The notes beneath the pieces are model-generated. The model saw only the letters and a program-made list of their open reading frames with translations. It was not told the origin of the DNA and did no database searches. Position numbers and translations under genes: made by a program. A stretch of 64,000 bases of DNA from an uncultured virus (IMG/VR IMGVR_UViG_3300031857_009768) (taxonomy: Duplodnaviria; Heunggongvirae; Uroviricota; Caudoviricetes), in IMG/VR virus record IMGVR_UViG_3300031857_009768; one strand, given 5' to 3'. This document shows positions 1 to 64,000 of this stretch, in pieces; the stretch's first letter is position 1; every line of letters starts with the position of its first letter.

Positions 1-385
1 ACTTATCATCAGCAGAACGAATACCCAGACCGATTCCAACACCACCTCCTAACATTGAAAGCCAATTTACTTCCGAAAGAGTATTGACCAAACCTTCTGC
101 TGAATCATCCAAATAGGGAAGAAAGCAGCTAATAGGCAAGCCACGCTTAGAGCGACCGAAAGATAAAATAGGAGTAGAATAAGATAGCCAATGCTTACTA
201 CTGTAATCGTAGAGCCTCTGAGCATGAGCAGCATCAGTTGCAAAAGCAGCGGATACAAACGCAAATCTTTCTTGAGGACTTGATTCGTCTTCACGCATGT
301 ATGATTCTTTGAGTCTTTTGATTCCGAGTTCATCGAATAGTTTATCTCTTTCTAGGTCTATTGTAATGCTGCTAATATCTACCAT
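1..385 (-). CDS. nrdA: Ribonucleotide reductase class I alpha subunit, N-terminal part (runs off the window)
   Basis: Not in the ORF track. Manual translation from ATG at 385: MVDISSITIDLERDKLFDELGIKRLKESY...SPQERFA...WLSYSTPILSFGRSKRGLPISCFL...GGGVGIG, matching NrdA motifs (STP, PISCF, GGGVG); no N-terminal ATP cone apparent. Confidence 0.92.
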   Translation of the reverse strand, partial: MVDISSITIDLERDKLFDELGIKRLKESYMREDESSPQERFAFVSAAFATDAAHAQRLYDYSSKHWLSYSTPILSFGRSKRGLPISCFLPYLDDSAEGLVNTLSEVNWLSMLGGGVGIGLGIRSADDK

Positions 386-398
386 TTCTTCTCCAATA

Positions 399-1052
399 TT
401 ATTGTTCTAGTGCTGCTACTACATTTGGAAATTTATCTGCTATAACTTTCCAACACGCTTGTGCTATTTCCATGTGTTCTTTTTGTGTACCATTTTCCAT
501 ACGCAACTGACAGTAGTGAATCCAACTACGCAATGTACCATTCATGTACATACGTGACTGTGTGTTGCCTTCTGGTAATACCACACGTGCTTGTTCTTTT
601 GCGATACCATTTGCAATCGCCCAATCATATGCGGCTTTTGCTTCAGAAATCAAATTAACTTGTTTAATTTTCCATTCTGACTGTAATTCATTATCGTCAG
701 TCTCAATAGAGTTTTGACGATTCTTTGTATCTTGTAGTCTTGCTTCACGTAGTTCAAAACCCAAATCTTTCGTTGGATCAGCATAACGCTGGCTGAACTC
801 TTGAAAAGAAAAACTACGATGGCGCAAGATTTGTCTTGCTATGTCCCGTGTAGTGTTTATTTCCATAACAACGTTGACCATTTCAAATGGTGACCAATGT
901 TGATTTTTGATAAGATAACGAATTAATTTATCAGAGTCAATATTCATTCCCTGATTACTTGGATTTGATACACGTGCCATGTGTACAATCAAATCTTCAG
1001 CAGAGCCATAACCATTCATTGTTGCGGTCACACCAACTAACTTCACGTTCAT
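399..1052 (-). CDS. thyX: Flavin-dependent thymidylate synthase
   Basis: ThyX motif RHRSFSFQEFSQRY plus HWSPFE; likely start MNVKLV at 1052, overlapping the primase stop. Confidence 0.95.
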   Translation of the reverse strand: MNVKLVGVTATMNGYGSAEDLIVHMARVSNPSNQGMNIDSDKLIRYLIKNQHWSPFEMVNVVMEINTTRDIARQILRHRSFSFQEFSQRYADPTKDLGFELREARLQDTKNRQNSIETDDNELQSEWKIKQVNLISEAKAAYDWAIANGIAKEQARVVLPEGNTQSRMYMNGTLRSWIHYCQLRMENGTQKEHMEIAQACWKVIADKFPNVVAALEQ

Positions 1053-2098
1053 AATTTCTTCCAAAAAGTAAATTTGGCTATAGCCTCAAGACCATAAAAT
1101 GTATTACTATCTATAATCTCCTGGATTTCGCCAGATGAAAAACCATTCAACACCATCTCATTGATGTCTTTGCCATCCATATTATCAGGCCAAATCACAA
1201 CATTATGATTCGATTTGATAGCATTTTCAATCAACTTACACACTTCTTTATTTCTTGGTTCATTATCAAATACAAGCGTAATTTTTTCTGCTTGAATATT
1301 TTTCACCGTTAGGGCAAGATTTGCGTCACCTGATGCTACACAATTCTTTAGAAACAAACTATCTAGTGGACCTTCAACAAGATACACACGTTCTTTTAAA
1401 TTCACACGATCCATGCCAAAAACAAGTTTATTATCAGAATCGTCTGTTCTCAATGTAACATAGCGTAGTGTGCGGTCGCTTGTCTCTAATGCTCGACCAG
1501 ATACAGCGATCAATTCATTCTGATAATTAAAATACGGTATAACTAGTCTAGCGTCTTCAACTAGGTTTTTATCGTGATTTGGAATTAGCGCATCACAAAA
1601 TGCTTTATAGTTTGAAGTGAACAACAACTTATCATAATGTTCTTCGGGGATTAGCCGATTCTCAGCATACGTTAAACAAAAATGTCCACTTGGTAAACTA
1701 CTGAGCCATTCCCCATGTTCAAATATGCTGCGCTTTTTGATGTGACCAAATTTGGGTGGGTTGGTGATGATTCGTGGTGATAATTCACTCTTTCTGTGAT
1801 ACGTGTTGGCAGTTCCGGTTGTGCCCGACTTGTATTTTTCGAGTACGTACTCTCCATGTAAGGATGAGTCGATGTGCTTGATGAAATTGGCGACATTTGT
1901 TCCTACTCCACAGTTATGACAGCGGTAAAATAAATCATTGCCCTTGGCGAAAACATAGCCTCGGGCTTTGAGTGTGTTTGTTTTGGAATCGCCACAATAG
2001 GGACATGAAAAATTCCACAAGTTAGTATTCTTCTGCTTGAAGTTACGCAAGCGGGAAGAAACCATTCTTACATATTTCGCATCGATATAAAGAGCCAT
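1049..2098 (-). CDS. gp61: T4-like DNA primase
   Basis: Zn finger CPYCGDS...CHNC; TOPRIM motifs VEGPLDS, FDNEPRN, KDINEM. Confidence 0.95.
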   Translation of the reverse strand: MALYIDAKYVRMVSSRLRNFKQKNTNLWNFSCPYCGDSKTNTLKARGYVFAKGNDLFYRCHNCGVGTNVANFIKHIDSSLHGEYVLEKYKSGTTGTANTYHRKSELSPRIITNPPKFGHIKKRSIFEHGEWLSSLPSGHFCLTYAENRLIPEEHYDKLLFTSNYKAFCDALIPNHDKNLVEDARLVIPYFNYQNELIAVSGRALETSDRTLRYVTLRTDDSDNKLVFGMDRVNLKERVYLVEGPLDSLFLKNCVASGDANLALTVKNIQAEKITLVFDNEPRNKEVCKLIENAIKSNHNVVIWPDNMDGKDINEMVLNGFSSGEIQEIIDSNTFYGLEAIAKFTFWKKL

Positions 2099-2104
2099 AC
2101 CTTC

Positions 2105-2133
2105 ATTATAACACTACTGCTCACAAAAATCAA
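2105..2133 (-). promoter_or_regulatory. sigma70-type promoter for primase
   Basis: Minus strand TTGATT-17 bp-TATAAT with extended -10 TG. Confidence 0.65.
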
Positions 2134-2562
2134 TTAATTAAAAAACTTTGCCAGATATTCAAATTTTATGTTGGAGATGATCCATGCGACAACGACAACA
2201 CCACCGGCAACCATCCACTTCCACTGCATCAATGACTTTAGATCATCATCTTCTTTTTGGTTGTGTTCGGTAATATGATCACGTAATGATTTGATTTCAT
2301 CCATGATTCTACGCTCAGTCAGTTCTATTTTGTCCGATAGATTTCTGTCTGTGGTAGTAATACGTGAATGAAGTTCTTTGATATCGCTTACGGTATCTTC
2401 TTTGCGTTTGTCCATGTCTTTGTAAATCTGATTGACAATGTTGGCATTGTTATCTGTAAGTTTTTCGATAACACGGTCCATCTTCTCACAAAGGTCTACA
2501 AGTGTATAGACCTTTTCTTTGAGAACGCCAACCTCTACTTTGAGTGCTACATCTCCGTCCAT
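2134..2562 (-). CDS. Coiled-coil protein with C-terminal transmembrane helix (possible lysis accessory)
   Basis: Charged heptad-rich body followed by WKWMVAGGVVVVAWII; last gene of the lysis block. Confidence 0.55.
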   Translation of the reverse strand: MDGDVALKVEVGVLKEKVYTLVDLCEKMDRVIEKLTDNNANIVNQIYKDMDKRKEDTVSDIKELHSRITTTDRNLSDKIELTERRIMDEIKSLRDHITEHNQKEDDDLKSLMQWKWMVAGGVVVVAWIISNIKFEYLAKFFN

Positions 2563-2563
2563 T

Positions 2564-2761
2564 TTATTTCTTCTCAGGAATCTTTGTGCCCTCTAGTTTC
2601 TTATGAACTTTGATGGTCTTACAAACTTCTTTTTCTTTTTTAGTTTTGTTATCAAACTCTTTGACACACACTTTCTTTTCTTCAGCAGCAAATGCGGCGT
2701 TTGTCAGTGGCGCAAAAAGCAGAAACAAAATCATTGATGCTAGGGCAAGTTCTTTTTTCAT
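2564..2761 (-). CDS. Small exported protein
   Basis: Signal peptide ending AAFA; two Cys; Lys-rich mature part. Confidence 0.55.
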   Translation of the reverse strand: MKKELALASMILFLLFAPLTNAAFAAEEKKVCVKEFDNKTKKEKEVCKTIKVHKKLEGTKIPEKK

Positions 2762-2985
2762 TTTTCTTCCTTAGAAACAAATTTTTCGGTTGCGGTAAAT
2801 CCTAATCCACCAAGCACAACATACATTATAACATCAAGTGTCTGTGGATTCAATTTCTTTTCAAAAAACAATTCGGCAATAAACCCAGTAGCAAGCAAAA
2901 GGAACGCCAAAAAGGTGATGAACCTTTTGCTGCTAGGCTGTTGCTCACCTTCAGCGGTGAGCATTTGTATCATAAAACTTTTCAC
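2758..2985 (-). CDS. Small two-TM membrane protein (holin candidate)
   Basis: Two hydrophobic helices, charged C-terminus, downstream of endolysin. Confidence 0.5.
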   Translation of the reverse strand: MKSFMIQMLTAEGEQQPSSKRFITFLAFLLLATGFIAELFFEKKLNPQTLDVIMYVVLGGLGFTATEKFVSKEEK

Positions 2986-3470
2986 AGTTCAGGATGTGGC
3001 GGTTGTGCTGGTGCTTCTTTACCACCAAAACCTGAAGCGACTGATGGAACAAATGAAGACATCACATCAAATCCAGCCGACATGCCCATTGGTGCTGCAA
3101 ATCCAGCCATGCTCATTGGTGAGCTAAAGCCCATTGAACTCATAGGTGCTGGTGGTGGAGAAGGTGGCGGTGGCTTGTTTGCTGCTTCAAGTGCCTTTGC
3201 CCTCAACTCTTTATCATCACCTGCCAACATAATACCTGACAGTGTACCAGTCAGAAATGTAGCAATTGGAATAATCAATTCAAAAAACTTGTTGTCTACA
3301 GGACTCATACCATTCATTGGCTGAGTTACAAAAATCAAACTGTACAAAACAACAAATACAATACCGAACAGTGTAAGTCCTAAAATGATACCGATAAAAA
3401 ACTTGAGTCGTGCGTTCAGTTCTTCAGTTGTATATCTTTCTCCTGACCATAGTTCCTTTATCATCTGCAA
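2982..3470 (-). CDS. Two-TM membrane protein with Pro/Ser/Met-rich tail
   Basis: Hydrophobic FFIGIILGLTLFGIVFVVLYSLIFV and LIIPIATFLTGTLSGIML; low-complexity tail. Confidence 0.6.
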   Translation of the reverse strand: MQMIKELWSGERYTTEELNARLKFFIGIILGLTLFGIVFVVLYSLIFVTQPMNGMSPVDNKFFELIIPIATFLTGTLSGIMLAGDDKELRAKALEAANKPPPPSPPPAPMSSMGFSSPMSMAGFAAPMGMSAGFDVMSSFVPSVASGFGGKEAPAQPPHPEL

Positions 3471-3685
3471 TCTCCTCTAAGTGGGGCTTGTTGCATTTGT
3501 GGTGAAGGCTGACCGGCTTTATTCTTTTCGTAATGTGTCAAGTCTTCTGGACAAGTCCCGTTTGCGCTACAATAGGGTTTTTTACATTGTTTTGTATCCC
3601 AGTTCTCTGGGTCTTGGCAAGGATAACGATAGTTTTCCTGACAAGCAACTAACAATGGTAATAGTAATAGTACCAGATATTTCAT
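3461..3685 (-). CDS. Small Cys-rich lipoprotein
   Basis: Lipobox LLVAC; four further Cys. Confidence 0.65.
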   Translation of the reverse strand: MKYLVLLLLPLLVACQENYRYPCQDPENWDTKQCKKPYCSANGTCPEDLTHYEKNKAGQPSPQMQQAPLRGDCR

Positions 3686-4302
3686 TAGTGAACTCCTAGA
3701 ACATGAAGGGCGTGTTCATAATGTTTCTTACGATCTTCAAGTCCTATGGTTCCACCATTGATTCTCTTGGTCATACCAAGAATATCACCCTTATCTGCAA
3801 AGGCATTGATTTTGTTTGTTTCCCAAAACCAACATGCAGATTGTGCAGCGCCTTCGAATGTTTGCGTATATTCTGCTGCTTCTTCTGGAGAAATTTCAAG
3901 TGATGCGGCAAACCAAGTGTAATTTGTTTTGCCAGTCAACTGAATCAGTCCACGACCACGATATTTGTAGCCGTCACCAGATGCTTCATCGCCATTGCCC
4001 ATACGATTGGCATAAATGCGATTGGCAATTTTCTCTGGCTTTCTTTCGTATTCTTTAGCGACAGCCAAGTTAGGGAAATATTTTCCAAACAGTTTTGTTA
4101 GGCTCTCTGCTTTGTAGTTCAAATTCTCTGTGAGAAAAACAAAACCACCAGACTCATGGGCGCACTGAGCAATAAACGATGCTATGCGCTGTGGTGTATT
4201 GATTTCATAATCTGGAAGTAATTGGCTTAATGCTTTGTGCCACTGATCAATGTATGGATTTTTTGGTAGTAATTGTTTTAATTGTTCTTTTGTGAGTTCC
4301 AT
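3685..4302 (-). CDS. Endolysin, glycoside hydrolase family 19
   Basis: FIAQCAHESGG, ENLNY, YRGRGLIQLTG, TKRINGG motifs. Confidence 0.92.
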   Translation of the reverse strand: MELTKEQLKQLLPKNPYIDQWHKALSQLLPDYEINTPQRIASFIAQCAHESGGFVFLTENLNYKAESLTKLFGKYFPNLAVAKEYERKPEKIANRIYANRMGNGDEASGDGYKYRGRGLIQLTGKTNYTWFAASLEISPEEAAEYTQTFEGAAQSACWFWETNKINAFADKGDILGMTKRINGGTIGLEDRKKHYEHALHVLGVH

Positions 4303-4317
4303 GTTTTTCCTCAGGTA

Positions 4318-4578
4318 TTATTTTACGGAATCAAAAATCTCCTTTTGTAATCTATACCATTCTATCCACATGTCAACTTTGTCACTACACTTATGATACT
4401 CCATGTAGTTATCAGATACGACCGTAATCACTTCACTCAGTTTGGTCGTGCCTTCTTGCACTTGCGTCAGTGGCGGGCAAGTTCTTCCTAATGATTCTGG
4501 CATTTCGGGAAACTTGCGGGCCACTGGTACTGTTGTACTACAGCCCGATAGCAATAAAACTATAAGTAATTTTTTCAT
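4318..4578 (-). CDS. Outer-membrane spanin (Rz1-like lipoprotein)
   Basis: Lipobox LLLSGC, Pro-rich segment, overlaps the end of the i-spanin candidate. Confidence 0.7.
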   Translation of the reverse strand: MKKLLIVLLLSGCSTTVPVARKFPEMPESLGRTCPPLTQVQEGTTKLSEVITVVSDNYMEYHKCSDKVDMWIEWYRLQKEIFDSVK

Positions 4579-5012
4579 GGCTTCTTGGCTGCTTCGTTCA
4601 AAATACTTACTACGTTAGGATCAAGTTCGCATTTCGCATCAATAACTTTTTCCACTTCTTTAATCTTTTGGACAACAATCTCTCGTTTTTCAACGACTCT
4701 CTTTGTTCTCTCTCTGATCTGCGTTTCAATAACAACATTTGTCTGCTGTGATTTCTTTTCTGCATCTTTCACTTTCTCCTCTAGTTCAGCCACTCTTTGA
4801 CGCCACTCTTGCTCGACGCTATAGCCTCCTTTCCAGTATATACCGATACAGAGCAGTGCTATGGAAACATATTTGATAATGTTAGCATAGCTGCTAATGA
4901 ATAGCAATCTGCTACCTACAAAACCTAAAATGGTGCCGATGACACCACAAACTAAAACTGTGTTGATAATGAATAAAAGAAAGCCTGATGGCAGAAAACT
5001 AAGAAGCCACAT
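4575..5012 (-). CDS. Inner-membrane spanin (Rz-like)
   Basis: N-terminal TM helices then coiled coil with C-terminal Cys; precedes lipoprotein and endolysin. Confidence 0.7.
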   Translation of the reverse strand: MWLLSFLPSGFLLFIINTVLVCGVIGTILGFVGSRLLFISSYANIIKYVSIALLCIGIYWKGGYSVEQEWRQRVAELEEKVKDAEKKSQQTNVVIETQIRERTKRVVEKREIVVQKIKEVEKVIDAKCELDPNVVSILNEAAKKP

Positions 5013-5235
5013 TTGACTTTCTCTTTATAAATGAGATGAATGTTGCAGTCTTGCGTTTCTTCACGCCAGGTTCACCTTGTGGTCCTACGCCGATACCAGC
5101 AATGGCACCACCACCGACAGCATTTGCTGGTGCGCCACCCATGGCTCCAGCATCTTCTTTGAGTGGTTTACAGGCTTTATCGGTACTACACCAATAATAA
5201 CCTGCACCACATTCTTTTTTGAATTCGTTTGGCAT
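4999..5235 (-). CDS. Small late protein, possible head-associated peptide
   Basis: Directly behind a late promoter; Cys motif CGAGYYWC, LKE site, Gly/Ala-rich PANAVGGGAIAG. Confidence 0.55.
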   Translation of the reverse strand: MPNEFKKECGAGYYWCSTDKACKPLKEDAGAMGGAPANAVGGGAIAGIGVGPQGEPGVKKRKTATFISFIKRKSNVAS

Positions 5236-5240
5236 AGGTA

Positions 5241-5248
5241 TATTTATA
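5241..5248 (-). promoter_or_regulatory. T4-type late promoter TATAAATA
   Basis: Exact TATAAATA on minus strand upstream of the lysis block; gp55 encoded in window. Confidence 0.75.
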
Positions 5249-5984
5249 TTCCGTAAGTTCCTTTAATTGCATTATAATTCTGAGTTATTTCCGCACCAGA
5301 TAATGCTTTGTTATACACCCGCATCTGATAGAATACTGGATAAAAGGCTGCATTTGAGTTATTCATTGCATCCGTTGAACCTGTACCATCATTTAAATGC
5401 CTTGACCCAAAATAAAAATCACTTGTCGCAAAGAGTGTTTGATTACTAATAGTATCAGTTGTTCCAATTTGTGAACCATTTAAAAATAGACTAACTTGTG
5501 TGCCATTGATAACAAAAATCCACTGTCTTATAGCATCACTTGCGGTTATGGTTACTAGGGTTTCACTATTAGGGATACCATAACTTATCTCTGTTGAAGA
5601 ATTCACATATGCTAGATATCCTCCGTTAGTATTATAAATTTCATTACCCCAAATAGCTCCCCAAAATGATGTTGGATTAAATGAAGCAACCACTTCAACT
5701 GTTACAGTATTTGAAGCAATATTGTAAGGAACACTAATATAATCTGTTCCACCATTATCCTCATTGTTCAGTCTTATGCCACCACCATTGTTTGACACAT
5801 ATGATGGTGAACCTTGAAGTGTTGCGTTATATCCATTACCACTAGAATCAGTCCATGTTGAACCAGTTGATGGTGCAGTTGCTAAGTTGAATTGCAGACC
5901 TGAAGTTACGATTCCACCACCAGCATCTATCTGTGAGTCAACGTAAATTCCACTACCGATTGTAATTCCTGGTCCGATTATCAT
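5244..5984 (-). CDS. LamG/concanavalin A-like domain protein (probably virion-associated)
   Basis: WTDSSGNGYNATL, LFLNG, MRVYNKALSGAEITQNYNA typical of LamG-like domains. Confidence 0.8.
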   Translation of the reverse strand: MIIGPGITIGSGIYVDSQIDAGGGIVTSGLQFNLATAPSTGSTWTDSSGNGYNATLQGSPSYVSNNGGGIRLNNEDNGGTDYISVPYNIASNTVTVEVVASFNPTSFWGAIWGNEIYNTNGGYLAYVNSSTEISYGIPNSETLVTITASDAIRQWIFVINGTQVSLFLNGSQIGTTDTISNQTLFATSDFYFGSRHLNDGTGSTDAMNNSNAAFYPVFYQMRVYNKALSGAEITQNYNAIKGTYGI

Positions 5985-6373
5985 TTTAGATTTCTGAGAA
6001 CCTCTGCGACATTCATATCAACTGGTATTTCTGATGATATAATGTCTGTATTGTTGATGCCACGAACTTTTTCGGGCATGAGATTTAAAAACAACAAGTA
6101 TGTTTTGAGTATACTATAGTCGTCTTTATTGGTATGATAAAACATAATTCTTGTTGATACTTCAGGACCAAAAATATTGTACAGAACAACAATATGATTG
6201 AGTATCAGACGCTCACGCATTTCACCATGTTTAGAATAACGTCTGAATAATCTTTTGAGATAATTCAATCGTTTCATGTCTTCAGTGAATTCACTCATAA
6301 CGCAATTAGGCCTATCATAGGCCTTTGCTGCGTACAACATTATATTGTCATCGGTTAGATTCTCAAAAGACAT
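5981..6373 (-). CDS. Conserved T4-like hypothetical protein
   Basis: Pattern AAKAYDRP...EFTEDMKR..YLKRL...ERLILNH recalled from T4-like phage hypotheticals. Confidence 0.65.
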   Translation of the reverse strand: MSFENLTDDNIMLYAAKAYDRPNCVMSEFTEDMKRLNYLKRLFRRYSKHGEMRERLILNHIVVLYNIFGPEVSTRIMFYHTNKDDYSILKTYLLFLNLMPEKVRGINNTDIISSEIPVDMNVAEVLRNLK

Positions 6374-6380
6374 AATGAAT

Positions 6381-6402
6381 GCGGCTGACCGAAGCCAGCC
6401 GC
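6381..6402 (-). terminator. GC-rich hairpin with C(UUCG)G loop (terminator or stabiliser)
   Basis: GCGGCTGGC-TTCG-GTCAGCCGC just after a stop; weak U-tract. Confidence 0.55.
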
Positions 6403-6410
6403 TAGTTCAA

Positions 6411-6989
6411 TCAAGAGTCAGGTGCGATAGCATCATCGGATGCATCACCTTCCATTGAACCCATTGCTACTAGAGTTTCGAATGTGGTACGACCGTTACG
6501 ACCGCCCATTGTAAAGGTGAATGCTGTGTTACCGAATGTATTTGCTGTTGGTGTACCTGTGTACAAACCAGCATTTGTAACCGTGACTGCTGTAACCCTA
6601 CCAGTAGCAGCCGTTGTTACACTGACTTGTGCAGAGGTATTGTTTGTACCACCACCAGAAAGAATCAGCGTATATGTACATGCTGATGCCGCTGGACCTA
6701 CAGCATTAGTATTTGCTGTAACTGAATCAATTCCGCCGGCACCTTTAGTACGTGCTACCCAACCAGCGTGTGTTGGCTGACCATCAGTAATCAGACCCTC
6801 TTCTGTTGTATCTATACCAAATACACCAAACTCTACGTTAGTACGGGTTGCACTCATGTAAGTATTCGAAAATACTGATGTTGTTTCTGAGTTGGCCAGA
6901 CTTTCACCAGTAGTTGATGTGTCGTAACCTGTCAGACCCGAAAAGTTTGGAGCATTGTTAGATGCGTCTACATTTCCCCAAAGTGGCAT
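6411..6989 (-). CDS. Putative virion structural protein
   Basis: MPLWG start, HAGWV and ETLVAM motifs, Thr/Gly/Ala-rich; late-promoter variant and AGGAG upstream. Confidence 0.6.
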   Translation of the reverse strand: MPLWGNVDASNNAPNFSGLTGYDTSTTGESLANSETTSVFSNTYMSATRTNVEFGVFGIDTTEEGLITDGQPTHAGWVARTKGAGGIDSVTANTNAVGPAASACTYTLILSGGGTNNTSAQVSVTTAATGRVTAVTVTNAGLYTGTPTANTFGNTAFTFTMGGRNGRTTFETLVAMGSMEGDASDDAIAPDS

Positions 6990-7017
6990 GTTTTTCTCCT
7001 ATAAATCTTTGATTAGT

Positions 7018-7025
7018 TATTTATG
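7018..7025 (-). promoter_or_regulatory. Late promoter variant CATAAATA
   Basis: One mismatch to TATAAATA at a gene junction. Confidence 0.5.
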
Positions 7026-8388
7026 TTTTCTGTATATCGCTAGACAATTCGGGGTCTTTCTGAAACTTATCCGATGCCTGTTCTTGTTCTTGTTTTTTGC
7101 CCTTTGCGGCATCTCTAACAATCTGAGCCTTGCGTGATAGAGTTCTTGCTGCGGCGCTTGGATCGTCAGTGTTTTCACTCACGGACTTCCAACCACCACC
7201 CATTTCTTTGTATTTCTTCGCAGCCCAACCGTTAGCATATGCTGAAGGATATACATCAAACTTAGACTTTGCTTGTGCTTTAGCCTGCGCCCACTTCTCA
7301 GGTGAAGTTGGCACATTCTTCTCTTCAAGTTGTTCAACCTCTTCCTTAACGTGACCATACTTCTTTTTATACCAGTCAGGCATACCACTCTTTTGACGGA
7401 AGTATCTTACTGTCGCAGAATCATTTGCTTGGTCACGATATTTGTTTTCTGCTGTTGTATTGTGACTCTTCATTGCTTCTGCTGCTTTGTGAGCATCTTT
7501 GGCAATATATTCCAATTCAGCATTTGTCTTCTTGTGGTACTCATGACCTTCTAGTGGATGGCGCTGTGATGGGCGACCTTCAGAAAGTTCAACTTCTTCT
7601 TTGTTGTATTTCTTTTTCAAATACTTGTCAACCTTGCGTTCGTATTCACCTTTTGGTTTCTTAGAAACAGGAGTACCATGTGGTGAAGGAACATATCGTT
7701 TAACTTCTTCGTTCAATTCACCACGCAGATAGTTTGCTGCTGTAGAAATATAATCTTCAGCAAGTGTAATCTTTGATTGAACCCATTCTGGTAGATTTGT
7801 ATTCTCTTCCATCAAGTCCATCATGTCTTGTGCGTTGAACATTAGTGAACGAATTTGTGACATCGCCATATCACCTTCATAATCATACTCACGGGCATCT
7901 TTTGCTTCTTTAATTGATGTAACAATCGTAGAAGACTTATATGGTTTTTTAACTGGTCCAGACACAAATCGTCCTTTCTTTTCTAATTGTTCTTCAATCT
8001 CTGTTTCTTCAGACACTCTTGATGCCTTCATGATGCCACGAATCAACGGTGCTTTGAGTTGCTTGTGTCTTGGAACAGCAATGTGTTCTTTTGACTTTGG
8101 ATGCCCATATACATCATGACCACCACCTGTGCGTTTCAGTGTCCAACCTGATTTACGAAGATGAGCATGAACATCACGTGTCTTCATGCTCGACTCTGGC
8201 ATCTCATCAAGTTGTTCAACCTCTTCTACTTTATATTTCTTTTTGATTTCAGATTGTTTTGCAAGTCTTTCTTTGTCATCAGAAATACCGTAAGAATGAC
8301 CCAACTCTTTGTAATAGTCGGGATGTGGAAGTCCCGACTTCTTACGCAGAGCCATTTGTCGTTGATGTAATTTATCGGCGACTGACAT
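7021..8388 (-). CDS. Modular putative internal head protein containing a HicA-like domain
   Basis: HicA-like segment MKTRDVHAHLRKSGWTLKRTGGGHDVYGHP...IAVPRHKQLKAPLIRGIMK; repeated EEVEQLDE/EEVELSE/EEVEQLEE linkers. Confidence 0.7.
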   Translation of the reverse strand: MSVADKLHQRQMALRKKSGLPHPDYYKELGHSYGISDDKERLAKQSEIKKKYKVEEVEQLDEMPESSMKTRDVHAHLRKSGWTLKRTGGGHDVYGHPKSKEHIAVPRHKQLKAPLIRGIMKASRVSEETEIEEQLEKKGRFVSGPVKKPYKSSTIVTSIKEAKDAREYDYEGDMAMSQIRSLMFNAQDMMDLMEENTNLPEWVQSKITLAEDYISTAANYLRGELNEEVKRYVPSPHGTPVSKKPKGEYERKVDKYLKKKYNKEEVELSEGRPSQRHPLEGHEYHKKTNAELEYIAKDAHKAAEAMKSHNTTAENKYRDQANDSATVRYFRQKSGMPDWYKKKYGHVKEEVEQLEEKNVPTSPEKWAQAKAQAKSKFDVYPSAYANGWAAKKYKEMGGGWKSVSENTDDPSAAARTLSRKAQIVRDAAKGKKQEQEQASDKFQKDPELSSDIQKT

Positions 8389-8390
8389 GA

Positions 8391-9587
8391 TTAGTCCTTC
8401 TTAGCCATTTTTGTAGCCGTAGCATACATTACCGATTTAGCACGTTCACCGTAACGCTGTTTGAAACCAGAAAGACCTTTTTTCATACCTTTGACGTATT
8501 CTTCTTTCTTCTTAGATTCACCTTTTGTCAGTTCACGTTCATCAATTTGCTGAAAACTTTCTGGCATTTCTTTTACACCAGTTGTCTTACCAGCAGCAAC
8601 TTTTGGCTGTTTCTTTTTGCCTTCAAAACTTGCTTTTTGATCTTCAAACTCTTTTGTGAACTCATCGTTTGTGGGTTCTTCTGCCAATGATTCTTCTTTA
8701 CGAAGTTTGCTCATTACATCACCGGCCTTCTGTTGCTTTTGTGCTTGATATGCTCTCTCATTTGAGATAACTTTCTTTACCACGCCAGCAGCACCTTTTG
8801 CCACATCCATAATACCTTCTTCAATTTCTGTAGTAACAACACCGTTTATTTTGTCAGCATCAATTACTTGAATTGTATTACCATCAATGTCCATTTCTTC
8901 TGTTTCGATTGGTGCTAACACTTTCAAACCATGCTCATTGTACAGTTCAAGCATTTCTGTGAATGATGCTGACTCATTGACACGTGTTGAACGCTTGTAG
9001 TTTTGACGGGCGCCATAACCACCTTTTTTCTTTGGTGTATCATCTTCATCATCGTCATCTTTGTAGTCACGCTTGTGAACTAGACCTGTTGCTGTTTTTG
9101 TGACTGAACCTGTTGCTGTTTTACCAGCATCCATACGCTTCTTAGCGTCTGCTACAGTTGGAAATGCTTCGTTCAGTTGTTCTTGTTCAGTTGCTTCAAC
9201 TTCTTCATTCTTTTTGCCATAGAAGTTATCTTTGTACATGCGTGATGTTGCCTTACGCAGACCTTTTGTGCGATCTTTTGTCTTGTCGGCAATTGCTTTG
9301 GTTACATATGAACCAAGTGCTTTTCTGCCCGCTGGTGTATCACCAACTTCATCCAATTGCTCAACTTCTTCTTTTACGCCTTTCTTTGCACGGAGTAATT
9401 TGAAGTCGTGTGCATCAACTTTGCCATTTTTGTTGGCATCAATCTTGTGCTGATTACCCTTCAAACCATGGCTTGTCTCTGCCATAATTTTTGCTGCTGC
9501 TTCTGCTACACCTTTCAGTGCTTTGTCATTAAAAATTGACATGTTGTTCTCCTGATTTAGTTTTATTATCTTGTGATTTCTTCCCAA
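8391..9587 (-). CDS. Modular charged putative internal head protein with EF-hand-like loop
   Basis: DANKNGKVDAHD loop; linkers EEVEQLDE, EQLNE, QQIDE; true start may be MSIFND near 9542. Confidence 0.6.
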   Translation of the reverse strand: MGRNHKIIKLNQENNMSIFNDKALKGVAEAAAKIMAETSHGLKGNQHKIDANKNGKVDAHDFKLLRAKKGVKEEVEQLDEVGDTPAGRKALGSYVTKAIADKTKDRTKGLRKATSRMYKDNFYGKKNEEVEATEQEQLNEAFPTVADAKKRMDAGKTATGSVTKTATGLVHKRDYKDDDDEDDTPKKKGGYGARQNYKRSTRVNESASFTEMLELYNEHGLKVLAPIETEEMDIDGNTIQVIDADKINGVVTTEIEEGIMDVAKGAAGVVKKVISNERAYQAQKQQKAGDVMSKLRKEESLAEEPTNDEFTKEFEDQKASFEGKKKQPKVAAGKTTGVKEMPESFQQIDERELTKGESKKKEEYVKGMKKGLSGFKQRYGERAKSVMYATATKMAKKD

Positions 9588-10882
9588 TCCACCGATGCAA
9601 ATATATCAGAACCATTAATTGATGCTGCCGCACACAATGTGATTTCAAAAGGTGTATTGGTTAATCCATTTCTTTCTAGTTGAAATTTGAATAGTGCTTC
9701 TTTAAGAATATCTACTGGTATAGAACTTTGTGTAGTAGAAGTTGTAAAGCCTGATGCTAATATCCTTCCACCTGTAATTGTGGCTGCATCTATTTTATAT
9801 TCTACTGCTGAATTATCTCCTGCGCTTACCCATGTTCCACCTGTTGTTGTACCACCTGCTCTAAGTTGCCAGTTATAGAATGAATTGTTTGTTATGGCTA
9901 ATAAAGATAGTGCAGTAAGAATAACGATTGCATCTAATCTATTTGGTGTTGTTTTCAATCTCAAAGAAATGAGATTATAATATGTTCCAGCAACGGTTAA
10001 ATCAATCGGACTGTCAACTGGTGTCTGAATTGCTTGCTGTGAGCCGTATAATTCATAACCACCTTCCGAAATAACGGTGGAACAGATTTGTTTCAATGTT
10101 GAATTACTTGCTGTAATACCTGTGTTCTTGATTTCATAACGCAACGGTAAAGATGCCGTTGTCATATACGGAACTATGTTTACATTATCATTGTGAAATA
10201 TGTGCGCTGGAATCATTTTACCATCAACAATAAATCCACAACGAACATCACCAACACCTAACCACTCAACATCCATCCAAAGAATATTTGTTTTGCTTAC
10301 ATCAAGACCACCAGAATGATCGGCTCCACCAGATTGTGATGAATATCCTGTGCCATCAAACTTGTCTATATTCCATTCGCTTTGTGAAACTCTTGTTTCT
10401 ACAACGGTACTTGATGTGTTTGTTCTCAACACAAAATAATTTGTTGTGCCATCATTTTCCAAATAAATGCCATTACTATTACCAAAATAACCAACTCTTT
10501 GACGAACATTTGCTTTTGGTGTTTCCATAGCAAAAGTGTTCATTGTTAATAATGATTTACCTGGTTGATAAGAAAACACTTTTACGGTTTCACGAATAAC
10601 TTCAGCATTTGCTGTAGTTTCTACACTCATTTCAATGAGACTTTGATTTGTTACAAAATTATAAGAACTATTTCCTGCGGTGTTTGATGTTGCCCACAAA
10701 CCATTATCTGAAAAACGGTGAGAACTATCAAAAAGAGTGTATGGTTGTGATATACGCAGACGGCCAAACGCATCCGTCAATGTTCCTGACGGAGAAAGAC
10801 GATCAGACATCATATTCACCTCATAACGAGTGAATACTTGTCCTGAATCTATCTTGTGTAGATCGGTTCTAAATTGTGCCAC
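9566..10882 (-). CDS. Beta-rich hypothetical protein, probably structural
   Basis: 438 aa Thr/Ser/Gly/Asn-rich; DAFGRLR, YQPGKS, WLGVGDVRCGF segments; GTG start. Confidence 0.6.
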   Translation of the reverse strand: MAQFRTDLHKIDSGQVFTRYEVNMMSDRLSPSGTLTDAFGRLRISQPYTLFDSSHRFSDNGLWATSNTAGNSSYNFVTNQSLIEMSVETTANAEVIRETVKVFSYQPGKSLLTMNTFAMETPKANVRQRVGYFGNSNGIYLENDGTTNYFVLRTNTSSTVVETRVSQSEWNIDKFDGTGYSSQSGGADHSGGLDVSKTNILWMDVEWLGVGDVRCGFIVDGKMIPAHIFHNDNVNIVPYMTTASLPLRYEIKNTGITASNSTLKQICSTVISEGGYELYGSQQAIQTPVDSPIDLTVAGTYYNLISLRLKTTPNRLDAIVILTALSLLAITNNSFYNWQLRAGGTTTGGTWVSAGDNSAVEYKIDAATITGGRILASGFTTSTTQSSIPVDILKEALFKFQLERNGLTNTPFEITLCAAASINGSDIFASVDWEEITR

Positions 10883-10915
10883 TTAGCAGTTCCATTTCCT
10901 TAGGTCTTTATTAAT
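10883..10915. repeat. 33-bp direct repeat, copy A
   Basis: ttagcagttccatttccttaggtctttattaat; 31/33 identical to 11159-11191. Confidence 0.9.
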
Positions 10916-10931
10916 GCAAATAACAAATATT

Positions 10932-11159
10932 TCATTTTGGCTTTAACTCCGGATATTTTTTATGCATTTCTTCCTTTGATAGTTCATGCATATCTTTCCA
11001 CATTTTTGCTTCTTTTTTAGTTTTTGTGGTTCTAATATGACGGCCATTTTCATCATGCACATTATATTCAACATCGGCTGTTGTTCTGCCACGATAACTT
11101 TCTTTCTTAGTTATTGTTGCTTTCTTTTCTTCAACTATGAAGGACTTAAATGTTTTCAT
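10932..11159 (-). CDS. Small basic protein with capsid-targeting-like N-terminus
   Basis: Start MKTFKSFIVEE (TGATG-coupled to upstream stop), resembling T4 internal protein leader MKTYQEFIAE. Confidence 0.7.
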   Translation of the reverse strand: MKTFKSFIVEEKKATITKKESYRGRTTADVEYNVHDENGRHIRTTKTKKEAKMWKDMHELSKEEMHKKYPELKPK

Positions 11160-11191
11160 CAGCAGTTCCATTTCCTTAGGGCTTTATTAAT
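11159..11191. repeat. 33-bp direct repeat, copy B
   Basis: tcagcagttccatttccttagggctttattaat, encoding INKALRKWNC-stop. Confidence 0.9.
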
Positions 11192-11731
11192 ACGTGAATC
11201 AGGATCACGTGCTGTTTTTGCTGATGTTAGTCTACGCTTCATCCCACCCATTCTGGCGCAAAATGACTTACGACGATTTGCTGCTTTTGAACCAGGTTTC
11301 AGTTTGCTTGGCTTTGTTGTTACAGCCATCGATAATTTTGAACCAGGATTAGCACGACGATATGATTCAATACCTTTCCGATTTAAACCACCCGACTCAG
11401 ACTGACCTTCTTTGCGTGTCCATGCTTCACCTTCTTCCAATTGTTCTAGTTGTTCTCGTGTCAGTGGACCATCATCTTGTTCATAATTTTCTTTCTTCAA
11501 CTTCATCATCTTTGGCTTTGTGAATACAGGATTATCTCCACTTCCAGCAGACGCTTCCGTTTCTTCTTTTACTTTTTTGAGAGGCTTGCCTTCTCTAATT
11601 CTTTTAATGTCATCGTGTACATTTTCTTTCACACAAGAGCCTGGAGTAAATGCTTTTTTACCTGGTACAGGCTTATAACCTGGCCAACAACGACCAGCTT
11701 CATCTAAGAAATCACTGAATCTTTTTTTCAT
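11159..11731 (-). CDS. Basic modular putative internal head protein
   Basis: MKKRFSDFLDE leader; CWPGYK module; C-terminal AWTRKEG..GGLN..RRKSFCARM..ALRKWNC module. Confidence 0.65.
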   Translation of the reverse strand: MKKRFSDFLDEAGRCWPGYKPVPGKKAFTPGSCVKENVHDDIKRIREGKPLKKVKEETEASAGSGDNPVFTKPKMMKLKKENYEQDDGPLTREQLEQLEEGEAWTRKEGQSESGGLNRKGIESYRRANPGSKLSMAVTTKPSKLKPGSKAANRRKSFCARMGGMKRRLTSAKTARDPDSRINKALRKWNC

Positions 11732-14427
11732 ACGAAGTTTCTCTTTTTAAATGTTATAAGTGAGATACCTTTTTTCTTCAATTCATCTTCTTTTTGATCA
11801 CCAATTGATGCCGTCGTTTCATCACCAGTAAGTTCACTAATATTCTTAGGCACAACTTGTGTTGCTTTACCCTTCTTGCTCAACTTTTCACCCATATCTC
11901 TAGCAGGAGATTCACCAGCGCCTGCCATTGAAATGCCTGGTTCTATGCCTTTGTCGATTGACTCTTCGACTTTCTTCTGCCAGTTTTCTTTGATGGTTGA
12001 GAGGGTGATGGTTCTTCTACCTTCACTTCTTCCTTCGGCAACGGGTTTGTCAAGGGCTGGTCGATCTTTTCTTCCAGTACCGGTTCTAACCTTACCAAGT
12101 TCTTTAGCTGTTGGGGTGGAGCTATTTTGTCCATAAATTGCTTCAATCGCAGAATGATCAGGTGAATGTACTTCATGTAAGTCCTCTTTTAGTTTAACAA
12201 CGTATCTCTTACCTACTTTTGCCACTGTGCCATTTTTTTGATGTGCTTCTTTTGCTGCTGAACCACGAATGTAAAACAATCGTGTCTTACCGTTCTTGTC
12301 TGTCAATAACTTTTGTTTCTTTTGGGTTTCTTCAAATTGCTTACCAATCAACTTTGTGCCAGAAACATGTTGAATCATTTTCCATGCTTCTTTGTGATTT
12401 TTGTTCGCAAGATGTTCTTTGAACTTTTTCTTTTGTTCTGGTGTAGCCTTCTGATGAAACTTCATGACTTCCATCATGCCAATGTTGCCTTCGTATGCAG
12501 CTTCACTGATCTTGCCTTTGCCATAGTTTGAGACATTGATTGGCTCACCCTTGCGTTCTGGATTTGGATCATGGCGGCGTTTTGAAGCCACGGCAGCAGC
12601 ACGTTCTTTCTTAGATAGTGATGCTCTCTTTTCGTTTGACATACATTTTGGTTTTGCTTCACCTGGTTCTCTAGCGCAAGGACCAATTGCTTCACCTTTG
12701 CTATTGATACGCTTCCAGCCACCTTCAGGATCAGTTTTACTGAACCACTTACGCAAATCTTCTTTAATCATACCTCTACCTAATGTCAGTAGATTGTAGG
12801 CACCGGCATCAGACATTGTATTTACTTCTTCTTCCTTTGTCATCTCTTCTTCATCTGACTTGAGTAAACGAAGTGTACGTGTAACTTCTTCGACTGTATC
12901 ACCTGTAACTGATACTGTGACTGCTTCATTCATTTTAGCCATTTTGTTTTGATGCGTTTCAACAGTCTTTGCGATCTTTTCTACTGGCACTAAACTACCA
13001 TGTACTGAGCGATGTGTAACTTTACCATCTTTACCATAACGGCCAAAGCCATAATACTCTAAGCCCATCGTATTCATTTGATCGTGTGTACCAGCATCAG
13101 CATGTGGTTTCATATCAGTACGAATCGGTGCTGTGTCTTTCTTGCCCAACTCTGTAGCAATCCAACCTTTTGCCAAATCATTCTTCGGTGGCTTGCCGAC
13201 GAACTTTTGCATGTTTTTAAAAATGCCATCAAGTTCTTTTGTCTTTGCTTCTACAACTTCTGGTGCTGCTGTACGCAAATCTTCTGAATTATCAAACTCA
13301 ACATAGTTGTCACGAAATAGTTTACCAAACATTGGTCGTGCTGCTTGTACAGATTGCCATTTCTCTTTACGAATGTCTTCTGGAACTGTACGACCACCAC
13401 GTTGACCACGTTCAATGTTTCTTTCTTTTGATACTTCGTCTGCTGTATTGACCATGACCATGGATGTTTCATAGCCTAACTTCTCAAGCATCTCTTTGAT
13501 CTTGGCATACTTTTCTGGATCATCACCAGTGCCATTAATGATTAGACCATTACGACCATGTAGTGCTAAACGTTGACGCAACTCTGTAACATTCTTTGCT
13601 CTTTTACGAACAGCATTGCGTTGTCCTTCTTCATTCTCTGGCATCTTCTTATCAAGACCTTCTTTGTCCATCAGATACTCAAGTGCTTTGTCTGAATTGA
13701 TTTCTGTTAGACCATGACCATCTAGTGTCTTGCTTAACACATAGTCTTTGCCTGAACCAGGACCACCACCTAGAAATACTGCTTTGAAAATGCCTTTGTC
13801 GTGTACACCTTCACGAATGATTTCTTCGTGAAGTCTCATACCTTTACGTACATCATTGAACATTTGCTTGACATGAGCATGAGACATTGATGATGGTGCG
13901 CCTTTCTTGAAAGAATCAAGATCGCCACTCTTTGCATGTTCACGCATTTTAGAAGCAGAAATGCCAGTTACACCTTCAGCATCAGGATCACGTTCACCTG
14001 CTGAGTGTACTTTGATTTCTTTGAAATTGAAACGGGCACCTTCATGTGTGCCATTGTACTTGTGTAGCAGTCTATGATATTCTTCTGTGCGGTCAGAACC
14101 ACCAACCATGTGAAGATGTGTTACACCCTTCTTGTGTAATGCTTCGGCATGGTCAAAGAATGTTGGTTTTTCTTTAGATGCTGCTGTGAAATTCGTGCCA
14201 GAAAATGCTCTCTTGGCATGTTTGACTTTTTGATCTGCTGTAAGGGGATTCTTCTTGGCGTCCTGTGAATGTGACAGAACGATATGATGTGAGCCGCCAA
14301 CTTTATCGGCGATCTCTTTGACTTTATTGACTAGTTTTTCGTGACCGTTTGTAATCGGATTCATGCGACCAAATGCTAGGACGGCATGTTTCTCTTTCTG
14401 TTCACGTAGAAAATCTCTAAATTTCAT
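11728..14427 (-). CDS. Multidomain protein: HxGH-type (cytidylyltransferase/NMNAT-like) nucleotidyltransferase, P-loop kinase and small modules
   Basis: FGRMNPITNGHEKL and ISASKMR motifs; Walker A FLGGGPGSGKD; RNIERGQRGGRTVP lid-like motif; MKFRDFLRE leader. Confidence 0.8.
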   Translation of the reverse strand: MKFRDFLREQKEKHAVLAFGRMNPITNGHEKLVNKVKEIADKVGGSHHIVLSHSQDAKKNPLTADQKVKHAKRAFSGTNFTAASKEKPTFFDHAEALHKKGVTHLHMVGGSDRTEEYHRLLHKYNGTHEGARFNFKEIKVHSAGERDPDAEGVTGISASKMREHAKSGDLDSFKKGAPSSMSHAHVKQMFNDVRKGMRLHEEIIREGVHDKGIFKAVFLGGGPGSGKDYVLSKTLDGHGLTEINSDKALEYLMDKEGLDKKMPENEEGQRNAVRKRAKNVTELRQRLALHGRNGLIINGTGDDPEKYAKIKEMLEKLGYETSMVMVNTADEVSKERNIERGQRGGRTVPEDIRKEKWQSVQAARPMFGKLFRDNYVEFDNSEDLRTAAPEVVEAKTKELDGIFKNMQKFVGKPPKNDLAKGWIATELGKKDTAPIRTDMKPHADAGTHDQMNTMGLEYYGFGRYGKDGKVTHRSVHGSLVPVEKIAKTVETHQNKMAKMNEAVTVSVTGDTVEEVTRTLRLLKSDEEEMTKEEEVNTMSDAGAYNLLTLGRGMIKEDLRKWFSKTDPEGGWKRINSKGEAIGPCAREPGEAKPKCMSNEKRASLSKKERAAAVASKRRHDPNPERKGEPINVSNYGKGKISEAAYEGNIGMMEVMKFHQKATPEQKKKFKEHLANKNHKEAWKMIQHVSGTKLIGKQFEETQKKQKLLTDKNGKTRLFYIRGSAAKEAHQKNGTVAKVGKRYVVKLKEDLHEVHSPDHSAIEAIYGQNSSTPTAKELGKVRTGTGRKDRPALDKPVAEGRSEGRRTITLSTIKENWQKKVEESIDKGIEPGISMAGAGESPARDMGEKLSKKGKATQVVPKNISELTGDETTASIGDQKEDELKKKGISLITFKKRNFV

Positions 14428-14469
14428 AATCCCTCTACCTCTGCGGCAGTTGTTTCTGTTATTTAGTAT

Positions 14470-15180
14470 TTAGTAGATTTCGGTGGCTCCTGTGCTGGCC
14501 ATAACACCCTGGCAGTGTATTTTATCAAGTTCTACAAGACGATCTGGTTCAATGTTAAAGAAATGAGCATGTTCGGTGTCAATACCAGCATCTTGAATCA
14601 CACCAATGTTTCTTCTACAGACAATTGAGTAATCATCAATCAGACTCGGACAGAATGAGAATAAACGAGTAATCAACAAGTCGGTAAATGTCTCAGCAAC
14701 TTCACCAGCAAGCCAAGTCGGCATTCTTTTCTTGAACACGTACTTACCAAAGTAATCGTGTTCTGCTACATCAAACTCATCATGAAGTATAGTTCTTGCT
14801 GAAAACTTGTATATCCTACGAACAGAATACATTAGCTTCATCAACTCTGGTGACTGCTTCATCAGCATCATCATTTTCAGCATCAATAGATTTTCTGCTT
14901 CACTCTTGCGACCAGTAGACGCAAACTGAGCAATGTCTTTGTCACCAGAAAAGTCAGCAATCAAATTGACCCATTGACTCATGCTGTCATACTTTTCCCT
15001 TTCTACTTTTTCTGGTGAACCGTCAGCTAGAATAACAACTGCGTCTGGACATTTTTCTCTGAGTGAAATGAGTCCTTCGATTGTTTGTTCTAATCTTTGT
15101 TGACGATTGAGTACACCCATGTTTGGATTGAGTGCTGATGTTACAATGAATAACTGAAGTGATGGAATTATTGGTGCCAT
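14470..15180 (-). CDS. Hypothetical protein, possibly glycosyltransferase-like
   Basis: GT-A-like N-terminal pattern (LFIVTSAL...RLEQT...VILADGS); last gene of the sugar cluster. Confidence 0.4.
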   Translation of the reverse strand: MAPIIPSLQLFIVTSALNPNMGVLNRQQRLEQTIEGLISLREKCPDAVVILADGSPEKVEREKYDSMSQWVNLIADFSGDKDIAQFASTGRKSEAENLLMLKMMMLMKQSPELMKLMYSVRRIYKFSARTILHDEFDVAEHDYFGKYVFKKRMPTWLAGEVAETFTDLLITRLFSFCPSLIDDYSIVCRRNIGVIQDAGIDTEHAHFFNIEPDRLVELDKIHCQGVMASTGATEIY

Positions 15181-15845
15181 TCTACATCCGAAAATAGTTT
15201 GATTGTTTTGTAAGTTGCTTTTGATTTAATGACATGAACAATCGTGTCACTTACTTCTTTTGGTTCTAAAAACTTCTTTCTGGCTGGGTGATCTTTTTGC
15301 ATAGGTGTTTGTATACCACCAGGATGAATGCTTGTGACACGAATCTCATTCATCTGTGTGTGTAATTCTGCACCCAATGCACCAGCAAATGCCGTGATCG
15401 CATGTTTAGATGCTGAGTAAACTGCTTCCCATTCCATCTCCGCAAGACCAGCAACAGAATTGATAAAGAAAATATCGCTGCCTTTGTTCATCAATCTAAG
15501 TGCTTCTTTGGTCACATACATTGTACCTTTGACATTCAAATCAATAATTCTATCTATTGAATCAAATGAAAACTCATCTTTAAACAATCCCCACTGATAT
15601 ACACCAGCATTGTTGACAAGCACATCAATGTATGTGCCAATTGTTTTAAATGCCTCTTCAACTTGTTTTGACTTTGTTATGTCGCATTCAACCCATTCAA
15701 ATGTATCGGGATATGAATACAAGTCCATAGGTGGTTGTGAACGTGATAGACCATAAACAAAATAGCCCTCATCAATTAATCTACCTGCAATATCATAACC
15801 TAGACCATAACTACAACCTGTCACCACAGCCACTTTACGCATCAT
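15168..15845 (-). CDS. Classical short-chain dehydrogenase/reductase
   Basis: VVTGCSYGLG, NNAG, catalytic YSASK, IHPG. Confidence 0.92.
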   Translation of the reverse strand: MMRKVAVVTGCSYGLGYDIAGRLIDEGYFVYGLSRSQPPMDLYSYPDTFEWVECDITKSKQVEEAFKTIGTYIDVLVNNAGVYQWGLFKDEFSFDSIDRIIDLNVKGTMYVTKEALRLMNKGSDIFFINSVAGLAEMEWEAVYSASKHAITAFAGALGAELHTQMNEIRVTSIHPGGIQTPMQKDHPARKKFLEPKEVSDTIVHVIKSKATYKTIKLFSDVEWHQ

Positions 15846-16978
15846 ATCTCCTCAAAAACATCAATCGCCAATTTCATTTCATCTTCAGTAACATCATTTA
15901 CAATCTTGTAGTTACCAATTGAAATAGGCAATGGTGCATACTGATTGCCATTACGATGCTTCGTCGCATCACGCAGACTCTCTAGCAACAACTTCATATT
16001 TGTAAAGTCTTTGTGAAATGTTTTTAGTTTCAATCTCTTCGCAACATCAAAGATTCGTTTGAGTTGAACGGTGTCAATGTAGCCACGAATAAATGAAATA
16101 CATGAACTATACAAACAATCTAATGCTACTGCTTCACCATGTAACAATTCTGGTATGTTGGCCATTTCAATCACAGGACTGAATGTGTGACCAAAATCTA
16201 CGCAACGATCTAATCGTTTTTCCCATAGATTGGGTCCTAGTTCAGCAATCATGTCTGTAATCGCAAGATTGATTACACGAACTGGCACAGCACCATACTG
16301 AAACTTCTCATCAATCAATATCTCTGCGTTCTCTTCTAGCAGATGAAATAGTTCAGGTGATTTGATGACAGCAAGTTTGAATATCTCTGCGATACCATTG
16401 ATAATCTCTCGTTCACTCTGTGTGCGAATAAACTTCTTGTCGATGTATGTCGCCAATGGTGGATAGTATGCGCCAATACGATTGCGTCTACCTAGATGAT
16501 TGACACCAACTTTTGAGCCGACGGATGCGTCAACAATTGCCAAAAGTGTTGTGGGGATTTTGATATATGGAATTCCACGACGGTATATGCTGCAAGCAAA
16601 GCCAACAATGTCAAGCAGGACACCACCGCCAATTGCGATAATCGGTTCACGGCGTAACACTCCATTCTGTTCAAAAAAATCTAAAATACGATCTACATTC
16701 TTCCAATTCTTGTTTTCTTCTTTACAGTCTACACAAAGTATTTTACAACTCATCTTGACTGCACCAAAATATGCTGCGATACTATCTTTGTATAGATCAT
16801 GTACCTCAGAATCAATCACGATAATTCTACGCTCACTGTTCGTGATGTTTACAATATCTTGATTACTTGGACTGAAGATGTCAGCAGAGTATGTAAGTTT
16901 GAATTCTACTGGTAGTTCTGTTTTAACTGACCAAGTTCGTTTGAACTTGTCATAATCCATCATAAAGTCTAAACTCAT
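15842..16978 (-). CDS. Sedoheptulose-7-phosphate cyclase, 2-epi-5-epi-valiolone synthase (EEVS) type
   Basis: DHQS fold (GGGVLLD, PTTLLAIVDASVG, HGEAV) with cyclase motifs NRIGAYYPP and MIAELGPNLWEKRLDRCVDFGHTFSP. Confidence 0.82.
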   Translation of the reverse strand: MSLDFMMDYDKFKRTWSVKTELPVEFKLTYSADIFSPSNQDIVNITNSERRIIVIDSEVHDLYKDSIAAYFGAVKMSCKILCVDCKEENKNWKNVDRILDFFEQNGVLRREPIIAIGGGVLLDIVGFACSIYRRGIPYIKIPTTLLAIVDASVGSKVGVNHLGRRNRIGAYYPPLATYIDKKFIRTQSEREIINGIAEIFKLAVIKSPELFHLLEENAEILIDEKFQYGAVPVRVINLAITDMIAELGPNLWEKRLDRCVDFGHTFSPVIEMANIPELLHGEAVALDCLYSSCISFIRGYIDTVQLKRIFDVAKRLKLKTFHKDFTNMKLLLESLRDATKHRNGNQYAPLPISIGNYKIVNDVTEDEMKLAIDVFEEI

Positions 16979-17928
16979 TTCATCGCCTTACTCATCAATT
17001 TACACGCATGAACATAAAAATATTTTGCTTTATCAGTATCACCAGCAAGCAGTTTAAACGGAAGCATACGAATAAACTGTGATGCTTCTAGTATATCTAT
17101 GAGTTTCATTTTGTCTTCTGGCAACTCAGAGATGAAGTGTTTGTTGAATGTATCAAAGTGATCCGTACCACCATGAGGAATAGACAAGTCAATTCCTTTC
17201 ACATGAACATCATGATCGTTGATGAAACCATAATGACTACGTGAACATTGTAGAACTTGAGCATAATCAAGATACTTGGTGTTCCACATACTTTCATCAT
17301 ACAAGTCAATGAAGACAACACGATCTTCATCAAATGAATACATGATATTTTCTAGTGTTGGATTACCATGTATGTTACACTCATCGTCATTCTCTAATTC
17401 TGAAAAGTATTCTTTAAGACCATATAAGTATCCACCAATTCCTGTTACGACTTCATCATTAAAATTATATGTTCCACGATAAAAGAAATCTTCAAACTCT
17501 TTTATTTTGATAGCATCTTCAATCTTCTGTTGTATCTCTTCAACAAAATAAAGTTTTGGTGCACCAGCAATGGGTTCTTTTCTGATTGAGTGAAGTGTAT
17601 TCAGTCCTTTCCAGACCGCTTGACTCATTCTGAAGATTTGGTCTTCACTTAAAGTATCTTTGCTTAGAATGCTTTTGATGTCACGAAAGCCCTCAAGATA
17701 TTCCAAATCAAACCATGCCTCAACACTAGTAGAATCTACATTCACAACTTTAGGAAACAAACCAGGATATAGTGTATTGTATTCTTGTAATTTCTTTAAC
17801 TGAGAGTACCAACGCATGAAACCATATTCACGATTTTCTATGCGTGAAATTTCTTTACGAACAATTTTCTCATCTGGTAGCCAATAAGTTTTACTTAATG
17901 AACCACCTTTCAATGGTATAGTTGTCAT
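16975..17928 (-). CDS. APH/choline-kinase-fold phosphotransferase
   Basis: KGGSLS loop, VRK, Brenner-like IHGNPTLENI, FID. Confidence 0.7.
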   Translation of the reverse strand: MTTIPLKGGSLSKTYWLPDEKIVRKEISRIENREYGFMRWYSQLKKLQEYNTLYPGLFPKVVNVDSTSVEAWFDLEYLEGFRDIKSILSKDTLSEDQIFRMSQAVWKGLNTLHSIRKEPIAGAPKLYFVEEIQQKIEDAIKIKEFEDFFYRGTYNFNDEVVTGIGGYLYGLKEYFSELENDDECNIHGNPTLENIMYSFDEDRVVFIDLYDESMWNTKYLDYAQVLQCSRSHYGFINDHDVHVKGIDLSIPHGGTDHFDTFNKHFISELPEDKMKLIDILEASQFIRMLPFKLLAGDTDKAKYFYVHACKLMSKAMK

Positions 17929-18656
17929 TTTGCACCTAGTGTTTGCCTTGCTATCTCAATACCGTATTCTTGTGGACTGCCTAGCACAATCGTTTCTTGA
18001 TTACTACCAAGAGGATTCATAAACACTTGCTTATTAGATTGTATCATACTTTGTATCACATCAGCAATATACAATTCGCCATCTTTTTCGGCTAAATTGT
18101 TGTAATATTCCAAATACATATTACCGGTAAGAAATCCATAAAAGCCTGATGATGCGTATGGAGAGATTTGTTTCTTCTCTACAATTTCAATTACCGTATT
18201 TTCAAACGCACGAACATAAGAATATTTTGGTGAATTGCCGACAAACACATCAATATAGGCATCATGCTTTGCGGTCAAGTCATCGGCAATAAAATCTATG
18301 CGCCGACCAGTAATGATTGTGTCAGCATTGTGTACGAATGTTGGTAAGTTCTTGTTGTTCAGTTGTTCAATACCAATTGCTGCTGTATGTGCTTGACCTT
18401 TTGTGTCACCAATGTATAGAATATTGCTTTCATTCCAACCTAGTGGTTGAATTGCTTCAACAAGTTGATCTTTGAAATAAATGTCTCTCTTATTGGCCAC
18501 AAGAATCAGTTGTGTAACCCAACCAAGATTCTTCAAAATATCATATATGATTGTCTTGTCATTCCATGGCAAAAGATATTTTGGTATATCAAAGCCAACA
18601 TCATGAAATCGGGTGTTGTATCCCGCCATACAGATTATGAGATTCATTTGAGCCAT
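17925..18656 (-). CDS. Sugar-phosphate nucleotidyltransferase
   Basis: CMAGYNTRF...PKYLL, TKGQA, NADT, VEKK, ELYIA, LGSP. Confidence 0.85.
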   Translation of the reverse strand: MAQMNLIICMAGYNTRFHDVGFDIPKYLLPWNDKTIIYDILKNLGWVTQLILVANKRDIYFKDQLVEAIQPLGWNESNILYIGDTKGQAHTAAIGIEQLNNKNLPTFVHNADTIITGRRIDFIADDLTAKHDAYIDVFVGNSPKYSYVRAFENTVIEIVEKKQISPYASSGFYGFLTGNMYLEYYNNLAEKDGELYIADVIQSMIQSNKQVFMNPLGSNQETIVLGSPQEYGIEIARQTLGAK

Positions 18657-19357
18657 TCTTCCATATCTTCACGCAACAATGAGTGCCATGTACCATTATA
18701 TGGTCCTGGTAGGAAAGGATGATTCACATCACAGTATACAAGATTCTCACCAACAAGATTATTTCTTTTCCAGTTAGCACTCATGAAATCTTCCATCATG
18801 TACTGTACACCTGAATTGTAAAACTCATCAATATGATTATACGCATCAGCATACTTGTCCATGTTTTCTGATGAAGAGAAAGCAAACTGATCATTACCAA
18901 AATCACGATTTGGTGTCATGCGACAATTTGGTATGTGTAGTTTACTGTTATCTAATTCTTCAAATGGTATACGAGTATTGATAGCAAAGTCAAATCGTGA
19001 ACGAATGACCCAATCAAACTTCATTTCAAAGTATTTTTCATATTCATACTTTGTTCGCATACACTCTTTGATAGCATATAACTGAGCATACGTTGACATA
19101 CGACCATCTTTCACTTTCCAGTTTGGTGATGGTGGTGGTGTGTTTGTGTATTTTGATAAATCAACTGTGGGATTTGGCGATGTAATAAAACTATGAGCAT
19201 TGTATTTCGTGGAGATTTCTCTCATCTGTTCAGCGGACATTTCCCATGAATGTAGAAATACAGTTACATCATTACCTTTGATAATGTTTTTGTAATGATA
19301 TTCGTAGCCTTGTTCCCACATTCTTGGTTGGCCAGAAATACAGAGTGCTATTCTCAT
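18644..19357 (-). CDS. Putative glycosyltransferase-like protein
   Basis: IALCISGQPR, VFLHSW, FDWVIRSRFD, NDQFAF pattern recalled from glycan loci. Confidence 0.55.
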   Translation of the reverse strand: MRIALCISGQPRMWEQGYEYHYKNIIKGNDVTVFLHSWEMSAEQMREISTKYNAHSFITSPNPTVDLSKYTNTPPPSPNWKVKDGRMSTYAQLYAIKECMRTKYEYEKYFEMKFDWVIRSRFDFAINTRIPFEELDNSKLHIPNCRMTPNRDFGNDQFAFSSSENMDKYADAYNHIDEFYNSGVQYMMEDFMSANWKRNNLVGENLVYCDVNHPFLPGPYNGTWHSLLREDMEEWLK

Positions 19358-20046
19358 AGTTCACGCCCCACATTTGCTTTGTTGTCTGTAATGCCAAATG
19401 GTTTTAGTTGTTCTTTCTCCATCACAACCATGCTGTTATAAAATGCTACAGAGTATAGATTGTGATACACATCTAATGCTTCTTGTGAAATTGGTGAACC
19501 TTGAAAGTGTTGCTGATTGACAATATCAGTAGCCCGTTTACAATGCTCTGTGAATGTGCCAGCACCACGAAATACACCACCCCATGGTTGTGGCCAATAA
19601 CTTGTATGGGTATCTTCACAAATGTATACACCACCTTCTTTGATGTGTGGAAAAACTTTGTTGAGTGTAGTAATTTGATGATTCATTACATGTGAGCCAT
19701 CATCAATAACGATATCAAATTTGTTTTGTGTTTTGAGAAACTCTGACCAAAACTCAGGATCACTTTGATCGCCCATCACAATTTTTACATCACCAGTATA
19801 TTCGTACTTCAAACATTCTTCATTGATGTCTATGGCAACGACTGATGTATCTGGTCCAAAGTATTTTAGCCACATTTCAATCGAACCACCACCAAGCACA
19901 CCAATTTCAAGTATGCGTGGTGCTTTACCCACAAACTTCTTTAGATGTCTTTCATAAACATCAAAGTAGCCTGACCATTTAGTGGATGGTTTTTCTAATT
20001 CCCAAAATAGTTCTTTGATTCTATTTGTCGTCATATTTTGCCTCAA
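19354..20046 (-). CDS. Class I SAM O-methyltransferase (MycE-like sugar methyltransferase)
   Basis: LEIGVLGGGS, GDQSD, DIVIDDGSH, GGVYICED. Confidence 0.88.
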   Translation of the reverse strand: MRQNMTTNRIKELFWELEKPSTKWSGYFDVYERHLKKFVGKAPRILEIGVLGGGSIEMWLKYFGPDTSVVAIDINEECLKYEYTGDVKIVMGDQSDPEFWSEFLKTQNKFDIVIDDGSHVMNHQITTLNKVFPHIKEGGVYICEDTHTSYWPQPWGGVFRGAGTFTEHCKRATDIVNQQHFQGSPISQEALDVYHNLYSVAFYNSMVVMEKEQLKPFGITDNKANVGREL

Positions 20047-20863
20047 TCACTTTCTTCCATTCTGGCACACGATCATACTGATGTACAATAGTATACTCTA
20101 TTCCTGTTGAAGTTACAACCTTGTCACCCTCTAATTTCGGTGATGGTTCTAATAGATGTGGTCTGAATTGATCAATCTTACTTGGATCGGCAGTAGTACC
20201 TAATTGACACGCCCAACCGTATTCTGATTCGGTATACATTGACGAATCAATATAGGGATGTCTTGAAACCATTACATTGAATACTGCTTGGTCAACAATT
20301 GGTATTGGTCTATTGATACAGTTTAGGAACAACTGTAAAGTTAAATCTCTCATCGCATAACCACGACCAGCAAGAACACCGACATTGAAGATCGTGTTGT
20401 TCTTGAAGTCATCATAGATACCTTGACCATAACACTGTGTTAGATTCTCACGACCCCATGGCTCATCTTTATATTTCATGCTTTCGGAAGAAAATACCAA
20501 ATCTTCTTGTTTAGATAGATTTTCTTCTAACCATTCAACAGGATTTTTTTGAAAGATAACATCTCTTACGTCAGTAGTAATCACGTAACGATAATCATTG
20601 CTTTTGAGTAATTTGTAAATGTGAACAAAACGCTCAACATGAACCATAAGATTCGATTGATACGTCAAATTACCTTCAGTGTCTTGATTGAATGCTATGA
20701 TTGAGAAGCCTGCGTCAGATACCTTTTGTACAGTATCTTTGTCGCAGTTCATGAGAATCAGAACTTTGTCACCTTCAAAGCCTGATGCGTTGATTGAATT
20801 AATCCAATACTTTATTTTTGACCAATCGTAGTTGGTCGAACAACCCACTATCAAATCCTTCAT
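20021..20863 (-). CDS. Putative GT-A fold glycosyltransferase
   Basis: TDVRDVIFQKNP, NVGVLAG, DQAVFN, IVHQYDR. Confidence 0.65.
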   Translation of the reverse strand: MKDLIVGCSTNYDWSKIKYWINSINASGFEGDKVLILMNCDKDTVQKVSDAGFSIIAFNQDTEGNLTYQSNLMVHVERFVHIYKLLKSNDYRYVITTDVRDVIFQKNPVEWLEENLSKQEDLVFSSESMKYKDEPWGRENLTQCYGQGIYDDFKNNTIFNVGVLAGRGYAMRDLTLQLFLNCINRPIPIVDQAVFNVMVSRHPYIDSSMYTESEYGWACQLGTTADPSKIDQFRPHLLEPSPKLEGDKVVTSTGIEYTIVHQYDRVPEWKKVIEAKYDDK

Positions 20864-20878
20864 AATATCTCCAATAAT

Positions 20879-21064
20879 TTATTTTATGTCAGTTTCTTTC
20901 CAGCTTCCTGTGTATTTTTTGTATTGTTGTTGACTTTGACCAGGAGTGTCATCGAGATATTTAGCAGTGAGTTCTGGTCTTCCCCACTCACCACCGCCAG
21001 CCTTAGACACAAACTCTTGTCTACTGTCTTTGTTTGCCTTCAGATAATCTTTGAATGTTTTCAT
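20879..21064 (-). CDS. Small protein with capsid-targeting-like N-terminus
   Basis: Start [13 protein letters not shown] overlap with erpA stop; [10 protein letters not shown]...DTPGQ. Confidence 0.6.
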
Positions 21065-21384
21065 ATCGTGAATGAAGAACCGCAACCGCACGTTGCGGTC
21101 ACGTTTGGATTTTTGATTGTAAATGAAGCACCCATCAAATCTTCTTTATAATCAATCACAGCTTCATTCATATATTGCATACTCATACTATCTATGACAA
21201 CTCCAACACCATCTCTTTCAAATGTAAAGTCATCGTCTGCTACTGGCAATTCTTCTAGTGTAAATCCATACTGAAAGCCAGAACAACCACCACCCTGAAC
21301 GAACACTCTCAACTTCAAGTCGGGGTCTTCTTCAGCAATAATTGTTTTGATTTTCTTTACAGCAGAATCAGATATAGTAACCAT
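21061..21384 (-). CDS. erpA: A-type Fe-S cluster carrier (ErpA/IscA family)
   Basis: [17 protein letters not shown] and [14 protein letters not shown]. Confidence 0.9.
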
Positions 21385-21659
21385 TATCCCCTCGTCAATG
21401 TCAATACTTTTTGCATTTGTTTCTCAATAATTGGACCACGATTCGGCCAGTGAATGTATGGTTGACTTGCTGTCTTGTACAGATTTGTCAGAAATGGCAT
21501 GATGATCTTCTCTACTTGCTGAAGTCTTGCTTTATACTCTTCAACAGTTTCGTCTTTCTCAGCAATGACCGCTTGATATTCAACTTCATCAACTGTGCTG
21601 AAACCGAAATCAAAGGAATCTCCATATTCCTGCATTATTTTTTGTAAATCTATGCTCAT
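21384..21659 (-). CDS. Conserved phage hypothetical protein
   Basis: [10 protein letters not shown]...IMPFLTNL...YIHWPNR; coupled to erpA. Confidence 0.65.
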
Positions 21660-21673
21660 AAAATACCTTTTTT

Positions 21674-21681
21674 TATAAATA
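21674..21681 (+). promoter_or_regulatory. T4-type late promoter for the homing endonuclease
   Basis: Exact TATAAATA on plus strand 59 nt before the ATG at 21740. Confidence 0.75.
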
Positions 21682-21739
21682 GTTGTGGATCGCCGGACTG
21701 GAACTCCGCACCCACTCTAACATGAAAGGCCATGTCAGC

Positions 21740-22312
21740 ATGAATATTTATTCTATCTATAAAGCAACAAACAACAAAAATCAAAAAGTTTATATTGGTT
21801 TCGATTCTCAGTGGCCTCATAGAAAAAATAGTCACAAGTGTTATCATAAAAAAGGTAATAATAAGTTTTATCGTGCCATTCGCAAATATGGATGGGATTC
21901 TTTTGATTGGGAAGTGATATATCAATCAAAAGATTTTGAACACACCCTAAAAATTATGGAATCTTTTTTCATTGAGCAATATAATTCATTTAAAAACGGC
22001 TATAATTCAACTCTTGGTGGTGAAGGAACTTTTGGTATAAAAAGAAAAAATCAAAAAGTATCATATAATCATAATGGTTGGGTTGGCAAAAAACACACTG
22101 AAGAAACCAAAAAACTTATGTCAGAAAACATGCGTGGAGTAAAAAAACCTAATGCAAATCAAAAAGGTGAAAAAAATAATAATGCTAAAAAAATTCAAAC
22201 TCCTTACGGCATATTCGGCAGCATTAGTGACGCATCTAAGAAAATAAATGGTTTCACTTATAGTATGATATGGAGTAGGCTACAAAAAAATGAAGACTGG
22301 TACTATATCTAA
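21740..22312 (+). mobile_element. Free-standing GIY-YIG homing endonuclease (Seg-like) with NUMOD3 motif
   Basis: SIYKATN...VYIG, GYNSTLGGEG, GKKHTEETKKLMS; only convincing plus-strand gene; visibly A-rich. Confidence 0.88.
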
Positions 22313-22316
22313 TCTA

Positions 22317-23540
22317 TCAACTAGACCAATTTTTTGCGGCGTTAAAGTTTTGTCTACTGAACTCAAGTCTATCTACCAGTTTCAATGCTTTACCAAGATG
22401 ATCAACTGCAACGAAACCTTCTGGTGCTGTGATACGGAAGCCATCATCTGTGCGAACAAATGTGCCAATACTCTTGATAGTTTCCAACTTGCGAATGATC
22501 ATCAACTTGGCATCAACAATCAGATTCATCAAGTCGAATGCTAGTTTCAATTGAATCGCATTTGAACGATAGAAACGCATCACTTCATTTTTTTCTTTGA
22601 TGCGTTTTTGTTTCGTGTCTTCTTTCTTTGCTGCCAGAATTTCTTTGTTCAGTTTTGCTTCTACGTAGTTAATTAACTCTTGTGTATGAACTCTAGTGTC
22701 AGCAATCTTTTTACCTTCACGAACTTTTGTGTTATTGAATGTTTTGATCTGTGTAAGAAAAACATCCGATGCAGCAATACGATTCAATGTCAATGCTGGT
22801 ATCGATTGAAACACTCTGCCAGCGTTTGATAGAATAGATGTAATTGCTGCTGTTTCTTCTTCAGTGAACGTGACAGAGCCAGAAGCATCGGTAAATGAAG
22901 CATCACGGAACCAAACATCTTTAGTTGGCTTCAAATGACCAATATCAATGTTGAATGATGCTTTCATTGACTCTAATGTTTTACCAGAGTATGATGTGTG
23001 AAACACGACACCAATCTGTGCGGCTGTCATTGCTTGTGCTAACTTAGATTTCGTTGGCACAGCATATACAATTGTGTTTGGCTGAAAGATAATATATTCT
23101 TCACCATCAATCTTTTCACGCTTGATATCGCCTTTGCTGAACATCATATCACCCTGTAGTACACCCTTGATGCCTAACTTAGGTAAGAATGCCAAAGCAA
23201 GTTTCAATTTTTCATTTAAGCCACTACCAGGATGATTCGCATCGATATCTTCATCAGTATAATTCAATTTTGCATTTTTAGCAAATACTGATTTTGTACC
23301 AACAAAGAATTTGCCGTTCTCTGGGTTTGTACCAGCAAAGATAGCAGGAGCGCCATCCCACTTTGTAGTCACATTCATTTTTGAGCCTGTGTGACCAGCA
23401 AGCATATTGCGTAAAGAACGGAGAAATTCTATTGCTTCACGTGCGCCTGATACGCCGGCGTTTAATACATTATCTTCAAGATGTTCGAGGTGAACATTCT
23501 TGCCTTCTTTACTCTCTTTTAAATATTCCATGAATTTCAT
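22317..23540 (-). CDS. Conserved T4-like protein with ligase-type nucleotidyltransferase motifs (DUF6267-like)
   Basis: HLEHLED, TTKWDGAPA (KxDG), QGD, PEGFV, KLVDR; MKFMEYLKE leader. Confidence 0.7.
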   Translation of the reverse strand: MKFMEYLKESKEGKNVHLEHLEDNVLNAGVSGAREAIEFLRSLRNMLAGHTGSKMNVTTKWDGAPAIFAGTNPENGKFFVGTKSVFAKNAKLNYTDEDIDANHPGSGLNEKLKLALAFLPKLGIKGVLQGDMMFSKGDIKREKIDGEEYIIFQPNTIVYAVPTKSKLAQAMTAAQIGVVFHTSYSGKTLESMKASFNIDIGHLKPTKDVWFRDASFTDASGSVTFTEEETAAITSILSNAGRVFQSIPALTLNRIAASDVFLTQIKTFNNTKVREGKKIADTRVHTQELINYVEAKLNKEILAAKKEDTKQKRIKEKNEVMRFYRSNAIQLKLAFDLMNLIVDAKLMIIRKLETIKSIGTFVRTDDGFRITAPEGFVAVDHLGKALKLVDRLEFSRQNFNAAKNWSS

Positions 23541-24733
23541 TTTTTTGTAAAAGCACCCATCTTTATAAATGCGTTAGTCTTACCTTGTGGATTTTTGCCA
23601 CCAGTGTCTGTAAAAGTTATATTGCCATCAACAATGATTTGACCGTTTGGTGATTTAAAAATAATGTTTGCGTTGTTTGTTTGTTTGTTGCGTTCAAGTG
23701 TCAAAGTAAATTCACTTTGAAGTTGCTCTAACATTTGACGTAGTTCTTTTGATTTTCTAGAAGAAAGCACTTTTTGCTTTTTATCTCCAATAGCAGCATA
23801 AAAATCATCTTCACTATCTAAACCCAAAATTTTGAGAACACGTTTATTAATCTCTTCTTTGTTATTCTTGTAGTAACGATTGAAAATGCCTACAATCAGT
23901 TCAATAACTTCACCATGTGTCTTCTTAGCATCTAGCCGAGCGGCTTCTTTTGTCTTACCTTTTTCCATTTTTGTTTTGATGATGCCTTGTAGTTCATAAA
24001 GGCGATCTAAATCTTTCTTTGAACCATAATCTTGAGCAAATTTTTGTATGAACACTTGAGAGTTTTTAGTGTCGAATGAACCCTCATCATAAAACAAATC
24101 TTTAACTAAAGATATAAAAGTTTTGTTTGCTAAGTTTATGTTCGCACTCTTGTATGCTTTTAGTGAAGCACTGATGCGGTCAACAATTTCACGCTTACTC
24201 ATTTTACCAACAGTAAGAATCAAATCAGACTTGCTGATACCCTTCTCTTCTACACCAGTAAGATGAATGTCGAATTGTAAGGTATTAAAATCGTTGTCGT
24301 TCAAAATGACATCATTGAAAATTTGATTAGCCAGTGATGAACCAGCAGATTCCATTCTGGCCATTTCGCCAGGTAAAGCCTTTCTATCTTTGTCTTTCAT
24401 GTCGGCAGCAAGAATTTCTTTTTTCTTCTGAAGCATTTGCGCTTTAAGCACAGAAGGTTTTGATCGTTCTGTAGTTAGATTGCCTCCGGCTTGTTCAATC
24501 AATTTCGACAATTCATACCCTGTCACATATTCAGAGTAATAACCTAGCCGAGACTTCAAATCAATTGTTTCTTCGTTCATCATGTTCATGTTAATTCTCA
24601 CAGAAATTTTTTTACCAAAATCAAGACTACTTATCGCACTTTTAATTTTATCGACAATTCTTGTGAACAACGATTTCAGAGGCTTCAGAAAATTAAATGA
24701 AACTTCTGTTATTAGAGACTTATATGGCTTCAT
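23537..24733 (-). CDS. Hypothetical protein, possible PD-(D/E)xK-like nuclease
   Basis: KSDLILTV...ISASLKAY pattern; MKPYKSLITE leader. Confidence 0.45.
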   Translation of the reverse strand: MKPYKSLITEVSFNFLKPLKSLFTRIVDKIKSAISSLDFGKKISVRINMNMMNEETIDLKSRLGYYSEYVTGYELSKLIEQAGGNLTTERSKPSVLKAQMLQKKKEILAADMKDKDRKALPGEMARMESAGSSLANQIFNDVILNDNDFNTLQFDIHLTGVEEKGISKSDLILTVGKMSKREIVDRISASLKAYKSANINLANKTFISLVKDLFYDEGSFDTKNSQVFIQKFAQDYGSKKDLDRLYELQGIIKTKMEKGKTKEAARLDAKKTHGEVIELIVGIFNRYYKNNKEEINKRVLKILGLDSEDDFYAAIGDKKQKVLSSRKSKELRQMLEQLQSEFTLTLERNKQTNNANIIFKSPNGQIIVDGNITFTDTGGKNPQGKTNAFIKMGAFTKK

Positions 24734-24775
24734 GTATCTTGCCTTCCATACTTTTCTTTAGACATTCTTTGAATT

Positions 24776-25528
24776 TTATATGTCGAAACATTTTAGATTC
24801 AATTCTTTGGTTATTATGTTCACATTTTTTCCATCGACTGGAGCAATATTGAAAGGTGATTTTTTTGCTGAAGGTATTGCAAACTGCATTTCAAATGTAA
24901 ACTGATAATTGCCGCTTCCTTTATATTGTACACGTGCACGATATGTTGCTTTTGCTGATTTACCAAACATAGGAACATCTTTTAATTTTAATGGATTTTT
25001 TGAACCCATCAAATAGAAACCGTGTGTTCCCACATTTACATAGTATGTGGCTTTTTTATTATAATATTGTTCAATTTTAGTTGCTGATATTTCTCCACGA
25101 ATATCTTTGAACGTATCACGATCACGCTCATATCTTTGTTGCGGTGTCATTTTACCAGCAGTTGTTTCCCATTTTAAATCTTTATCACGTTTATAAGGAA
25201 TTTCTTTCCATTGTTTCTTAATAATCTCAAACAAACCGACTTCTTCAGCAAGTTCTTTGATGAACATTTTTTCTTCATCATCTTTTTTAATGTCGCCAAA
25301 TTTCCACGGATTCTTCTTGTCAGACGAATCATACTTCAATACTAAAGAACCAGCGGATGCGGCAGTGATCTTCAATTCACAACCAGCTTTGATTTTTTTA
25401 TACTCTAACATCAAGTCTGGCTGATCGTGGCCCGCACCAGCTGGAACAAAACTTTTAGGAACTAATCCTATTGGTTTCAAAATCTTTGCAGCATTAATTT
25501 CGTATTGAAATCCCTGTTGAGCAGCCAT
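24776..25528 (-). CDS. Putative PD-(D/E)xK nuclease
   Basis: GFQYE...QPDLML...GCELK fits E-PD-ExK. Confidence 0.6.
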   Translation of the reverse strand: MAAQQGFQYEINAAKILKPIGLVPKSFVPAGAGHDQPDLMLEYKKIKAGCELKITAASAGSLVLKYDSSDKKNPWKFGDIKKDDEEKMFIKELAEEVGLFEIIKKQWKEIPYKRDKDLKWETTAGKMTPQQRYERDRDTFKDIRGEISATKIEQYYNKKATYYVNVGTHGFYLMGSKNPLKLKDVPMFGKSAKATYRARVQYKGSGNYQFTFEMQFAIPSAKKSPFNIAPVDGKNVNIITKELNLKCFDI

Positions 25529-25549
25529 TAAAAAATCTCCTTAATGGCA

Positions 25550-25557
25550 TATTTATA
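25550..25557 (-). promoter_or_regulatory. T4-type late promoter TATAAATA
   Basis: Exact match overlapping the gp41 stop, followed by AAGGAG and ATG at 25528. Confidence 0.75.
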
Positions 25558-26959
25558 CTTTAAAACCTCCGAACTTATTCTTCATTCCAGACTGTCTCTC
25601 ACGGTCACCAAAACTGTTCAGCGGCTTGTCATCGACTTGTCCGGTGTCTACCAAATCATCTTGAGCCGACTGTTCTACATCATACAGCTTCATCTTGGCT
25701 CTGTCAATACCCACAACGAATCTTTTGAAATAGTTGGGATCATTGTAACGATTCTTTAGTTGCTTAATTAGTATCTGATTCAATTGTTGCAACTCTTCGG
25801 TACTTATCAAAGCAAACATAAAGTCGGCTGTGGCTGGCAGACCAAACGATTCTGATGTATCTTCCAAGCCTGGATCCGAGCTGGTGAAGCCGCTTCTGGT
25901 AGTCTGGGTAGCAGATACTATGGGAACATCAAACTCGACGGCCAGACCCCTCAGTTCTTCTGCAATCGCCTTAACATAAGAATAACTATTTACATTAGCA
26001 CCAGGCTTGATTCTGGCACTTGCACAAATGTTAAGATAGTCGATGAAGATGATGTCAGGTTTGAAACTCTTTTTTAGTTGTAATTCATTTAACAATGCTC
26101 GAAAGTGAAGGGCTGATGCTGCTGCTGTTGGATACTCTTTGATGATAAGTTTACCATGTGTGTTGACTTTGAGTGCGGAGAACTTGCGGTCATAGTCTTG
26201 CTTAGAGATTGAATTCAAATCAGCAATATCAATGTTCAGTAGATTCGCATCAATACGTTCAGCAATTCTTTCTTCGGCCATTTCCATGGTGATATACAAA
26301 ACATTCAGACCTTGGGCTAGACAAGAACCAGCAACGTGACACATGAACAATGATTTACCAACACCTGTACCAGCAAGAGCAATGTTTAGTGTTTTCTTTG
26401 GCAAACCACCTTTAGTAATCTTATTGAACAAATCAAGATCAAATGGTATCTTTGTTTCATGGCGATGATAGAACTCAAATCGATTGTCAGAGTCATCGAT
26501 ATAATCGTGACCAACAGACCTATCAAACGACACACCAAGTGCGTCACTCAATAGTTTTGGTATCATACCTTTATCTTCTTTATTTGCCTTATCATCAAGA
26601 ATGTTAACAGACTTCATGATGGCATTGTAGATTGCTTTGTCTTGACAAAACTTTTCAGTTTGCTTAATAAGCCAATCTATGTCTGTTGGATCGTTTTTCT
26701 CAGCGTTAATCTCACGAATCATTTCAACTGCTTTTCTGACCTGGTCTTCAGTCAGTTTACGTGATTCAGTAAAATTGATGACAAGTGATTCGTAGGTAGG
26801 AAGATGTTTGAACTGCTCTACGTGGTCGTTGATTTCGTCGAACAGAATTTTTTCTGTTGAGTCTGTGAAGTATTCAGTTTTTATGAATGGAATAATTTTT
26901 CTTGTGAAGTCTTCATTGAAAATTAAGTTCTTCAGTATGGTAGTTTCGAGTCTTTTCAT
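25553..26959 (-). CDS. gp41: Replicative DnaB-like helicase
   Basis: AGTGVGKS, IIKEYPT, FIDYLNI, SESFGLPATAD, KQLKNRY. Confidence 0.96.
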   Translation of the reverse strand: MKRLETTILKNLIFNEDFTRKIIPFIKTEYFTDSTEKILFDEINDHVEQFKHLPTYESLVINFTESRKLTEDQVRKAVEMIREINAEKNDPTDIDWLIKQTEKFCQDKAIYNAIMKSVNILDDKANKEDKGMIPKLLSDALGVSFDRSVGHDYIDDSDNRFEFYHRHETKIPFDLDLFNKITKGGLPKKTLNIALAGTGVGKSLFMCHVAGSCLAQGLNVLYITMEMAEERIAERIDANLLNIDIADLNSISKQDYDRKFSALKVNTHGKLIIKEYPTAAASALHFRALLNELQLKKSFKPDIIFIDYLNICASARIKPGANVNSYSYVKAIAEELRGLAVEFDVPIVSATQTTRSGFTSSDPGLEDTSESFGLPATADFMFALISTEELQQLNQILIKQLKNRYNDPNYFKRFVVGIDRAKMKLYDVEQSAQDDLVDTGQVDDKPLNSFGDRERQSGMKNKFGGFKV

Positions 26960-27281
26960 CAGGTTTTTCCAAAAGTATTTCTGTCAGAATGTCACCAATC
27001 ATTGTAACAAATTCTTCATCATTTTGCAAGTCATCTAAATCAAAAGATGATGGATCGATGATGGTGTAATCAAAGGTAAGTCGGGCAAAACTTCCTTCTT
27101 CAACGATGTTTGCTTTCCCATATTGATAAACGACACCAGCATACTTTCCTTTCAGTATGCCGATGTCTGTCATGGTGTCTTCTTCAGACGGTAGAAAATG
27201 AAAGTCTTCGTCAATCAGATACTTCGGCTTCTTCTTCCACGGTTTCAGTTTCGCCCATAATGCTACTATAAGTGATTTCAT
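26913..27281 (-). CDS. Hypothetical protein in the T4 gp40 position
   Basis: Between uvsX and gp41; start uncertain because of overlap. Confidence 0.5.
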   Translation of the reverse strand: MKSLIVALWAKLKPWKKKPKYLIDEDFHFLPSEEDTMTDIGILKGKYAGVVYQYGKANIVEEGSFARLTFDYTIIDPSSFDLDDLQNDEEFVTMIGDILTEILLEKPDEKTRNYHTEELNFQ

Positions 27282-28272
27282 ATTTCTTCCTTACATATTC
27301 TTTAAAACGTTCATCAGCAAGAATATCTTTCCAGAACTCTTCATTCTGCGTATCAGCAAAGCGTTTCTTCTCAAGCACCTCACCAGTTTCTTGATCTACT
27401 TTGGCGTACCAACCGTTACTGGGTTTGGATACAAAATTACCTTCGAGTGCAATATCAAGTAGACCAGACCACTTATTAATGCCACCATTAAAAGATACAG
27501 TAACAGGTATTTTGGATTTTTCACGAACATATCTACTCTTCTCTACATTGATGATAAAATTGTAGCCGACAATTTCTGTGCCATCTTTGTCTTGTTGACG
27601 ACCAAGAATCCAAATTGTGTCTGCTGAGTAATAAGAACCTGTGCCACCGCCAACGATGTCTTTCGGGAACATACCAATCTCTTTGTATGTGTGATTGACA
27701 ACAATCATTGGAATGTCTTTGATTGTCAAATGTGGTGTGACCATACGAAACAATGACTTCATCTGTTTTGCTCGGCTCATGTCAGCAACAGATTTACCTT
27801 CAATTGAATCTTCAACTTCTTTCTTTGATGCCAGATTACCAATTGAATCTAGCACGATAATCACTTTGTCAGTCTTTTCAATGTTCTGTAACTGATTCAT
27901 AATGTCGTGTTTCAATTGTTCAACATCAGTAATTGGTGTGTGTAGCACACGATCAGTATCGATATCAAAAGCATCAAAGTACGATTGTGGTGTGCCGAAC
28001 TCTGAATCATAAAACAAAACAACAGCATCTTCATACTTGTTCATGTATGATTTTGCCATGAGTAAAGCAAATGCTGTCTTGAAGTGTTTCGATGGACCAG
28101 CAAACATCGTCAGACCTGGTGTCAATCCACCATCCAAATTACCTGATAGTGCCACGTTGATGATAGGCACATCAGTTTGAATCATGTCTTTATCTGTAAA
28201 GAATTTCGATTTAGAAAGTATCGACGTTTCTTTGATTGTCGATGCCTTCTTTAGTTTATCAAGTACGCTCAT
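27211..28272 (-). CDS. uvsX: RecA-like recombinase
   Basis: AGPSKHFKT, FYDSEFG, DSIGNLAS, GGTG, EKSRYVREK. Confidence 0.96.
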   Translation of the reverse strand: MSVLDKLKKASTIKETSILSKSKFFTDKDMIQTDVPIINVALSGNLDGGLTPGLTMFAGPSKHFKTAFALLMAKSYMNKYEDAVVLFYDSEFGTPQSYFDAFDIDTDRVLHTPITDVEQLKHDIMNQLQNIEKTDKVIIVLDSIGNLASKKEVEDSIEGKSVADMSRAKQMKSLFRMVTPHLTIKDIPMIVVNHTYKEIGMFPKDIVGGGTGSYYSADTIWILGRQQDKDGTEIVGYNFIINVEKSRYVREKSKIPVTVSFNGGINKWSGLLDIALEGNFVSKPSNGWYAKVDQETGEVLEKKRFADTQNEEFWKDILADERFKEYVRKKYEITYSSIMGETETVEEEAEVSD

Positions 28273-29170
28273 TCATATCTCCAATATCTGCAATTTTGTC
28301 TTTGGGTATAACCGTGTGTTTATCGTCTACAAAGAACGATTCTAAACTACGTGTGGGTGTGCTGTCAAGTTTTTTCTTCTTTACAACCTTTTTGATCGGT
28401 TCAATTTCACCTTTGTCTTCCTTGATTCTACGGTATGTTTGATTTGCTGCTATCAATAACAATACTGCCAAAGGATCAAACACAATTATAATAATGAAGA
28501 TGACCAGTCGAACTGCTTTATCAATCAAGTCACGATCTTGTGTGCCATAAACTACCTCTGCCACATACTTTATAGGGCCCAGGTCTGACTCAGCCTTTCT
28601 AACTTCCAACGATAAAGGGAGTTTCTCTTCCGTGAGTAATTGTATTTCTTTTTGAAGCCTCTTAGTCTCAGCAATGATTCTCTCACGGTCTTTCTGTTGG
28701 GCTTTGCGTATCTGATTAGCCCTCTCTGCGCCCCTTTCGTCTTTCGATCTGCCCATAATTTGATCGACAGCTTCATCATACTGAGCAAGGTTCTTGTTGT
28801 TCCTCTCAATCTGCGATTGAATAACTTTGATCTTTTCATCATAGATTTCTACCTTTGCTGCTTGTGGTGCTATTGTGCTTGAATGTTCAATGTGTGCCTT
28901 TGAAAGATAACCAAAGATACCCATTGATGTGATTGCCATCAACAACACTACAGCAATGAGAAAATAAAGTTTGAGTGCTGAGAATGTTGTTTTCCAATGA
29001 TTGTATACCCAGGACACAGTTACAAGTTTTGCTGCTTCAAGCACAGATCCCATAATGATGATAGGCCAGTAAGAACCTGGAAATATCTGAGCAAGACCTA
29101 TCACTGAATAGTATGCTGCGATACCAGACAGTGCAATTGCGGTTAGAAATGGCAGTATTACGTGTGTCAT
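28259..29170 (-). CDS. Multi-TM coiled-coil membrane protein
   Basis: Three N-terminal TM helices, long coiled coil, C-terminal TM (IIIIVFDPLAVLLLIA). Confidence 0.7.
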   Translation of the reverse strand: MTHVILPFLTAIALSGIAAYYSVIGLAQIFPGSYWPIIIMGSVLEAAKLVTVSWVYNHWKTTFSALKLYFLIAVVLLMAITSMGIFGYLSKAHIEHSSTIAPQAAKVEIYDEKIKVIQSQIERNNKNLAQYDEAVDQIMGRSKDERGAERANQIRKAQQKDRERIIAETKRLQKEIQLLTEEKLPLSLEVRKAESDLGPIKYVAEVVYGTQDRDLIDKAVRLVIFIIIIVFDPLAVLLLIAANQTYRRIKEDKGEIEPIKKVVKKKKLDSTPTRSLESFFVDDKHTVIPKDKIADIGDMNERT

Positions 29171-31698
29171 CCGAAGAAAGATTCAAGTGTATATTGCTTT
29201 TCAGTTTCCCAACCAATACAATCGAGAATCAATTTAATTGGATCAAGAAAAGTTTTATCGAACTGTGTTTCGTAATCAATGTATTCCTGTAAAGCAAACT
29301 CTTTAGGCAATCTTGTTGGAAATGAAACTACCATATCTCTGAAAGGATTCGGTGTTTTGAGATATGTGAACTTCAACTTTTCACCCTCTTGTATCAAAGG
29401 ATACTTATTCACCAAATTATGCTGCTTCAGAAAATGATTGTACAATATCGCACCCTTGACATGAATCGGTGTGCCTTTCTTGTATATTGTAGCAGAATCA
29501 GCATACTCTTTCAAGCCATTACAACCACGTGGAAAAGAAATATCTTCAACAGGTAACTTACGAAACTCTTCTCTAAAGTCGGCAATGAATTTTTGAACAG
29601 TTTCTTCATCGGTGTTTACAATCAAATCGACCAGTTTGTACATCTTTCCACGAACAACAGTAGGAGTTGATGACTTGACCATCTCAAGACCCATAACCTT
29701 GAGTTTTGGTTTGGCATACTGAACACCTTCGTTGTTGTACACATTCAGAATATAACGTTTCTTTGCTGTCCAAATACCTTTATCGGACAAGCCTTCACGT
29801 TTCATTTGCATCTTTTGGTCGAACGCATGAACATATTCAGCAAGGCTTTGATAACTCTGATCAATGTATGATTGTATCTTCTCTTCACAGATTTTGTCCA
29901 TGAAGGCGATAACTTTCTGAGTATCTGGTTTTTCTTTATACACAGAGTCAACCAATGGACCAAGATTGAGATAGATCGAATCTGTATCTGAAGCAATAAC
30001 ATAGTCTTTATCAGTTTTTAATAATTTGTTTAGATATTCGTTGAGTTTGTTTTCAATCCAACGAATCGACAATTGACCGGCTTGTGTAATCGCAAGTGCT
30101 TGTCTCAAATCATAGAACCGAAAATACTGTGAACCCATCGCACCATAAGCAGAGTTCAATGAAACTTTTTTAGCCAATTGTAGATTATCATATCTGGCAA
30201 TCAACTTTTCAATTTCTTTTCTTTTGTTTACATCTTTTTCATTTTCATAATCTTGTTGTGCCTTCAACATTTCTTTTTTGAATTTCTTTCGATCTTCATA
30301 CATCTCAATCATCATCGCTGGCAGAAAACCTTGTTTGTCTGTGCGGAAGAATTGACCATTTGGCGTAATCGTCATTCCTTTCAATACACTTGTATCAAGT
30401 TTTCTGTCGAGCAAACTTTCTACTGACGCTTGACCAGCTAGTTGTCTCATTTCATCGGTGTATTCATCTTTCTCTACGATTGTTTCGGGCGAAAGATTGT
30501 ACTGCATGATCAAATGTGGATACAGACTGTTCAAGTCAAAACTGGCAACCCAGTTGTGTAAACCAATCTGTGGTTCTTTGACGTAAGCACCCTCAAAGGC
30601 TTCATTCTTCTTGGCAACACGGCGTGGTGGTACAACGATCTTGCGCTCAAGCAAATAGTTATATATCAGTGCATCCCACATTCTTGTTTGAGCAAAGATG
30701 TCATCATAATTTGTTTTGGTGTCATAGGCTAGAGTCAATGCCAATTCAATCAACTTCAACTTATCTTCAAGTTTCAACACAAGATGTACGTCTTTGATGT
30801 TATACTCAATAAACTTTTGATGATCAAGTTTGTAAAGTTGATGTAGACTGTCATACTCATCATAAGACAGTTTACTCTCACCAAGTTCTACACTAGCAAC
30901 AGTATCAAGACGATAGTTTTCAATATTTTTGCCACCAGGCGCATACCATTGATACAATTCAAGATAGTCAAGAATAGAGATGCCAATCAAATCGTAAACA
31001 ATCTGTTCTTTACCTTTGAACATGGTCTTTCTTTCAGAATAGACAGACCATGGCGATAGCTTGTTTACTACATCATCGCCAAATAAACGTGTGAAACGAT
31101 TGACAAGGTAAGGAACATCAAAGAACTTGATATTCCAACCAGTAACAACGTCAGGGCAATTGCTTGACCAAGCAGCAATGAACCGTTCACAAAGATCGAT
31201 TTCATCTTCGCAGCGAATGTATTTTTCTTCACCTTTTACCTCATAATCACCATAACCATAAACTGTAGTACCGCCATTCAATTCATGAATAGCGATTGCT
31301 GTAATAGGCTCTGTAGCCTTGTATGGATCAGGAAATCCATTTTCAGAACCAACCTCAATGTCTATGAATACGACAGAGAGATGAGAAATATCCCAATCAA
31401 TAATGCCTCTAAAATTGTCAGCAATGAATGCGTATTCATAGCGTGTATTGCCGTAGATTTTAAAGTTTGAAACATCTTCATAACGTTTGACAAAATCACG
31501 TGCCTCCCGAATAGTATCAAAAGTCATAGGCTCTAATGGCTCATTGAATAATGAATGCCACTGAGATGATTTATTGGATTGTACAAACAAAGACGGAGAG
31601 TATTTGACTTTGCTCTTTACTCTCCGCCCGTCGCTGTTTACTCCACGAAAAAGAATGTTATTACCGTGGACACAAACATTTGTATAATATTTTGACAT
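29167..31698 (-). CDS. gp43: Family B DNA polymerase
   Basis: DIEV exonuclease, FDLNSLYP, KVSLNSAYG, SDTDS, KKRY. Confidence 0.97.
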   Translation of the reverse strand: MSKYYTNVCVHGNNILFRGVNSDGRRVKSKVKYSPSLFVQSNKSSQWHSLFNEPLEPMTFDTIREARDFVKRYEDVSNFKIYGNTRYEYAFIADNFRGIIDWDISHLSVVFIDIEVGSENGFPDPYKATEPITAIAIHELNGGTTVYGYGDYEVKGEEKYIRCEDEIDLCERFIAAWSSNCPDVVTGWNIKFFDVPYLVNRFTRLFGDDVVNKLSPWSVYSERKTMFKGKEQIVYDLIGISILDYLELYQWYAPGGKNIENYRLDTVASVELGESKLSYDEYDSLHQLYKLDHQKFIEYNIKDVHLVLKLEDKLKLIELALTLAYDTKTNYDDIFAQTRMWDALIYNYLLERKIVVPPRRVAKKNEAFEGAYVKEPQIGLHNWVASFDLNSLYPHLIMQYNLSPETIVEKDEYTDEMRQLAGQASVESLLDRKLDTSVLKGMTITPNGQFFRTDKQGFLPAMMIEMYEDRKKFKKEMLKAQQDYENEKDVNKRKEIEKLIARYDNLQLAKKVSLNSAYGAMGSQYFRFYDLRQALAITQAGQLSIRWIENKLNEYLNKLLKTDKDYVIASDTDSIYLNLGPLVDSVYKEKPDTQKVIAFMDKICEEKIQSYIDQSYQSLAEYVHAFDQKMQMKREGLSDKGIWTAKKRYILNVYNNEGVQYAKPKLKVMGLEMVKSSTPTVVRGKMYKLVDLIVNTDEETVQKFIADFREEFRKLPVEDISFPRGCNGLKEYADSATIYKKGTPIHVKGAILYNHFLKQHNLVNKYPLIQEGEKLKFTYLKTPNPFRDMVVSFPTRLPKEFALQEYIDYETQFDKTFLDPIKLILDCIGWETEKQYTLESFFG

Positions 31699-32006
31699 TA
31701 AATTTTCAAACCAGCAGGTGCGATTTCAATACGGCTGAACATTCGTGTGTATTGTGCCAATAGATCGTCAACTGGTGTATTAACAGTTAAAATATCATCA
31801 TACTTGAAATTGATGCCTTTGTCAAATTCTTCAACAAAAGCCAGATAAGGTGCAAATCCAATTCCACCAGAATCATTCGCAGCACGTGGTGGTACAGGAA
31901 TTACCTGCATAGGATTTTTAAGTGTAAAACTGATACCATCATCATCAGTTACTTCACCGATGACAGTTTGATGCGTTCTAAATGTGAAACATTTTACGTT
32001 ACTCAT
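31698..32006 (-). CDS. Small conserved beta-rich hypothetical protein
   Basis: 102 aa, coupled to gp43. Confidence 0.6.
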   Translation of the reverse strand: MSNVKCFTFRTHQTVIGEVTDDDGISFTLKNPMQVIPVPPRAANDSGGIGFAPYLAFVEEFDKGINFKYDDILTVNTPVDDLLAQYTRMFSRIEIAPAGLKI

Positions 32007-32236
32007 ACAGTTACCCTTGTAGTTGGTTCATAAACATCAAGTGTTACCCACTTTTTTGGAAACAACATTTCACGACCAACAAAGTCGGCAATGTTATATG
32101 TTGGATCATCAACAAGACCGATCAATTCAATCTTGTTATCAAACTCCCGCATTACAAGATCATACTTGTATGCTTTGGAGATTTTAGGATTGGCTTCTGC
32201 CAATTGTTTTGCTACTTTTGTAATATTGCTCATCAT
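32003..32236 (-). CDS. Hypothetical protein
   Basis: 77 aa, SD GAGGAG, operon-coupled. Confidence 0.6.
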   Translation of the reverse strand: MMSNITKVAKQLAEANPKISKAYKYDLVMREFDNKIELIGLVDDPTYNIADFVGREMLFPKKWVTLDVYEPTTRVTV

Positions 32237-32734
32237 TTACTCCTCGTTATACTGAACGACTTTGACATCACACTTTTTGAGAAAATTAATACCGTTTTCA
32301 CTTCTGTATGCGTTTTTGTAATAGACCTCCTTAATGCCCGACTGATATATCATTTTAGCACATTCTAAGCATGGTGCGTGTGTAATAAACATTGTTGCCG
32401 CATCACTTGTGTTTGTTGACCGAGAAACTTTCGCTATAGCATTAGATTCGGCATGAAGCACCTCTGGTTTGGAAATTAGTTTTGACCAACCGTGAGCAGT
32501 TTCGGTATATCCACGAAGCAACATATGATCATCAGTTTCTCGACATTCTTCTTTGAGAATGTATTCGATCTCTTCACAGTTATTATCCCAACCGGATGGC
32601 ATACCGTTATAACCGATACCGATGATTGTGTTGTCTTTGACGATTACACAACCCACTTGTAATCTTTTTGCGGTAGAAAGTTCAGCATACACACTGGCTG
32701 CTTTCATATGGGCTTTTATATATTTTTCTTTCAT
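32237..32734 (-). CDS. cd: dCMP deaminase
   Basis: GYNG, HAESNA, PCLEC. Confidence 0.93.
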   Translation of the reverse strand: MKEKYIKAHMKAASVYAELSTAKRLQVGCVIVKDNTIIGIGYNGMPSGWDNNCEEIEYILKEECRETDDHMLLRGYTETAHGWSKLISKPEVLHAESNAIAKVSRSTNTSDAATMFITHAPCLECAKMIYQSGIKEVYYKNAYRSENGINFLKKCDVKVVQYNEE

Positions 32735-32786
32735 AATAAGTAAGCACTCACTTCATTCGTAGCACACGACGAAAAAATCGATCCGA

Positions 32787-33602
32787 CTATTCTAGAATGA
32801 TAAGCGGAACTCTAGCTACGTTTACTTTGTTAGCATGTAAAAAGAATGGAAGAAATCTTTCGCCAAGAAATCCTGGATAACGCCATGGTAATGGCTCTGA
32901 TGTTGTCGGTTGTGTTGGATACACTTTACTTGTATTCTGCCACACATATTCTAAAAGTTCGAATAACTCAGATGCGTACTTTCTGAACAGTTGTTTACGC
33001 ATGACATAGCTTGTTTCAAAACTTGCGCCACGTTCATCCCACCAACTCATACTTTCTCTGTAATCAGGCAACAACTTTTCAATGCCTTCTAAAAACAAAT
33101 TCAGATACTCTGGTGGCTGTGACTGTAGATACTGCTCACGCACAGAATACGGCATTGGTGTGATTGGGTTCGTGATAGCGTCATGTGTCTCAAGCAACTT
33201 GAGTGCTGCTGCTTTTTGCTCATCCGATGATAAGTAATTGGCACTCTCCTGTGTTGGAGACATTGCTGCTTTCAACACATTTGTTCCTAGATCACATTTG
33301 AAATCAAGATAGCGACGATATGTTGTACAACCAATGAAGTCAGCACGACCATTTTTCCACAAGTAGTATTCTGATGCTTGTTGACCTAAAGCACGAAGAA
33401 ACTCATCTTCAGAACATACTCCATAGTAGTGCTGATATTCATAAACACTTTTGTGATGTGAAGTGTTGATCCAATTGCCGGGTCCTGGTGGATGCCAACC
33501 ATATGGCGCATGAGAGCCAGCATATGCGGCTTTCAGCCAAGACGATTCGTGATTGAACGGAAAGTCTTTGTGAAAGTGACTAACCATCAACAGATCAGTC
33601 AT
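32787..33602 (-). CDS. DUF4422-like glycosyltransferase
   Basis: SEYYLWKN, FIGCTTYRRY, RYPGFLGERF; start MTDLL at 33602. Confidence 0.65.
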   Translation of the reverse strand: MTDLLMVSHFHKDFPFNHESSWLKAAYAGSHAPYGWHPPGPGNWINTSHHKSVYEYQHYYGVCSEDEFLRALGQQASEYYLWKNGRADFIGCTTYRRYLDFKCDLGTNVLKAAMSPTQESANYLSSDEQKAAALKLLETHDAITNPITPMPYSVREQYLQSQPPEYLNLFLEGIEKLLPDYRESMSWWDERGASFETSYVMRKQLFRKYASELFELLEYVWQNTSKVYPTQPTTSEPLPWRYPGFLGERFLPFFLHANKVNVARVPLIILE

Positions 33603-33759
33603 CTTTTGTCTCTTCTTTTTTCTTTTTCTTGAATTCGATGCGTGGAGCAATGATTGCTTGAATCATCTCACGCTTGTAGTCTTCTTTGTGTTCTTTTGTC
33701 ATTTTCGACAGAAGAACTTTAAGAGACTTGTCCATTTTAAAGTTTGAATTAGATTTCAT
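33595..33759 (-). CDS. 54-aa basic hypothetical protein
   Basis: Not in ORF track: MKSNSNFKMDKSLKVLLSKM...KKKKKEETKDD; fills the gap with coupled start and stop. Confidence 0.6.
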   Translation of the reverse strand: MKSNSNFKMDKSLKVLLSKMTKEHKEDYKREMIQAIIAPRIEFKKKKKEETKDD

Positions 33760-34337
33760 TACCATGTCCAAGAAACATAAGAGTACCGAGTGCCCTTCGT
33801 CACCAAGTCAACTCTATGTGGATAAAGAAAGTTTGATGGAAATATCATAATCTCACCAGCTTTCAAAGTTATATGTGTGTCTTGCCAAAAAACTAAATCA
33901 CCACCCTCATAGCCATCATTCAAACCACCAAGAATGGTAAGTGTTGGTATACCTTTACGTTCACCATCGAACATTGAATGAATGTGATCACAATGAAGTT
34001 TCATTTGTGTATTTTCACGATAACGATTGAAACGAACTTCTGTAAATCCTTGCCATGTATTATACCAATCACAACCCCATTCAGCAAGTTCTTGGTGATA
34101 TCTTTGTAGACCATCCCAGATTCTCTTCATAATGTAATCTTTGTGCTTTACATTTGACCATGTAACAGCAAGTTCATGTTCATAAGAGTGATTGGAATTA
34201 TTATGATAATCATAAAACTGATGAGTTTGAAACTGACCTTCTACTTTTTCAAGTTCGTCAACAGTTTCTTGACACACTTCTGGTGTGATCCAATCGGAAT
34301 AAATTTTGAGATATGATCGTAGGTCTTTGTCCATCAT
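33759..34337 (-). CDS. 2OG-Fe(II) oxygenase (prolyl-4-hydroxylase-like)
   Basis: HCD...YEGGDL...FPSNFLYPHRV...GTRYS. Confidence 0.9.
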   Translation of the reverse strand: MMDKDLRSYLKIYSDWITPEVCQETVDELEKVEGQFQTHQFYDYHNNSNHSYEHELAVTWSNVKHKDYIMKRIWDGLQRYHQELAEWGCDWYNTWQGFTEVRFNRYRENTQMKLHCDHIHSMFDGERKGIPTLTILGGLNDGYEGGDLVFWQDTHITLKAGEIMIFPSNFLYPHRVDLVTKGTRYSYVSWTW

Positions 34338-34346
34338 TTACCTTTC

Positions 34347-34367
34347 AAAGTGGGGCTTGCGCCCCAC
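34347..34367 (-). terminator. Hairpin after hsp20
   Basis: GTGGGGC-GCAA-GCCCCAC followed by TTT. Confidence 0.65.
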
Positions 34368-34370
34368 CCA

Positions 34371-34847
34371 TTACGCAGCCTGTTTCTCTTCTTGTAGAAG
34401 TTCTGGCTGAAATGTTTTTAGTTCATTACCAATTTCAATCTTGCGTGGTTTCTTATGCTCTGGAATGATGTTCTCAAGTCCAATGCGTAGAATGCCATCT
34501 TTATATTCCGCACCCTTTACTTCAATGGTGTCAGCAATAGTGAGTGATTTAGTGAATGAACGTGTACCAATTCCACGATGTAGATATTGATGACTATCTT
34601 TGTCTTGTTTCTCACCTTTGATAGTCAAAGTATTATCTTGTACTTGAATATCGATTTCATCTTTACCAAAGCCAGCAACAGCCAGTTCTACCACATATTT
34701 GTTATCATCTAGTTTGATGATGTTATGTGGCGGAAAATTAGCAACTGGTTTGGAATCATTTAGAATGGTTTCTACATCACGCAGAAAATTCTCAAAGCCA
34801 AGCGTCTGATGAAACAAAGGTCCAAAAGCAATACGTCCTACTGTCAT
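34371..34847 (-). CDS. hsp20: Small heat shock protein (IbpA-like)
   Basis: FPPHNI, ELAVAGF, YLHRGIGTRSF, DGILRI; start MTVGR after AAGGAG. Confidence 0.93.
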   Translation of the reverse strand: MTVGRIAFGPLFHQTLGFENFLRDVETILNDSKPVANFPPHNIIKLDDNKYVVELAVAGFGKDEIDIQVQDNTLTIKGEKQDKDSHQYLHRGIGTRSFTKSLTIADTIEVKGAEYKDGILRIGLENIIPEHKKPRKIEIGNELKTFQPELLQEEKQAA

Positions 34848-34900
34848 AGTTTTCTCCTTTTTAAGCAAGTTAAATTACGTGACCCCGAAGGCATCACGAC

Positions 34901-35083
34901 TTACTTGGCAACCACAAACGCTGTGCGGTTGACAAGATAAGTTCTTTGTGGATTATTTTGATTAAAGACTTTGATAAACTCGTTAGCACCTTCTTTAATC
35001 ACGTTATCATAATCCCTTGTATACACTTCTTCTTTGGTATATTTATTTACCAACTTGATTGCATTGTTTTTCACTTTGCTCAT
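34901..35083 (-). CDS. Hypothetical protein
   Basis: 60 aa between regA and hsp20. Confidence 0.55.
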   Translation of the reverse strand: MSKVKNNAIKLVNKYTKEEVYTRDYDNVIKEGANEFIKVFNQNNPQRTYLVNRTAFVVAK

Positions 35084-35096
35084 AATGAATCACCAT

Positions 35097-35498
35097 TTAT
35101 TCTTTCTTTTTTTTACCAATGTTGTATTTGGCAATCAATTCCCAATCATCTTTCTCTTTGAAAGCAATAATCTTAATTTGATGAATTGGTGCCATGTTAT
35201 TCTCTACTATATCATAGTTTACAACCTTGATCAAGCCCCACTCTTCAAGTAAATTGGCAATAGCGTTACGTCTTTGTATATCGTTTTCGGTAATTGTAGA
35301 TGGCTTTCCATCTAGAGCAAACAATTCTTTGAAATGTACTATGTAATACTTACCTTGCTTGTGTAGAATATGGCAAGATTGATATAGTACCTTTTCTTTT
35401 CTTGATGATACACCGATTCGTGTTAATGTTTCACGTACTTTTAGAAAGTCATCCTCTTCTACAAGAACGACCTCAACAAACTTAGATAGATCAACCAT
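35097..35498 (-). CDS. regA: Translational repressor RegA
   Basis: DDFLKVRETLTRIG, LYQSCHILHKQG, HFKELF. Confidence 0.96.
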   Translation of the reverse strand: MVDLSKFVEVVLVEEDDFLKVRETLTRIGVSSRKEKVLYQSCHILHKQGKYYIVHFKELFALDGKPSTITENDIQRRNAIANLLEEWGLIKVVNYDIVENNMAPIHQIKIIAFKEKDDWELIAKYNIGKKKKE

Positions 35499-35499
35499 G

Positions 35500-35886
35500 T
35501 CATTTTCCTAATCCACCCTTCTGGGTTTTTTCTTTTATTTGTTGGATTTGTTCTTTGCTCAGTAGTCGCAAAGCCTCACGTGCTTTGGAATCGGACAGGC
35601 CATAGGCCAGTTTGATACATTCCAAATCATCGTTTTTTTCAGCTTTAGCCCACTTCGCAAAAGGTCTTTTCATAGACCTTACAGTATTTAGCAAATAGTC
35701 GAATTGTAGTTTCTTCTCAAGATAGTGCCTACTATTCATTTCATTTGCAAAAGCCAGACAATCCTTGTGCTGAGATAAGGCTCGGTTGACCAGAAAAGGA
35801 GCATAGTCCTTCTCTGTTAGTTCATCTACAATAAGTTGTTTCTTGGTCTGTAGAATGGCTGTGGCATAGTCAAATGGATTACTCAT
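35500..35886 (-). CDS. gp62: Clamp loader small subunit
   Basis: YAPFLVNRALS..D....ANEMN; synteny 45-44-62-regA. Confidence 0.92.
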   Translation of the reverse strand: MSNPFDYATAILQTKKQLIVDELTEKDYAPFLVNRALSQHKDCLAFANEMNSRHYLEKKLQFDYLLNTVRSMKRPFAKWAKAEKNDDLECIKLAYGLSDSKAREALRLLSKEQIQQIKEKTQKGGLGK

Positions 35887-36812
35887 TTGAACTCCACATT
35901 AGCCATGATTTCTGTCAGACAAGCAACAAGATTGATTTCATGATCGGCAACGAATGCTTGCTTGTATTGATAGTCAGCAAGAATTAGCACCGCTTGTGGT
36001 ATACTCTGAGGCTTTACAATGTCATATAAAGCATCATAGAGTTTGCGAAAGAATGTCGTGTTATCAATTTCCGACGTTGCTGCCCATTTACGGACGGACG
36101 TAAAGTCTTTTTCTTTCAAATGTTTGACAATCTGTGTTAGAGAAATATCACCAATCTGAGAGAGGATGCCTACATCAATCTTGCCGAGTTTGGAATAGCG
36201 TTGAAGTTCATTAATAACACGACGAAAATCTGGAAAGTGTTTCTTGACTACTTCAGCAATTACCTTTTCGTCAAATTCCACTTTCTCTGTGTTTAGTATG
36301 TGTATGATGCGTTTGAAAAACGCAGATGCCATTTGTGTTTTTTCACCATTCTTCAAACCAAATTCAATCACCGCACACCGACTGTGTAGTGGATCAATGA
36401 TTTTGTTTTTGTAGTTACAAGTGAAAATGAAAGAACAGTTTGAAGCAAACTCTTCAATCGCATTACGCAGAATTGCTTGTGCGTTTGGTGTTAGATAATC
36501 TGCTTCATCTAGAATGATGACCTTACGACCACCAGACAATGAAACGGATGAAGCATAGTTCTTAATTTTGACACGAATTGTATCAACACCGTTCTCATCA
36601 GAACCATTGATTACCATGTAGTCGCAACCGACTTCGTTGCACATTGCTTTGGCAATTGTCGTCTTGCCTACGCCCGCTCCACCAGCCAGAAGAAGATTTG
36701 GTATCTCCTTCTGATTCACGTACTCTTGAAATACTGCTTTCAAACGTTCTGGTAGAATACAATCTTCCACTGTTCGTGGTCGATGTCTTTCTGTCCACAA
36801 TAAATGTTCCAT
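35883..36812 (-). CDS. gp44: Clamp loader large subunit
   Basis: GGAGVGKTT, ILDEAD, PLHSRC. Confidence 0.96.
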   Translation of the reverse strand: MEHLLWTERHRPRTVEDCILPERLKAVFQEYVNQKEIPNLLLAGGAGVGKTTIAKAMCNEVGCDYMVINGSDENGVDTIRVKIKNYASSVSLSGGRKVIILDEADYLTPNAQAILRNAIEEFASNCSFIFTCNYKNKIIDPLHSRCAVIEFGLKNGEKTQMASAFFKRIIHILNTEKVEFDEKVIAEVVKKHFPDFRRVINELQRYSKLGKIDVGILSQIGDISLTQIVKHLKEKDFTSVRKWAATSEIDNTTFFRKLYDALYDIVKPQSIPQAVLILADYQYKQAFVADHEINLVACLTEIMANVEFK

Positions 36813-36844
36813 GTTTTTCTTTCACAAAAATCATAATGTAATAT

Positions 36845-36873
36845 ATTATATCAGTCAGCATTCAGCCTAGCAA
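36845..36873 (-). promoter_or_regulatory. sigma70-type promoter upstream of gp44
   Basis: TTGCTA-17 bp-TATAAT with extended -10 TG. Confidence 0.55.
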
Positions 36874-37060
36874 GCACTTCAAGATAACTTTCTTTTACAT
36901 GCCAATCAATGTTGTTGACACCGTAAATAACAGTTCTTGCTTCTTGATTTGGAATAGTTTTGGCAGACTCAAACACCGATGCGATAATTTCTTTGTTGAT
37001 GGCAATAGATTCACCATCAAAAGCGGTTGAAGCATTTGTGAAAATAACGAACTTACCCAT
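36851..37060 (-). CDS. Small hypothetical protein
   Basis: 69 aa between gp45 and gp44; ends WHVKESYLEV. Confidence 0.55.
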   Translation of the reverse strand: MGKFVIFTNASTAFDGESIAINKEIIASVFESAKTIPNQEARTVIYGVNNIDWHVKESYLEVLARLNAD

Positions 37061-37062
37061 GA

Positions 37063-37743
37063 TTAACCTTTCTCAAATTTTGAACCAGTCTCAGTAGCAA
37101 TCCAGTATTGTAGATTCAGAGTTTTATGTCTGAAGTTTGAAATACCTTTTGAGGAGATTTTCACTTCATAAGAACCAGAAATCATTTTGATATTCTCAAT
37201 CTTAAAAATCATTTTATACTTGTCGCCGTTGCCCTTGGCAATCTCAAGTGAATCTGTATGTGCGGCATCATTAGTCATGTCAAGAGCAATGACATAAACG
37301 TTTTGACCGTCAGACTCAACTGCCATATAGCTTGACGATAGAACACCCGCCGCTTTCATAATCCAATCAAAGTCTTCTTGCTTCAAATCAAAAGAGATTT
37401 CAGCATCTGGCATTGAAATTGGTTTATCTGGAGCAGCAACAATCATGTTAGGCGCACAGAAACGATACTTGATTTTGCTGCGACCTTGTAAACCAGAAAT
37501 CAAAATGTTGCTTGTATCAAACTCAATTACAGGATCATCTTTGTGTAATGTTAGAACAGACAGGAAGTTGTTCAGATCATATACACCAAACTCAGCAGGA
37601 ATTTCTTCATTGATTGTTGCTTCAGCCATCACATTCTTGTGTGGAGATACTGTCCGAAGTATTTTACCTTTCTTGAACAGAATACCCTGATTGATAGCAG
37701 CAAAGTTTTTCAACACCGAAAGTGTTTCATTTGAAAGTTTCAT
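37063..37743 (-). CDS. gp45: Sliding clamp
   Basis: MKLSNETLSVLKNFAAIN, FGVYDLNNFL, YWIATE. Confidence 0.95.
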   Translation of the reverse strand: MKLSNETLSVLKNFAAINQGILFKKGKILRTVSPHKNVMAEATINEEIPAEFGVYDLNNFLSVLTLHKDDPVIEFDTSNILISGLQGRSKIKYRFCAPNMIVAAPDKPISMPDAEISFDLKQEDFDWIMKAAGVLSSSYMAVESDGQNVYVIALDMTNDAAHTDSLEIAKGNGDKYKMIFKIENIKMISGSYEVKISSKGISNFRHKTLNLQYWIATETGSKFEKG

Positions 37744-37746
37744 AAT

Positions 37747-38016
37747 TTATTTCCTCGTCAAATCATGGTTATGTAAAGCCATTATAGCATAGTGTACAAC
37801 TTTCATCAAGTCATCACGATTGTAACCATTCTTTTTACCATATCGTTGTGCGTATTTGATGATGTTACCAATAAAGAATCCTTCACCGTGCCCACAGTCA
37901 ATGATGAATTCGGAAGTTTGAAATTTGTTTAGTGAGTAGTGTTGACCGTATGTCTTATCGACGTATTCTTTTACATCTTTAAGAATACGGTCTTCACTGT
38001 ACTTGTAGTCGATCAC
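37747..38016 (-). CDS. Conserved phage protein (DUF3310-like)
   Basis: TYGQHY, GFFIGNIIKYAQRYGKK..DLMKVVHY. Confidence 0.7.
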   Translation of the reverse strand: MIDYKYSEDRILKDVKEYVDKTYGQHYSLNKFQTSEFIIDCGHGEGFFIGNIIKYAQRYGKKNGYNRDDLMKVVHYAIMALHNHDLTRK

Positions 38017-38828
38017 AATCTACCGGTATACTGAGCAACAGCGGGCATGTTGCCAGTAAATGCGTATGTACCAATATGCTGCGTCTTCATCCATGGACAC
38101 AACCAAACTTGTCCACCAATCTTACGCCACATCTGACAGAACATATAATCTTCTGATAGATAACGTTCAGAACCACCACCGACACACGAATCAACAGTAT
38201 CAATCACTGTGTCGAAGTAAGCATGAATGTAACGTGAGCCATCGAAGTGTGCTTGTCCAACATGATCAGGTTTGTATTTGATTTGAGGATAAGCATCTTT
38301 CATTTTATCAAATACATCACGTTTGATCATCATATGACCCGTACCAATTTCCATTACTTCTAATGGATCAGATACTTGAAATTGTTGTGTGCCTTTTACT
38401 ACATTAAACACATATTCACCAACAAGATTTTCAAGTTCTCTTGGATTTAAATCGGGATGGCGACGAGCAGTTTCAGCAATGTTGTTCCAATTGATTGACT
38501 TCTTGGGATAGGGACCACCAATAACATCTTTATCAAGTGCCATTAGTGCTACGATATCATTCGGATCAAAGTGAATGTCCGAATCGATAAACATCATGTG
38601 TGTAAAATCTGTGCGTAGAAACTCATCTACCAAATAATTTCTTGCTCTTGTGATGAGTGATTCGTTGAAGAGAAAAGAAAACTTTGTTTCAATGCCATAA
38701 CGAATCATAACGGTTTGAAGATCAAGGCACGACTTCATGTATAGACCGTGATTCATTCCACCATACATCGGTGTGGCAATGAACAGTTTGTTTTTTCTTA
38801 GTTGTTCAATATCGACTTGTATTTGCAT
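38013..38828 (-). CDS. GT-A fold glycosyltransferase-like protein
   Basis: IATPMYGG, ESLITRARN, FIDSDI (DxD), GTGHM, LSEDY. Confidence 0.75.
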   Translation of the reverse strand: MQIQVDIEQLRKNKLFIATPMYGGMNHGLYMKSCLDLQTVMIRYGIETKFSFLFNESLITRARNYLVDEFLRTDFTHMMFIDSDIHFDPNDIVALMALDKDVIGGPYPKKSINWNNIAETARRHPDLNPRELENLVGEYVFNVVKGTQQFQVSDPLEVMEIGTGHMMIKRDVFDKMKDAYPQIKYKPDHVGQAHFDGSRYIHAYFDTVIDTVDSCVGGGSERYLSEDYMFCQMWRKIGGQVWLCPWMKTQHIGTYAFTGNMPAVAQYTGRL

Positions 38829-38840
38829 AATCTATCCATA

Positions 38841-38876
38841 AAAAAGAGTGAGAACACATAATATATATGTTCTCAC
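38841..38876 (-). terminator. Intrinsic terminator candidate
   Basis: GTGAGAACA...TGTTCTCAC stem followed by TCTTTTTT on minus strand. Confidence 0.55.
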
Positions 38877-38897
38877 CCCACCAGTTTCTAACCTATT

Positions 38898-39161
38898 TTA
38901 GGCAAATGCTTCTGCTCCAAGAACAGCATGTGCCATAGCAACCATTTCTTTAGTTGGCTTGCCGAGTTTGTAGTAAGTGATACGGCGACCATCAGCAAGA
39001 GTTTTCTTGTTGGTGTAGATGCAGTAACCTTCAGCACGAAGTTCTTCAATGCGGGCACCAACATTAGCGATACCAAAACGGGCACGTGCTTGTGCGGCAG
39101 TCAAAGTATTGTAAGGACCATCCTTAGAAAGGAACTTTAGAATTTTCTCTTTAGCAGACAT
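38898..39161 (-). CDS. Small winged-helix-like DNA-binding protein
   Basis: LTAAQARARFGIANVGARIEELRAEGYCIYTN. Confidence 0.7.
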   Translation of the reverse strand: MSAKEKILKFLSKDGPYNTLTAAQARARFGIANVGARIEELRAEGYCIYTNKKTLADGRRITYYKLGKPTKEMVAMAHAVLGAEAFA

Positions 39162-39182
39162 TCAATTTACTCCATAAAAATT

Positions 39183-39225
39183 AGTCGCACAAAAAATAAA
39201 AAGAGTAGAGGCGACTTTTCTCTAC
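39183..39225 (-). promoter_or_regulatory. Putative H-type RNA pseudoknot in 5' leader
   Basis: GUAGAG-AAA-AGUCGC-CUCUAC-16 nt-GCGACU: two perfect interleaved 6-bp stems. Confidence 0.6.
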
Positions 39226-39234
39226 ATTCTTAAC

Positions 39235-39263
39235 ATTATATAAAAAAAGAGAGAGTGTGTCAA
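39235..39263 (-). promoter_or_regulatory. Consensus sigma70 early promoter
   Basis: TTGACA-17 bp-TATAAT exact. Confidence 0.88.
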
Positions 39264-39270
39264 CACTCTC
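39242..39270 (-). terminator. Intrinsic terminator after the MoxR ATPase, overlapping the next promoter
   Basis: GAGAGTGT-TGAC-ACACTCTC then TCTTTTTTT. Confidence 0.7.
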
Positions 39271-39293
39271 CCTGGTAAAAGTGAACTATTACC

Positions 39294-40493
39294 TTAGAAC
39301 GGCTGTTCGTCAGAAGTAGTTACCGATGATTCGTCAGAGGCAGCTGGTGCGGCATTTGGATCGATACCTGCATCAATCTTAGTGTACAGATCAAGGAAGG
39401 TAATCTTAGTATCAGCATCAAAGCGATTCAAGCAATACTCAATTGCCTTTTTCTTATCGCCGTAGATACCGAAAGTTTTGACAATGTGTACCAGACGGCG
39501 GGTCGAAATAACCTCATCACAGCCACCATCAGCAAAGGTATTACGAATCGTATTTGCCCAAGTGACTAGGTTCTTGGCAAAGACTTCATCAGTAGAACCG
39601 ATCTGACCTACCGACGCTAGTTCTTTGACGATAATCTTTTCTTCAATACGTGCAGGTGGCCATTCTTGCTCCATTGTATTTGGGAAACGTTCAAGAAACG
39701 CCTCATTCAATACATTGGTAAACATATAGCGACCATCTTCAGAACCTTTACCTTTTGTGTTAGCAGTAGCGAACACAGTAAAGCCAGGCGCAGGTGTAAC
39801 AAGTTCATTCTTTTTCTTTAGCAAGAATGGCTTACCCTCAAGTACCCGTTGTAAGCACGACAAATTTTGTGCGCCGTAATCAATCTCATCAATACAGAGT
39901 ACAGCACCTTGGCGGGCTGCTACAGTCACAGGACCGTCACGCCATTCCATCTGACCGTTGATCAGAACATAGTTACCAAGCAAATCACTCTCATCGGAAT
40001 CTGGTGTCATTGATACGCAAACGAATTTGCGTTTTGCTTTGGCACAAGCCTGTTCAATACTCATGGTCTTACCGTTACCAGATTGACCAGTGATGAACAC
40101 AGGGAAGAATTGTTTTGATTTCACAATTGACAACACATCTTCAAAGTTGCCAAAAGGAACATAGTTGTCATATTGAGAAGGAACCAGATTCTCAAGTTCA
40201 AGATCAGTTGTCACATTGGCAATGCGATTACCTTGAACAGGCTCAGGCTTTGTCATAGGGATTACTTGTGCCACCATATTGATAGCTGGTGCTGCTGGTG
40301 CGGCTTTGGAGAAGCCAGGAACACGGAACACACCACGCTTGATGCGATATGATTCATCTTTGGTATACCATTGTGGCCATTTCAATCCAGTCTTTTCCAC
40401 GATAATACGAATATCGTCAGTGTTAACTTCTGACTTACCGGTTGTCAAAAGAGCATCAAGAAACAGCTGGCGTTTTTCAGAACGACTTGTCAT
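39294..40493 (-). CDS. MoxR-type AAA+ ATPase (phage CobS-like)
   Basis: GQSGNGKT, LCIDEID, ATANTKGKG, NEAFLERF, ISTRRL. Confidence 0.9.
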   Translation of the reverse strand: MTSRSEKRQLFLDALLTTGKSEVNTDDIRIIVEKTGLKWPQWYTKDESYRIKRGVFRVPGFSKAAPAAPAINMVAQVIPMTKPEPVQGNRIANVTTDLELENLVPSQYDNYVPFGNFEDVLSIVKSKQFFPVFITGQSGNGKTMSIEQACAKAKRKFVCVSMTPDSDESDLLGNYVLINGQMEWRDGPVTVAARQGAVLCIDEIDYGAQNLSCLQRVLEGKPFLLKKKNELVTPAPGFTVFATANTKGKGSEDGRYMFTNVLNEAFLERFPNTMEQEWPPARIEEKIIVKELASVGQIGSTDEVFAKNLVTWANTIRNTFADGGCDEVISTRRLVHIVKTFGIYGDKKKAIEYCLNRFDADTKITFLDLYTKIDAGIDPNAAPAASDESSVTTSDEQPF

Positions 40494-40525
40494 AATATAA
40501 ACTCTCCATCACATTAGGAACTACT

Positions 40526-40554
40526 ATTATAAATGGAACCCACCACTCTGTCAA
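40526..40554 (-). promoter_or_regulatory. Consensus sigma70 early promoter
   Basis: TTGACA-17 bp-TATAAT exact. Confidence 0.88.
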
Positions 40555-40568
40555 GTGGTGGTGTGTTA

Positions 40569-42857
40569 TCAAACTGCTATCATACCGATGAAACGTGATA
40601 CCAGAACACGATTGACTTGGCGATTCTTGGTATACTTACCAAATGCTTTAGTCAAAGTCGTTGTGGTAACTTTTGTTGGTGTTTCAAAGTCTTCATCTTC
40701 AATACTCAAATCACCACCACCTGGCAAAATGAAGAATGATTCATAGCCAGGGTTTCTTGATTCAAGGAACTTATCTTTGCGAATCAATTTGATATACTTG
40801 GCATATGTTTCTTTGATCTGAAGATAGTTTTCACGTGGTGATTTACGCAGTTCATCAAGTTCAGCATTGAACAAACGACGGCGTACAGCATTTTTCATAT
40901 TGTAGTTTGGCGACAAATAGAAGCCGATGATTTTCACACCACTTGTTTTTGTCAACCAATTACTAATAGCGATACGAATACCATCATCACCTTCAGATAC
41001 CTCTTGCTGAATTTTGTTTTTCTTATCACATAGAAAAACGTTCTGATAACTTGGATTGAAGAAGTTTCGGTTGTTTGAAATGCTCGCACTCTCAGTCAGA
41101 TTGTGATACGAATTGATATCATCAGCATCACCATCGTGAACCACACACAAGTTTACAATATCAAGATTGTTCACAGTGCGGAAATCTTTGATAATTGATT
41201 GACAAGCAATCATCGCCTCAGTCAACGGTGTATTGGACAGTGAATCGGATTGTGGGCGATAAAAATTAGTACCTCTAGAATAACGACCACCTGACCAAGC
41301 ATTCATGAGACACAGAATATTCTTTGTTGCCTTAGAAAATTCTGAGTTACTCATCTTTGAGTTAATTAACTCACGAAGATACACCGAAGACAAGTGCATC
41401 TCACGATTGTTTTCAGAGAAGCAACCATAAGATTTACCTGTACCAGGTTCTTCACGGTAGTCAATCGTTTCACGAACATGATCAGCATTACCGAAACCAT
41501 ACGCCGCAAATGGAATGTTTACTTTGCGGCAGAAGGTAGCCAACACAAGTATCTGTTCATATGATGCACCAAGGTTCTCTGACATTGAACCAGACTTATC
41601 AAGCAACAAAATCAAGCCGTGCGATTTACCTTTAGGCACACGCATAACTTTTTTGAAAATGTTATCGTCAATCTGATATTTGAAAACACGGCTTACATCA
41701 ATGTCACCAGTTGACGATGTTTTAGCTTTAGAAAACTTATCGGCAGCCTTACGCATTTCAAATTCTTTTGCCAACAATGAAATGAATCGTTCGTTCTTAC
41801 GACGAAAATCATTGTACAAAGTATTGGCAATTGATTCGTAGTCAGAAGGTCGTTGTTTTGAAAACTCTTCAGTCAGAACTTCCTGTACACGTTTTGCTGG
41901 TGTGACAATCTTTGCAAGATTCGGTTTAGGAATGTCAATGTAAACATACTCACGTGCTTGTTTGGCAATGAGTTTGTTTTCATTCTGACGGAAGTTTTCA
42001 TCAGTCTCACACCGTGGTTCAGAAGTTTGATCCTCACGTACACTTTGTGATTCTTTGGTACGATTTATACCACTTTTGTCTTCACCATCAACATCACCCT
42101 CTTCATCCGATTCTTCATCAGCACTTGATGCTGATTCTTTTTCTTGATCGCCATCTTCACCTTCGGCTTTAGTCTTGGACTTTTGTTCGCCTTGACCATC
42201 AGTCTCAGCATCACCCTCATTTGAACCGGGTTCTGTTTCGTAATCTTCATCACCCTCATCATACTCAAAATTATCTTGAGGTGTATTAGTCTGAGACTGT
42301 TCTTCTTTTGAATATTCCCAAATTTCATTAGTGACTTTGAGAACATCATCCCATGTTTCGCAAGCCTGAACACGTTCAACGAAAGCCTGTTCAGTCGCAT
42401 TGAATACAACAGGTAAGGTGTAACTGGATTTACTGTAAAGATTCAATCGATCAATGAATGTCATATGATTATAATCACGACCATTCAGACCAAAGAAGTC
42501 TTTGTCCATGAGTTCATTGAAACCGTTCGTAAATGAACGGCGCAGACCAGGGTAACGGCGTTTCTGACGTTTTTCGATACGGGCATCCTCAACTACATTC
42601 AAAAAGCCTTTGTAGTTAGCACCACGATCATGTACAGCACCATGCCAACCATCGGCAGGTGTATCAATGGCGTGACCGACTTCATGACCCATTAGCAAGT
42701 CATAAAGATCGCCCGACATTTGTTCCCAGATAGGGCAAGTTAGAATACGGTTTTTAGGATCGAACATTGCCGTTGACACTTTGGCATGTTGAACGATAAG
42801 ATTCTCGGTTGCCATCAGTTTGGCAAGCCCAGACTTTTGATTTTGAATGTTACTCAT
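40569..42857 (-). CDS. Metallopeptidase-VWA protein (CobT-like partner of the MoxR ATPase)
   Basis: HEVGH, NVVEDARIE, acidic linker, MIDAS LDKSGSM...TPL...DGD. Confidence 0.85.
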   Translation of the reverse strand: MSNIQNQKSGLAKLMATENLIVQHAKVSTAMFDPKNRILTCPIWEQMSGDLYDLLMGHEVGHAIDTPADGWHGAVHDRGANYKGFLNVVEDARIEKRQKRRYPGLRRSFTNGFNELMDKDFFGLNGRDYNHMTFIDRLNLYSKSSYTLPVVFNATEQAFVERVQACETWDDVLKVTNEIWEYSKEEQSQTNTPQDNFEYDEGDEDYETEPGSNEGDAETDGQGEQKSKTKAEGEDGDQEKESASSADEESDEEGDVDGEDKSGINRTKESQSVREDQTSEPRCETDENFRQNENKLIAKQAREYVYIDIPKPNLAKIVTPAKRVQEVLTEEFSKQRPSDYESIANTLYNDFRRKNERFISLLAKEFEMRKAADKFSKAKTSSTGDIDVSRVFKYQIDDNIFKKVMRVPKGKSHGLILLLDKSGSMSENLGASYEQILVLATFCRKVNIPFAAYGFGNADHVRETIDYREEPGTGKSYGCFSENNREMHLSSVYLRELINSKMSNSEFSKATKNILCLMNAWSGGRYSRGTNFYRPQSDSLSNTPLTEAMIACQSIIKDFRTVNNLDIVNLCVVHDGDADDINSYHNLTESASISNNRNFFNPSYQNVFLCDKKNKIQQEVSEGDDGIRIAISNWLTKTSGVKIIGFYLSPNYNMKNAVRRRLFNAELDELRKSPRENYLQIKETYAKYIKLIRKDKFLESRNPGYESFFILPGGGDLSIEDEDFETPTKVTTTTLTKAFGKYTKNRQVNRVLVSRFIGMIAV

Positions 42858-42886
42858 TCGATAACCTCATTCATCATTGAACAGTC

Positions 42887-42915
42887 ATTATATATGATGA
42901 TCTGAGGTTTGTCAA
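42887..42915 (-). promoter_or_regulatory. Consensus sigma70 early promoter
   Basis: TTGACA-17 bp-TATAAT exact. Confidence 0.88.
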
Positions 42916-42962
42916 GTGTTGTTGAATTAACAATATTTTCCCCAATCAATCACTATAAGTTC

Positions 42963-42991
42963 ATGATATCATAGGGGAAAAACTTTGTCAA
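42963..42991 (-). promoter_or_regulatory. Second tandem sigma70 promoter
   Basis: TTGACA-17 bp-TATCAT with extended -10 TG. Confidence 0.65.
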
Positions 42992-43884
42992 GACTTGAAA
43001 TTTGTTGTCAATTTCATACCATACTCATTCTTACCCTGTGGCAATGTGATGTCTTTTTTGTAACGAAGTTCGTTCTTCTTGAATGGCGAATAGTCAACAT
43101 AGTGATGCCATCTCTTGTATCGCCAAACCATTCTTGCTACATCAGGATGCATTCTTACCAACATTTCTGATTTGTTTCTTGTACCTTCGGCATTCACACC
43201 ATCTACCCAATGATTCTTTTCGATACCCTCTTTGTGATAGAACTCTTCGGTGTTACCACCCTTGACAGTTTGTGTTGCTGCTTTACCTTGTAGAAAAGCA
43301 TTAAACTGAATTGTACAATCACCATCTTTCAGCACACGTAGGCAGATATCGGTATCTTCATTGTAACGACCACGCCAACGATGTTTGCAATTGTTGTCTA
43401 TCAACAAAGTAGAATAGATTCGTGTGTTCTTTACATACGGTGGATAACTCTGATTTGGTGCAATGAAGAATCGATATTGAAAACCAGAAATTGGTACATT
43501 CTCAAAACGATCAACGAAGTCTTCTGCTGCTTTAAAGATGACACCAGATTCTACACGGATTCGTTGATTCTTATGTAGTCTGTAGAAGTCTGAAATGTTA
43601 TCATCAAGCACCCAATGTTTTTTTGCACCGATAGTGATAGAGTGATCCCAAGCAAAGTTTCTTGCTCGACCAGGGCCATCACCATGATTACTGAAGGGTG
43701 CTACAATCAGTGTAACATAATCACGAATCTTAAAATTGTCTAATGCTTTTTCGTAGGCTTCTTTATCTTGTGGTTCAATGACTATGTAATGCGGCACTTT
43801 CATTCGAGCCAAAGATTTCGATGTGATCATCGAATCAGCACGACCTTTAGAAACGATATAAACTGGATGTGTCGGATTGCTCAT
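42988..43884 (-). CDS. TET-associated (TAGT/GREB1-like) glycosyltransferase
   Basis: VYIVSKGR, ARNFAWD, WVLDDNI, WRGRYNEDTD, KGGN, HHYVDY. Confidence 0.75.
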   Translation of the reverse strand: MSNPTHPVYIVSKGRADSMITSKSLARMKVPHYIVIEPQDKEAYEKALDNFKIRDYVTLIVAPFSNHGDGPGRARNFAWDHSITIGAKKHWVLDDNISDFYRLHKNQRIRVESGVIFKAAEDFVDRFENVPISGFQYRFFIAPNQSYPPYVKNTRIYSTLLIDNNCKHRWRGRYNEDTDICLRVLKDGDCTIQFNAFLQGKAATQTVKGGNTEEFYHKEGIEKNHWVDGVNAEGTRNKSEMLVRMHPDVARMVWRYKRWHHYVDYSPFKKNELRYKKDITLPQGKNEYGMKLTTNFKS

Positions 43885-44641
43885 TTCTTTTCCATATCAA
43901 AGGTTTGTTGTTCCATATTCCACATTTGATGTTTTCATACTGTCTTCTTTTCAAATGCTGATTAAACATCTTGCTTATTTTTTCTTGACTTACTATTGTA
44001 CCATAAACATCATAGTTTATAAAGTGACCCATTCCCCATGTATTGAATGAGTTTGCTACAATCATGTGTTTTGGATTTAACGTGTCAATAATGCTATCTA
44101 CATGTTCAATCGGATTATAAATGTGTTCGAAGTATTCTGAAGCAAACAGTATATCAACCGATTCACCAACTTCAGTAATCGATTCTATCAGATTGAAACC
44201 CATTCTTTCTGCCATCACTTCACATAATTTCCATTGTTTAGTATCTCTTAGGTTTATGGCATAGATTTTTGCTTCAGGAAAAATTTGTTTCAGTAAACAT
44301 GTACTATAACTTATACCACAACCAATGTCAACAATAACTTTGGCATTTTTGAGTTCATCAAAGTGGGGTGATTTTATCACTCGTTTAATGTAGTCTCTGC
44401 TGTATTCCGCAAAGCAATTAAAAATATCTATGAAGTAGTAATCATGATTGTAGACATCATAAATGTTTCTGGTGCTTTGATGAGCCAAATCATCATACCA
44501 TTTTTCAGATAACTCAAGAAAAATCTTGTCGGTTTTTCTAATTGCTCTACATTCTTCAGCATCTATGTTAAACAGACTGCCATAGTCTTTTAGAAAATAC
44601 TCAAATAAAACGGAAGGCTTTTCTTTGAGAAAATCCATCAC
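43847..44641 (-). CDS. Class I SAM methyltransferase
   Basis: IVDIGCGISY, ASEYFEHI. Confidence 0.75.
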   Translation of the reverse strand: MMDFLKEKPSVLFEYFLKDYGSLFNIDAEECRAIRKTDKIFLELSEKWYDDLAHQSTRNIYDVYNHDYYFIDIFNCFAEYSRDYIKRVIKSPHFDELKNAKVIVDIGCGISYSTCLLKQIFPEAKIYAINLRDTKQWKLCEVMAERMGFNLIESITEVGESVDILFASEYFEHIYNPIEHVDSIIDTLNPKHMIVANSFNTWGMGHFINYDVYGTIVSQEKISKMFNQHLKRRQYENIKCGIWNNKPLIWKRNEQSDTSSLYRF

Positions 44642-44991
44642 TCTTCAATCCATCTCTTTAGCATATTCTCATCACGCTCAAGTTTTGGATGCCAAATAGA
44701 TTTCGTTTTCATTGTCAAGTTTTGCTCAATGAGTTTGGCAAATGCTTCATAATCTTCTTGATTGCGGAAATGAACATAGATTGTTTTGTAAGTTTTCTTG
44801 TCGTTCTGTTCGAACTCAGGCATACCTACCCAATGTTTTTTCCATTCAACATTGTTTACGTCAACACCACCCTGTTCATCTTCTTCATCTTCACCAAAAA
44901 AACGATTGAGTGTTGGAGGTTGATATTCATCAGTCAACAACTCCATACAGTTTTCGTATGTACTAGATTCTTTGGCTTGTTTGGTTTCCAT
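44638..44991 (-). CDS. Small acidic hypothetical protein of the TAGT locus
   Basis: WVGMPEFEQ...VHFRNQEDYEAF...TKSIWHP; likely start METKQ. Confidence 0.6.
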   Translation of the reverse strand: METKQAKESSTYENCMELLTDEYQPPTLNRFFGEDEEDEQGGVDVNNVEWKKHWVGMPEFEQNDKKTYKTIYVHFRNQEDYEAFAKLIEQNLTMKTKSIWHPKLERDENMLKRWIEE

Positions 44992-45556
44992 TCTTGTGAC
45001 TCCTAATAATTTTCTTAACAATTTTGTTGGCTTTTTGCCTTGCCATTTTTAACGCAAGCGACTTCACATGACTAGTATATCTTATTCCATCAAGATGATC
45101 AAGTTCATGAAGAAAACACCGTGCAGATAAACCGTGAAGTTTTACTTGTTTCACTTCACCAAACTCATCGGTAAATTCTACTTCAATCCACGAAGGTCTT
45201 TCGACATTCAAAAACAAACCCGGATAAGATAGGCAACCCTCTTTGTCCTTAACCGCAGGACCTTGATCAATCACTTTAGGATTGACACACACAAGTTGGA
45301 AGTCATCCGTACCAATGACAAAGATTCTTTCGGCAACACCACATTGATTCGCTGACAAGCCCAAACCAGAATATAGTTTCATTGTCATCTTCAATCTTTT
45401 GGCTAGTGTGACTAATGCTGGAGCAGGAAAGCCACCTGCATATTCAGGTATCTTTTGACCAAGCATAAAGTAATCTTCACCAAAAATTCGTAAAGGATCA
45501 ATTCTCTCTATGGGTTGTATGCCAGCGGCGGTATCAATTGTTAGTATCTCACTCAT
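44963..45556 (-). CDS. def: Peptide deformylase
   Basis: GLGLSANQ, EGCLS, HELDH. Confidence 0.94.
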   Translation of the reverse strand: MSEILTIDTAAGIQPIERIDPLRIFGEDYFMLGQKIPEYAGGFPAPALVTLAKRLKMTMKLYSGLGLSANQCGVAERIFVIGTDDFQLVCVNPKVIDQGPAVKDKEGCLSYPGLFLNVERPSWIEVEFTDEFGEVKQVKLHGLSARCFLHELDHLDGIRYTSHVKSLALKMARQKANKIVKKIIRSHKNGNQTSQRI

Positions 45557-47259
45557 TTCACCATCCTTGAAAAGTTTTTAATTTTCTCAAACCGAATTGT
45601 ATTTGCAAATTTATCTTGTAATATGTCGCCCTTATGGCTGATGACAAACAAATTCGCATCTTCAAGTGAATGTAATATTTTCATCAAGTCTTCCGTACCA
45701 CTTGTGTCCAGACTTGAATCAAACACTTCATCAAGTATCAATAGATTGGTATTGGTGGAGTTCTTTAGTTTTGCAACTGCTCTCCATGTCAACATCAATG
45801 CCATATCGATACGCTGTTTCTCACCCTCTGAAAAGTTGTGGTAAGAAAATTCATCACGGTGCCTAGACTTGATTGTTTCTTTAAACGATTCATCAAGATT
45901 AAAGTTTACAAAGAAGTCCATACTTGTTAGATACTTATTCACCAATTTGTTCATCACCGGCAAATATTGTTTGATAATATTTGTTTTGATGCCGGTGTCT
46001 TTCAACAATGATGAAGCGACATCGTAGTACGCTTTATCATCTAGTAACTGCTTCAGTTCATCTTGCGCTTGTTCAACATCTTTTTTGATGGTATTTAATT
46101 CATTCACATCAACGTTTTCTTTAGGCTGTTGTATTTGTTTGATTTGTTTTTCTAGTTTGGTAATTGAATCATTCAAACCTTTTACACTAGTTTGTGTTGT
46201 TGCCAATTGAATACGGACATTTGATAACTCTTTTTCTTTTCCACGCAGTTCAGCAACAATACTTTCTTGCTCTATGATTTTTACTTGTAGTTCGGTGAGA
46301 CCACCAGAAAGTTCTTCTTCTTTTGTGTGAAGTTCATTGAGTTGTTCTTCTTTAAACCCCAGGGTAATGGCTTGCCTACAGGTTGGGCAATCAGCATTGT
46401 GTTCATAGAAACTTCTATCATCTCCCACTTTGGATATTTTGCTCTCAATTTGTGACTCAATTTTTTTAAGCGCAGTAATCTTCTTTTCATTTTCAGGAAT
46501 TTTAGCACAGACTTCGGATAAGGTCTGCTTGGTTTGTTCCAAGCTGTCAATGTCATCATGTAAGGTGCGTATGGTTTCTCTGTGCAGAAGTATCTCTTCC
46601 TCATATTCTTTTACCTTTGCTTCATTATCCTGATTGAGTTTGTCCTGATGCTCTTTCTTCAGATCATATTTCTGAATCAACAAAGATATATCATTCTTTT
46701 TCGCTACTGTCAGGTCTTTATTGTTAGACAATCTTCCTTTAATTAAACTATTCATCGTAGAGAAGATTTGAATGTCCAACAAGTCTTCAATAATTGCACG
46801 ACGATCAGCAGCAGACAACTGCATGAACGGTGTAAAGGATGCTGAACCAAGAATAACAATCTGTGTGAAAGACTTATAGTTTAGTTTGAGAATGAATCTT
46901 TCCAGATAGTCTTGATAATCTCTTACAGCCGCATCTTGATTCAACAAAACATTATCTTGATAGATTTCAAAAATGTTTGGCTTGATACCCCGAATAATCT
47001 TAAACTCTTTATTGCCAATTGAAAACTCTATCTCAACTACAGCATCTCTATTGTTAATAGAGTTTATAAGGTTTGGTTTGTTAATTGCACGGAAAGGTTT
47101 ACCAAACAAACCAAAGCATAATGCGTCAAGCATCGTTGACTTACCTGAGCCGTTTGTGCCTACAATCAGTGTATTAGCAGCACTGTTGAGTGTCATCTCT
47201 GTAAAGTAGTTACCGGTACTTAACAGATTCTTCCAACGTAAAGTTTTAAATAATATCAT
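45553..47259 (-). CDS. gp46: Recombination ATPase (Rad50/SbcC-like)
   Basis: GTNGSGKS, CPTC zinc hook, FSEGE, LILDEVFD. Confidence 0.96.
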   Translation of the reverse strand: MILFKTLRWKNLLSTGNYFTEMTLNSAANTLIVGTNGSGKSTMLDALCFGLFGKPFRAINKPNLINSINNRDAVVEIEFSIGNKEFKIIRGIKPNIFEIYQDNVLLNQDAAVRDYQDYLERFILKLNYKSFTQIVILGSASFTPFMQLSAADRRAIIEDLLDIQIFSTMNSLIKGRLSNNKDLTVAKKNDISLLIQKYDLKKEHQDKLNQDNEAKVKEYEEEILLHRETIRTLHDDIDSLEQTKQTLSEVCAKIPENEKKITALKKIESQIESKISKVGDDRSFYEHNADCPTCRQAITLGFKEEQLNELHTKEEELSGGLTELQVKIIEQESIVAELRGKEKELSNVRIQLATTQTSVKGLNDSITKLEKQIKQIQQPKENVDVNELNTIKKDVEQAQDELKQLLDDKAYYDVASSLLKDTGIKTNIIKQYLPVMNKLVNKYLTSMDFFVNFNLDESFKETIKSRHRDEFSYHNFSEGEKQRIDMALMLTWRAVAKLKNSTNTNLLILDEVFDSSLDTSGTEDLMKILHSLEDANLFVISHKGDILQDKFANTIRFEKIKNFSRMVK

Positions 47260-48332
47260 TCAGTTGTGGTATTCAATGCTTCAACATAGAGTTCCTGCAT
47301 AATTCTTTTTAGTTTATCAGGTTCTACATTGATTGTCAAGTTGTCGATATACTTGGAAAGTATTGTCATGGTATCTTCCGCTTGATCAATCAATTCTTCA
47401 TCATTGTCATTTGTAATGTCGGTAAAGTCTTCTACAATTGATATATCGGCAGCACCCGCTTTGTATATGCTGTCGATTACAATGTCAAACAAAAATGGAT
47501 TTAGTTTATTAACCACCACTACTTTGACATAGCATCCTTCATAGATCGAATAGTCCATGAATGTGGGTTTATAACCTTCAGCGAAATGTTCTAATTCATC
47601 ATTGTAATTCAACTTATGAAACATTCTATATGGATTTTTAACAAACTCTTGCTCACGTGTATGTGTGTCAAAGATAACAAAACCACGTGGATCATTGTAA
47701 TCTGCCCATGTCATTTCATTTGGTGAACCGACATAGTAGATGTGTCCATCATCAGAACGATGATGAAAGTGACCAGACAAAACTACATCATACTTGTTGA
47801 ACAACGATTTGTCGGTGCCTTCGTGGCAAATGTTACCACGATCCATTTCAAATCCTGCTATCTCAAAATGCCCAAAAGCAATTTGTGATTTAGAGTCTTT
47901 TATTTTTTGAAGAGTTTCAACTTCGTTGTCATCACAGATCCAAGGTACCAGATCAACATCAATGCCCCCAAACTGCATTGTAGTAAAAGTATCCAATACA
48001 GTAATATTATCATATCCGTTTAGGAGTAATGAGGAGGAATTAACCTGAAGGGTGTTTTTGAACGCAACGTCGTGGTTACCAAGAAATGTGATGAGCGTGA
48101 TACCATTTTGTTGTAGTTTATCAAAGAAATATTTACGACATAGATAGAGTGAATTGAAGTTAATAAACTTACGGCGGTCGAAAAGATCACCAAGTTGTAC
48201 AACGGTTGTAACATTGTGATCCTTTAGATACGGAAAGAAAACGTTCTCGTAGAACTTCTCTATGTATTTATGAAAGTCTAAAGAATCACCCCTCATACCG
48301 AAGTGAGTATCACCAAGCACACATATTTTCAT
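47256..48332 (-). CDS. gp47: Recombination nuclease (Mre11/SbcD-like)
   Basis: GDTHFG, GDLFD, GNHD, GHFH. Confidence 0.96.
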   Translation of the reverse strand: MKICVLGDTHFGMRGDSLDFHKYIEKFYENVFFPYLKDHNVTTVVQLGDLFDRRKFINFNSLYLCRKYFFDKLQQNGITLITFLGNHDVAFKNTLQVNSSSLLLNGYDNITVLDTFTTMQFGGIDVDLVPWICDDNEVETLQKIKDSKSQIAFGHFEIAGFEMDRGNICHEGTDKSLFNKYDVVLSGHFHHRSDDGHIYYVGSPNEMTWADYNDPRGFVIFDTHTREQEFVKNPYRMFHKLNYNDELEHFAEGYKPTFMDYSIYEGCYVKVVVVNKLNPFLFDIVIDSIYKAGAADISIVEDFTDITNDNDEELIDQAEDTMTILSKYIDNLTINVEPDKLKRIMQELYVEALNTTTE

Positions 48333-48336
48333 AATA

Positions 48337-48876
48337 CTATTCTACATCATCATCTAAAAATTGTTCAAGACCTTCTGACTTCTTTTCCTTTTTCTTTTTC
48401 TTATTTTCCTCAAAGTTATAAATGAACTCTGAGATGTTGTCATATAACTCAAACTGTTTCATATTGCCGTTTTCATCTTCATACATCTCACCCTCATCAA
48501 GTAAACCAAACTGTTGTGTTGCTTTATATTTTACATACAGTTGCTTCTTCTCACGCATAATTCTACGCAGAAAAGCATAGTAAATTATCTGTGTGAAGTA
48601 AGCAAATGGATTCTTTGATTTGGCTGGATCAAAGTTACGGAAATACATCAGACAGTTTTCAACACCATCAGATATCATCTCATCACGATAAGTGTAAGAA
48701 ATAAAGTTTGGCTTACGTGATAAGTGTTCAGCAATCTTTAGAAAGCATTCACCAATATAATCTGGTATCTTTGGTTCTGGTTTATTTTCTTCTTTAGCAG
48801 CAGCACATTCTGTCCGATACTTGACAAGTGCCGCTAGAAAATCTGCGTTATTGACGTAGTGATTTGATGTTGCCAT
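48337..48876 (-). CDS. gp55: Late transcription sigma factor
   Basis: HYVNN, YIGECFLKIA, NPFAYFTQIIYYAFLRRI. Confidence 0.96.
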   Translation of the reverse strand: MATSNHYVNNADFLAALVKYRTECAAAKEENKPEPKIPDYIGECFLKIAEHLSRKPNFISYTYRDEMISDGVENCLMYFRNFDPAKSKNPFAYFTQIIYYAFLRRIMREKKQLYVKYKATQQFGLLDEGEMYEDENGNMKQFELYDNISEFIYNFEENKKKKKEKKSEGLEQFLDDDVE

Positions 48877-49808
48877 TATACATTACCGTAAATATTATTC
48901 TTCAAGTATGTATAACCCTTGATGAGTTCTTCTACACCATTATCTAGTGTGTAGTAAGGCATCCAACCAGTTGCTTCTAATTTTTCATTTGAAACAATGT
49001 AATTACGCTGATCTGGATCTTTCTTGATATCACCTTCTACAACTGTGAAAGTAGGAATATGCTTCTTGATAATGTCACAGAGTTCTAGTTTAGACACGTT
49101 TGCTGATGACAAGCCTACGTTGTAAATGTTGCCCTTCATTTCTTCAAACTGATACATCGCATGTAGGAATGCTTCACACACATCACGCACATGAATGTAG
49201 TTACGTTTGAAGTGTCCTTCAAAGATAATCACATAACCATCGTTGACAGCACGATAAACTAAATCATTTACTAGCAAGTCTGTACGCATACGTGGCGACA
49301 TACCAAACACAGTAGCCAGACGATAACTAATTGAGTTCTCACGTTCCATCAACCGTTGTTCTACAGCAACTTTATCAATAGCATATTTTGAGATTGGTCG
49401 TAATGGTGAATCTTCCGTACAGAAATTGTTTTCATCACCTGTGCCATATGCTGAATTGGTTGTGGGCATGATGATACGCTGTTCATTTGAAACAGCATTC
49501 AACATCCAAAACATCGCATCTTTGTTTGTTGTATCAGCACCGACAACATCTTTGTTACACAGTGGCGCACCAACAAGGGCAGCAAGAGGTATGATCACAT
49601 CTGCTTTTTTTAACAGAGGATTCATGTGATGTGGATTACGAATGTCACCATTCACAATTGTGAGATTTTTGTTTTCACAGAGATGATTTAGTCCAATTTG
49701 TTTATACATGAAGTTGTCAATGATAGTCACTTCATGACCCATCTGTAACAAATACTCTGTCAAAATACAGCCAATATAGCCAGCACCACCAGTCACTAAT
49801 ATATTCAT
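48876..49808 (-). CDS. NAD-dependent NDP-sugar epimerase/dehydratase/reductase (extended SDR)
   Basis: TGGAGYIG, YAIDK, RLATVFG, RNYIHVRD. Confidence 0.9.
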   Translation of the reverse strand: MNILVTGGAGYIGCILTEYLLQMGHEVTIIDNFMYKQIGLNHLCENKNLTIVNGDIRNPHHMNPLLKKADVIIPLAALVGAPLCNKDVVGADTTNKDAMFWMLNAVSNEQRIIMPTTNSAYGTGDENNFCTEDSPLRPISKYAIDKVAVEQRLMERENSISYRLATVFGMSPRMRTDLLVNDLVYRAVNDGYVIIFEGHFKRNYIHVRDVCEAFLHAMYQFEEMKGNIYNVGLSSANVSKLELCDIIKKHIPTFTVVEGDIKKDPDQRNYIVSNEKLEATGWMPYYTLDNGVEELIKGYTYLKNNIYGNV

Positions 49809-49809
49809 A

Positions 49810-50985
49810 TTACACCCTATTCAATACGCTTGTGATTTCATCAATTGCTAGTTTACTTAATGTTGGATAATTGCCAATATAGAACGAATAAAAATGCATG
49901 TGATCAGTATTCGGATAGTTTCTATAATGATCTTTAGGCACAATATTTTTTAGATACGGTTGACGCAGTTGATTACCACCACCTGCTGATCCACGGCGAA
50001 ACTCAATTCCCTCATCACGCATTTTACCTATTAATCTTTTCACAAAAAACTCTGTGCAATAGTCATGTTGCAAAACAATGTTAAAGGCGTAATTGCTACA
50101 GCCGATCAACCTAAAGTCAACTTTGTATTTCTTCTGGTCCAGTTTAGACAAGAAATAAAATAGATTCTCATTTCGTAGTCTAACATTTTCATCCAAATAT
50201 TTCAACTGGTTTTGACCAAGTATACCGCCAATCTCATTGTTACGCATATTGTATGCTGGATAGGCAAAGATAAAGTCGGAGTTCAACTCTGGATACTCTG
50301 CTTTATACTTTTCGGACATTTCTTCTGAAGCACACTCACGAACCATGCCATGTGAACGAAGCATACGAACTGTGTGATAAACTTCAGGATCATTTGTACA
50401 CACCATACCACCTTCAATGGTAGACATGTGATGAGCAAAGTAGAATGAGAAGTTGGACATCCAACCATAACTGCCCAACAATTTACCATTGTGTGTTGCA
50501 CCATGTGATTCACACACATCTTCAATCAAAGGTATGCTACGATGACGGAGAACTTCCAATACTCTGTCAGATAAACAATCAAAACCTTGAGCATATGTAA
50601 TGAACACCGCACGTGTTTTATCAGTGATCGCATTGAGTATTCCAAACTCATTCATGCCTAGTGTATCTAAATCAATATCAACAAATACTGGTGTGAAGCC
50701 ACATTGAATGATAGATGCGATATCAGATACCCATGTGAATGGTGGCACAATCACTTCACCACCTTCCGGATGTTTGATCTTTAGCATTGTCATTGACAAT
50801 AGATTAGCAGAAGCACCTGAGTTGACAAATACAGAATATTTTACACCAAGCCATTTGCTCCATGCTTCTTCAAAAGCACGACACTCTGGTCCGTTTGTAA
50901 GTTTAGGATTATCTTTTTTGAGATGTTCTATTACCAAATCTAAATCTTCTCTAGTAATATTGTCTGACATTAAAGGATACTTCAT
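49810..50985 (-). CDS. DegT-family PLP enzyme, ColD/RfbH-type NDP-4-keto-sugar 3-dehydratase
   Basis: NSGASAN, EDVCESHG, SFYFAHHMSTIEGG (His at the usual Schiff-base Lys position). Confidence 0.85.
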   Translation of the reverse strand: MKYPLMSDNITREDLDLVIEHLKKDNPKLTNGPECRAFEEAWSKWLGVKYSVFVNSGASANLLSMTMLKIKHPEGGEVIVPPFTWVSDIASIIQCGFTPVFVDIDLDTLGMNEFGILNAITDKTRAVFITYAQGFDCLSDRVLEVLRHRSIPLIEDVCESHGATHNGKLLGSYGWMSNFSFYFAHHMSTIEGGMVCTNDPEVYHTVRMLRSHGMVRECASEEMSEKYKAEYPELNSDFIFAYPAYNMRNNEIGGILGQNQLKYLDENVRLRNENLFYFLSKLDQKKYKVDFRLIGCSNYAFNIVLQHDYCTEFFVKRLIGKMRDEGIEFRRGSAGGGNQLRQPYLKNIVPKDHYRNYPNTDHMHFYSFYIGNYPTLSKLAIDEITSVLNRV

Positions 50986-50987
50986 GA

Positions 50988-51971
50988 TTACTCCATAATA
51001 ATTTTTGAACCTTCAAAATCAAACTTGAAGGGAACCCATACATTGATTTCTGGTATTGCTTGTTTTATTTTTTCATGTGCGTCTGGTGGAGCAAGAAACA
51101 TAAAGAATCCACCACCACCTGCACCCATCAACTTACCACCATATGCGCCAGCATCGATTGCTTTGTTGTATATTGTATCTATGTAATCAGTTGTAACACT
51201 ATCAGTAAGTTGGCGTTTACGATTCCATTGGTACTTCAACAATTCGCCTATCTCTTTTATTTTACCATGACTTTCAAAAATATGCAATGCTGTTTCGGTA
51301 ATTGTTGTGATTTCTTCAAGAAGTTTTTTAGACTTACCTTCTTTAATGGCATCAATTTGTTGTTTAGCATGAACGTTCGAGAATCTATCAATACCAGAAA
51401 AGCCTAACATGATGTGATCTTCTAAGTCAAGAACGTAATCGTCTTTGATTCTTAGATCACGAACATTCATATTTGCGCCAGAAAGTTCAATCACACGAAT
51501 GCCACCATACGCTGCCATAATTTGATCTTGAACACCGACAGATTCACCAATATAGTTTTGTTCTATATTGATAGCATCAAGTGCTAGATCATGAGGTGTA
51601 GGCAACTTGCCCTGTGCTGTAAGTATAGCATGAATCAGTCCAACAGTAAACGAAGAAGATGATCCAATACCAGAACGAGCAGGCAAATCACCATCGTGAG
51701 TAATAGAAATTCCATTAAGTATACCATAGTATTTTAAACACTCCCTTACAGAAGGATGATCTATATGTGAAATATCATTGACACTTTCTATTTTTGAGTA
51801 GATAACTCTGTTCACATAATCAAAATAGGGCGGCAATTTTTTTAAATTTATATAGCAGTAATGCGCCATTGCGGCAGAAATTACTTTACTCTGCCTTGAC
51901 TGAAACCAATCTGGATAATCTGTACCACCACCAAACAGAGAAAGACGATAAGGAGTTTTAGATATAATCAT
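50988..51971 (-). CDS. GHMP sugar kinase, HddA-like (heptose-7-phosphate kinase family)
   Basis: TPYRLSLFGGGTD, PARSGIGSSSS, GVQDQ, KLMGAGGGGF. Confidence 0.88.
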   Translation of the reverse strand: MIISKTPYRLSLFGGGTDYPDWFQSRQSKVISAAMAHYCYINLKKLPPYFDYVNRVIYSKIESVNDISHIDHPSVRECLKYYGILNGISITHDGDLPARSGIGSSSSFTVGLIHAILTAQGKLPTPHDLALDAINIEQNYIGESVGVQDQIMAAYGGIRVIELSGANMNVRDLRIKDDYVLDLEDHIMLGFSGIDRFSNVHAKQQIDAIKEGKSKKLLEEITTITETALHIFESHGKIKEIGELLKYQWNRKRQLTDSVTTDYIDTIYNKAIDAGAYGGKLMGAGGGGFFMFLAPPDAHEKIKQAIPEINVWVPFKFDFEGSKIIME

Positions 51972-52498
51972 TTTTCGTTATAATAATCACCATACTCAAC
52001 AAGCAGAGTTGCTTTACCATCTGTTCTTAGATATGCGCTACAGTATGCATTGAAGATTTGTCTCGGCTCTTCAAGTCTGACTATATCAATGTTCGGACAC
52101 ATCATTCTGTATGCTTCTGTATAATCGCCAACGTGTTGATGTTGTGGATGTAAAGGTCTTTCTGAACCAATACTTGTTCGTATAATCATTCTCGGTTTGT
52201 AATCAGACATTCTCTTTATCTTATCAACATGATTCACAAGTTGATTCGTTGCACAGATCAAAAAATTCCAACGTGGAAAAATGCTCACGGGTATATAACC
52301 TGCAAGTGCAAGTCCAAGTGTCATGCCCATTTGAGTGTCTTCAAACACGGGCATTTCAATCAGTTTTTCTTTTGGCACATCTTTCAATGTATTTGACATT
52401 GCTGTGCCAGCATACTCTACAGCTTGGCCTATAAAGACAACACGTGGGTCTTTTGCAAGCATATCCATTGATGCTTTTAGTTCGTCAAAGTATTTCAA
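51968..52498 (-). CDS. Truncated E1-beta/transketolase pyrimidine-binding domain protein
   Basis: IEMPVFED..MG...GLALAG..PV, NQLVN, HPQHQH; 176 aa. Confidence 0.82.
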   Translation of the reverse strand: MKYFDELKASMDMLAKDPRVVFIGQAVEYAGTAMSNTLKDVPKEKLIEMPVFEDTQMGMTLGLALAGYIPVSIFPRWNFLICATNQLVNHVDKIKRMSDYKPRMIIRTSIGSERPLHPQHQHVGDYTEAYRMMCPNIDIVRLEEPRQIFNAYCSAYLRTDGKATLLVEYGDYYNEK

Positions 52499-53094
52499 AA
52501 TTGTACCCTCACTCCAGCACCAGCATGTGGATATTTGGTTTCATATTCATAGTAATAGATGTATTCATTCTCGACATTTGTGTATGATGATTCTTCTACA
52601 CCCCAAGTTTTTGCTGTATCAGTGCAAACAGATTTACCATTGTCTTCAACAATAAATTTAATAGGCAGTTCTTGTTGCATGGAGTATTTAAAATTCTCCA
52701 TAAAAATACCTGATTCAGCAGTCATATCACCAACAAAGCAATAGACTTTTGTATCAATCTTTTTTCTCTTCATAGCCATCGCCGCACCAACAGCAATTGG
52801 TATGTTACCACCAACAATCGCTGTTGAATAGATGTTGTATTCAGGATAGCACAATGAAATTGATTTACCTTCTAGTATATCTTTTTCCAATTGTTCTGGT
52901 GGTACACCTTTGAGTAAACATTGATAGTGTGAACGCCATGAACAAAACACCCAATCTTTTGAACGAATGTTTTTGAATATTTTAATCATTTCATTTTCAT
53001 TGCCGTAGTAAAGATGAATAGGCGCACGAATACGACCATTATTAAAATGATCTGCCATCTTTTCTTCGAATGCTATAAGTTCTTGCTTAGTCAC
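52495..53094 (-). CDS. Truncated E1-alpha-like ThDP-binding protein
   Basis: IHLYYGNE, WRSH, AIVGG, GDMTAESG...EDN; 199 aa. Confidence 0.85.
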   Translation of the reverse strand: MTKQELIAFEEKMADHFNNGRIRAPIHLYYGNENEMIKIFKNIRSKDWVFCSWRSHYQCLLKGVPPEQLEKDILEGKSISLCYPEYNIYSTAIVGGNIPIAVGAAMAMKRKKIDTKVYCFVGDMTAESGIFMENFKYSMQQELPIKFIVEDNGKSVCTDTAKTWGVEESSYTNVENEYIYYYEYETKYPHAGAGVRVQF

Positions 53095-54607
53095 CTAGTA
53101 TCTTCCTCTTCAATTTAATCTTTGACATTTCTTGAATGTTTTGTCTTGACTGTATTCCAAATTTATTCTCAACAAGATTTAGAAATGGCTCATGTGAAAA
53201 GTATTTGTGCCATGCTTCATCACGAAACTTTAAAACTTCAGCGCCACTCAATGCTTTTGTACGCAGTGGTTTACAATCGTATGATAGGAAAGCAAACTCT
53301 TCAAATGTCTCTGGTAAGTCCCAACCATTGTTGACTGCTTCCATATATAATGGACTGCCTGGTAATGCCATTGCGGCGTAGAAGTTAGCGTGTTCACAAT
53401 TTAACTCTAGTGCAAGGTCGAGTGTTTCTTGCATGGTTTCTTGCGTATCTTCTGGAAAACCAAACATATAATTACCTAGTACACTGATACCAGCATCTTT
53501 AATGTCTTGTACAACTTCACGAATATCAACTTGTTTAAATCGACCTTTGTCAATCTCTAAACGAACTTGTGGATTGCCTGCTTCAATACCAAGTGCTAGC
53601 CAATTAACACCTGCTTCTTTGAACAATTCTAGTTGATCTTTACGCACAGAGTCAACACGTGCGTATGCCCAAAAGTTGAAATCCATACCACGTTGTTTGA
53701 TACCTTCAAGAATTGGTATGTAATATTTCTTGTTCAGAAAGAACATCTCATCAGTCAGCCGCACTGTACGAACACCATTCTCATACAAATACTCAAACTC
53801 TTTGAGCATCAACTCAGGTGACCAGAAACGCATACCACGTGAATCTGATGATACTGTTCCTTGTTCGTATGATGTACGATTCACAATATTGATCATACAG
53901 AAGTTACAACCAAATGAACAACCCAGTGATGTTGAGATAGCAGCAAATGGTGTACGATCTTCATCTAAGAAATTTGTGTGCCAATAATGAGCCCGATACT
54001 TGTCTAGTAATTTTCTTTTCTTTGGTAACAAGTCCCAAGCATAACCGGGCATCACACGATCCATGTCTTCTGTTTTTACAATCTCACCTGGAGCACCTGT
54101 AGCAGCAAAACCATGCTTCTTGTAAACAAGACCACGAACTTTGTCTAGATGATCTTTGTAATTCGTTTGAAGCAAGTCTAATAGACCATATACACCTTCG
54201 TTGATGAATACGAAATCAACATATGGCAAACCAATTACATCATATGGTAGTGCTGAAGCATGTGATCCAATGAATACGATTTTGATTGAAGGTCGAATGA
54301 GTTTGAGTTGTCTTGCTAGTCTTGATGCACCAATCATCATTGTGGTGCCTGAGTTTGGATTTTGTCCGTAAAGAACAAAGACTGCTATATCTGTGTTGGT
54401 ACCAGAAATTCGGTGTGCGGCATGTTCAATGTCTGGTGATGGATCAGCATCAAAATCTAAAATACAAGGATCATGACCTTCTACACGAACAGCATTTGCT
54501 AGAAGCAATGCCCATGTTGGTGGCTCGATAGCCGAATACTTATTAGATAGTGCTTGATATGCTTGAGCAGCACTGCTTGGTATCACAAATGTCACCACTT
54601 TTGACAT
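53087..54607 (-). CDS. Cobalamin-binding radical SAM enzyme
   Basis: N-terminal B12-binding-like domain (GSHASALP, VFINEG), CSFGCNFC, GIEAG, MFGFP, ALPGSPLY. Confidence 0.88.
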   Translation of the reverse strand: MSKVVTFVIPSSAAQAYQALSNKYSAIEPPTWALLLANAVRVEGHDPCILDFDADPSPDIEHAAHRISGTNTDIAVFVLYGQNPNSGTTMMIGASRLARQLKLIRPSIKIVFIGSHASALPYDVIGLPYVDFVFINEGVYGLLDLLQTNYKDHLDKVRGLVYKKHGFAATGAPGEIVKTEDMDRVMPGYAWDLLPKKRKLLDKYRAHYWHTNFLDEDRTPFAAISTSLGCSFGCNFCMINIVNRTSYEQGTVSSDSRGMRFWSPELMLKEFEYLYENGVRTVRLTDEMFFLNKKYYIPILEGIKQRGMDFNFWAYARVDSVRKDQLELFKEAGVNWLALGIEAGNPQVRLEIDKGRFKQVDIREVVQDIKDAGISVLGNYMFGFPEDTQETMQETLDLALELNCEHANFYAAMALPGSPLYMEAVNNGWDLPETFEEFAFLSYDCKPLRTKALSGAEVLKFRDEAWHKYFSHEPFLNLVENKFGIQSRQNIQEMSKIKLKRKILGD

Positions 54608-54621
54608 AACAAAATTTCCTA

Positions 54622-55038
54622 TTAATGTAGTTTTCTATTCTTCATATCGTGAATGTCTTGAATTATTTCTTCCATAATTTTTTGCTGAGTGTCTTCTTCT
54701 TCACTTTCTTGCTCTTCTAGAAGATTGTCAATCATCTTATCTGAATCTGACATTTCTTCAATTGTACGCTCAACAAGTTTATCATAGTACCTTATCATTG
54801 ATTCTTTTGGTTCAACAACAGTTACTATATCAGAATAATAAATCATCGCAGAGTTCTCTTTGATCAATTCGACTGGCAACCAAGGCATCATCATCATGAC
54901 CGTCTGACCTGTAGGCAATCGACGAAAGACAATACGCATAGGATCATTGATTTGTATTTGATCAGATTCGCCATCTTCTAACATAGAAGCCATGATATCT
55001 TCACCAGATTGCATTCTTATAAGTTTAACGTTATGCAT
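54622..55038 (-). CDS. Conserved T4-like hypothetical protein downstream of uvsW
   Basis: KLIRMQSGEDI...PW; acidic tail ending KLH. Confidence 0.65.
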   Translation of the reverse strand: MHNVKLIRMQSGEDIMASMLEDGESDQIQINDPMRIVFRRLPTGQTVMMMMPWLPVELIKENSAMIYYSDIVTVVEPKESMIRYYDKLVERTIEEMSDSDKMIDNLLEEQESEEEDTQQKIMEEIIQDIHDMKNRKLH

Positions 55039-56536
55039 TCTTGACCTCTATATTGTAAAACTTGTATTTGAATTTTTCTTCATCGTATATCCTAACACGA
55101 TCTTGAAGATGTGTCAAGGTATAATTCACATGTTTACCAATACGAAAATCGTCTGCTATGTCATAAAGAACTGCTTCGGTTTTATTTTCTCCAATTCGTA
55201 AACCCCTACCAATCGACTGAAGGTTTCTTACCCTTGACTTAGACGGTGAAGCAAAAACAACATTGTGGAGATTACGTATATTAATCCCTGTAGAAAAAGT
55301 GCCATAAGAAGCAACTATAATGGCATCATTTTGCTTTTCGGTAATAGCACGAACTTGTTCACGAACATCAACGTCTGTGCCACCGTAAACAAAAAACACA
55401 TGTCTATTACCAGCTTTCTCTTCAATCATCTTGTGTAGATGTTTACCATGTTTCTCTACTAGATTGAATAGTACCAGTGAGTTACCTTCTAATGATAATA
55501 CAAGATTCCGAATGAACTCATTTCGTGCGGTACTTTTTACTATGTAGTCTATCTCAGACTGATAGTCCCAGCCTCTGGAAAGTTTACACACTTCTTCTGG
55601 ATATTTCAACACCAAACACTTGATACGAAAGTCTGCTAGTTGTTTGTTTTCAATTAACTTGGCAGTAGTGGTCGATTGATATACTGGACCAAACAAACCT
55701 TCCAATACAAGTTTATGTGTTTGCGTACCGTCAATTGTGCCAGTACAACCAATCCGATACTTGGCATTCTTCAGACCAGTCATAATGGTAGTTAATGACT
55801 TTGCTTTGAACTGATGTGCTTCATCGCCCAATACAAAATCAAACTGCTCAAAGTATTCGGCAGGGTTCTTGTAGATAGATTGCCATGTTGTAATGGTCAA
55901 AAATTTATCTGTATGTTTATCTTTTCCTGAATACTGTCGATGGGCATAGTTTGCGGCATCGTAGCCATAAGATTGAAAATCAGAATACATTTGCTCAACA
56001 AGAGAAGTTGTAGGAACAATTAGCAATCCTTTCTTATAACCTTTGTGTTGTAGATAACGTAATATCAAGTATTGAATCAACGACTTACCAGAACCAGTCG
56101 GTGATAATAACAACATTCGCTTGTTTCTAACGGCAAATATGAAGGCTTTGTATTGATAGTCCCTGACACCTTCTGCTATAATGCTCTTGTCTAATTGAAG
56201 TTGCTCTAGAAACTCATTAGCTTCAATCGCTGAAAAACTCTCTGTATTGCTTACAACAGAATCAATCTCAAGTTTGTAGTCTCTTTCTTCACAAAACTTC
56301 TGGATGTAAGGCACAAGACCATGATAGATAGTGTGTGTACGTAAGTCAGCAAGTCTTATGCGGCCATCCCACAACCGATTCTTGTATGCCGGCATAAATT
56401 GATAGCCTGGCACAAAAAAAGTAAAGTAGTCAGCAAGTTCTTGTGCGACACTTTTTTCACACGCAAACCTGATGAATGCTTCATTCTGTTTGTATAATAT
56501 TAAATCAGACACCTTGTATAAACTTTTCCCAATCAA
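55031..56536 (-). CDS. uvsW: SF2 helicase
   Basis: PTGSGKS, DEAH, TGT, QSIGRGLR; true start probably the GTG near 56509. Confidence 0.95.
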   Translation of the reverse strand: MIGKSLYKVSDLILYKQNEAFIRFACEKSVAQELADYFTFFVPGYQFMPAYKNRLWDGRIRLADLRTHTIYHGLVPYIQKFCEERDYKLEIDSVVSNTESFSAIEANEFLEQLQLDKSIIAEGVRDYQYKAFIFAVRNKRMLLLSPTGSGKSLIQYLILRYLQHKGYKKGLLIVPTTSLVEQMYSDFQSYGYDAANYAHRQYSGKDKHTDKFLTITTWQSIYKNPAEYFEQFDFVLGDEAHQFKAKSLTTIMTGLKNAKYRIGCTGTIDGTQTHKLVLEGLFGPVYQSTTTAKLIENKQLADFRIKCLVLKYPEEVCKLSRGWDYQSEIDYIVKSTARNEFIRNLVLSLEGNSLVLFNLVEKHGKHLHKMIEEKAGNRHVFFVYGGTDVDVREQVRAITEKQNDAIIVASYGTFSTGINIRNLHNVVFASPSKSRVRNLQSIGRGLRIGENKTEAVLYDIADDFRIGKHVNYTLTHLQDRVRIYDEEKFKYKFYNIEVKNA

Positions 56537-56939
56537 TAAAGGATCTCAACTCCCAAGTCCTGTTATTTAACTCTTTCAATATTGCTTGACAGACTTCAAC
56601 AATTTCTTCATGTAACAATTTCTTGGCAAGATACTTGTTGATATCTTCATCAGCTTCTAAGTATGTATTGATCTCGGATTTGAGTGTGTATGGAAATGGT
56701 TGCCATCCACGTTTCTCAAGTTCATCTTCATCAAGTCTACCAGTGTAATATTCCCATTTCAACTTACGCCATTTATTGTAGTTGAAGTCTGCTTCCTTAG
56801 CCAGCAGTCGATGGGAAGAAAGAATGTTCAGATACTTCGAATGAAGTTTAGGAATATCAATCAGTGCTTTACCTGGTTCAGTGCGGTCAATGTTTGAATC
56901 CGCAGTCCACATTTGTAATACTTCTTCAAGTTTTGTCAT
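56505..56939 (-). CDS. uvsY: Recombination mediator
   Basis: IPKLHSKYL, KWEYYTG, YLEADED, IDWEKF. Confidence 0.9.
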   Translation of the reverse strand: MTKLEEVLQMWTADSNIDRTEPGKALIDIPKLHSKYLNILSSHRLLAKEADFNYNKWRKLKWEYYTGRLDEDELEKRGWQPFPYTLKSEINTYLEADEDINKYLAKKLLHEEIVEVCQAILKELNNRTWELRSFIDWEKFIQGV

Positions 56940-56969
56940 AGTATACCTCCTGTCAGGAGTATATCACAT

Positions 56970-57509
56970 TTAGAATAATTTTTCTACGTTATAATAGGTA
57001 AATCTGAATGTAGCGTCTGCTGTAATGATTGTGTCTGGAGTATCGGTAGATGATAAGACAAAACCAGATAGTGAGATTGGAAATAAATCTTTGAAGTTGA
57101 AACGGTAATAAGGCTTGTTTGATGCTGATAGAAGTGTTACCGCACCGTCAGAGTATTGTGGAGTGCTTGTTGGTATTGCTGAAGCAAATTGATTTAGCTT
57201 GGCTAAGTTTTGATATTCTTCATACTCTGTTGGGAATGTTACAGCACGAAGCCAATCGTGTATTTCTAACCAAGAAAGTAACTCAGCATCAACAATAAAA
57301 GTAACATTCAACACATCGTAGATTGCTTTTTCGCCTGGCGCATACAGTTCAACGAACGGGTTCTGTACTGGAATTTCGGATGTAGAAAGACCAGGCAAAG
57401 AAATCGTTTGAGCAAAGTATTGTAAATTCGGTGTACGAGCCAGGTTCAGCGTAAACTTGTTAGGCTGTAACGAATTTGGATTTGTAGGGTTTCGTGTGAG
57501 GACTGTCAT
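56970..57509 (-). CDS. gp3: Tail tube terminator/completion protein
   Basis: LQPNKF...YFAQTISLPG...PGEK...FIVD...FP.SLS...ATFRF; start MTVLTR. Confidence 0.8.
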   Translation of the reverse strand: MTVLTRNPTNPNSLQPNKFTLNLARTPNLQYFAQTISLPGLSTSEIPVQNPFVELYAPGEKAIYDVLNVTFIVDAELLSWLEIHDWLRAVTFPTEYEEYQNLAKLNQFASAIPTSTPQYSDGAVTLLSASNKPYYRFNFKDLFPISLSGFVLSSTDTPDTIITADATFRFTYYNVEKLF

Positions 57510-57514
57510 ACTTC

Positions 57515-57522
57515 TATTTATG
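57515..57522 (-). promoter_or_regulatory. Late promoter variant CATAAATA
   Basis: Between gp23 terminator and gp3 start. Confidence 0.55.
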
Positions 57523-57528
57523 CGCCAT

Positions 57529-57556
57529 AAAAAAAGAGACACCCGAAGGTGTCTCT
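57529..57556 (-). terminator. Intrinsic terminator after gp23
   Basis: AGAGACACC-TTCG-GGTGTCTCT followed by a T-run. Confidence 0.9.
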
Positions 57557-57585
57557 CTAAATCCCACTCTACGGTGGTTATTTAA

Positions 57586-58929
57586 TTACATCAGGTTTGC
57601 GATACGGAAGCCACGGTAGTAGTTGTTGCTCTGTGTTGTCAGAGCGCCGAGGCCTTGATCTGTACCTTCTGCGAATGGATTTGCTACCAGACCGTAACGA
57701 GTCTTGAAGCCAATCTTTGGCTGGAATGTACCAGTATCTACAGCACGAACCATTTGCAGCGGTACGTATGGGCAGTAGAACATACCAGCATCGTATGCGT
57801 TTGTGCCTTTGTAACCAACTACAGCAAATTCAGATGTCGAACCAACTGGGAAGTATGGGTCGATGTAGACTTTGATACGACCGAAGATTGTACCAGCAAA
57901 TGTGTTGCCTGTATCGTCAACTGTCAGTGATACTTGACCAGCAAGTGCTGAGTTATAGTCAAGGATACCAGCCATTGCCAGAGCAGAAGCTACGTCTGAA
58001 GAACAGATAACGATGTTACCTTTTCCACGACGGGTTGTCTTAGCGATTTGGTTTGCTTCACGCTCAATTTGGAATGCCAGACCTTTGATCTTTTCAACCA
58101 TCCAACGACCGTTTGAGTCTGTGTCAAGGTTGAATGCGCCTCTAGTTGTTGTACCTGCTTGGCAACCTGGCTTAGCAATCTTGTAGATTGTACGGATAAC
58201 TTCACGGTTGATTTCAGCAAGAATTTCAGCGGACAGAATGTTAGCCAGTTCTGTTTCAGCGTCAAGACCATGAACTGCTTTCAAGTCTTGTGCCAGTTCC
58301 ATTGAGTATTCTGCTTTCAGCGCACGTGTACGGGCTGTTACAGTGACTTTCTCAATTGAGAATGCCATTTCTTGGAATGTGTTACCAGCAGCGCCATCAC
58401 CCAGTGCTTCAGCAGAACCAGTTGTCATAGCACCAGTTGGAGCAGCGTTACCTGTAAACAGATAATCTGTTGTGTTACCAGCGATTGTCATTGAAGAAGC
58501 AACGATTGCACCGTTAGCACCCGAGAATGCTGTGTTTGCTTCGTTGTAGAATGCTTCGTTACCGCCTTGTGATGCATACTTAGTACGCATTGCAAAGATC
58601 AGACCTGTAGGACCTGTCATTGGCTGAACGCCGCAAACGTCATAAGCGATCAGGTTAGGCAGTGAACGACGAACCAGGCTGATCAGAATTGGATCGAAAC
58701 CAGCAACTGGACCAGCAGCAGCAGAACCGCCACCAAAACCACCTGTACCAGCAAAGTTAGTTGGAGAACCAGTTTCGCTCAGAATTGAACCTTCTTTGAT
58801 CATCTCTTGAGCTTGGTTCTCAAGAATAACCGCTGTAACTGCTTTACGATATGGGTCAGCAATTTTTGGCATATCTGGATGATCCAGAACGCTTTCCCAT
58901 TTTGATTGTAGATTTTCAGACAAATACAT
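57586..58929 (-). CDS. gp23: Major capsid protein
   Basis: GVQPMTGPTGLIFAMR, RALKAEYSMELAQDLKAVHGLDAE, FQPKIGFKTRYG. Confidence 0.98.
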   Translation of the reverse strand: MYLSENLQSKWESVLDHPDMPKIADPYRKAVTAVILENQAQEMIKEGSILSETGSPTNFAGTGGFGGGSAAAGPVAGFDPILISLVRRSLPNLIAYDVCGVQPMTGPTGLIFAMRTKYASQGGNEAFYNEANTAFSGANGAIVASSMTIAGNTTDYLFTGNAAPTGAMTTGSAEALGDGAAGNTFQEMAFSIEKVTVTARTRALKAEYSMELAQDLKAVHGLDAETELANILSAEILAEINREVIRTIYKIAKPGCQAGTTTRGAFNLDTDSNGRWMVEKIKGLAFQIEREANQIAKTTRRGKGNIVICSSDVASALAMAGILDYNSALAGQVSLTVDDTGNTFAGTIFGRIKVYIDPYFPVGSTSEFAVVGYKGTNAYDAGMFYCPYVPLQMVRAVDTGTFQPKIGFKTRYGLVANPFAEGTDQGLGALTTQSNNYYRGFRIANLM

Positions 58930-58953
58930 CTTTGTATCTCCTTAGTTTATTAT

Positions 58954-60045
58954 TTAAATTTTTGTTCTTGAAATTGCATTAACAACCGAAGCGACATATG
59001 GATCAGCGGCTACTTTCTTTTCGCTACCATCGTCTTCTACTTCTTCATGAAGTTGAGCTACATCGGCTTTTTTGATGCCTGATGGAAAGTAATTCTCACG
59101 AATTGTCTCAAGTTTTTCAACGAACTCTTCCTCTGTGGAGAATTCTACACTCTCTGCAAGTGCTTTGATTTTTTCTACTTGAGTTGCTGTGAGACCTTCG
59201 CAAACTTCATTTACTAGTTGTACTTTGATTGCTTCAGTAAGCTGTTTTTTATACTGAATATTTGCTTCAATTTCTTCATTCAGTTTAACTTCCAGTTCTT
59301 CGACCTTAGATGCAAGTTCATCGACTAGTTCTACTTTGTCTTCTGGAACGTTGATGTAGTTTTCGGCAAACAGATTACGCAAACCAGCAATAAAGTCTTC
59401 TGTGATTTCCGAACGCAGACCGCTTTCGATAGCGATTTCGTTTTCGTCCATCCACTGCTCTACTACGTAGTTCAGGTAGTCATCTACTTTTTCTGTAAGT
59501 TCAGACTTGATTTCTTCAAGGGCTTCAGCCAACATGCCGGCATATTCTGCTTCCATTTGCTCTTGAATCTGAGCAACACGGTCGAATACACGTGCTTCAA
59601 AGATTGTAGCGGCTTTTGCTTTGAAGTCTTCAGAAATGTTTTTGTCATCAGCAAACAATGAAGCAACATCTTCTTTCATTTGTGCTTTCATTTCTTCGAT
59701 TGCTGTTTCGTCATCAATCAGTTCTTCTTCTTCGTCGGCTTGTTCAGGCATCATTGCTGCGCCTGTACCAGCTTTCATATTCTTGTCGCCAAGCTGAACA
59801 TCGGATGATGCCGCTGATGGCTTAGTTGTAGGTGCTGAAGCACTCTTAGCACTAGCTTTGTTTGACAATTTGTTAGAATCATCAGTAGGCTTGTTATTTT
59901 GATATGTAGGACCGCCCAAGTCTTCAGGTGTTCCAGAGTTACCTGGAGTAACAGAAGGCAGTTTAGGCATTGGCATACCAGGAGCAGATGACTTGCTTCC
60001 TGCAAGAATTTCTGCCGCTGCTTCCATGAGTTTGTTTGTTGCCAT
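58954..60045 (-). CDS. gp22: Prohead core scaffold protein
   Basis: FKAKAATIFEA, VDDYLNYVVEQW; between gp21 and gp23. Confidence 0.93.
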   Translation of the reverse strand: MATNKLMEAAAEILAGSKSSAPGMPMPKLPSVTPGNSGTPEDLGGPTYQNNKPTDDSNKLSNKASAKSASAPTTKPSAASSDVQLGDKNMKAGTGAAMMPEQADEEEELIDDETAIEEMKAQMKEDVASLFADDKNISEDFKAKAATIFEARVFDRVAQIQEQMEAEYAGMLAEALEEIKSELTEKVDDYLNYVVEQWMDENEIAIESGLRSEITEDFIAGLRNLFAENYINVPEDKVELVDELASKVEELEVKLNEEIEANIQYKKQLTEAIKVQLVNEVCEGLTATQVEKIKALAESVEFSTEEEFVEKLETIRENYFPSGIKKADVAQLHEEVEDDGSEKKVAADPYVASVVNAISRTKI

Positions 60046-60067
60046 TGAATATCTCCTTATGATTTCT

Positions 60068-60075
60068 TATTTATA
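60068..60075 (-). promoter_or_regulatory. T4-type late promoter TATAAATA
   Basis: Exact match upstream of gp22 SD. Confidence 0.8.
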
Positions 60076-60079
60076 AATT

Positions 60080-60730
60080 TTAAAGTTTTCGTAGAAAGTT
60101 TTCGAAAAGCTGTAACCCAACAGATTCAATGTCTCTGCGTGATGCTTTGCGAATTTGCTGTTTAGCATAGTCGATATGAGACTCGACAAACTTACCTTCT
60201 ACGAACATCCATTCTTTGTTCTCCATAATACCTTGAACAAAAGCACCTGGAGCAGAAGGGTCAGCAACAATATCAGCAGCAGTTGCAAGACGCAGGTCAT
60301 CTTGTACTAGATTATAACCTTCTTTTGTCATTACGACAGAACCCAAAGCACGTGATGAAACACCAAGACCGACACCAGACTCAATAAGATTCTTAGCAAT
60401 CAAACCATATGGTGTTTCCATGATGAGTGCTTTACCGACAAATGTATTACCGTTCTCTACCAAACTTGTAATCTTATGCGACACACGTTCTAGATTCAGT
60501 GATGGTGTGTCTGGATGTCCCAGTTCACCAAGCGCACGATTTGTGTTGATGTACTCTTCGGTATATCGTTCAACTTCATTACGAAGTGTATCCATTTTGT
60601 ACATACGATTGTTACGGTTGACTGCATCGCCAACTAGAAATATGCCTTCAATGTACAGATTCTTTTTACCGTCTTCTGTTTTTTCGGTAAGATATCTTAC
60701 ATTTTCAATGTGTTCTTTAATAAGTTTCAT
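60080..60730 (-). CDS. gp21: Prohead protease
   Basis: NRNNRMY, GELGHP, GVSSRALGS, DIVADPSAP. Confidence 0.96.
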   Translation of the reverse strand: MKLIKEHIENVRYLTEKTEDGKKNLYIEGIFLVGDAVNRNNRMYKMDTLRNEVERYTEEYINTNRALGELGHPDTPSLNLERVSHKITSLVENGNTFVGKALIMETPYGLIAKNLIESGVGLGVSSRALGSVVMTKEGYNLVQDDLRLATAADIVADPSAPGAFVQGIMENKEWMFVEGKFVESHIDYAKQQIRKASRRDIESVGLQLFENFLRKL

Positions 60731-61092
60731 TAGATTGATACTCCTGTGTATGGATCAACATTGTAAGTTGCATACTTGGCCAGTTCTAGAACAACCGTAC
60801 CGCCAGTAACAATTTCAATTACGATGCTTTGAGTGTTATTATTTGCAATTGAATGTCCGTACTCATCAAAGTCCATGCTGCCACCACTATGCAGTGCCAG
60901 TAATGGAATGCTATTACGGACAATACGAATGTTGCCGTTTGTTGACCATTTAACATGACGAATGTCTGCCGCAGTAACAGTCTCGATGGTTGCGTTTGCT
61001 CTTAAATCATTGAGAGTGACAGTATATGTTCCAGGATCAACTGCTCGAACGATTGACGATCCTCTAAGTGTATTGGTAATTTCAAATGGCAT
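60730..61092 (-). CDS. Hypothetical head-module protein
   Basis: 120 aa beta-rich ORF between gp68-like and gp21. Confidence 0.6.
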   Translation of the reverse strand: MPFEITNTLRGSSIVRAVDPGTYTVTLNDLRANATIETVTAADIRHVKWSTNGNIRIVRNSIPLLALHSGGSMDFDEYGHSIANNNTQSIVIEIVTGGTVVLELAKYATYNVDPYTGVSI

Positions 61093-61093
61093 T

Positions 61094-61555
61094 TTATTTT
61101 AGTCCCATTGCTTGACGACGGCGCATTGACATTTTTCTTTTCATCAATGTACGTCTTAGTTTACTTTTTCTTGTTGTCTTCCAAGAACGTTTCAATAAAC
61201 GTGCTTTACGTAATCTTACTGTTGCAGGTATACGTTTAACCGTGCTACCAGAAATTCTATAACCTTTGATGCCTGATTTGCGTACATTTCTTTGTACGAT
61301 AATTCTACCTTTTTTGTTGCGACGAATACGGCGGCGTACTTTTGTAATACGACCCATCTTTTGAATGTTTGGATTGCGTTTCTTAGCCGCTTCCTCTAAC
61401 ACTTGTTCGTCAACTTCAATCTCTTCAAACATCGCATCAACGACATATGGCTTTGCTTCTTCCATACGGATAGAAGCAATGTCGTTCAGACGCTCAAAGA
61501 TTAATTCTTTGGCTTCGTCTAATCTATTCTGTAGAATTAGTTCTACAAAATTCAT
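61094..61555 (-). CDS. Prohead core protein, gp68-like
   Basis: Acidic N-half, very Arg/Lys-rich C-half; synteny. Confidence 0.7.
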   Translation of the reverse strand: MNFVELILQNRLDEAKELIFERLNDIASIRMEEAKPYVVDAMFEEIEVDEQVLEEAAKKRNPNIQKMGRITKVRRRIRRNKKGRIIVQRNVRKSGIKGYRISGSTVKRIPATVRLRKARLLKRSWKTTRKSKLRRTLMKRKMSMRRRQAMGLK

Positions 61556-62183
61556 ATAGTTTTCCGAATGTTGTTACAGACTCAGTTAGTTGTTGCCAAA
61601 AGATTTCTTTGCTGTCTTCTTCTAACTGACCGTATGTGTTTATAATTTGTTGTTTTGTTTCTTCGTCTAAAGAAATAGTAATGCCATCGTTGAGCGTTAT
61701 TTCTTCTGCTTCAGCAAGTTCTTTAATGTATTCTTCCGCTTGAACTGGAGCATCAACCATTGGACCATAAGGAATGCTAAATGCTCGTTTTATTTTGTCA
61801 CTCCAATACAGAGCAATACGTGTGCCGTCTGGATACAATCTTACCGCTTTACGTTTGATTACTAATATAACAGGTGGATCTGGCACCAATGGTGTATCCA
61901 TACGTGCTTCATTAAGTTCTACTTCTTCACGGACTGCTTGTCTTGCTTTACCATAAATCTGTTTACTTGAAACTAAATCTACCATGCGATTAAAAAGATT
62001 ACGCATGATCTCACGATCAGCATTGTTGAACTGTGGGCGTTCTTCACCCATCTTGTCTAAGATTTTGTGGATGCGGGCCAACTGTGCTTTGTTTGCTAAC
62101 CCTGCACGAACAAGCGCATCGAACTTAGAGTAGTCCTGTTTCTCTTCTTCTACGATAGATTTGAATTCGAGTAGTGATTTCAT
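61524..62183 (-). CDS. Hypothetical prohead-core-region protein
   Basis: MKSLLEFKSIVEE leader, EEVELNE linker. Confidence 0.6.
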   Translation of the reverse strand: MKSLLEFKSIVEEEKQDYSKFDALVRAGLANKAQLARIHKILDKMGEERPQFNNADREIMRNLFNRMVDLVSSKQIYGKARQAVREEVELNEARMDTPLVPDPPVILVIKRKAVRLYPDGTRIALYWSDKIKRAFSIPYGPMVDAPVQAEEYIKELAEAEEITLNDGITISLDEETKQQIINTYGQLEEDSKEIFWQQLTESVTTFGKLYEFCRTNSTE

Positions 62184-62380
62184 TCTTGCTCTACGGCTTC
62201 TTCACTGTCGGTAACTTCTTCGTCACCTTGCTCTTTCCCGCCAAATAAAGTTGTAGCCATTTCTTGCTTACGGCCTTGGAGCGCATCGAACGCTTTTGCG
62301 GATAAAACATTTTCTATACCTTCTTTTGCTGCTGCGCTATCACCAGCGGCAATGTTATTGATAATATCTTTTAGTTCCAT
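62180..62380 (-). CDS. Prohead core protein, gp67-like
   Basis: Small acidic ORF directly after portal. Confidence 0.65.
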   Translation of the reverse strand: MELKDIINNIAAGDSAAAKEGIENVLSAKAFDALQGRKQEMATTLFGGKEQGDEEVTDSEEAVEQE

Positions 62381-62391
62381 AATAATTTTCC

Positions 62392-64000
62392 TTATCTGCG
62401 TCTATTATTTATACTGACAACCGATTTACTTACTTCGTCATCTAAACCAGGTGTTAATGACTCTTCTTCTTCGGTATTTTCTACCGTATTGTCTTCTGGT
62501 TCTGCTTGAGGTTCAGCACCCTGTGGTGGTCCACCTAATGCGGGACCTTGCATGTCATCGGGCAATGTGTCTTTTTCTTTTTGTATTGCTGCTTGCATTG
62601 CTTCAATCTCTTCATCCGTCATCATGAGAATCTTATTCATCACATAATTATTGGAGAAGTAACGACCAACAAATGGATCAACTAGGCTTACCATTTGTAA
62701 TCTATTCTGTAGCAATTCTGCTTCACGCAGTTCGGTAAAGTTATTGTCTTTACGGAAGTCGTAGTAAACATCTTCTTTGAACTTATCCCATTCTTCACGT
62801 GTACAAATGCCCTTCAGTACCAATTGTACTTTGAGTGCTTCATCAAACACTTGTGAGAACTTATTACGCAGACGAACAACAAACTTGGCAAACTTCAGTT
62901 CATCACGTGTAACTTCTTGTGAACGACCAAGACCTGCTAAACCACCTTCTTGTGATTCAAGTCTTGAATATGGTACGTTTAAAGATTGTAAAAGTTTCTT
63001 TTGGAAATATTTTACATCTTCTAGTTCGCCCAAGTTTTGACCAGCAGGCAGTGTGGTAATTTCTGTACCTTTACCACCTTCACGGCGTGGTAGCCAGAAG
63101 TCTTCAAGCATTGACATATGCTTACGTTCATCACGGATCTCACCTGTGTTGGCATCGTAAACTAATTTGTTACGGTACTTGATCATGATGTCACGCAGAT
63201 ATTGCTCTGCTTTACCACGTGGCAAGTTACCAACGTCGATGTAGAAAATACGGCGTTCTGGCGCTCTTGAAATACGGTAAATAACAATCGCATCTTCAAT
63301 CATACGTAACTGATTGAGTGGCTTGATTGCTTTGTGTAGATACGAAATAACAAATGTATTCTTAGCATCCATCAAACCAGAGTTCACATTAATGATAGCG
63401 TCTGGTGCAATACGAATGCCTTGACCTACGTTTGATGTAAATGTCTGTGTCGTGGTACCACGATCATTATAGACATAGTATTCAGCAACCGATACGACGA
63501 TCATTGCTCCAGTTTTTGGATCACGATCTTTTTTAATCTCACGCACTTTACGAATCTTGCGTGGATCAATGTATCTAAGTTCTTGAATACCTTCTTTAGG
63601 ATTTTTATCGTTAACTACGATATGATAAAAAACACGACCATCAATATACCAACGTTTGAAAACATCATCAGCCAAATTACTAAAGTTCAACATCTTTAAT
63701 ACATTGTTGAACTCTTCGATAATTTTCTTCTTGATTGTTTCAGGCTGCTTCAGATTGTCAAGAACGATGTCAACAACCTTACCTTGATCATCATGTGTGA
63801 TGGCTTCATTGACGATTTCATCAATTGCCATTTGACACTCTGGGTGATTTGACATCTCACGATAACGTGTAATAAGTTCTATTTCGTTGCGAACAGAACC
63901 TTCAAGATCAACGTATGTACCGTAATACGCATTTTGCGTAACGGTAACAGCACCATCATCTATGGTTGCGGAAGGCAAAGCAAAGGATGCCTGTTCGGGC
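62392..64000 (-). CDS. gp20: Portal protein (start lies beyond the window)
   Basis: RWYIDGR, YRISRAPERRIFYIDVGNLP, EDFWLPRREGGKGTEITTLP. Confidence 0.97.
   Translation of the reverse strand, partial: PEQASFALPSATIDDGAVTVTQNAYYGTYVDLEGSVRNEIELITRYREMSNHPECQMAIDEIVNEAITHDDQGKVVDIVLDNLKQPETIKKKIIEEFNNVLKMLNFSNLADDVFKRWYIDGRVFYHIVVNDKNPKEGIQELRYIDPRKIRKVREIKKDRDPKTGAMIVVSVAEYYVYNDRGTTTQTFTSNVGQGIRIAPDAIINVNSGLMDAKNTFVISYLHKAIKPLNQLRMIEDAIVIYRISRAPERRIFYIDVGNLPRGKAEQYLRDIMIKYRNKLVYDANTGEIRDERKHMSMLEDFWLPRREGGKGTEITTLPAGQNLGELEDVKYFQKKLLQSLNVPYSRLESQEGGLAGLGRSQEVTRDELKFAKFVVRLRNKFSQVFDEALKVQLVLKGICTREEWDKFKEDVYYDFRKDNNFTELREAELLQNRLQMVSLVDPFVGRYFSNNYVMNKILMMTDEEIEAMQAAIQKEKDTLPDDMQGPALGGPPQGAEPQAEPEDNTVENTEEEESLTPGLDDEVSKSVVSINNRRR
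62406..62413 (-). promoter_or_regulatory. T4-type late promoter TATAAATA
   Basis: Exact match within the 3' end of gp20, upstream of the gp67-like gene. Confidence 0.7.

Follow-up and report, generated by a model that had tools for sequence, protein, structure and literature searches.

A predicted NDP-cyclitol gene core within a putative glycan island of an uncultured T4-like phage

The DNA analysed here (the window, 64,000 nucleotides, IMG/VR record IMGVR_UViG_3300031857_009768) derives from an uncultured freshwater T4-like myovirus. PHROG matches identify its T4-like core (portal, major head, gp43 polymerase, gp41 helicase, UvsX, and gp46/47), and its major capsid protein is 64% identical to that of cyanophage P-TIM40. 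Positions 14470-20863 are fully occupied by eight ORFs, all on the minus strand, with overlaps of 4-26 bases between adjacent genes (Table 1). They encode, in this order, a GT-A-like protein, a SAM methyltransferase, a DUF7796 protein, a sugar-1-phosphate nucleotidyltransferase, a kinase-like protein, a cyclase, an SDR, and a second protein of GT-A/NTase fold; the ORF list, Pfam, and predicted folds all agree with the first-pass annotation, which had described eight overlapping genes of these kinds. Methyltransf_24, NTP_transferase, DHQ_synthase plus DHQS_C, and adh_short were detected above the Pfam cut-offs, APH (22.5 bits, cut-off 23.2) and DUF7796 (23.2 bits, cut-off 27) slightly under them, and the first (g08) and last (g01) proteins had no Pfam match. 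Since 40 IMG/VR loci preserve this gene order (cyclase identity 72-100%) and median dN/dS values range from 0.08 to 0.22 across all eight genes, which are thus under purifying selection, the arrangement is not a product of chance. In a kinase-anchored scan, for which 46 of the 78 returned loci were examined, the cyclase directly follows the kinase in 44 of the 46, the other two stopping at a contig edge. Cluster RNA was represented by a few short contigs from one metatranscriptome, which could be DNA carry-over.

Table 1. Genes of the cluster, in cluster order, and the neighbouring gene g00
Gene	Assignment	Coordinates	Strand	Length	Basis
g08	GT-A-fold glycosyltransferase-like	20021..20863	-	280 aa	invariant T-D98-V-x-D101, weak PHROG, Foldseek
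g07	class I SAM-dependent methyltransferase, accessory	19354..20046	-	230 aa	PF13578, phrog_21658
g06	DUF7796 protein, candidate transferase	18644..19357	-	237 aa	PF25072 below cut-off
g05	sugar-1-phosphate nucleotidyltransferase (RmlA/GlmU-N-type)	17925..18656	-	243 aa	PF00483
g04	protein-kinase-like/APH-like protein	16975..17928	-	317 aa	PF01636 below cut-off
g03	EEVS-like sedoheptulose-7-phosphate cyclase (DHQS superfamily)	15842..16978	-	378 aa	Pfam, PDB scores
g02	classical SDR, presumed C-1 ketoreductase	15168..15845	-	225 aa	adh_short
g01	nucleotide-diphospho-sugar-transferase-fold protein (GT-A or NTase-like)	14470..15180	-	236 aa	AF2 + Foldseek
g00	conserved downstream neighbour	11728..14427	-	899 aa	Pfam + PHROG

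The closest solved structure to the cyclase g03 is ValA (4p53, 290 bits across residues 15-372), followed by DDGS (5tpr, 222), the best DHQS (142), and DOIS (95), and g03 scores 219 bits against the AroB model TIGR01357, whose cut-off is 305. Its residues D261 and H341 align with residues 287 and 366 of the ValA chain, where DDGS has A and T. The motifs quoted in the first-pass annotation, NRIGAYYPP and ELGPNLWE..LDRCVDFGHTFSP, are present in the translation and, where the DHQS type has ..N.GHT.GH..E, g03 carries VDFGHTFSP..E as ValA does; the two proteins have the segment NLWE..R.VDFGH.FSP..E and the KHR(D/N)G histidine in common. Among 150 cyclase representatives, 100 were matched by regex and 98 of these contain the motif xD[FYL]GH[ST]xxP. 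Scores and residues alike identify g03 as an EEVS-like cyclase and not an AroB, as had been proposed. ValA is nonetheless much nearer to its actinobacterial homologues (433 bits for a Streptomyces protein) than to g03, which groups apart from the actinobacterial clade closest to ValA, so that its product may have the stereochemistry of EEV, EV, or another isomer. Relatives of the cyclase include ROK-kinase + cyclase, cyclase + NTP_transferase, and HAD + cyclase fusions. Neither an EEVS-like cyclase (best matches <31%, on AroB-like DNA) nor a g04 homologue was found in 50,697 GenBank phage records.

The genes around the cyclase encode proteins of recognizable families. The nucleotidyltransferase g05 matches PF00483 (1.1e-10) and, far under their cut-offs, the Arch_glmU and rmlA models of NCBIfam; its top PDB match is a nucleoside-diphosphate-sugar pyrophosphorylase (4evw, 8.3e-19). 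The reductase g02 is a clear adh_short member (2.3e-41) with TGxxxGxG, NNAG, and YxxxK in its translation. An unrelated aldo/keto reductase occupies the position of the SDR in two cassettes (L043 and L048), so the cassette pathway, as read from its gene content, needs a reduction step. The kinase-like g04 matches APH (PF01636, 1.1e-4), its cellular homologues show weak Choline_kinase matches, and its catalytic loop reads H-G-N-x-T-L-E-N, with Asn at the position of the catalytic Asp. This HGN loop is kept in all 31 unique phage homologues; of 16 cellular homologues, 15 have it and one has HGD. Because of this substitution, and because its profile is matched best in the PDB by the JAK2 JH2 pseudokinase, at the HGN loop of that protein (E 0.011), g04 may not be an ordinary kinase.

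The kinase and cyclase also occur together in 16 of 80 cellular loci, accompanied by the nucleotidyltransferase in 14 of those 16. All 16 cellular cassette cyclases and the phage cyclases form one clade (FastTree support 92; IQ-TREE SH-aLRT 70); the SH-aLRT support is 100 for the phage cyclases and 99 for their sister group (L041/L042/P0122). Some of these cellular cassettes lie in O-antigen/capsule-like loci. In Polynucleobacter (L097), ManC, GT2, and Wzz precede or follow the core on one flank, with GT9, GDP-mannose dehydratase, and DegT at the opposite flank; the Balneolaceae locus (L045) places it amid epimerases, an ABC transporter, GT1, GT2, and CapD-like genes; and in a Woesearchaeota MAG it adjoins Wzx-like flippase and GT2 genes. 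This presence in bacterial and archaeal surface-glycan loci rules out the cassette as a phage invention. The synteny survey, in which cyclase, reductase, kinase-like protein, and nucleotidyltransferase stay strictly together in phage and cellular loci, confirms the co-conservation on which the earlier interpretation depended.

The other cluster genes appear accessory. For g08, a weak match to the glycosyltransferases of phrog_1579 (3.3e-6) is accompanied by an AF2 model (pLDDT 67.7) whose top Foldseek PDB matches are all GT-A enzymes (GpgS, BoGT6a, LARGE1, XXYLT1, and LgtC; TM about 0.45-0.5), and its invariant T-D98-V-x-D101 is DxD-like. The methyltransferase g07 (PF13578 Methyltransf_24, 28.7 bits, cut-off 26.3; phrog_21658, 1.2e-22; a weak RMNT_CmcI match) is missing from four of the 40 viral loci (L026, L027, L030, and L040). 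The g06 protein resembles 'capsular polysaccharide biosynthesis protein' sequences (PF25072, 3.8e-5, below cut-off); its nearest Atlas clusters are viral DUF7796, distant homologues occur in glycan islands of cultured Synechococcus myoviruses, and a homologue with 27% identity lies immediately upstream of the cassette in the Balneolaceae locus. The g01 model (pLDDT 87) has GT6 and GT8 enzymes as top Foldseek matches, and VIA-align gives it a Z of about 12 to GT-A transferases, equal to that for IspD/CMP-sugar synthetases; the predicted fold thus fits a glycosyltransferase and a nucleotidyltransferase alike, and g01 has neither a PHROG match nor a DxD motif. It is highly variable between otherwise near-identical phages, being 55-64% identical in loci whose cyclases are 97-98% identical. 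No homologues of g01, g07, or g08 were found in the cellular cassettes. Downstream, g00 (cytidylyltransferase-like, P-loop Zeta/AAA_33 kinase, and C-terminal phage domains) adjoins the cluster in every contig reaching that far and is, by position, a candidate pathway member.

Taken together, the four core genes (nucleotidyltransferase, kinase-like protein, EEVS-like cyclase, and ketoreductase) probably convert sedoheptulose 7-phosphate into a nucleotide-activated C7 ring pseudo-sugar. The cyclase would produce a C7 ketocyclitol of the 2-epi-5-epi-valiolone type with loss of the phosphate, the SDR would turn its C-1 ketone into a pseudo-anomeric alcohol for phosphorylation by the kinase-like protein, and the RmlA-type nucleotidyltransferase would yield the NDP-cyclitol. 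DHQS-type cyclases eliminate the substrate phosphate, so that a kinase would be required ahead of nucleotidylation, and the pseudo-anomeric hydroxyl is present only once the ketone has been reduced. The phage-specific accessory genes (two GT-A-type-fold proteins, DUF7796 protein, and methyltransferase) would build or decorate a cyclitol-containing glycoconjugate, whose acceptor is most likely a host envelope glycan and less likely the virion. We infer each chemical step, their order, the nucleotide, the transfer, and its target from gene families and context, and assign a probability of roughly 60% to the cluster being a phage glycan island around a mobile four-gene core that makes an NDP-cyclitol for a glycoconjugate. 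The co-conserved enzymes fit the NDP-C7-cyclitol synthesis suggested by the first-pass annotation, and its statement that no such phage pathway has been characterized holds within the literature searched, where we found no publication on a phage pathway making an NDP-carbasugar. Its further proposals, namely transfer of the cyclitol to virion proteins, DNA, or host glycans, O-methylation, and glycosidase resistance, may or may not apply.

The transfer step invites other readings. Known pseudoglycosyltransferases use allylic donors, and to our knowledge the transfer of a saturated carbasugar to oxygen is chemistry without precedent. The same core pathway might supply a cyclitol-phosphate donor comparable to CDP-glycerol, CDP-ribitol, or CDP-inositol, leading to a phosphodiester-linked decoration devoid of pseudo-glycosidic bonds. 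Attack at phosphorus would sidestep the displacement of the nucleotide from a saturated carbocycle, the g01 fold resembles both GT-A enzymes and the IspD, ISPD, and CMP-sugar synthetases, and there is a weak similarity between the kinase homologues and choline/ethanolamine kinases, which have LicA/LicC-type partners that supply phosphodiester decorations. In the accessible part of PMC9200736, moreover, every natural pseudo-oligosaccharide known is described as having a pseudo-anomeric C-N bond, and pseudoglycosyltransferases, AcbS among them, as needing amine acceptors. We nevertheless consider this rather unlikely, as Pfam and PHROG reveal no LicD, TagF, or Stealth-type phosphotransferase in the cluster, and g08, with its DxD-like motif, is most similar to GT-A glycosyltransferases.

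A soluble product (a glycosidase or glycosyltransferase inhibitor, a gadusol/mycosporine-like sunscreen, or a compatible solute) seems unlikely. NDP-carbasugars are dead-end donor analogues, and an untransferable one would inhibit host transferases, but a cell is unlikely to inhibit its own glycan locus, and in cellular genomes the cassette is embedded in polysaccharide loci alongside genes for flippase, Wzz, and GTs. According to the sections seen of PMC12904256, characterized EEVS pathways all yield small molecules (validamycin, acarbose, kirkamide, and gadusol), and the combination of cyclase, methyltransferase, and oxidoreductase resembles the EEVS + MT-Ox pair of gadusol, as far as PMC4426668 was available. 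Yet the methyltransferase is dispensable (it is also missing from 80 of 80 cellular loci), the constant partners are a kinase-like protein and a nucleotidyltransferase, superfluous for a sunscreen, Pfam detects no ATP-grasp or NRPS-like gene in the cluster, and the cyclase has EEVS, not DDGS, residues. Use of the activated cyclitol for DNA hypermodification, on 5-hydroxymethylpyrimidines, is very unlikely: the window does encode a TET-associated glycosyltransferase (PF20691, 1.5e-45) with an adjacent methyltransferase (42988-44641) and a thymidylate-synthase-family protein (399-1064, PHROG), but that glycosyltransferase gene is 22 kb away from the cluster, and cellular cassettes occupy surface-polysaccharide, not DNA-modification, loci. 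Hardly credible, finally, is an ordinary AroB serving as a shikimate auxiliary gene. Some JGI records call close homologues '3-dehydroquinate synthase' and Pfam detects only DHQS superfamily domains, whereas the AroB score is below cut-off, the ValA score is about double that of the best DHQS, the DHQS-type segment is replaced, and Pfam and PHROG indicate no further shikimate gene nearby.

The preferred reading, a glycan island supplied with an NDP-cyclitol, is partly paralleled by the GDP-valienol branch of acarbose/validamycin biosynthesis (AcbC/ValA EEVS, AcbM/ValC, AcbO, AcbL, AcbN, AcbU, AcbJ, AcbR/ValB, and AcbS/VldE), in which AcbN is an SDR; GT5- and GT20-like enzymes, for their part, have GT-B folds. 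As presented in the portion consulted of PMC9200736, this branch has in common with the predicted cassette an EEVS-type cyclase acting on sedoheptulose 7-phosphate, then SDR-type ketoreduction, C-1 phosphorylation, and a PF00483-type nucleotidyltransferase whose NDP-cyclitol passes to a transferase, AcbS and VldE being classed as GT5- and GT20-like. The analogy drawn by the first-pass annotation thus stands for the EEVS-like cyclase and the core logic but not beyond: Pfam shows no ROK 7-kinase, epimerase, dehydratase, HAD phosphatase, or aminotransferase in the phage cluster, which also encodes no GT-B pseudoglycosyltransferase, the transferase candidates having a GT-A-type fold. The phage kinase also differs, being protein-kinase-like with an HGN loop, the cyclase groups in a clade of its own, and the genes reside in a lytic-type phage or in a surface-glycan locus instead of an actinomycete secondary-metabolite cluster. 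The glycan islands of cyanomyoviruses (Kyanoviridae; Synechococcus phages B23, DSL-LC03, Bellamy, and S-SM2) are likewise found in T4-like genomes and comprise ~10 co-directional genes, including a HAD-fused nucleotidyltransferase, a DUF7796 'capsular polysaccharide biosynthesis protein', and several glycosyltransferases, although their nucleotidyltransferase and DUF7796 proteins are just 24-29% identical to those of the window. The NDP-heptose pathway (GmhA, HddA, GmhB, and HddC) also starts from sedoheptulose 7-phosphate. Although the cassette substrate is predicted to be carbocyclic and the cassette kinase has no catalytic Asp, its logic is the same as in the anomeric-kinase and nucleotidyltransferase salvage pairs (AmgK/MurU, NahK, and LicA/LicC), where an APH-fold kinase phosphorylates a free alcohol that is then nucleotidylated.

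The window derives from the genome of a T4-like myovirus, as indicated by PHROG profile matches to the portal, scaffold, and major head proteins, a gp43-type polymerase, a gp41-type helicase, UvsX, the clamp loader, gp46/47, primase, thymidylate synthase, and CobS. Its major capsid protein shares 64% identity with those of the cyanophages P-TIM40 and P-RSM6. ORF calls and family matches confirmed the eight-gene cluster recognized in the first-pass annotation: eight head-to-tail ORFs on the minus strand (14470-20863), with mutual overlaps of 4-26 bases (see the table), and the motifs quoted for the cyclase were found in its translation. Megablast against GenBank phages gave zero matches to the cluster. 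A promoter scan returned 41 sites against 39 expected, and for the T4 late-promoter motif TATAAATA the count was 5, where 3.2 were expected, with none directly 5′ of the cluster; the scan found no convincing terminator flanking it. The cluster looks like a section of a longer co-directional unit. An 899-aa protein combining cytidylyltransferase-like and Zeta/AAA_33 P-loop kinase domains with a phage-specific C-terminal part is always encoded directly 3′ of the cluster.

Genes of the cluster (g08 to g01, as transcribed) and other features of the window
Feature	Coordinates	Place in transcription order	Strand	Size and family matches
g08		first	-	280 aa; without Pfam family
g07		second	-	Methyltransf_24
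g06		third	-	weak DUF7796
g05		fourth	-	NTP_transferase
g04		fifth	-	weak APH
g03 cyclase	15842-16978		-	DHQ_synthase + DHQS_C
g02		seventh	-	adh_short
g01	14470-15180		-	236 aa; without family
899-aa protein	11728-14427			
TET-associated glycosyltransferase and adjoining methyltransferase-like gene	42988-44641			PF20691 TAGT, 1.5e-45
Second sugar cluster	48876-54607			
Glycosyltransferase-like gene	32787-33650			DUF4422 (2.1e-19)
Glycosyltransferase-like gene	38013-38828			weak Anp1-like match
IscA-like Fe-S assembly protein	21061-21384			
Peptide deformylase	44963-45556			
Protein with internal HicA-toxin-like domain	7021-8388			455 aa

The cyclase g03 has a two-domain DHQS-like architecture (PF01761, 5.1e-36; PF24621, 2e-19), and its residues E198, H264, H280, K156, N166, K201, R134, and D150, which we take to be the metal and catalytic positions of DHQS structures, are invariant over 29 diverse relatives. 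The enzyme had been proposed to be EEVS-like rather than AroB, and three lines of evidence agree with that proposal. Its score against the AroB equivalog TIGR01357 is 219.1 bits, below the cut-off of 305. In a PDB comparison covering ValA, DDGS, DHQS, and DOIS (EVS has no solved structure), the validamycin EEVS ValA ranked first (4p53, 290 bits), followed by DDGS (5tpr, 222), the best DHQS (3okf, 142), and DOIS (2d2x, 95). Finally, at two sites of a 14-site fingerprint set, Asp261 (in VDFGH) and His341 (in KHRNG) align to ValA chain residues 287 and 366, where DDGS has Ala and Thr; we take ValA Asp281 and His360 to be the two sites separating EEVS from DDGS. Kean 2014 and two Osborn 2017 papers reportedly define the 14-residue fingerprint of cyclases acting on sedoheptulose 7-phosphate (SH7P) and the EVS/EEVS distinction, and the eLife gadusol paper also states that such a fingerprint exists (PMC4426668). 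A motif regex matched 100 of the best 150 50%-identity representatives, with Asp at this site in 98 of the 100. An identity as AroB/DHQS was rejected on the TIGR01357 shortfall and on the preference for ValA over the best DHQS. In sequence, g03 is closer to characterized EEVS than to DDGS, DHQS, or DOIS, and it is predicted to turn SH7P into a 2-epi-5-epi-valiolone-type product.

A cyclase-based scan of IMG/VR retrieved 40 viral loci with identities of 72-100%, in which gene order is unchanged wherever the contig reaches far enough. The eight genes are all intact across these loci (median pairwise dN/dS 0.08-0.22), and the methyltransferase g07 is missing from four of them (L026, L027, L030, and L040). 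A second scan, anchored on the kinase-like gene g04, gave 78 loci, 46 of which (L154-L199) were examined, the remainder being mostly contigs of the cyclase scan. The cyclase lies immediately 3′ of the kinase in 44 of the 46, and the other two (L161 and L183) stop at a contig edge. The other core partners are also frequent (NTase in 41/46, SDR in 40/46), and the accessory genes are found in fewer loci (g06 in 28/46, g08 in 26/46, g01 in 21/46, and the methyltransferase in 17/46). Therefore, NTase-kinase-cyclase-reductase is the constant unit, to which transferase-like genes and the methyltransferase are added variably as accessories. The core neighbors of the cyclase are co-conserved in the synteny survey of 40 cyclase-scan and 46 kinase-anchored viral loci.

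Other viral lineages have GT2-like and GT29-like genes, or a gene for a RuBisCO-like protein, alongside the core. A RuBisCO-large-subunit-like protein (L194:3722-4999; PF00016, 2.5e-43) is encoded directly 5′ of a kinase-cyclase-SDR trio from a more distant viral lineage, with DUF6071 proteins and a radical SAM gene close by. Two loci (L175 and L176) contain kinase, cyclase, and SDR, flanked by a GDP-mannose-dehydratase-like gene and a UvdE endonuclease, with no NTase homologue detectable within 5 kb. Divergence within the cluster is uneven: g01 is only 55-64% identical in several loci where the cyclase is 97-98% identical (L009, L011, L012, L013, L016, L029, and L032), and in L017 the kinase (57%) and NTase (71%) accompany a cyclase 96% identical to that of the window. 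Such mosaicism suggests recombination and allele classes of the terminal gene g01, possibly tied to acceptor or host specificity. Among 50,697 GenBank phage records, tblastn with the cyclase produced only 15 hits, all at 26-30% identity, of which the annotated ones are AroB genes in records that resemble bacterial DNA; the kinase-like g04 produced zero hits in the same records.

An EEVS-specific peptide pattern, applied to one genome per prokaryotic species, yielded 596 relatives of the cyclase, of which the best 80 were kept. A g04 homologue lies directly beside the cyclase in 16 of these 80 cellular loci, 14 of them also with a g05 homologue, and the g07 methyltransferase has no homologue in any of the 80. 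The 16 cassette bearers are MAGs or genomes, with taxa as labelled. A gammaproteobacterial locus (L041) keeps the phage gene order, with identities of 63% for the cyclase, 57% for the NTase, 48% for the kinase, and 42% for the SDR; the other sources are Melainabacteria, Magnetovibrionaceae, Balneolaceae, Woesearchaeota, a second archaeon, Myxococcales, Kofleriaceae, Haliangiales, Fibrobacteria, Desulfobulbaceae, Holophagaceae, Polynucleobacter, and two Prochlorococcus single-cell assemblies. Actinobacterial cyclase loci (41-45% identity) are without kinase and NTase partners. In Polynucleobacter (L097), genes for ManC, a GT2, and a Wzz-like protein flank the core at one end, and at the other end are those for an ABC-like ATPase, a GT9, GDP-mannose 4,6-dehydratase, a 3,5-epimerase, DegT, and a methyltransferase. 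The Balneolaceae core (L045) is surrounded by UDP-GlcNAc 2-epimerases, an ABC transporter, a formyltransferase, and a g06-like protein, with a HAD-NTase fusion, a GT2, a GT1, and a CapD-like dehydratase also nearby, and that of the Woesearchaeota MAG adjoins a Wzx-like flippase, GT2 genes, and a PMT-like transferase. An aldo/keto reductase (AKR) occupies the SDR position in L043 and L048; since the two enzymes are not homologous, the exchange argues that what is needed at this point is simply a ketoreduction. Distant relatives of the cyclase are fused to ROK kinases, NTP_transferase, or HAD phosphatase domains (20 proteins scanned), ROK-cyclase fusions being seen only among the more distant ones. 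The two Prochlorococcus loci (L048 and L062) have the NTase-kinase-cyclase cassette beside CMP-sugar synthetase-like and GT9-like genes, with the AKR shown in L048. The L048 contig also encodes a succinate-dehydrogenase/aspartate-oxidase-type flavoprotein and so appears to hold a cellular island and not phage DNA.

We built cyclase trees with FastTree (229 rows) and IQ-TREE (88 rows, after dropping 2/3 of the outside loci and 4/5 of the outside representatives), both without characterized EEVS, EVS, or DDGS sequences. FastTree united the phage cyclases and all 16 cassette cyclases in a single 38-tip clade (support 92). IQ-TREE gave SH-aLRT values of 100 for the phage clade, 99 for its sister (L041, L042, and P0122), and 70 for the all-cassette clade (35 tips), inside which there are zero loci known to be cassette-free. 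The phage and cassette cyclases are separate from the actinobacterial loci in both trees. Against ValA, the phage cyclase reaches 290 bits and that of the Polynucleobacter cassette 316, but a Streptomyces homologue belonging to the sister group reaches 433. We therefore regard the cassette clade as a separate EEVS-like subfamily by sequence, whose product may have the stereochemistry of 2-epi-5-epi-valiolone, 2-epi-valiolone, or another compound.

The kinase-like protein g04 scores just under the cut-off of PF01636 (APH; 1.1e-4, 22.5 bits against 23.2), and its homologues match PF01633 at 1e-5 to 9e-5, also under the cut-off. As a single sequence, it has matches in PDB at chance level only, and the best PDB match of its family profile is a weak one to the HGN loop of the JAK2 JH2 pseudokinase (E 0.011). 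Where APH and choline kinases read H-x-D-x-x-x-x-N, g04 reads H-G-N-x-T-L-E-N; the HGN loop is present in all 31 unique phage sequences and in 15 of the 16 cellular ones, the archaeal L055 having HGD. Residues K7-G8-G9-S10, K25, N194, and D208 are invariant among 17 diverse homologues and, judging from motif order, probably represent a retained Gly-rich loop, Lys, and metal-binding Asn and Asp. Their invariance, together with purifying selection, argues that g04 is functional, perhaps as no ordinary kinase.

Among the accessory proteins, the g08 model (pLDDT 68) matched GT-A enzymes in Foldseek at E values of 3.6e-7 and below, nearly all of its top 50 matches being GT-A transferases, and its residues D98 and D101 are invariant. 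The g01 model (pLDDT 87) matched GT6/GT8 enzymes (E about 4e-6). VIA-align gave g01 a Z of 12.5 (rmsd 3.7 over 198 residues), with a tie at Z about 12 between GT-A transferases and nucleotidyltransferases of the IspD/CMP-sugar-synthetase type, and g01 has no DxD motif. Both proteins are modelled with the GT-A (nucleotide-diphospho-sugar transferase) fold, that of g01 fitting nucleotidyltransferases equally. Neither had a family hit at the sequence level in Pfam or PDB profile searches, and the profiles of g08, g01, and g06 had zero hits among PDB sequences at E up to 10. Comparison of the three by hhalign detected no relationship (probabilities 0.1-0.2), which says little because the alignments are shallow (Neff 1.4-2.3). 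The Atlas, together with a weak Pfam match, assigned g06 to DUF7796, and it provided a WavE/DUF7796 hint for g01 (scores 0.91 and 0.88, shares 18-20%) that is a lead only.

DHQS-type cyclases expel the substrate phosphate, so that the ketocyclitol must be phosphorylated anew before a sugar-1-phosphate-type nucleotidyltransferase can act; and because C-1, the sole anomeric-equivalent position, is a ketone until reduced, reduction must precede its phosphorylation. The cyclase would thus convert SH7P to a ketocyclitol, the reductase would produce the cyclitol, the kinase-like protein would form cyclitol 1-phosphate, and the nucleotidyltransferase would yield an NDP-cyclitol. We infer, as we do this order of steps, that the four constant genes would be the exact minimum for going from SH7P to NDP-cyclitol. 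Conservation of the NTase-kinase-cyclase-reductase unit in both phages and cells supports, at the level of genomic inference, the core NDP-cyclitol pathway that had been put forward.

As for the fate of this NDP-cyclitol, the boldest reading, to which we assign a probability of roughly one in five, is that the phage and the core-bearing bacteria and archaea build a true carbasugar into a surface glycoconjugate, one of the GT-A-type or DUF7796 proteins being a new type of pseudoglycosyltransferase. A saturated NDP-C7-cyclitol would be joined to an oxygen (or phosphate) acceptor in a glycosidase-proof linkage, the phage would cover the infected cell or the virion anew with a cap that hydrolases cannot attack, and the Asn-for-Asp g04 would serve as a dedicated 1-kinase for cyclitols that works by an unusual mechanism. 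GDP-valienol acts as an allylic donor; for a saturated carbasugar, transfer onto oxygen would be a new type of chemistry. According to a paper on acarbose, every known natural pseudo-oligosaccharide is linked through a C-N pseudo-anomeric bond, the pseudoglycosyltransferases known so far resemble GT5 or GT20 enzymes, and AcbS requires an amine acceptor (PMC9200736). The same NDP-cyclitol may instead feed a phosphodiester-type transfer of the cyclitol, or act as a non-transferable analogue. A gadusol/mycosporine-like amino acid pathway is unlikely, as its obligatory methyltransferase is missing in 4 of the 40 viral and in all 80 cellular loci and the ligases are absent; Pfam gave no hit to ATP-grasp or NRPS genes or to PF01596 among the cluster proteins.

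At least half of the sampled words of the cluster were found in 19 public runs from 17 studies, none recorded as RNA and all labelled as freshwater, aquatic, or fungus metagenomes. The label ‘fungus metagenome’ is carried by 8 of these 19 strong cluster-holding runs. Contigs from three of the 19 span the cluster region at high identity, with many synonymous-looking variants. A single metatranscriptome run contained 8% of the sampled words, in contigs of 151-248 bases with 0-1 mismatches that fall on the SDR, the cyclase, the methyltransferase/g08 junction, and neighbors; these contigs are compatible with DNA carry-over and are no proof of transcription. A full-text literature search, with subscription journals mostly outside its reach, found no paper on an EEVS/cyclitol pathway in a phage or on EEVS in a surface-polysaccharide locus, so the view that no phage pathway of this kind is known stands within the literature searched. 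The sole viral mention found was a ‘3-dehydroquinate synthase’ listed for a Micromonas virus, and a 2026 cyclitol review uses neither the word phage nor the word virus (PMC12904256).

The glycan toolkit of this phage is unusually rich. The TET-associated glycosyltransferase gene hints at glycosylated 5-hydroxymethylpyrimidine DNA. The second sugar cluster encodes an NDP-sugar epimerase/dehydratase, a DegT aminotransferase, a GHMP kinase nearest to the D-glycero-D-manno-heptose 7-phosphate kinase HddA (5e-39, under the cut-off), a split TPP-dependent transketolase/E1-like pair, and a B12-binding radical SAM enzyme. SH7P is the starting point of heptose synthesis too.

The C7-cyclitols reported so far are, to our knowledge, secondary metabolites (validamycin, acarbose, kirkamide, and gadusol) rather than units of cell-surface or viral glycans. 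That a compact cassette moves between T4-like phages abundant in freshwater and the surface-polysaccharide loci of bacteria and archaea hints at a carbocyclic “sugar” not yet sought in environmental glycans. If real, it would matter for how phages and hosts recognize each other, for resistance to glycoside hydrolases, and for glyco-engineering, where NDP-carbasugars are in demand as transferase probes and inhibitors. The cassette is present in cultured Polynucleobacter, and its four core genes are small enough for joint expression.

Comparable glycan islands exist in cultured Synechococcus myoviruses, where a HAD-fused NTase and a DUF7796 protein, both only 24-29% identical to their counterparts in the window, are encoded along with several glycosyltransferases but no cyclase. 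The analogy with validamycin and acarbose biosynthesis drawn in the first-pass annotation applies in part. It is upheld by g05, a sugar-1-phosphate-type NTase (PF00483, 1.1e-10) adjacent to the EEVS-like cyclase, as in the NDP-valienol pathway. It does not extend to the ROK kinase, epimerase, dehydratase, or GT5/GT20-type transferase: Pfam and NCBIfam detected no ROK, VOC-epimerase, or Zn-ADH family among the eight cluster proteins, and the cluster contains no dehydratase or aminotransferase, a DegT gene lying 29 kb away in the window. The acarbose and validamycin transferases are of the GT5/GT20 type, pseudoglycosyltransferases that have a GT-B fold, whereas g08 and g01 of the phage are modelled with GT-A-type folds. 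The predicted pathway is a variation on a known type, in an unexpected carrier and context.
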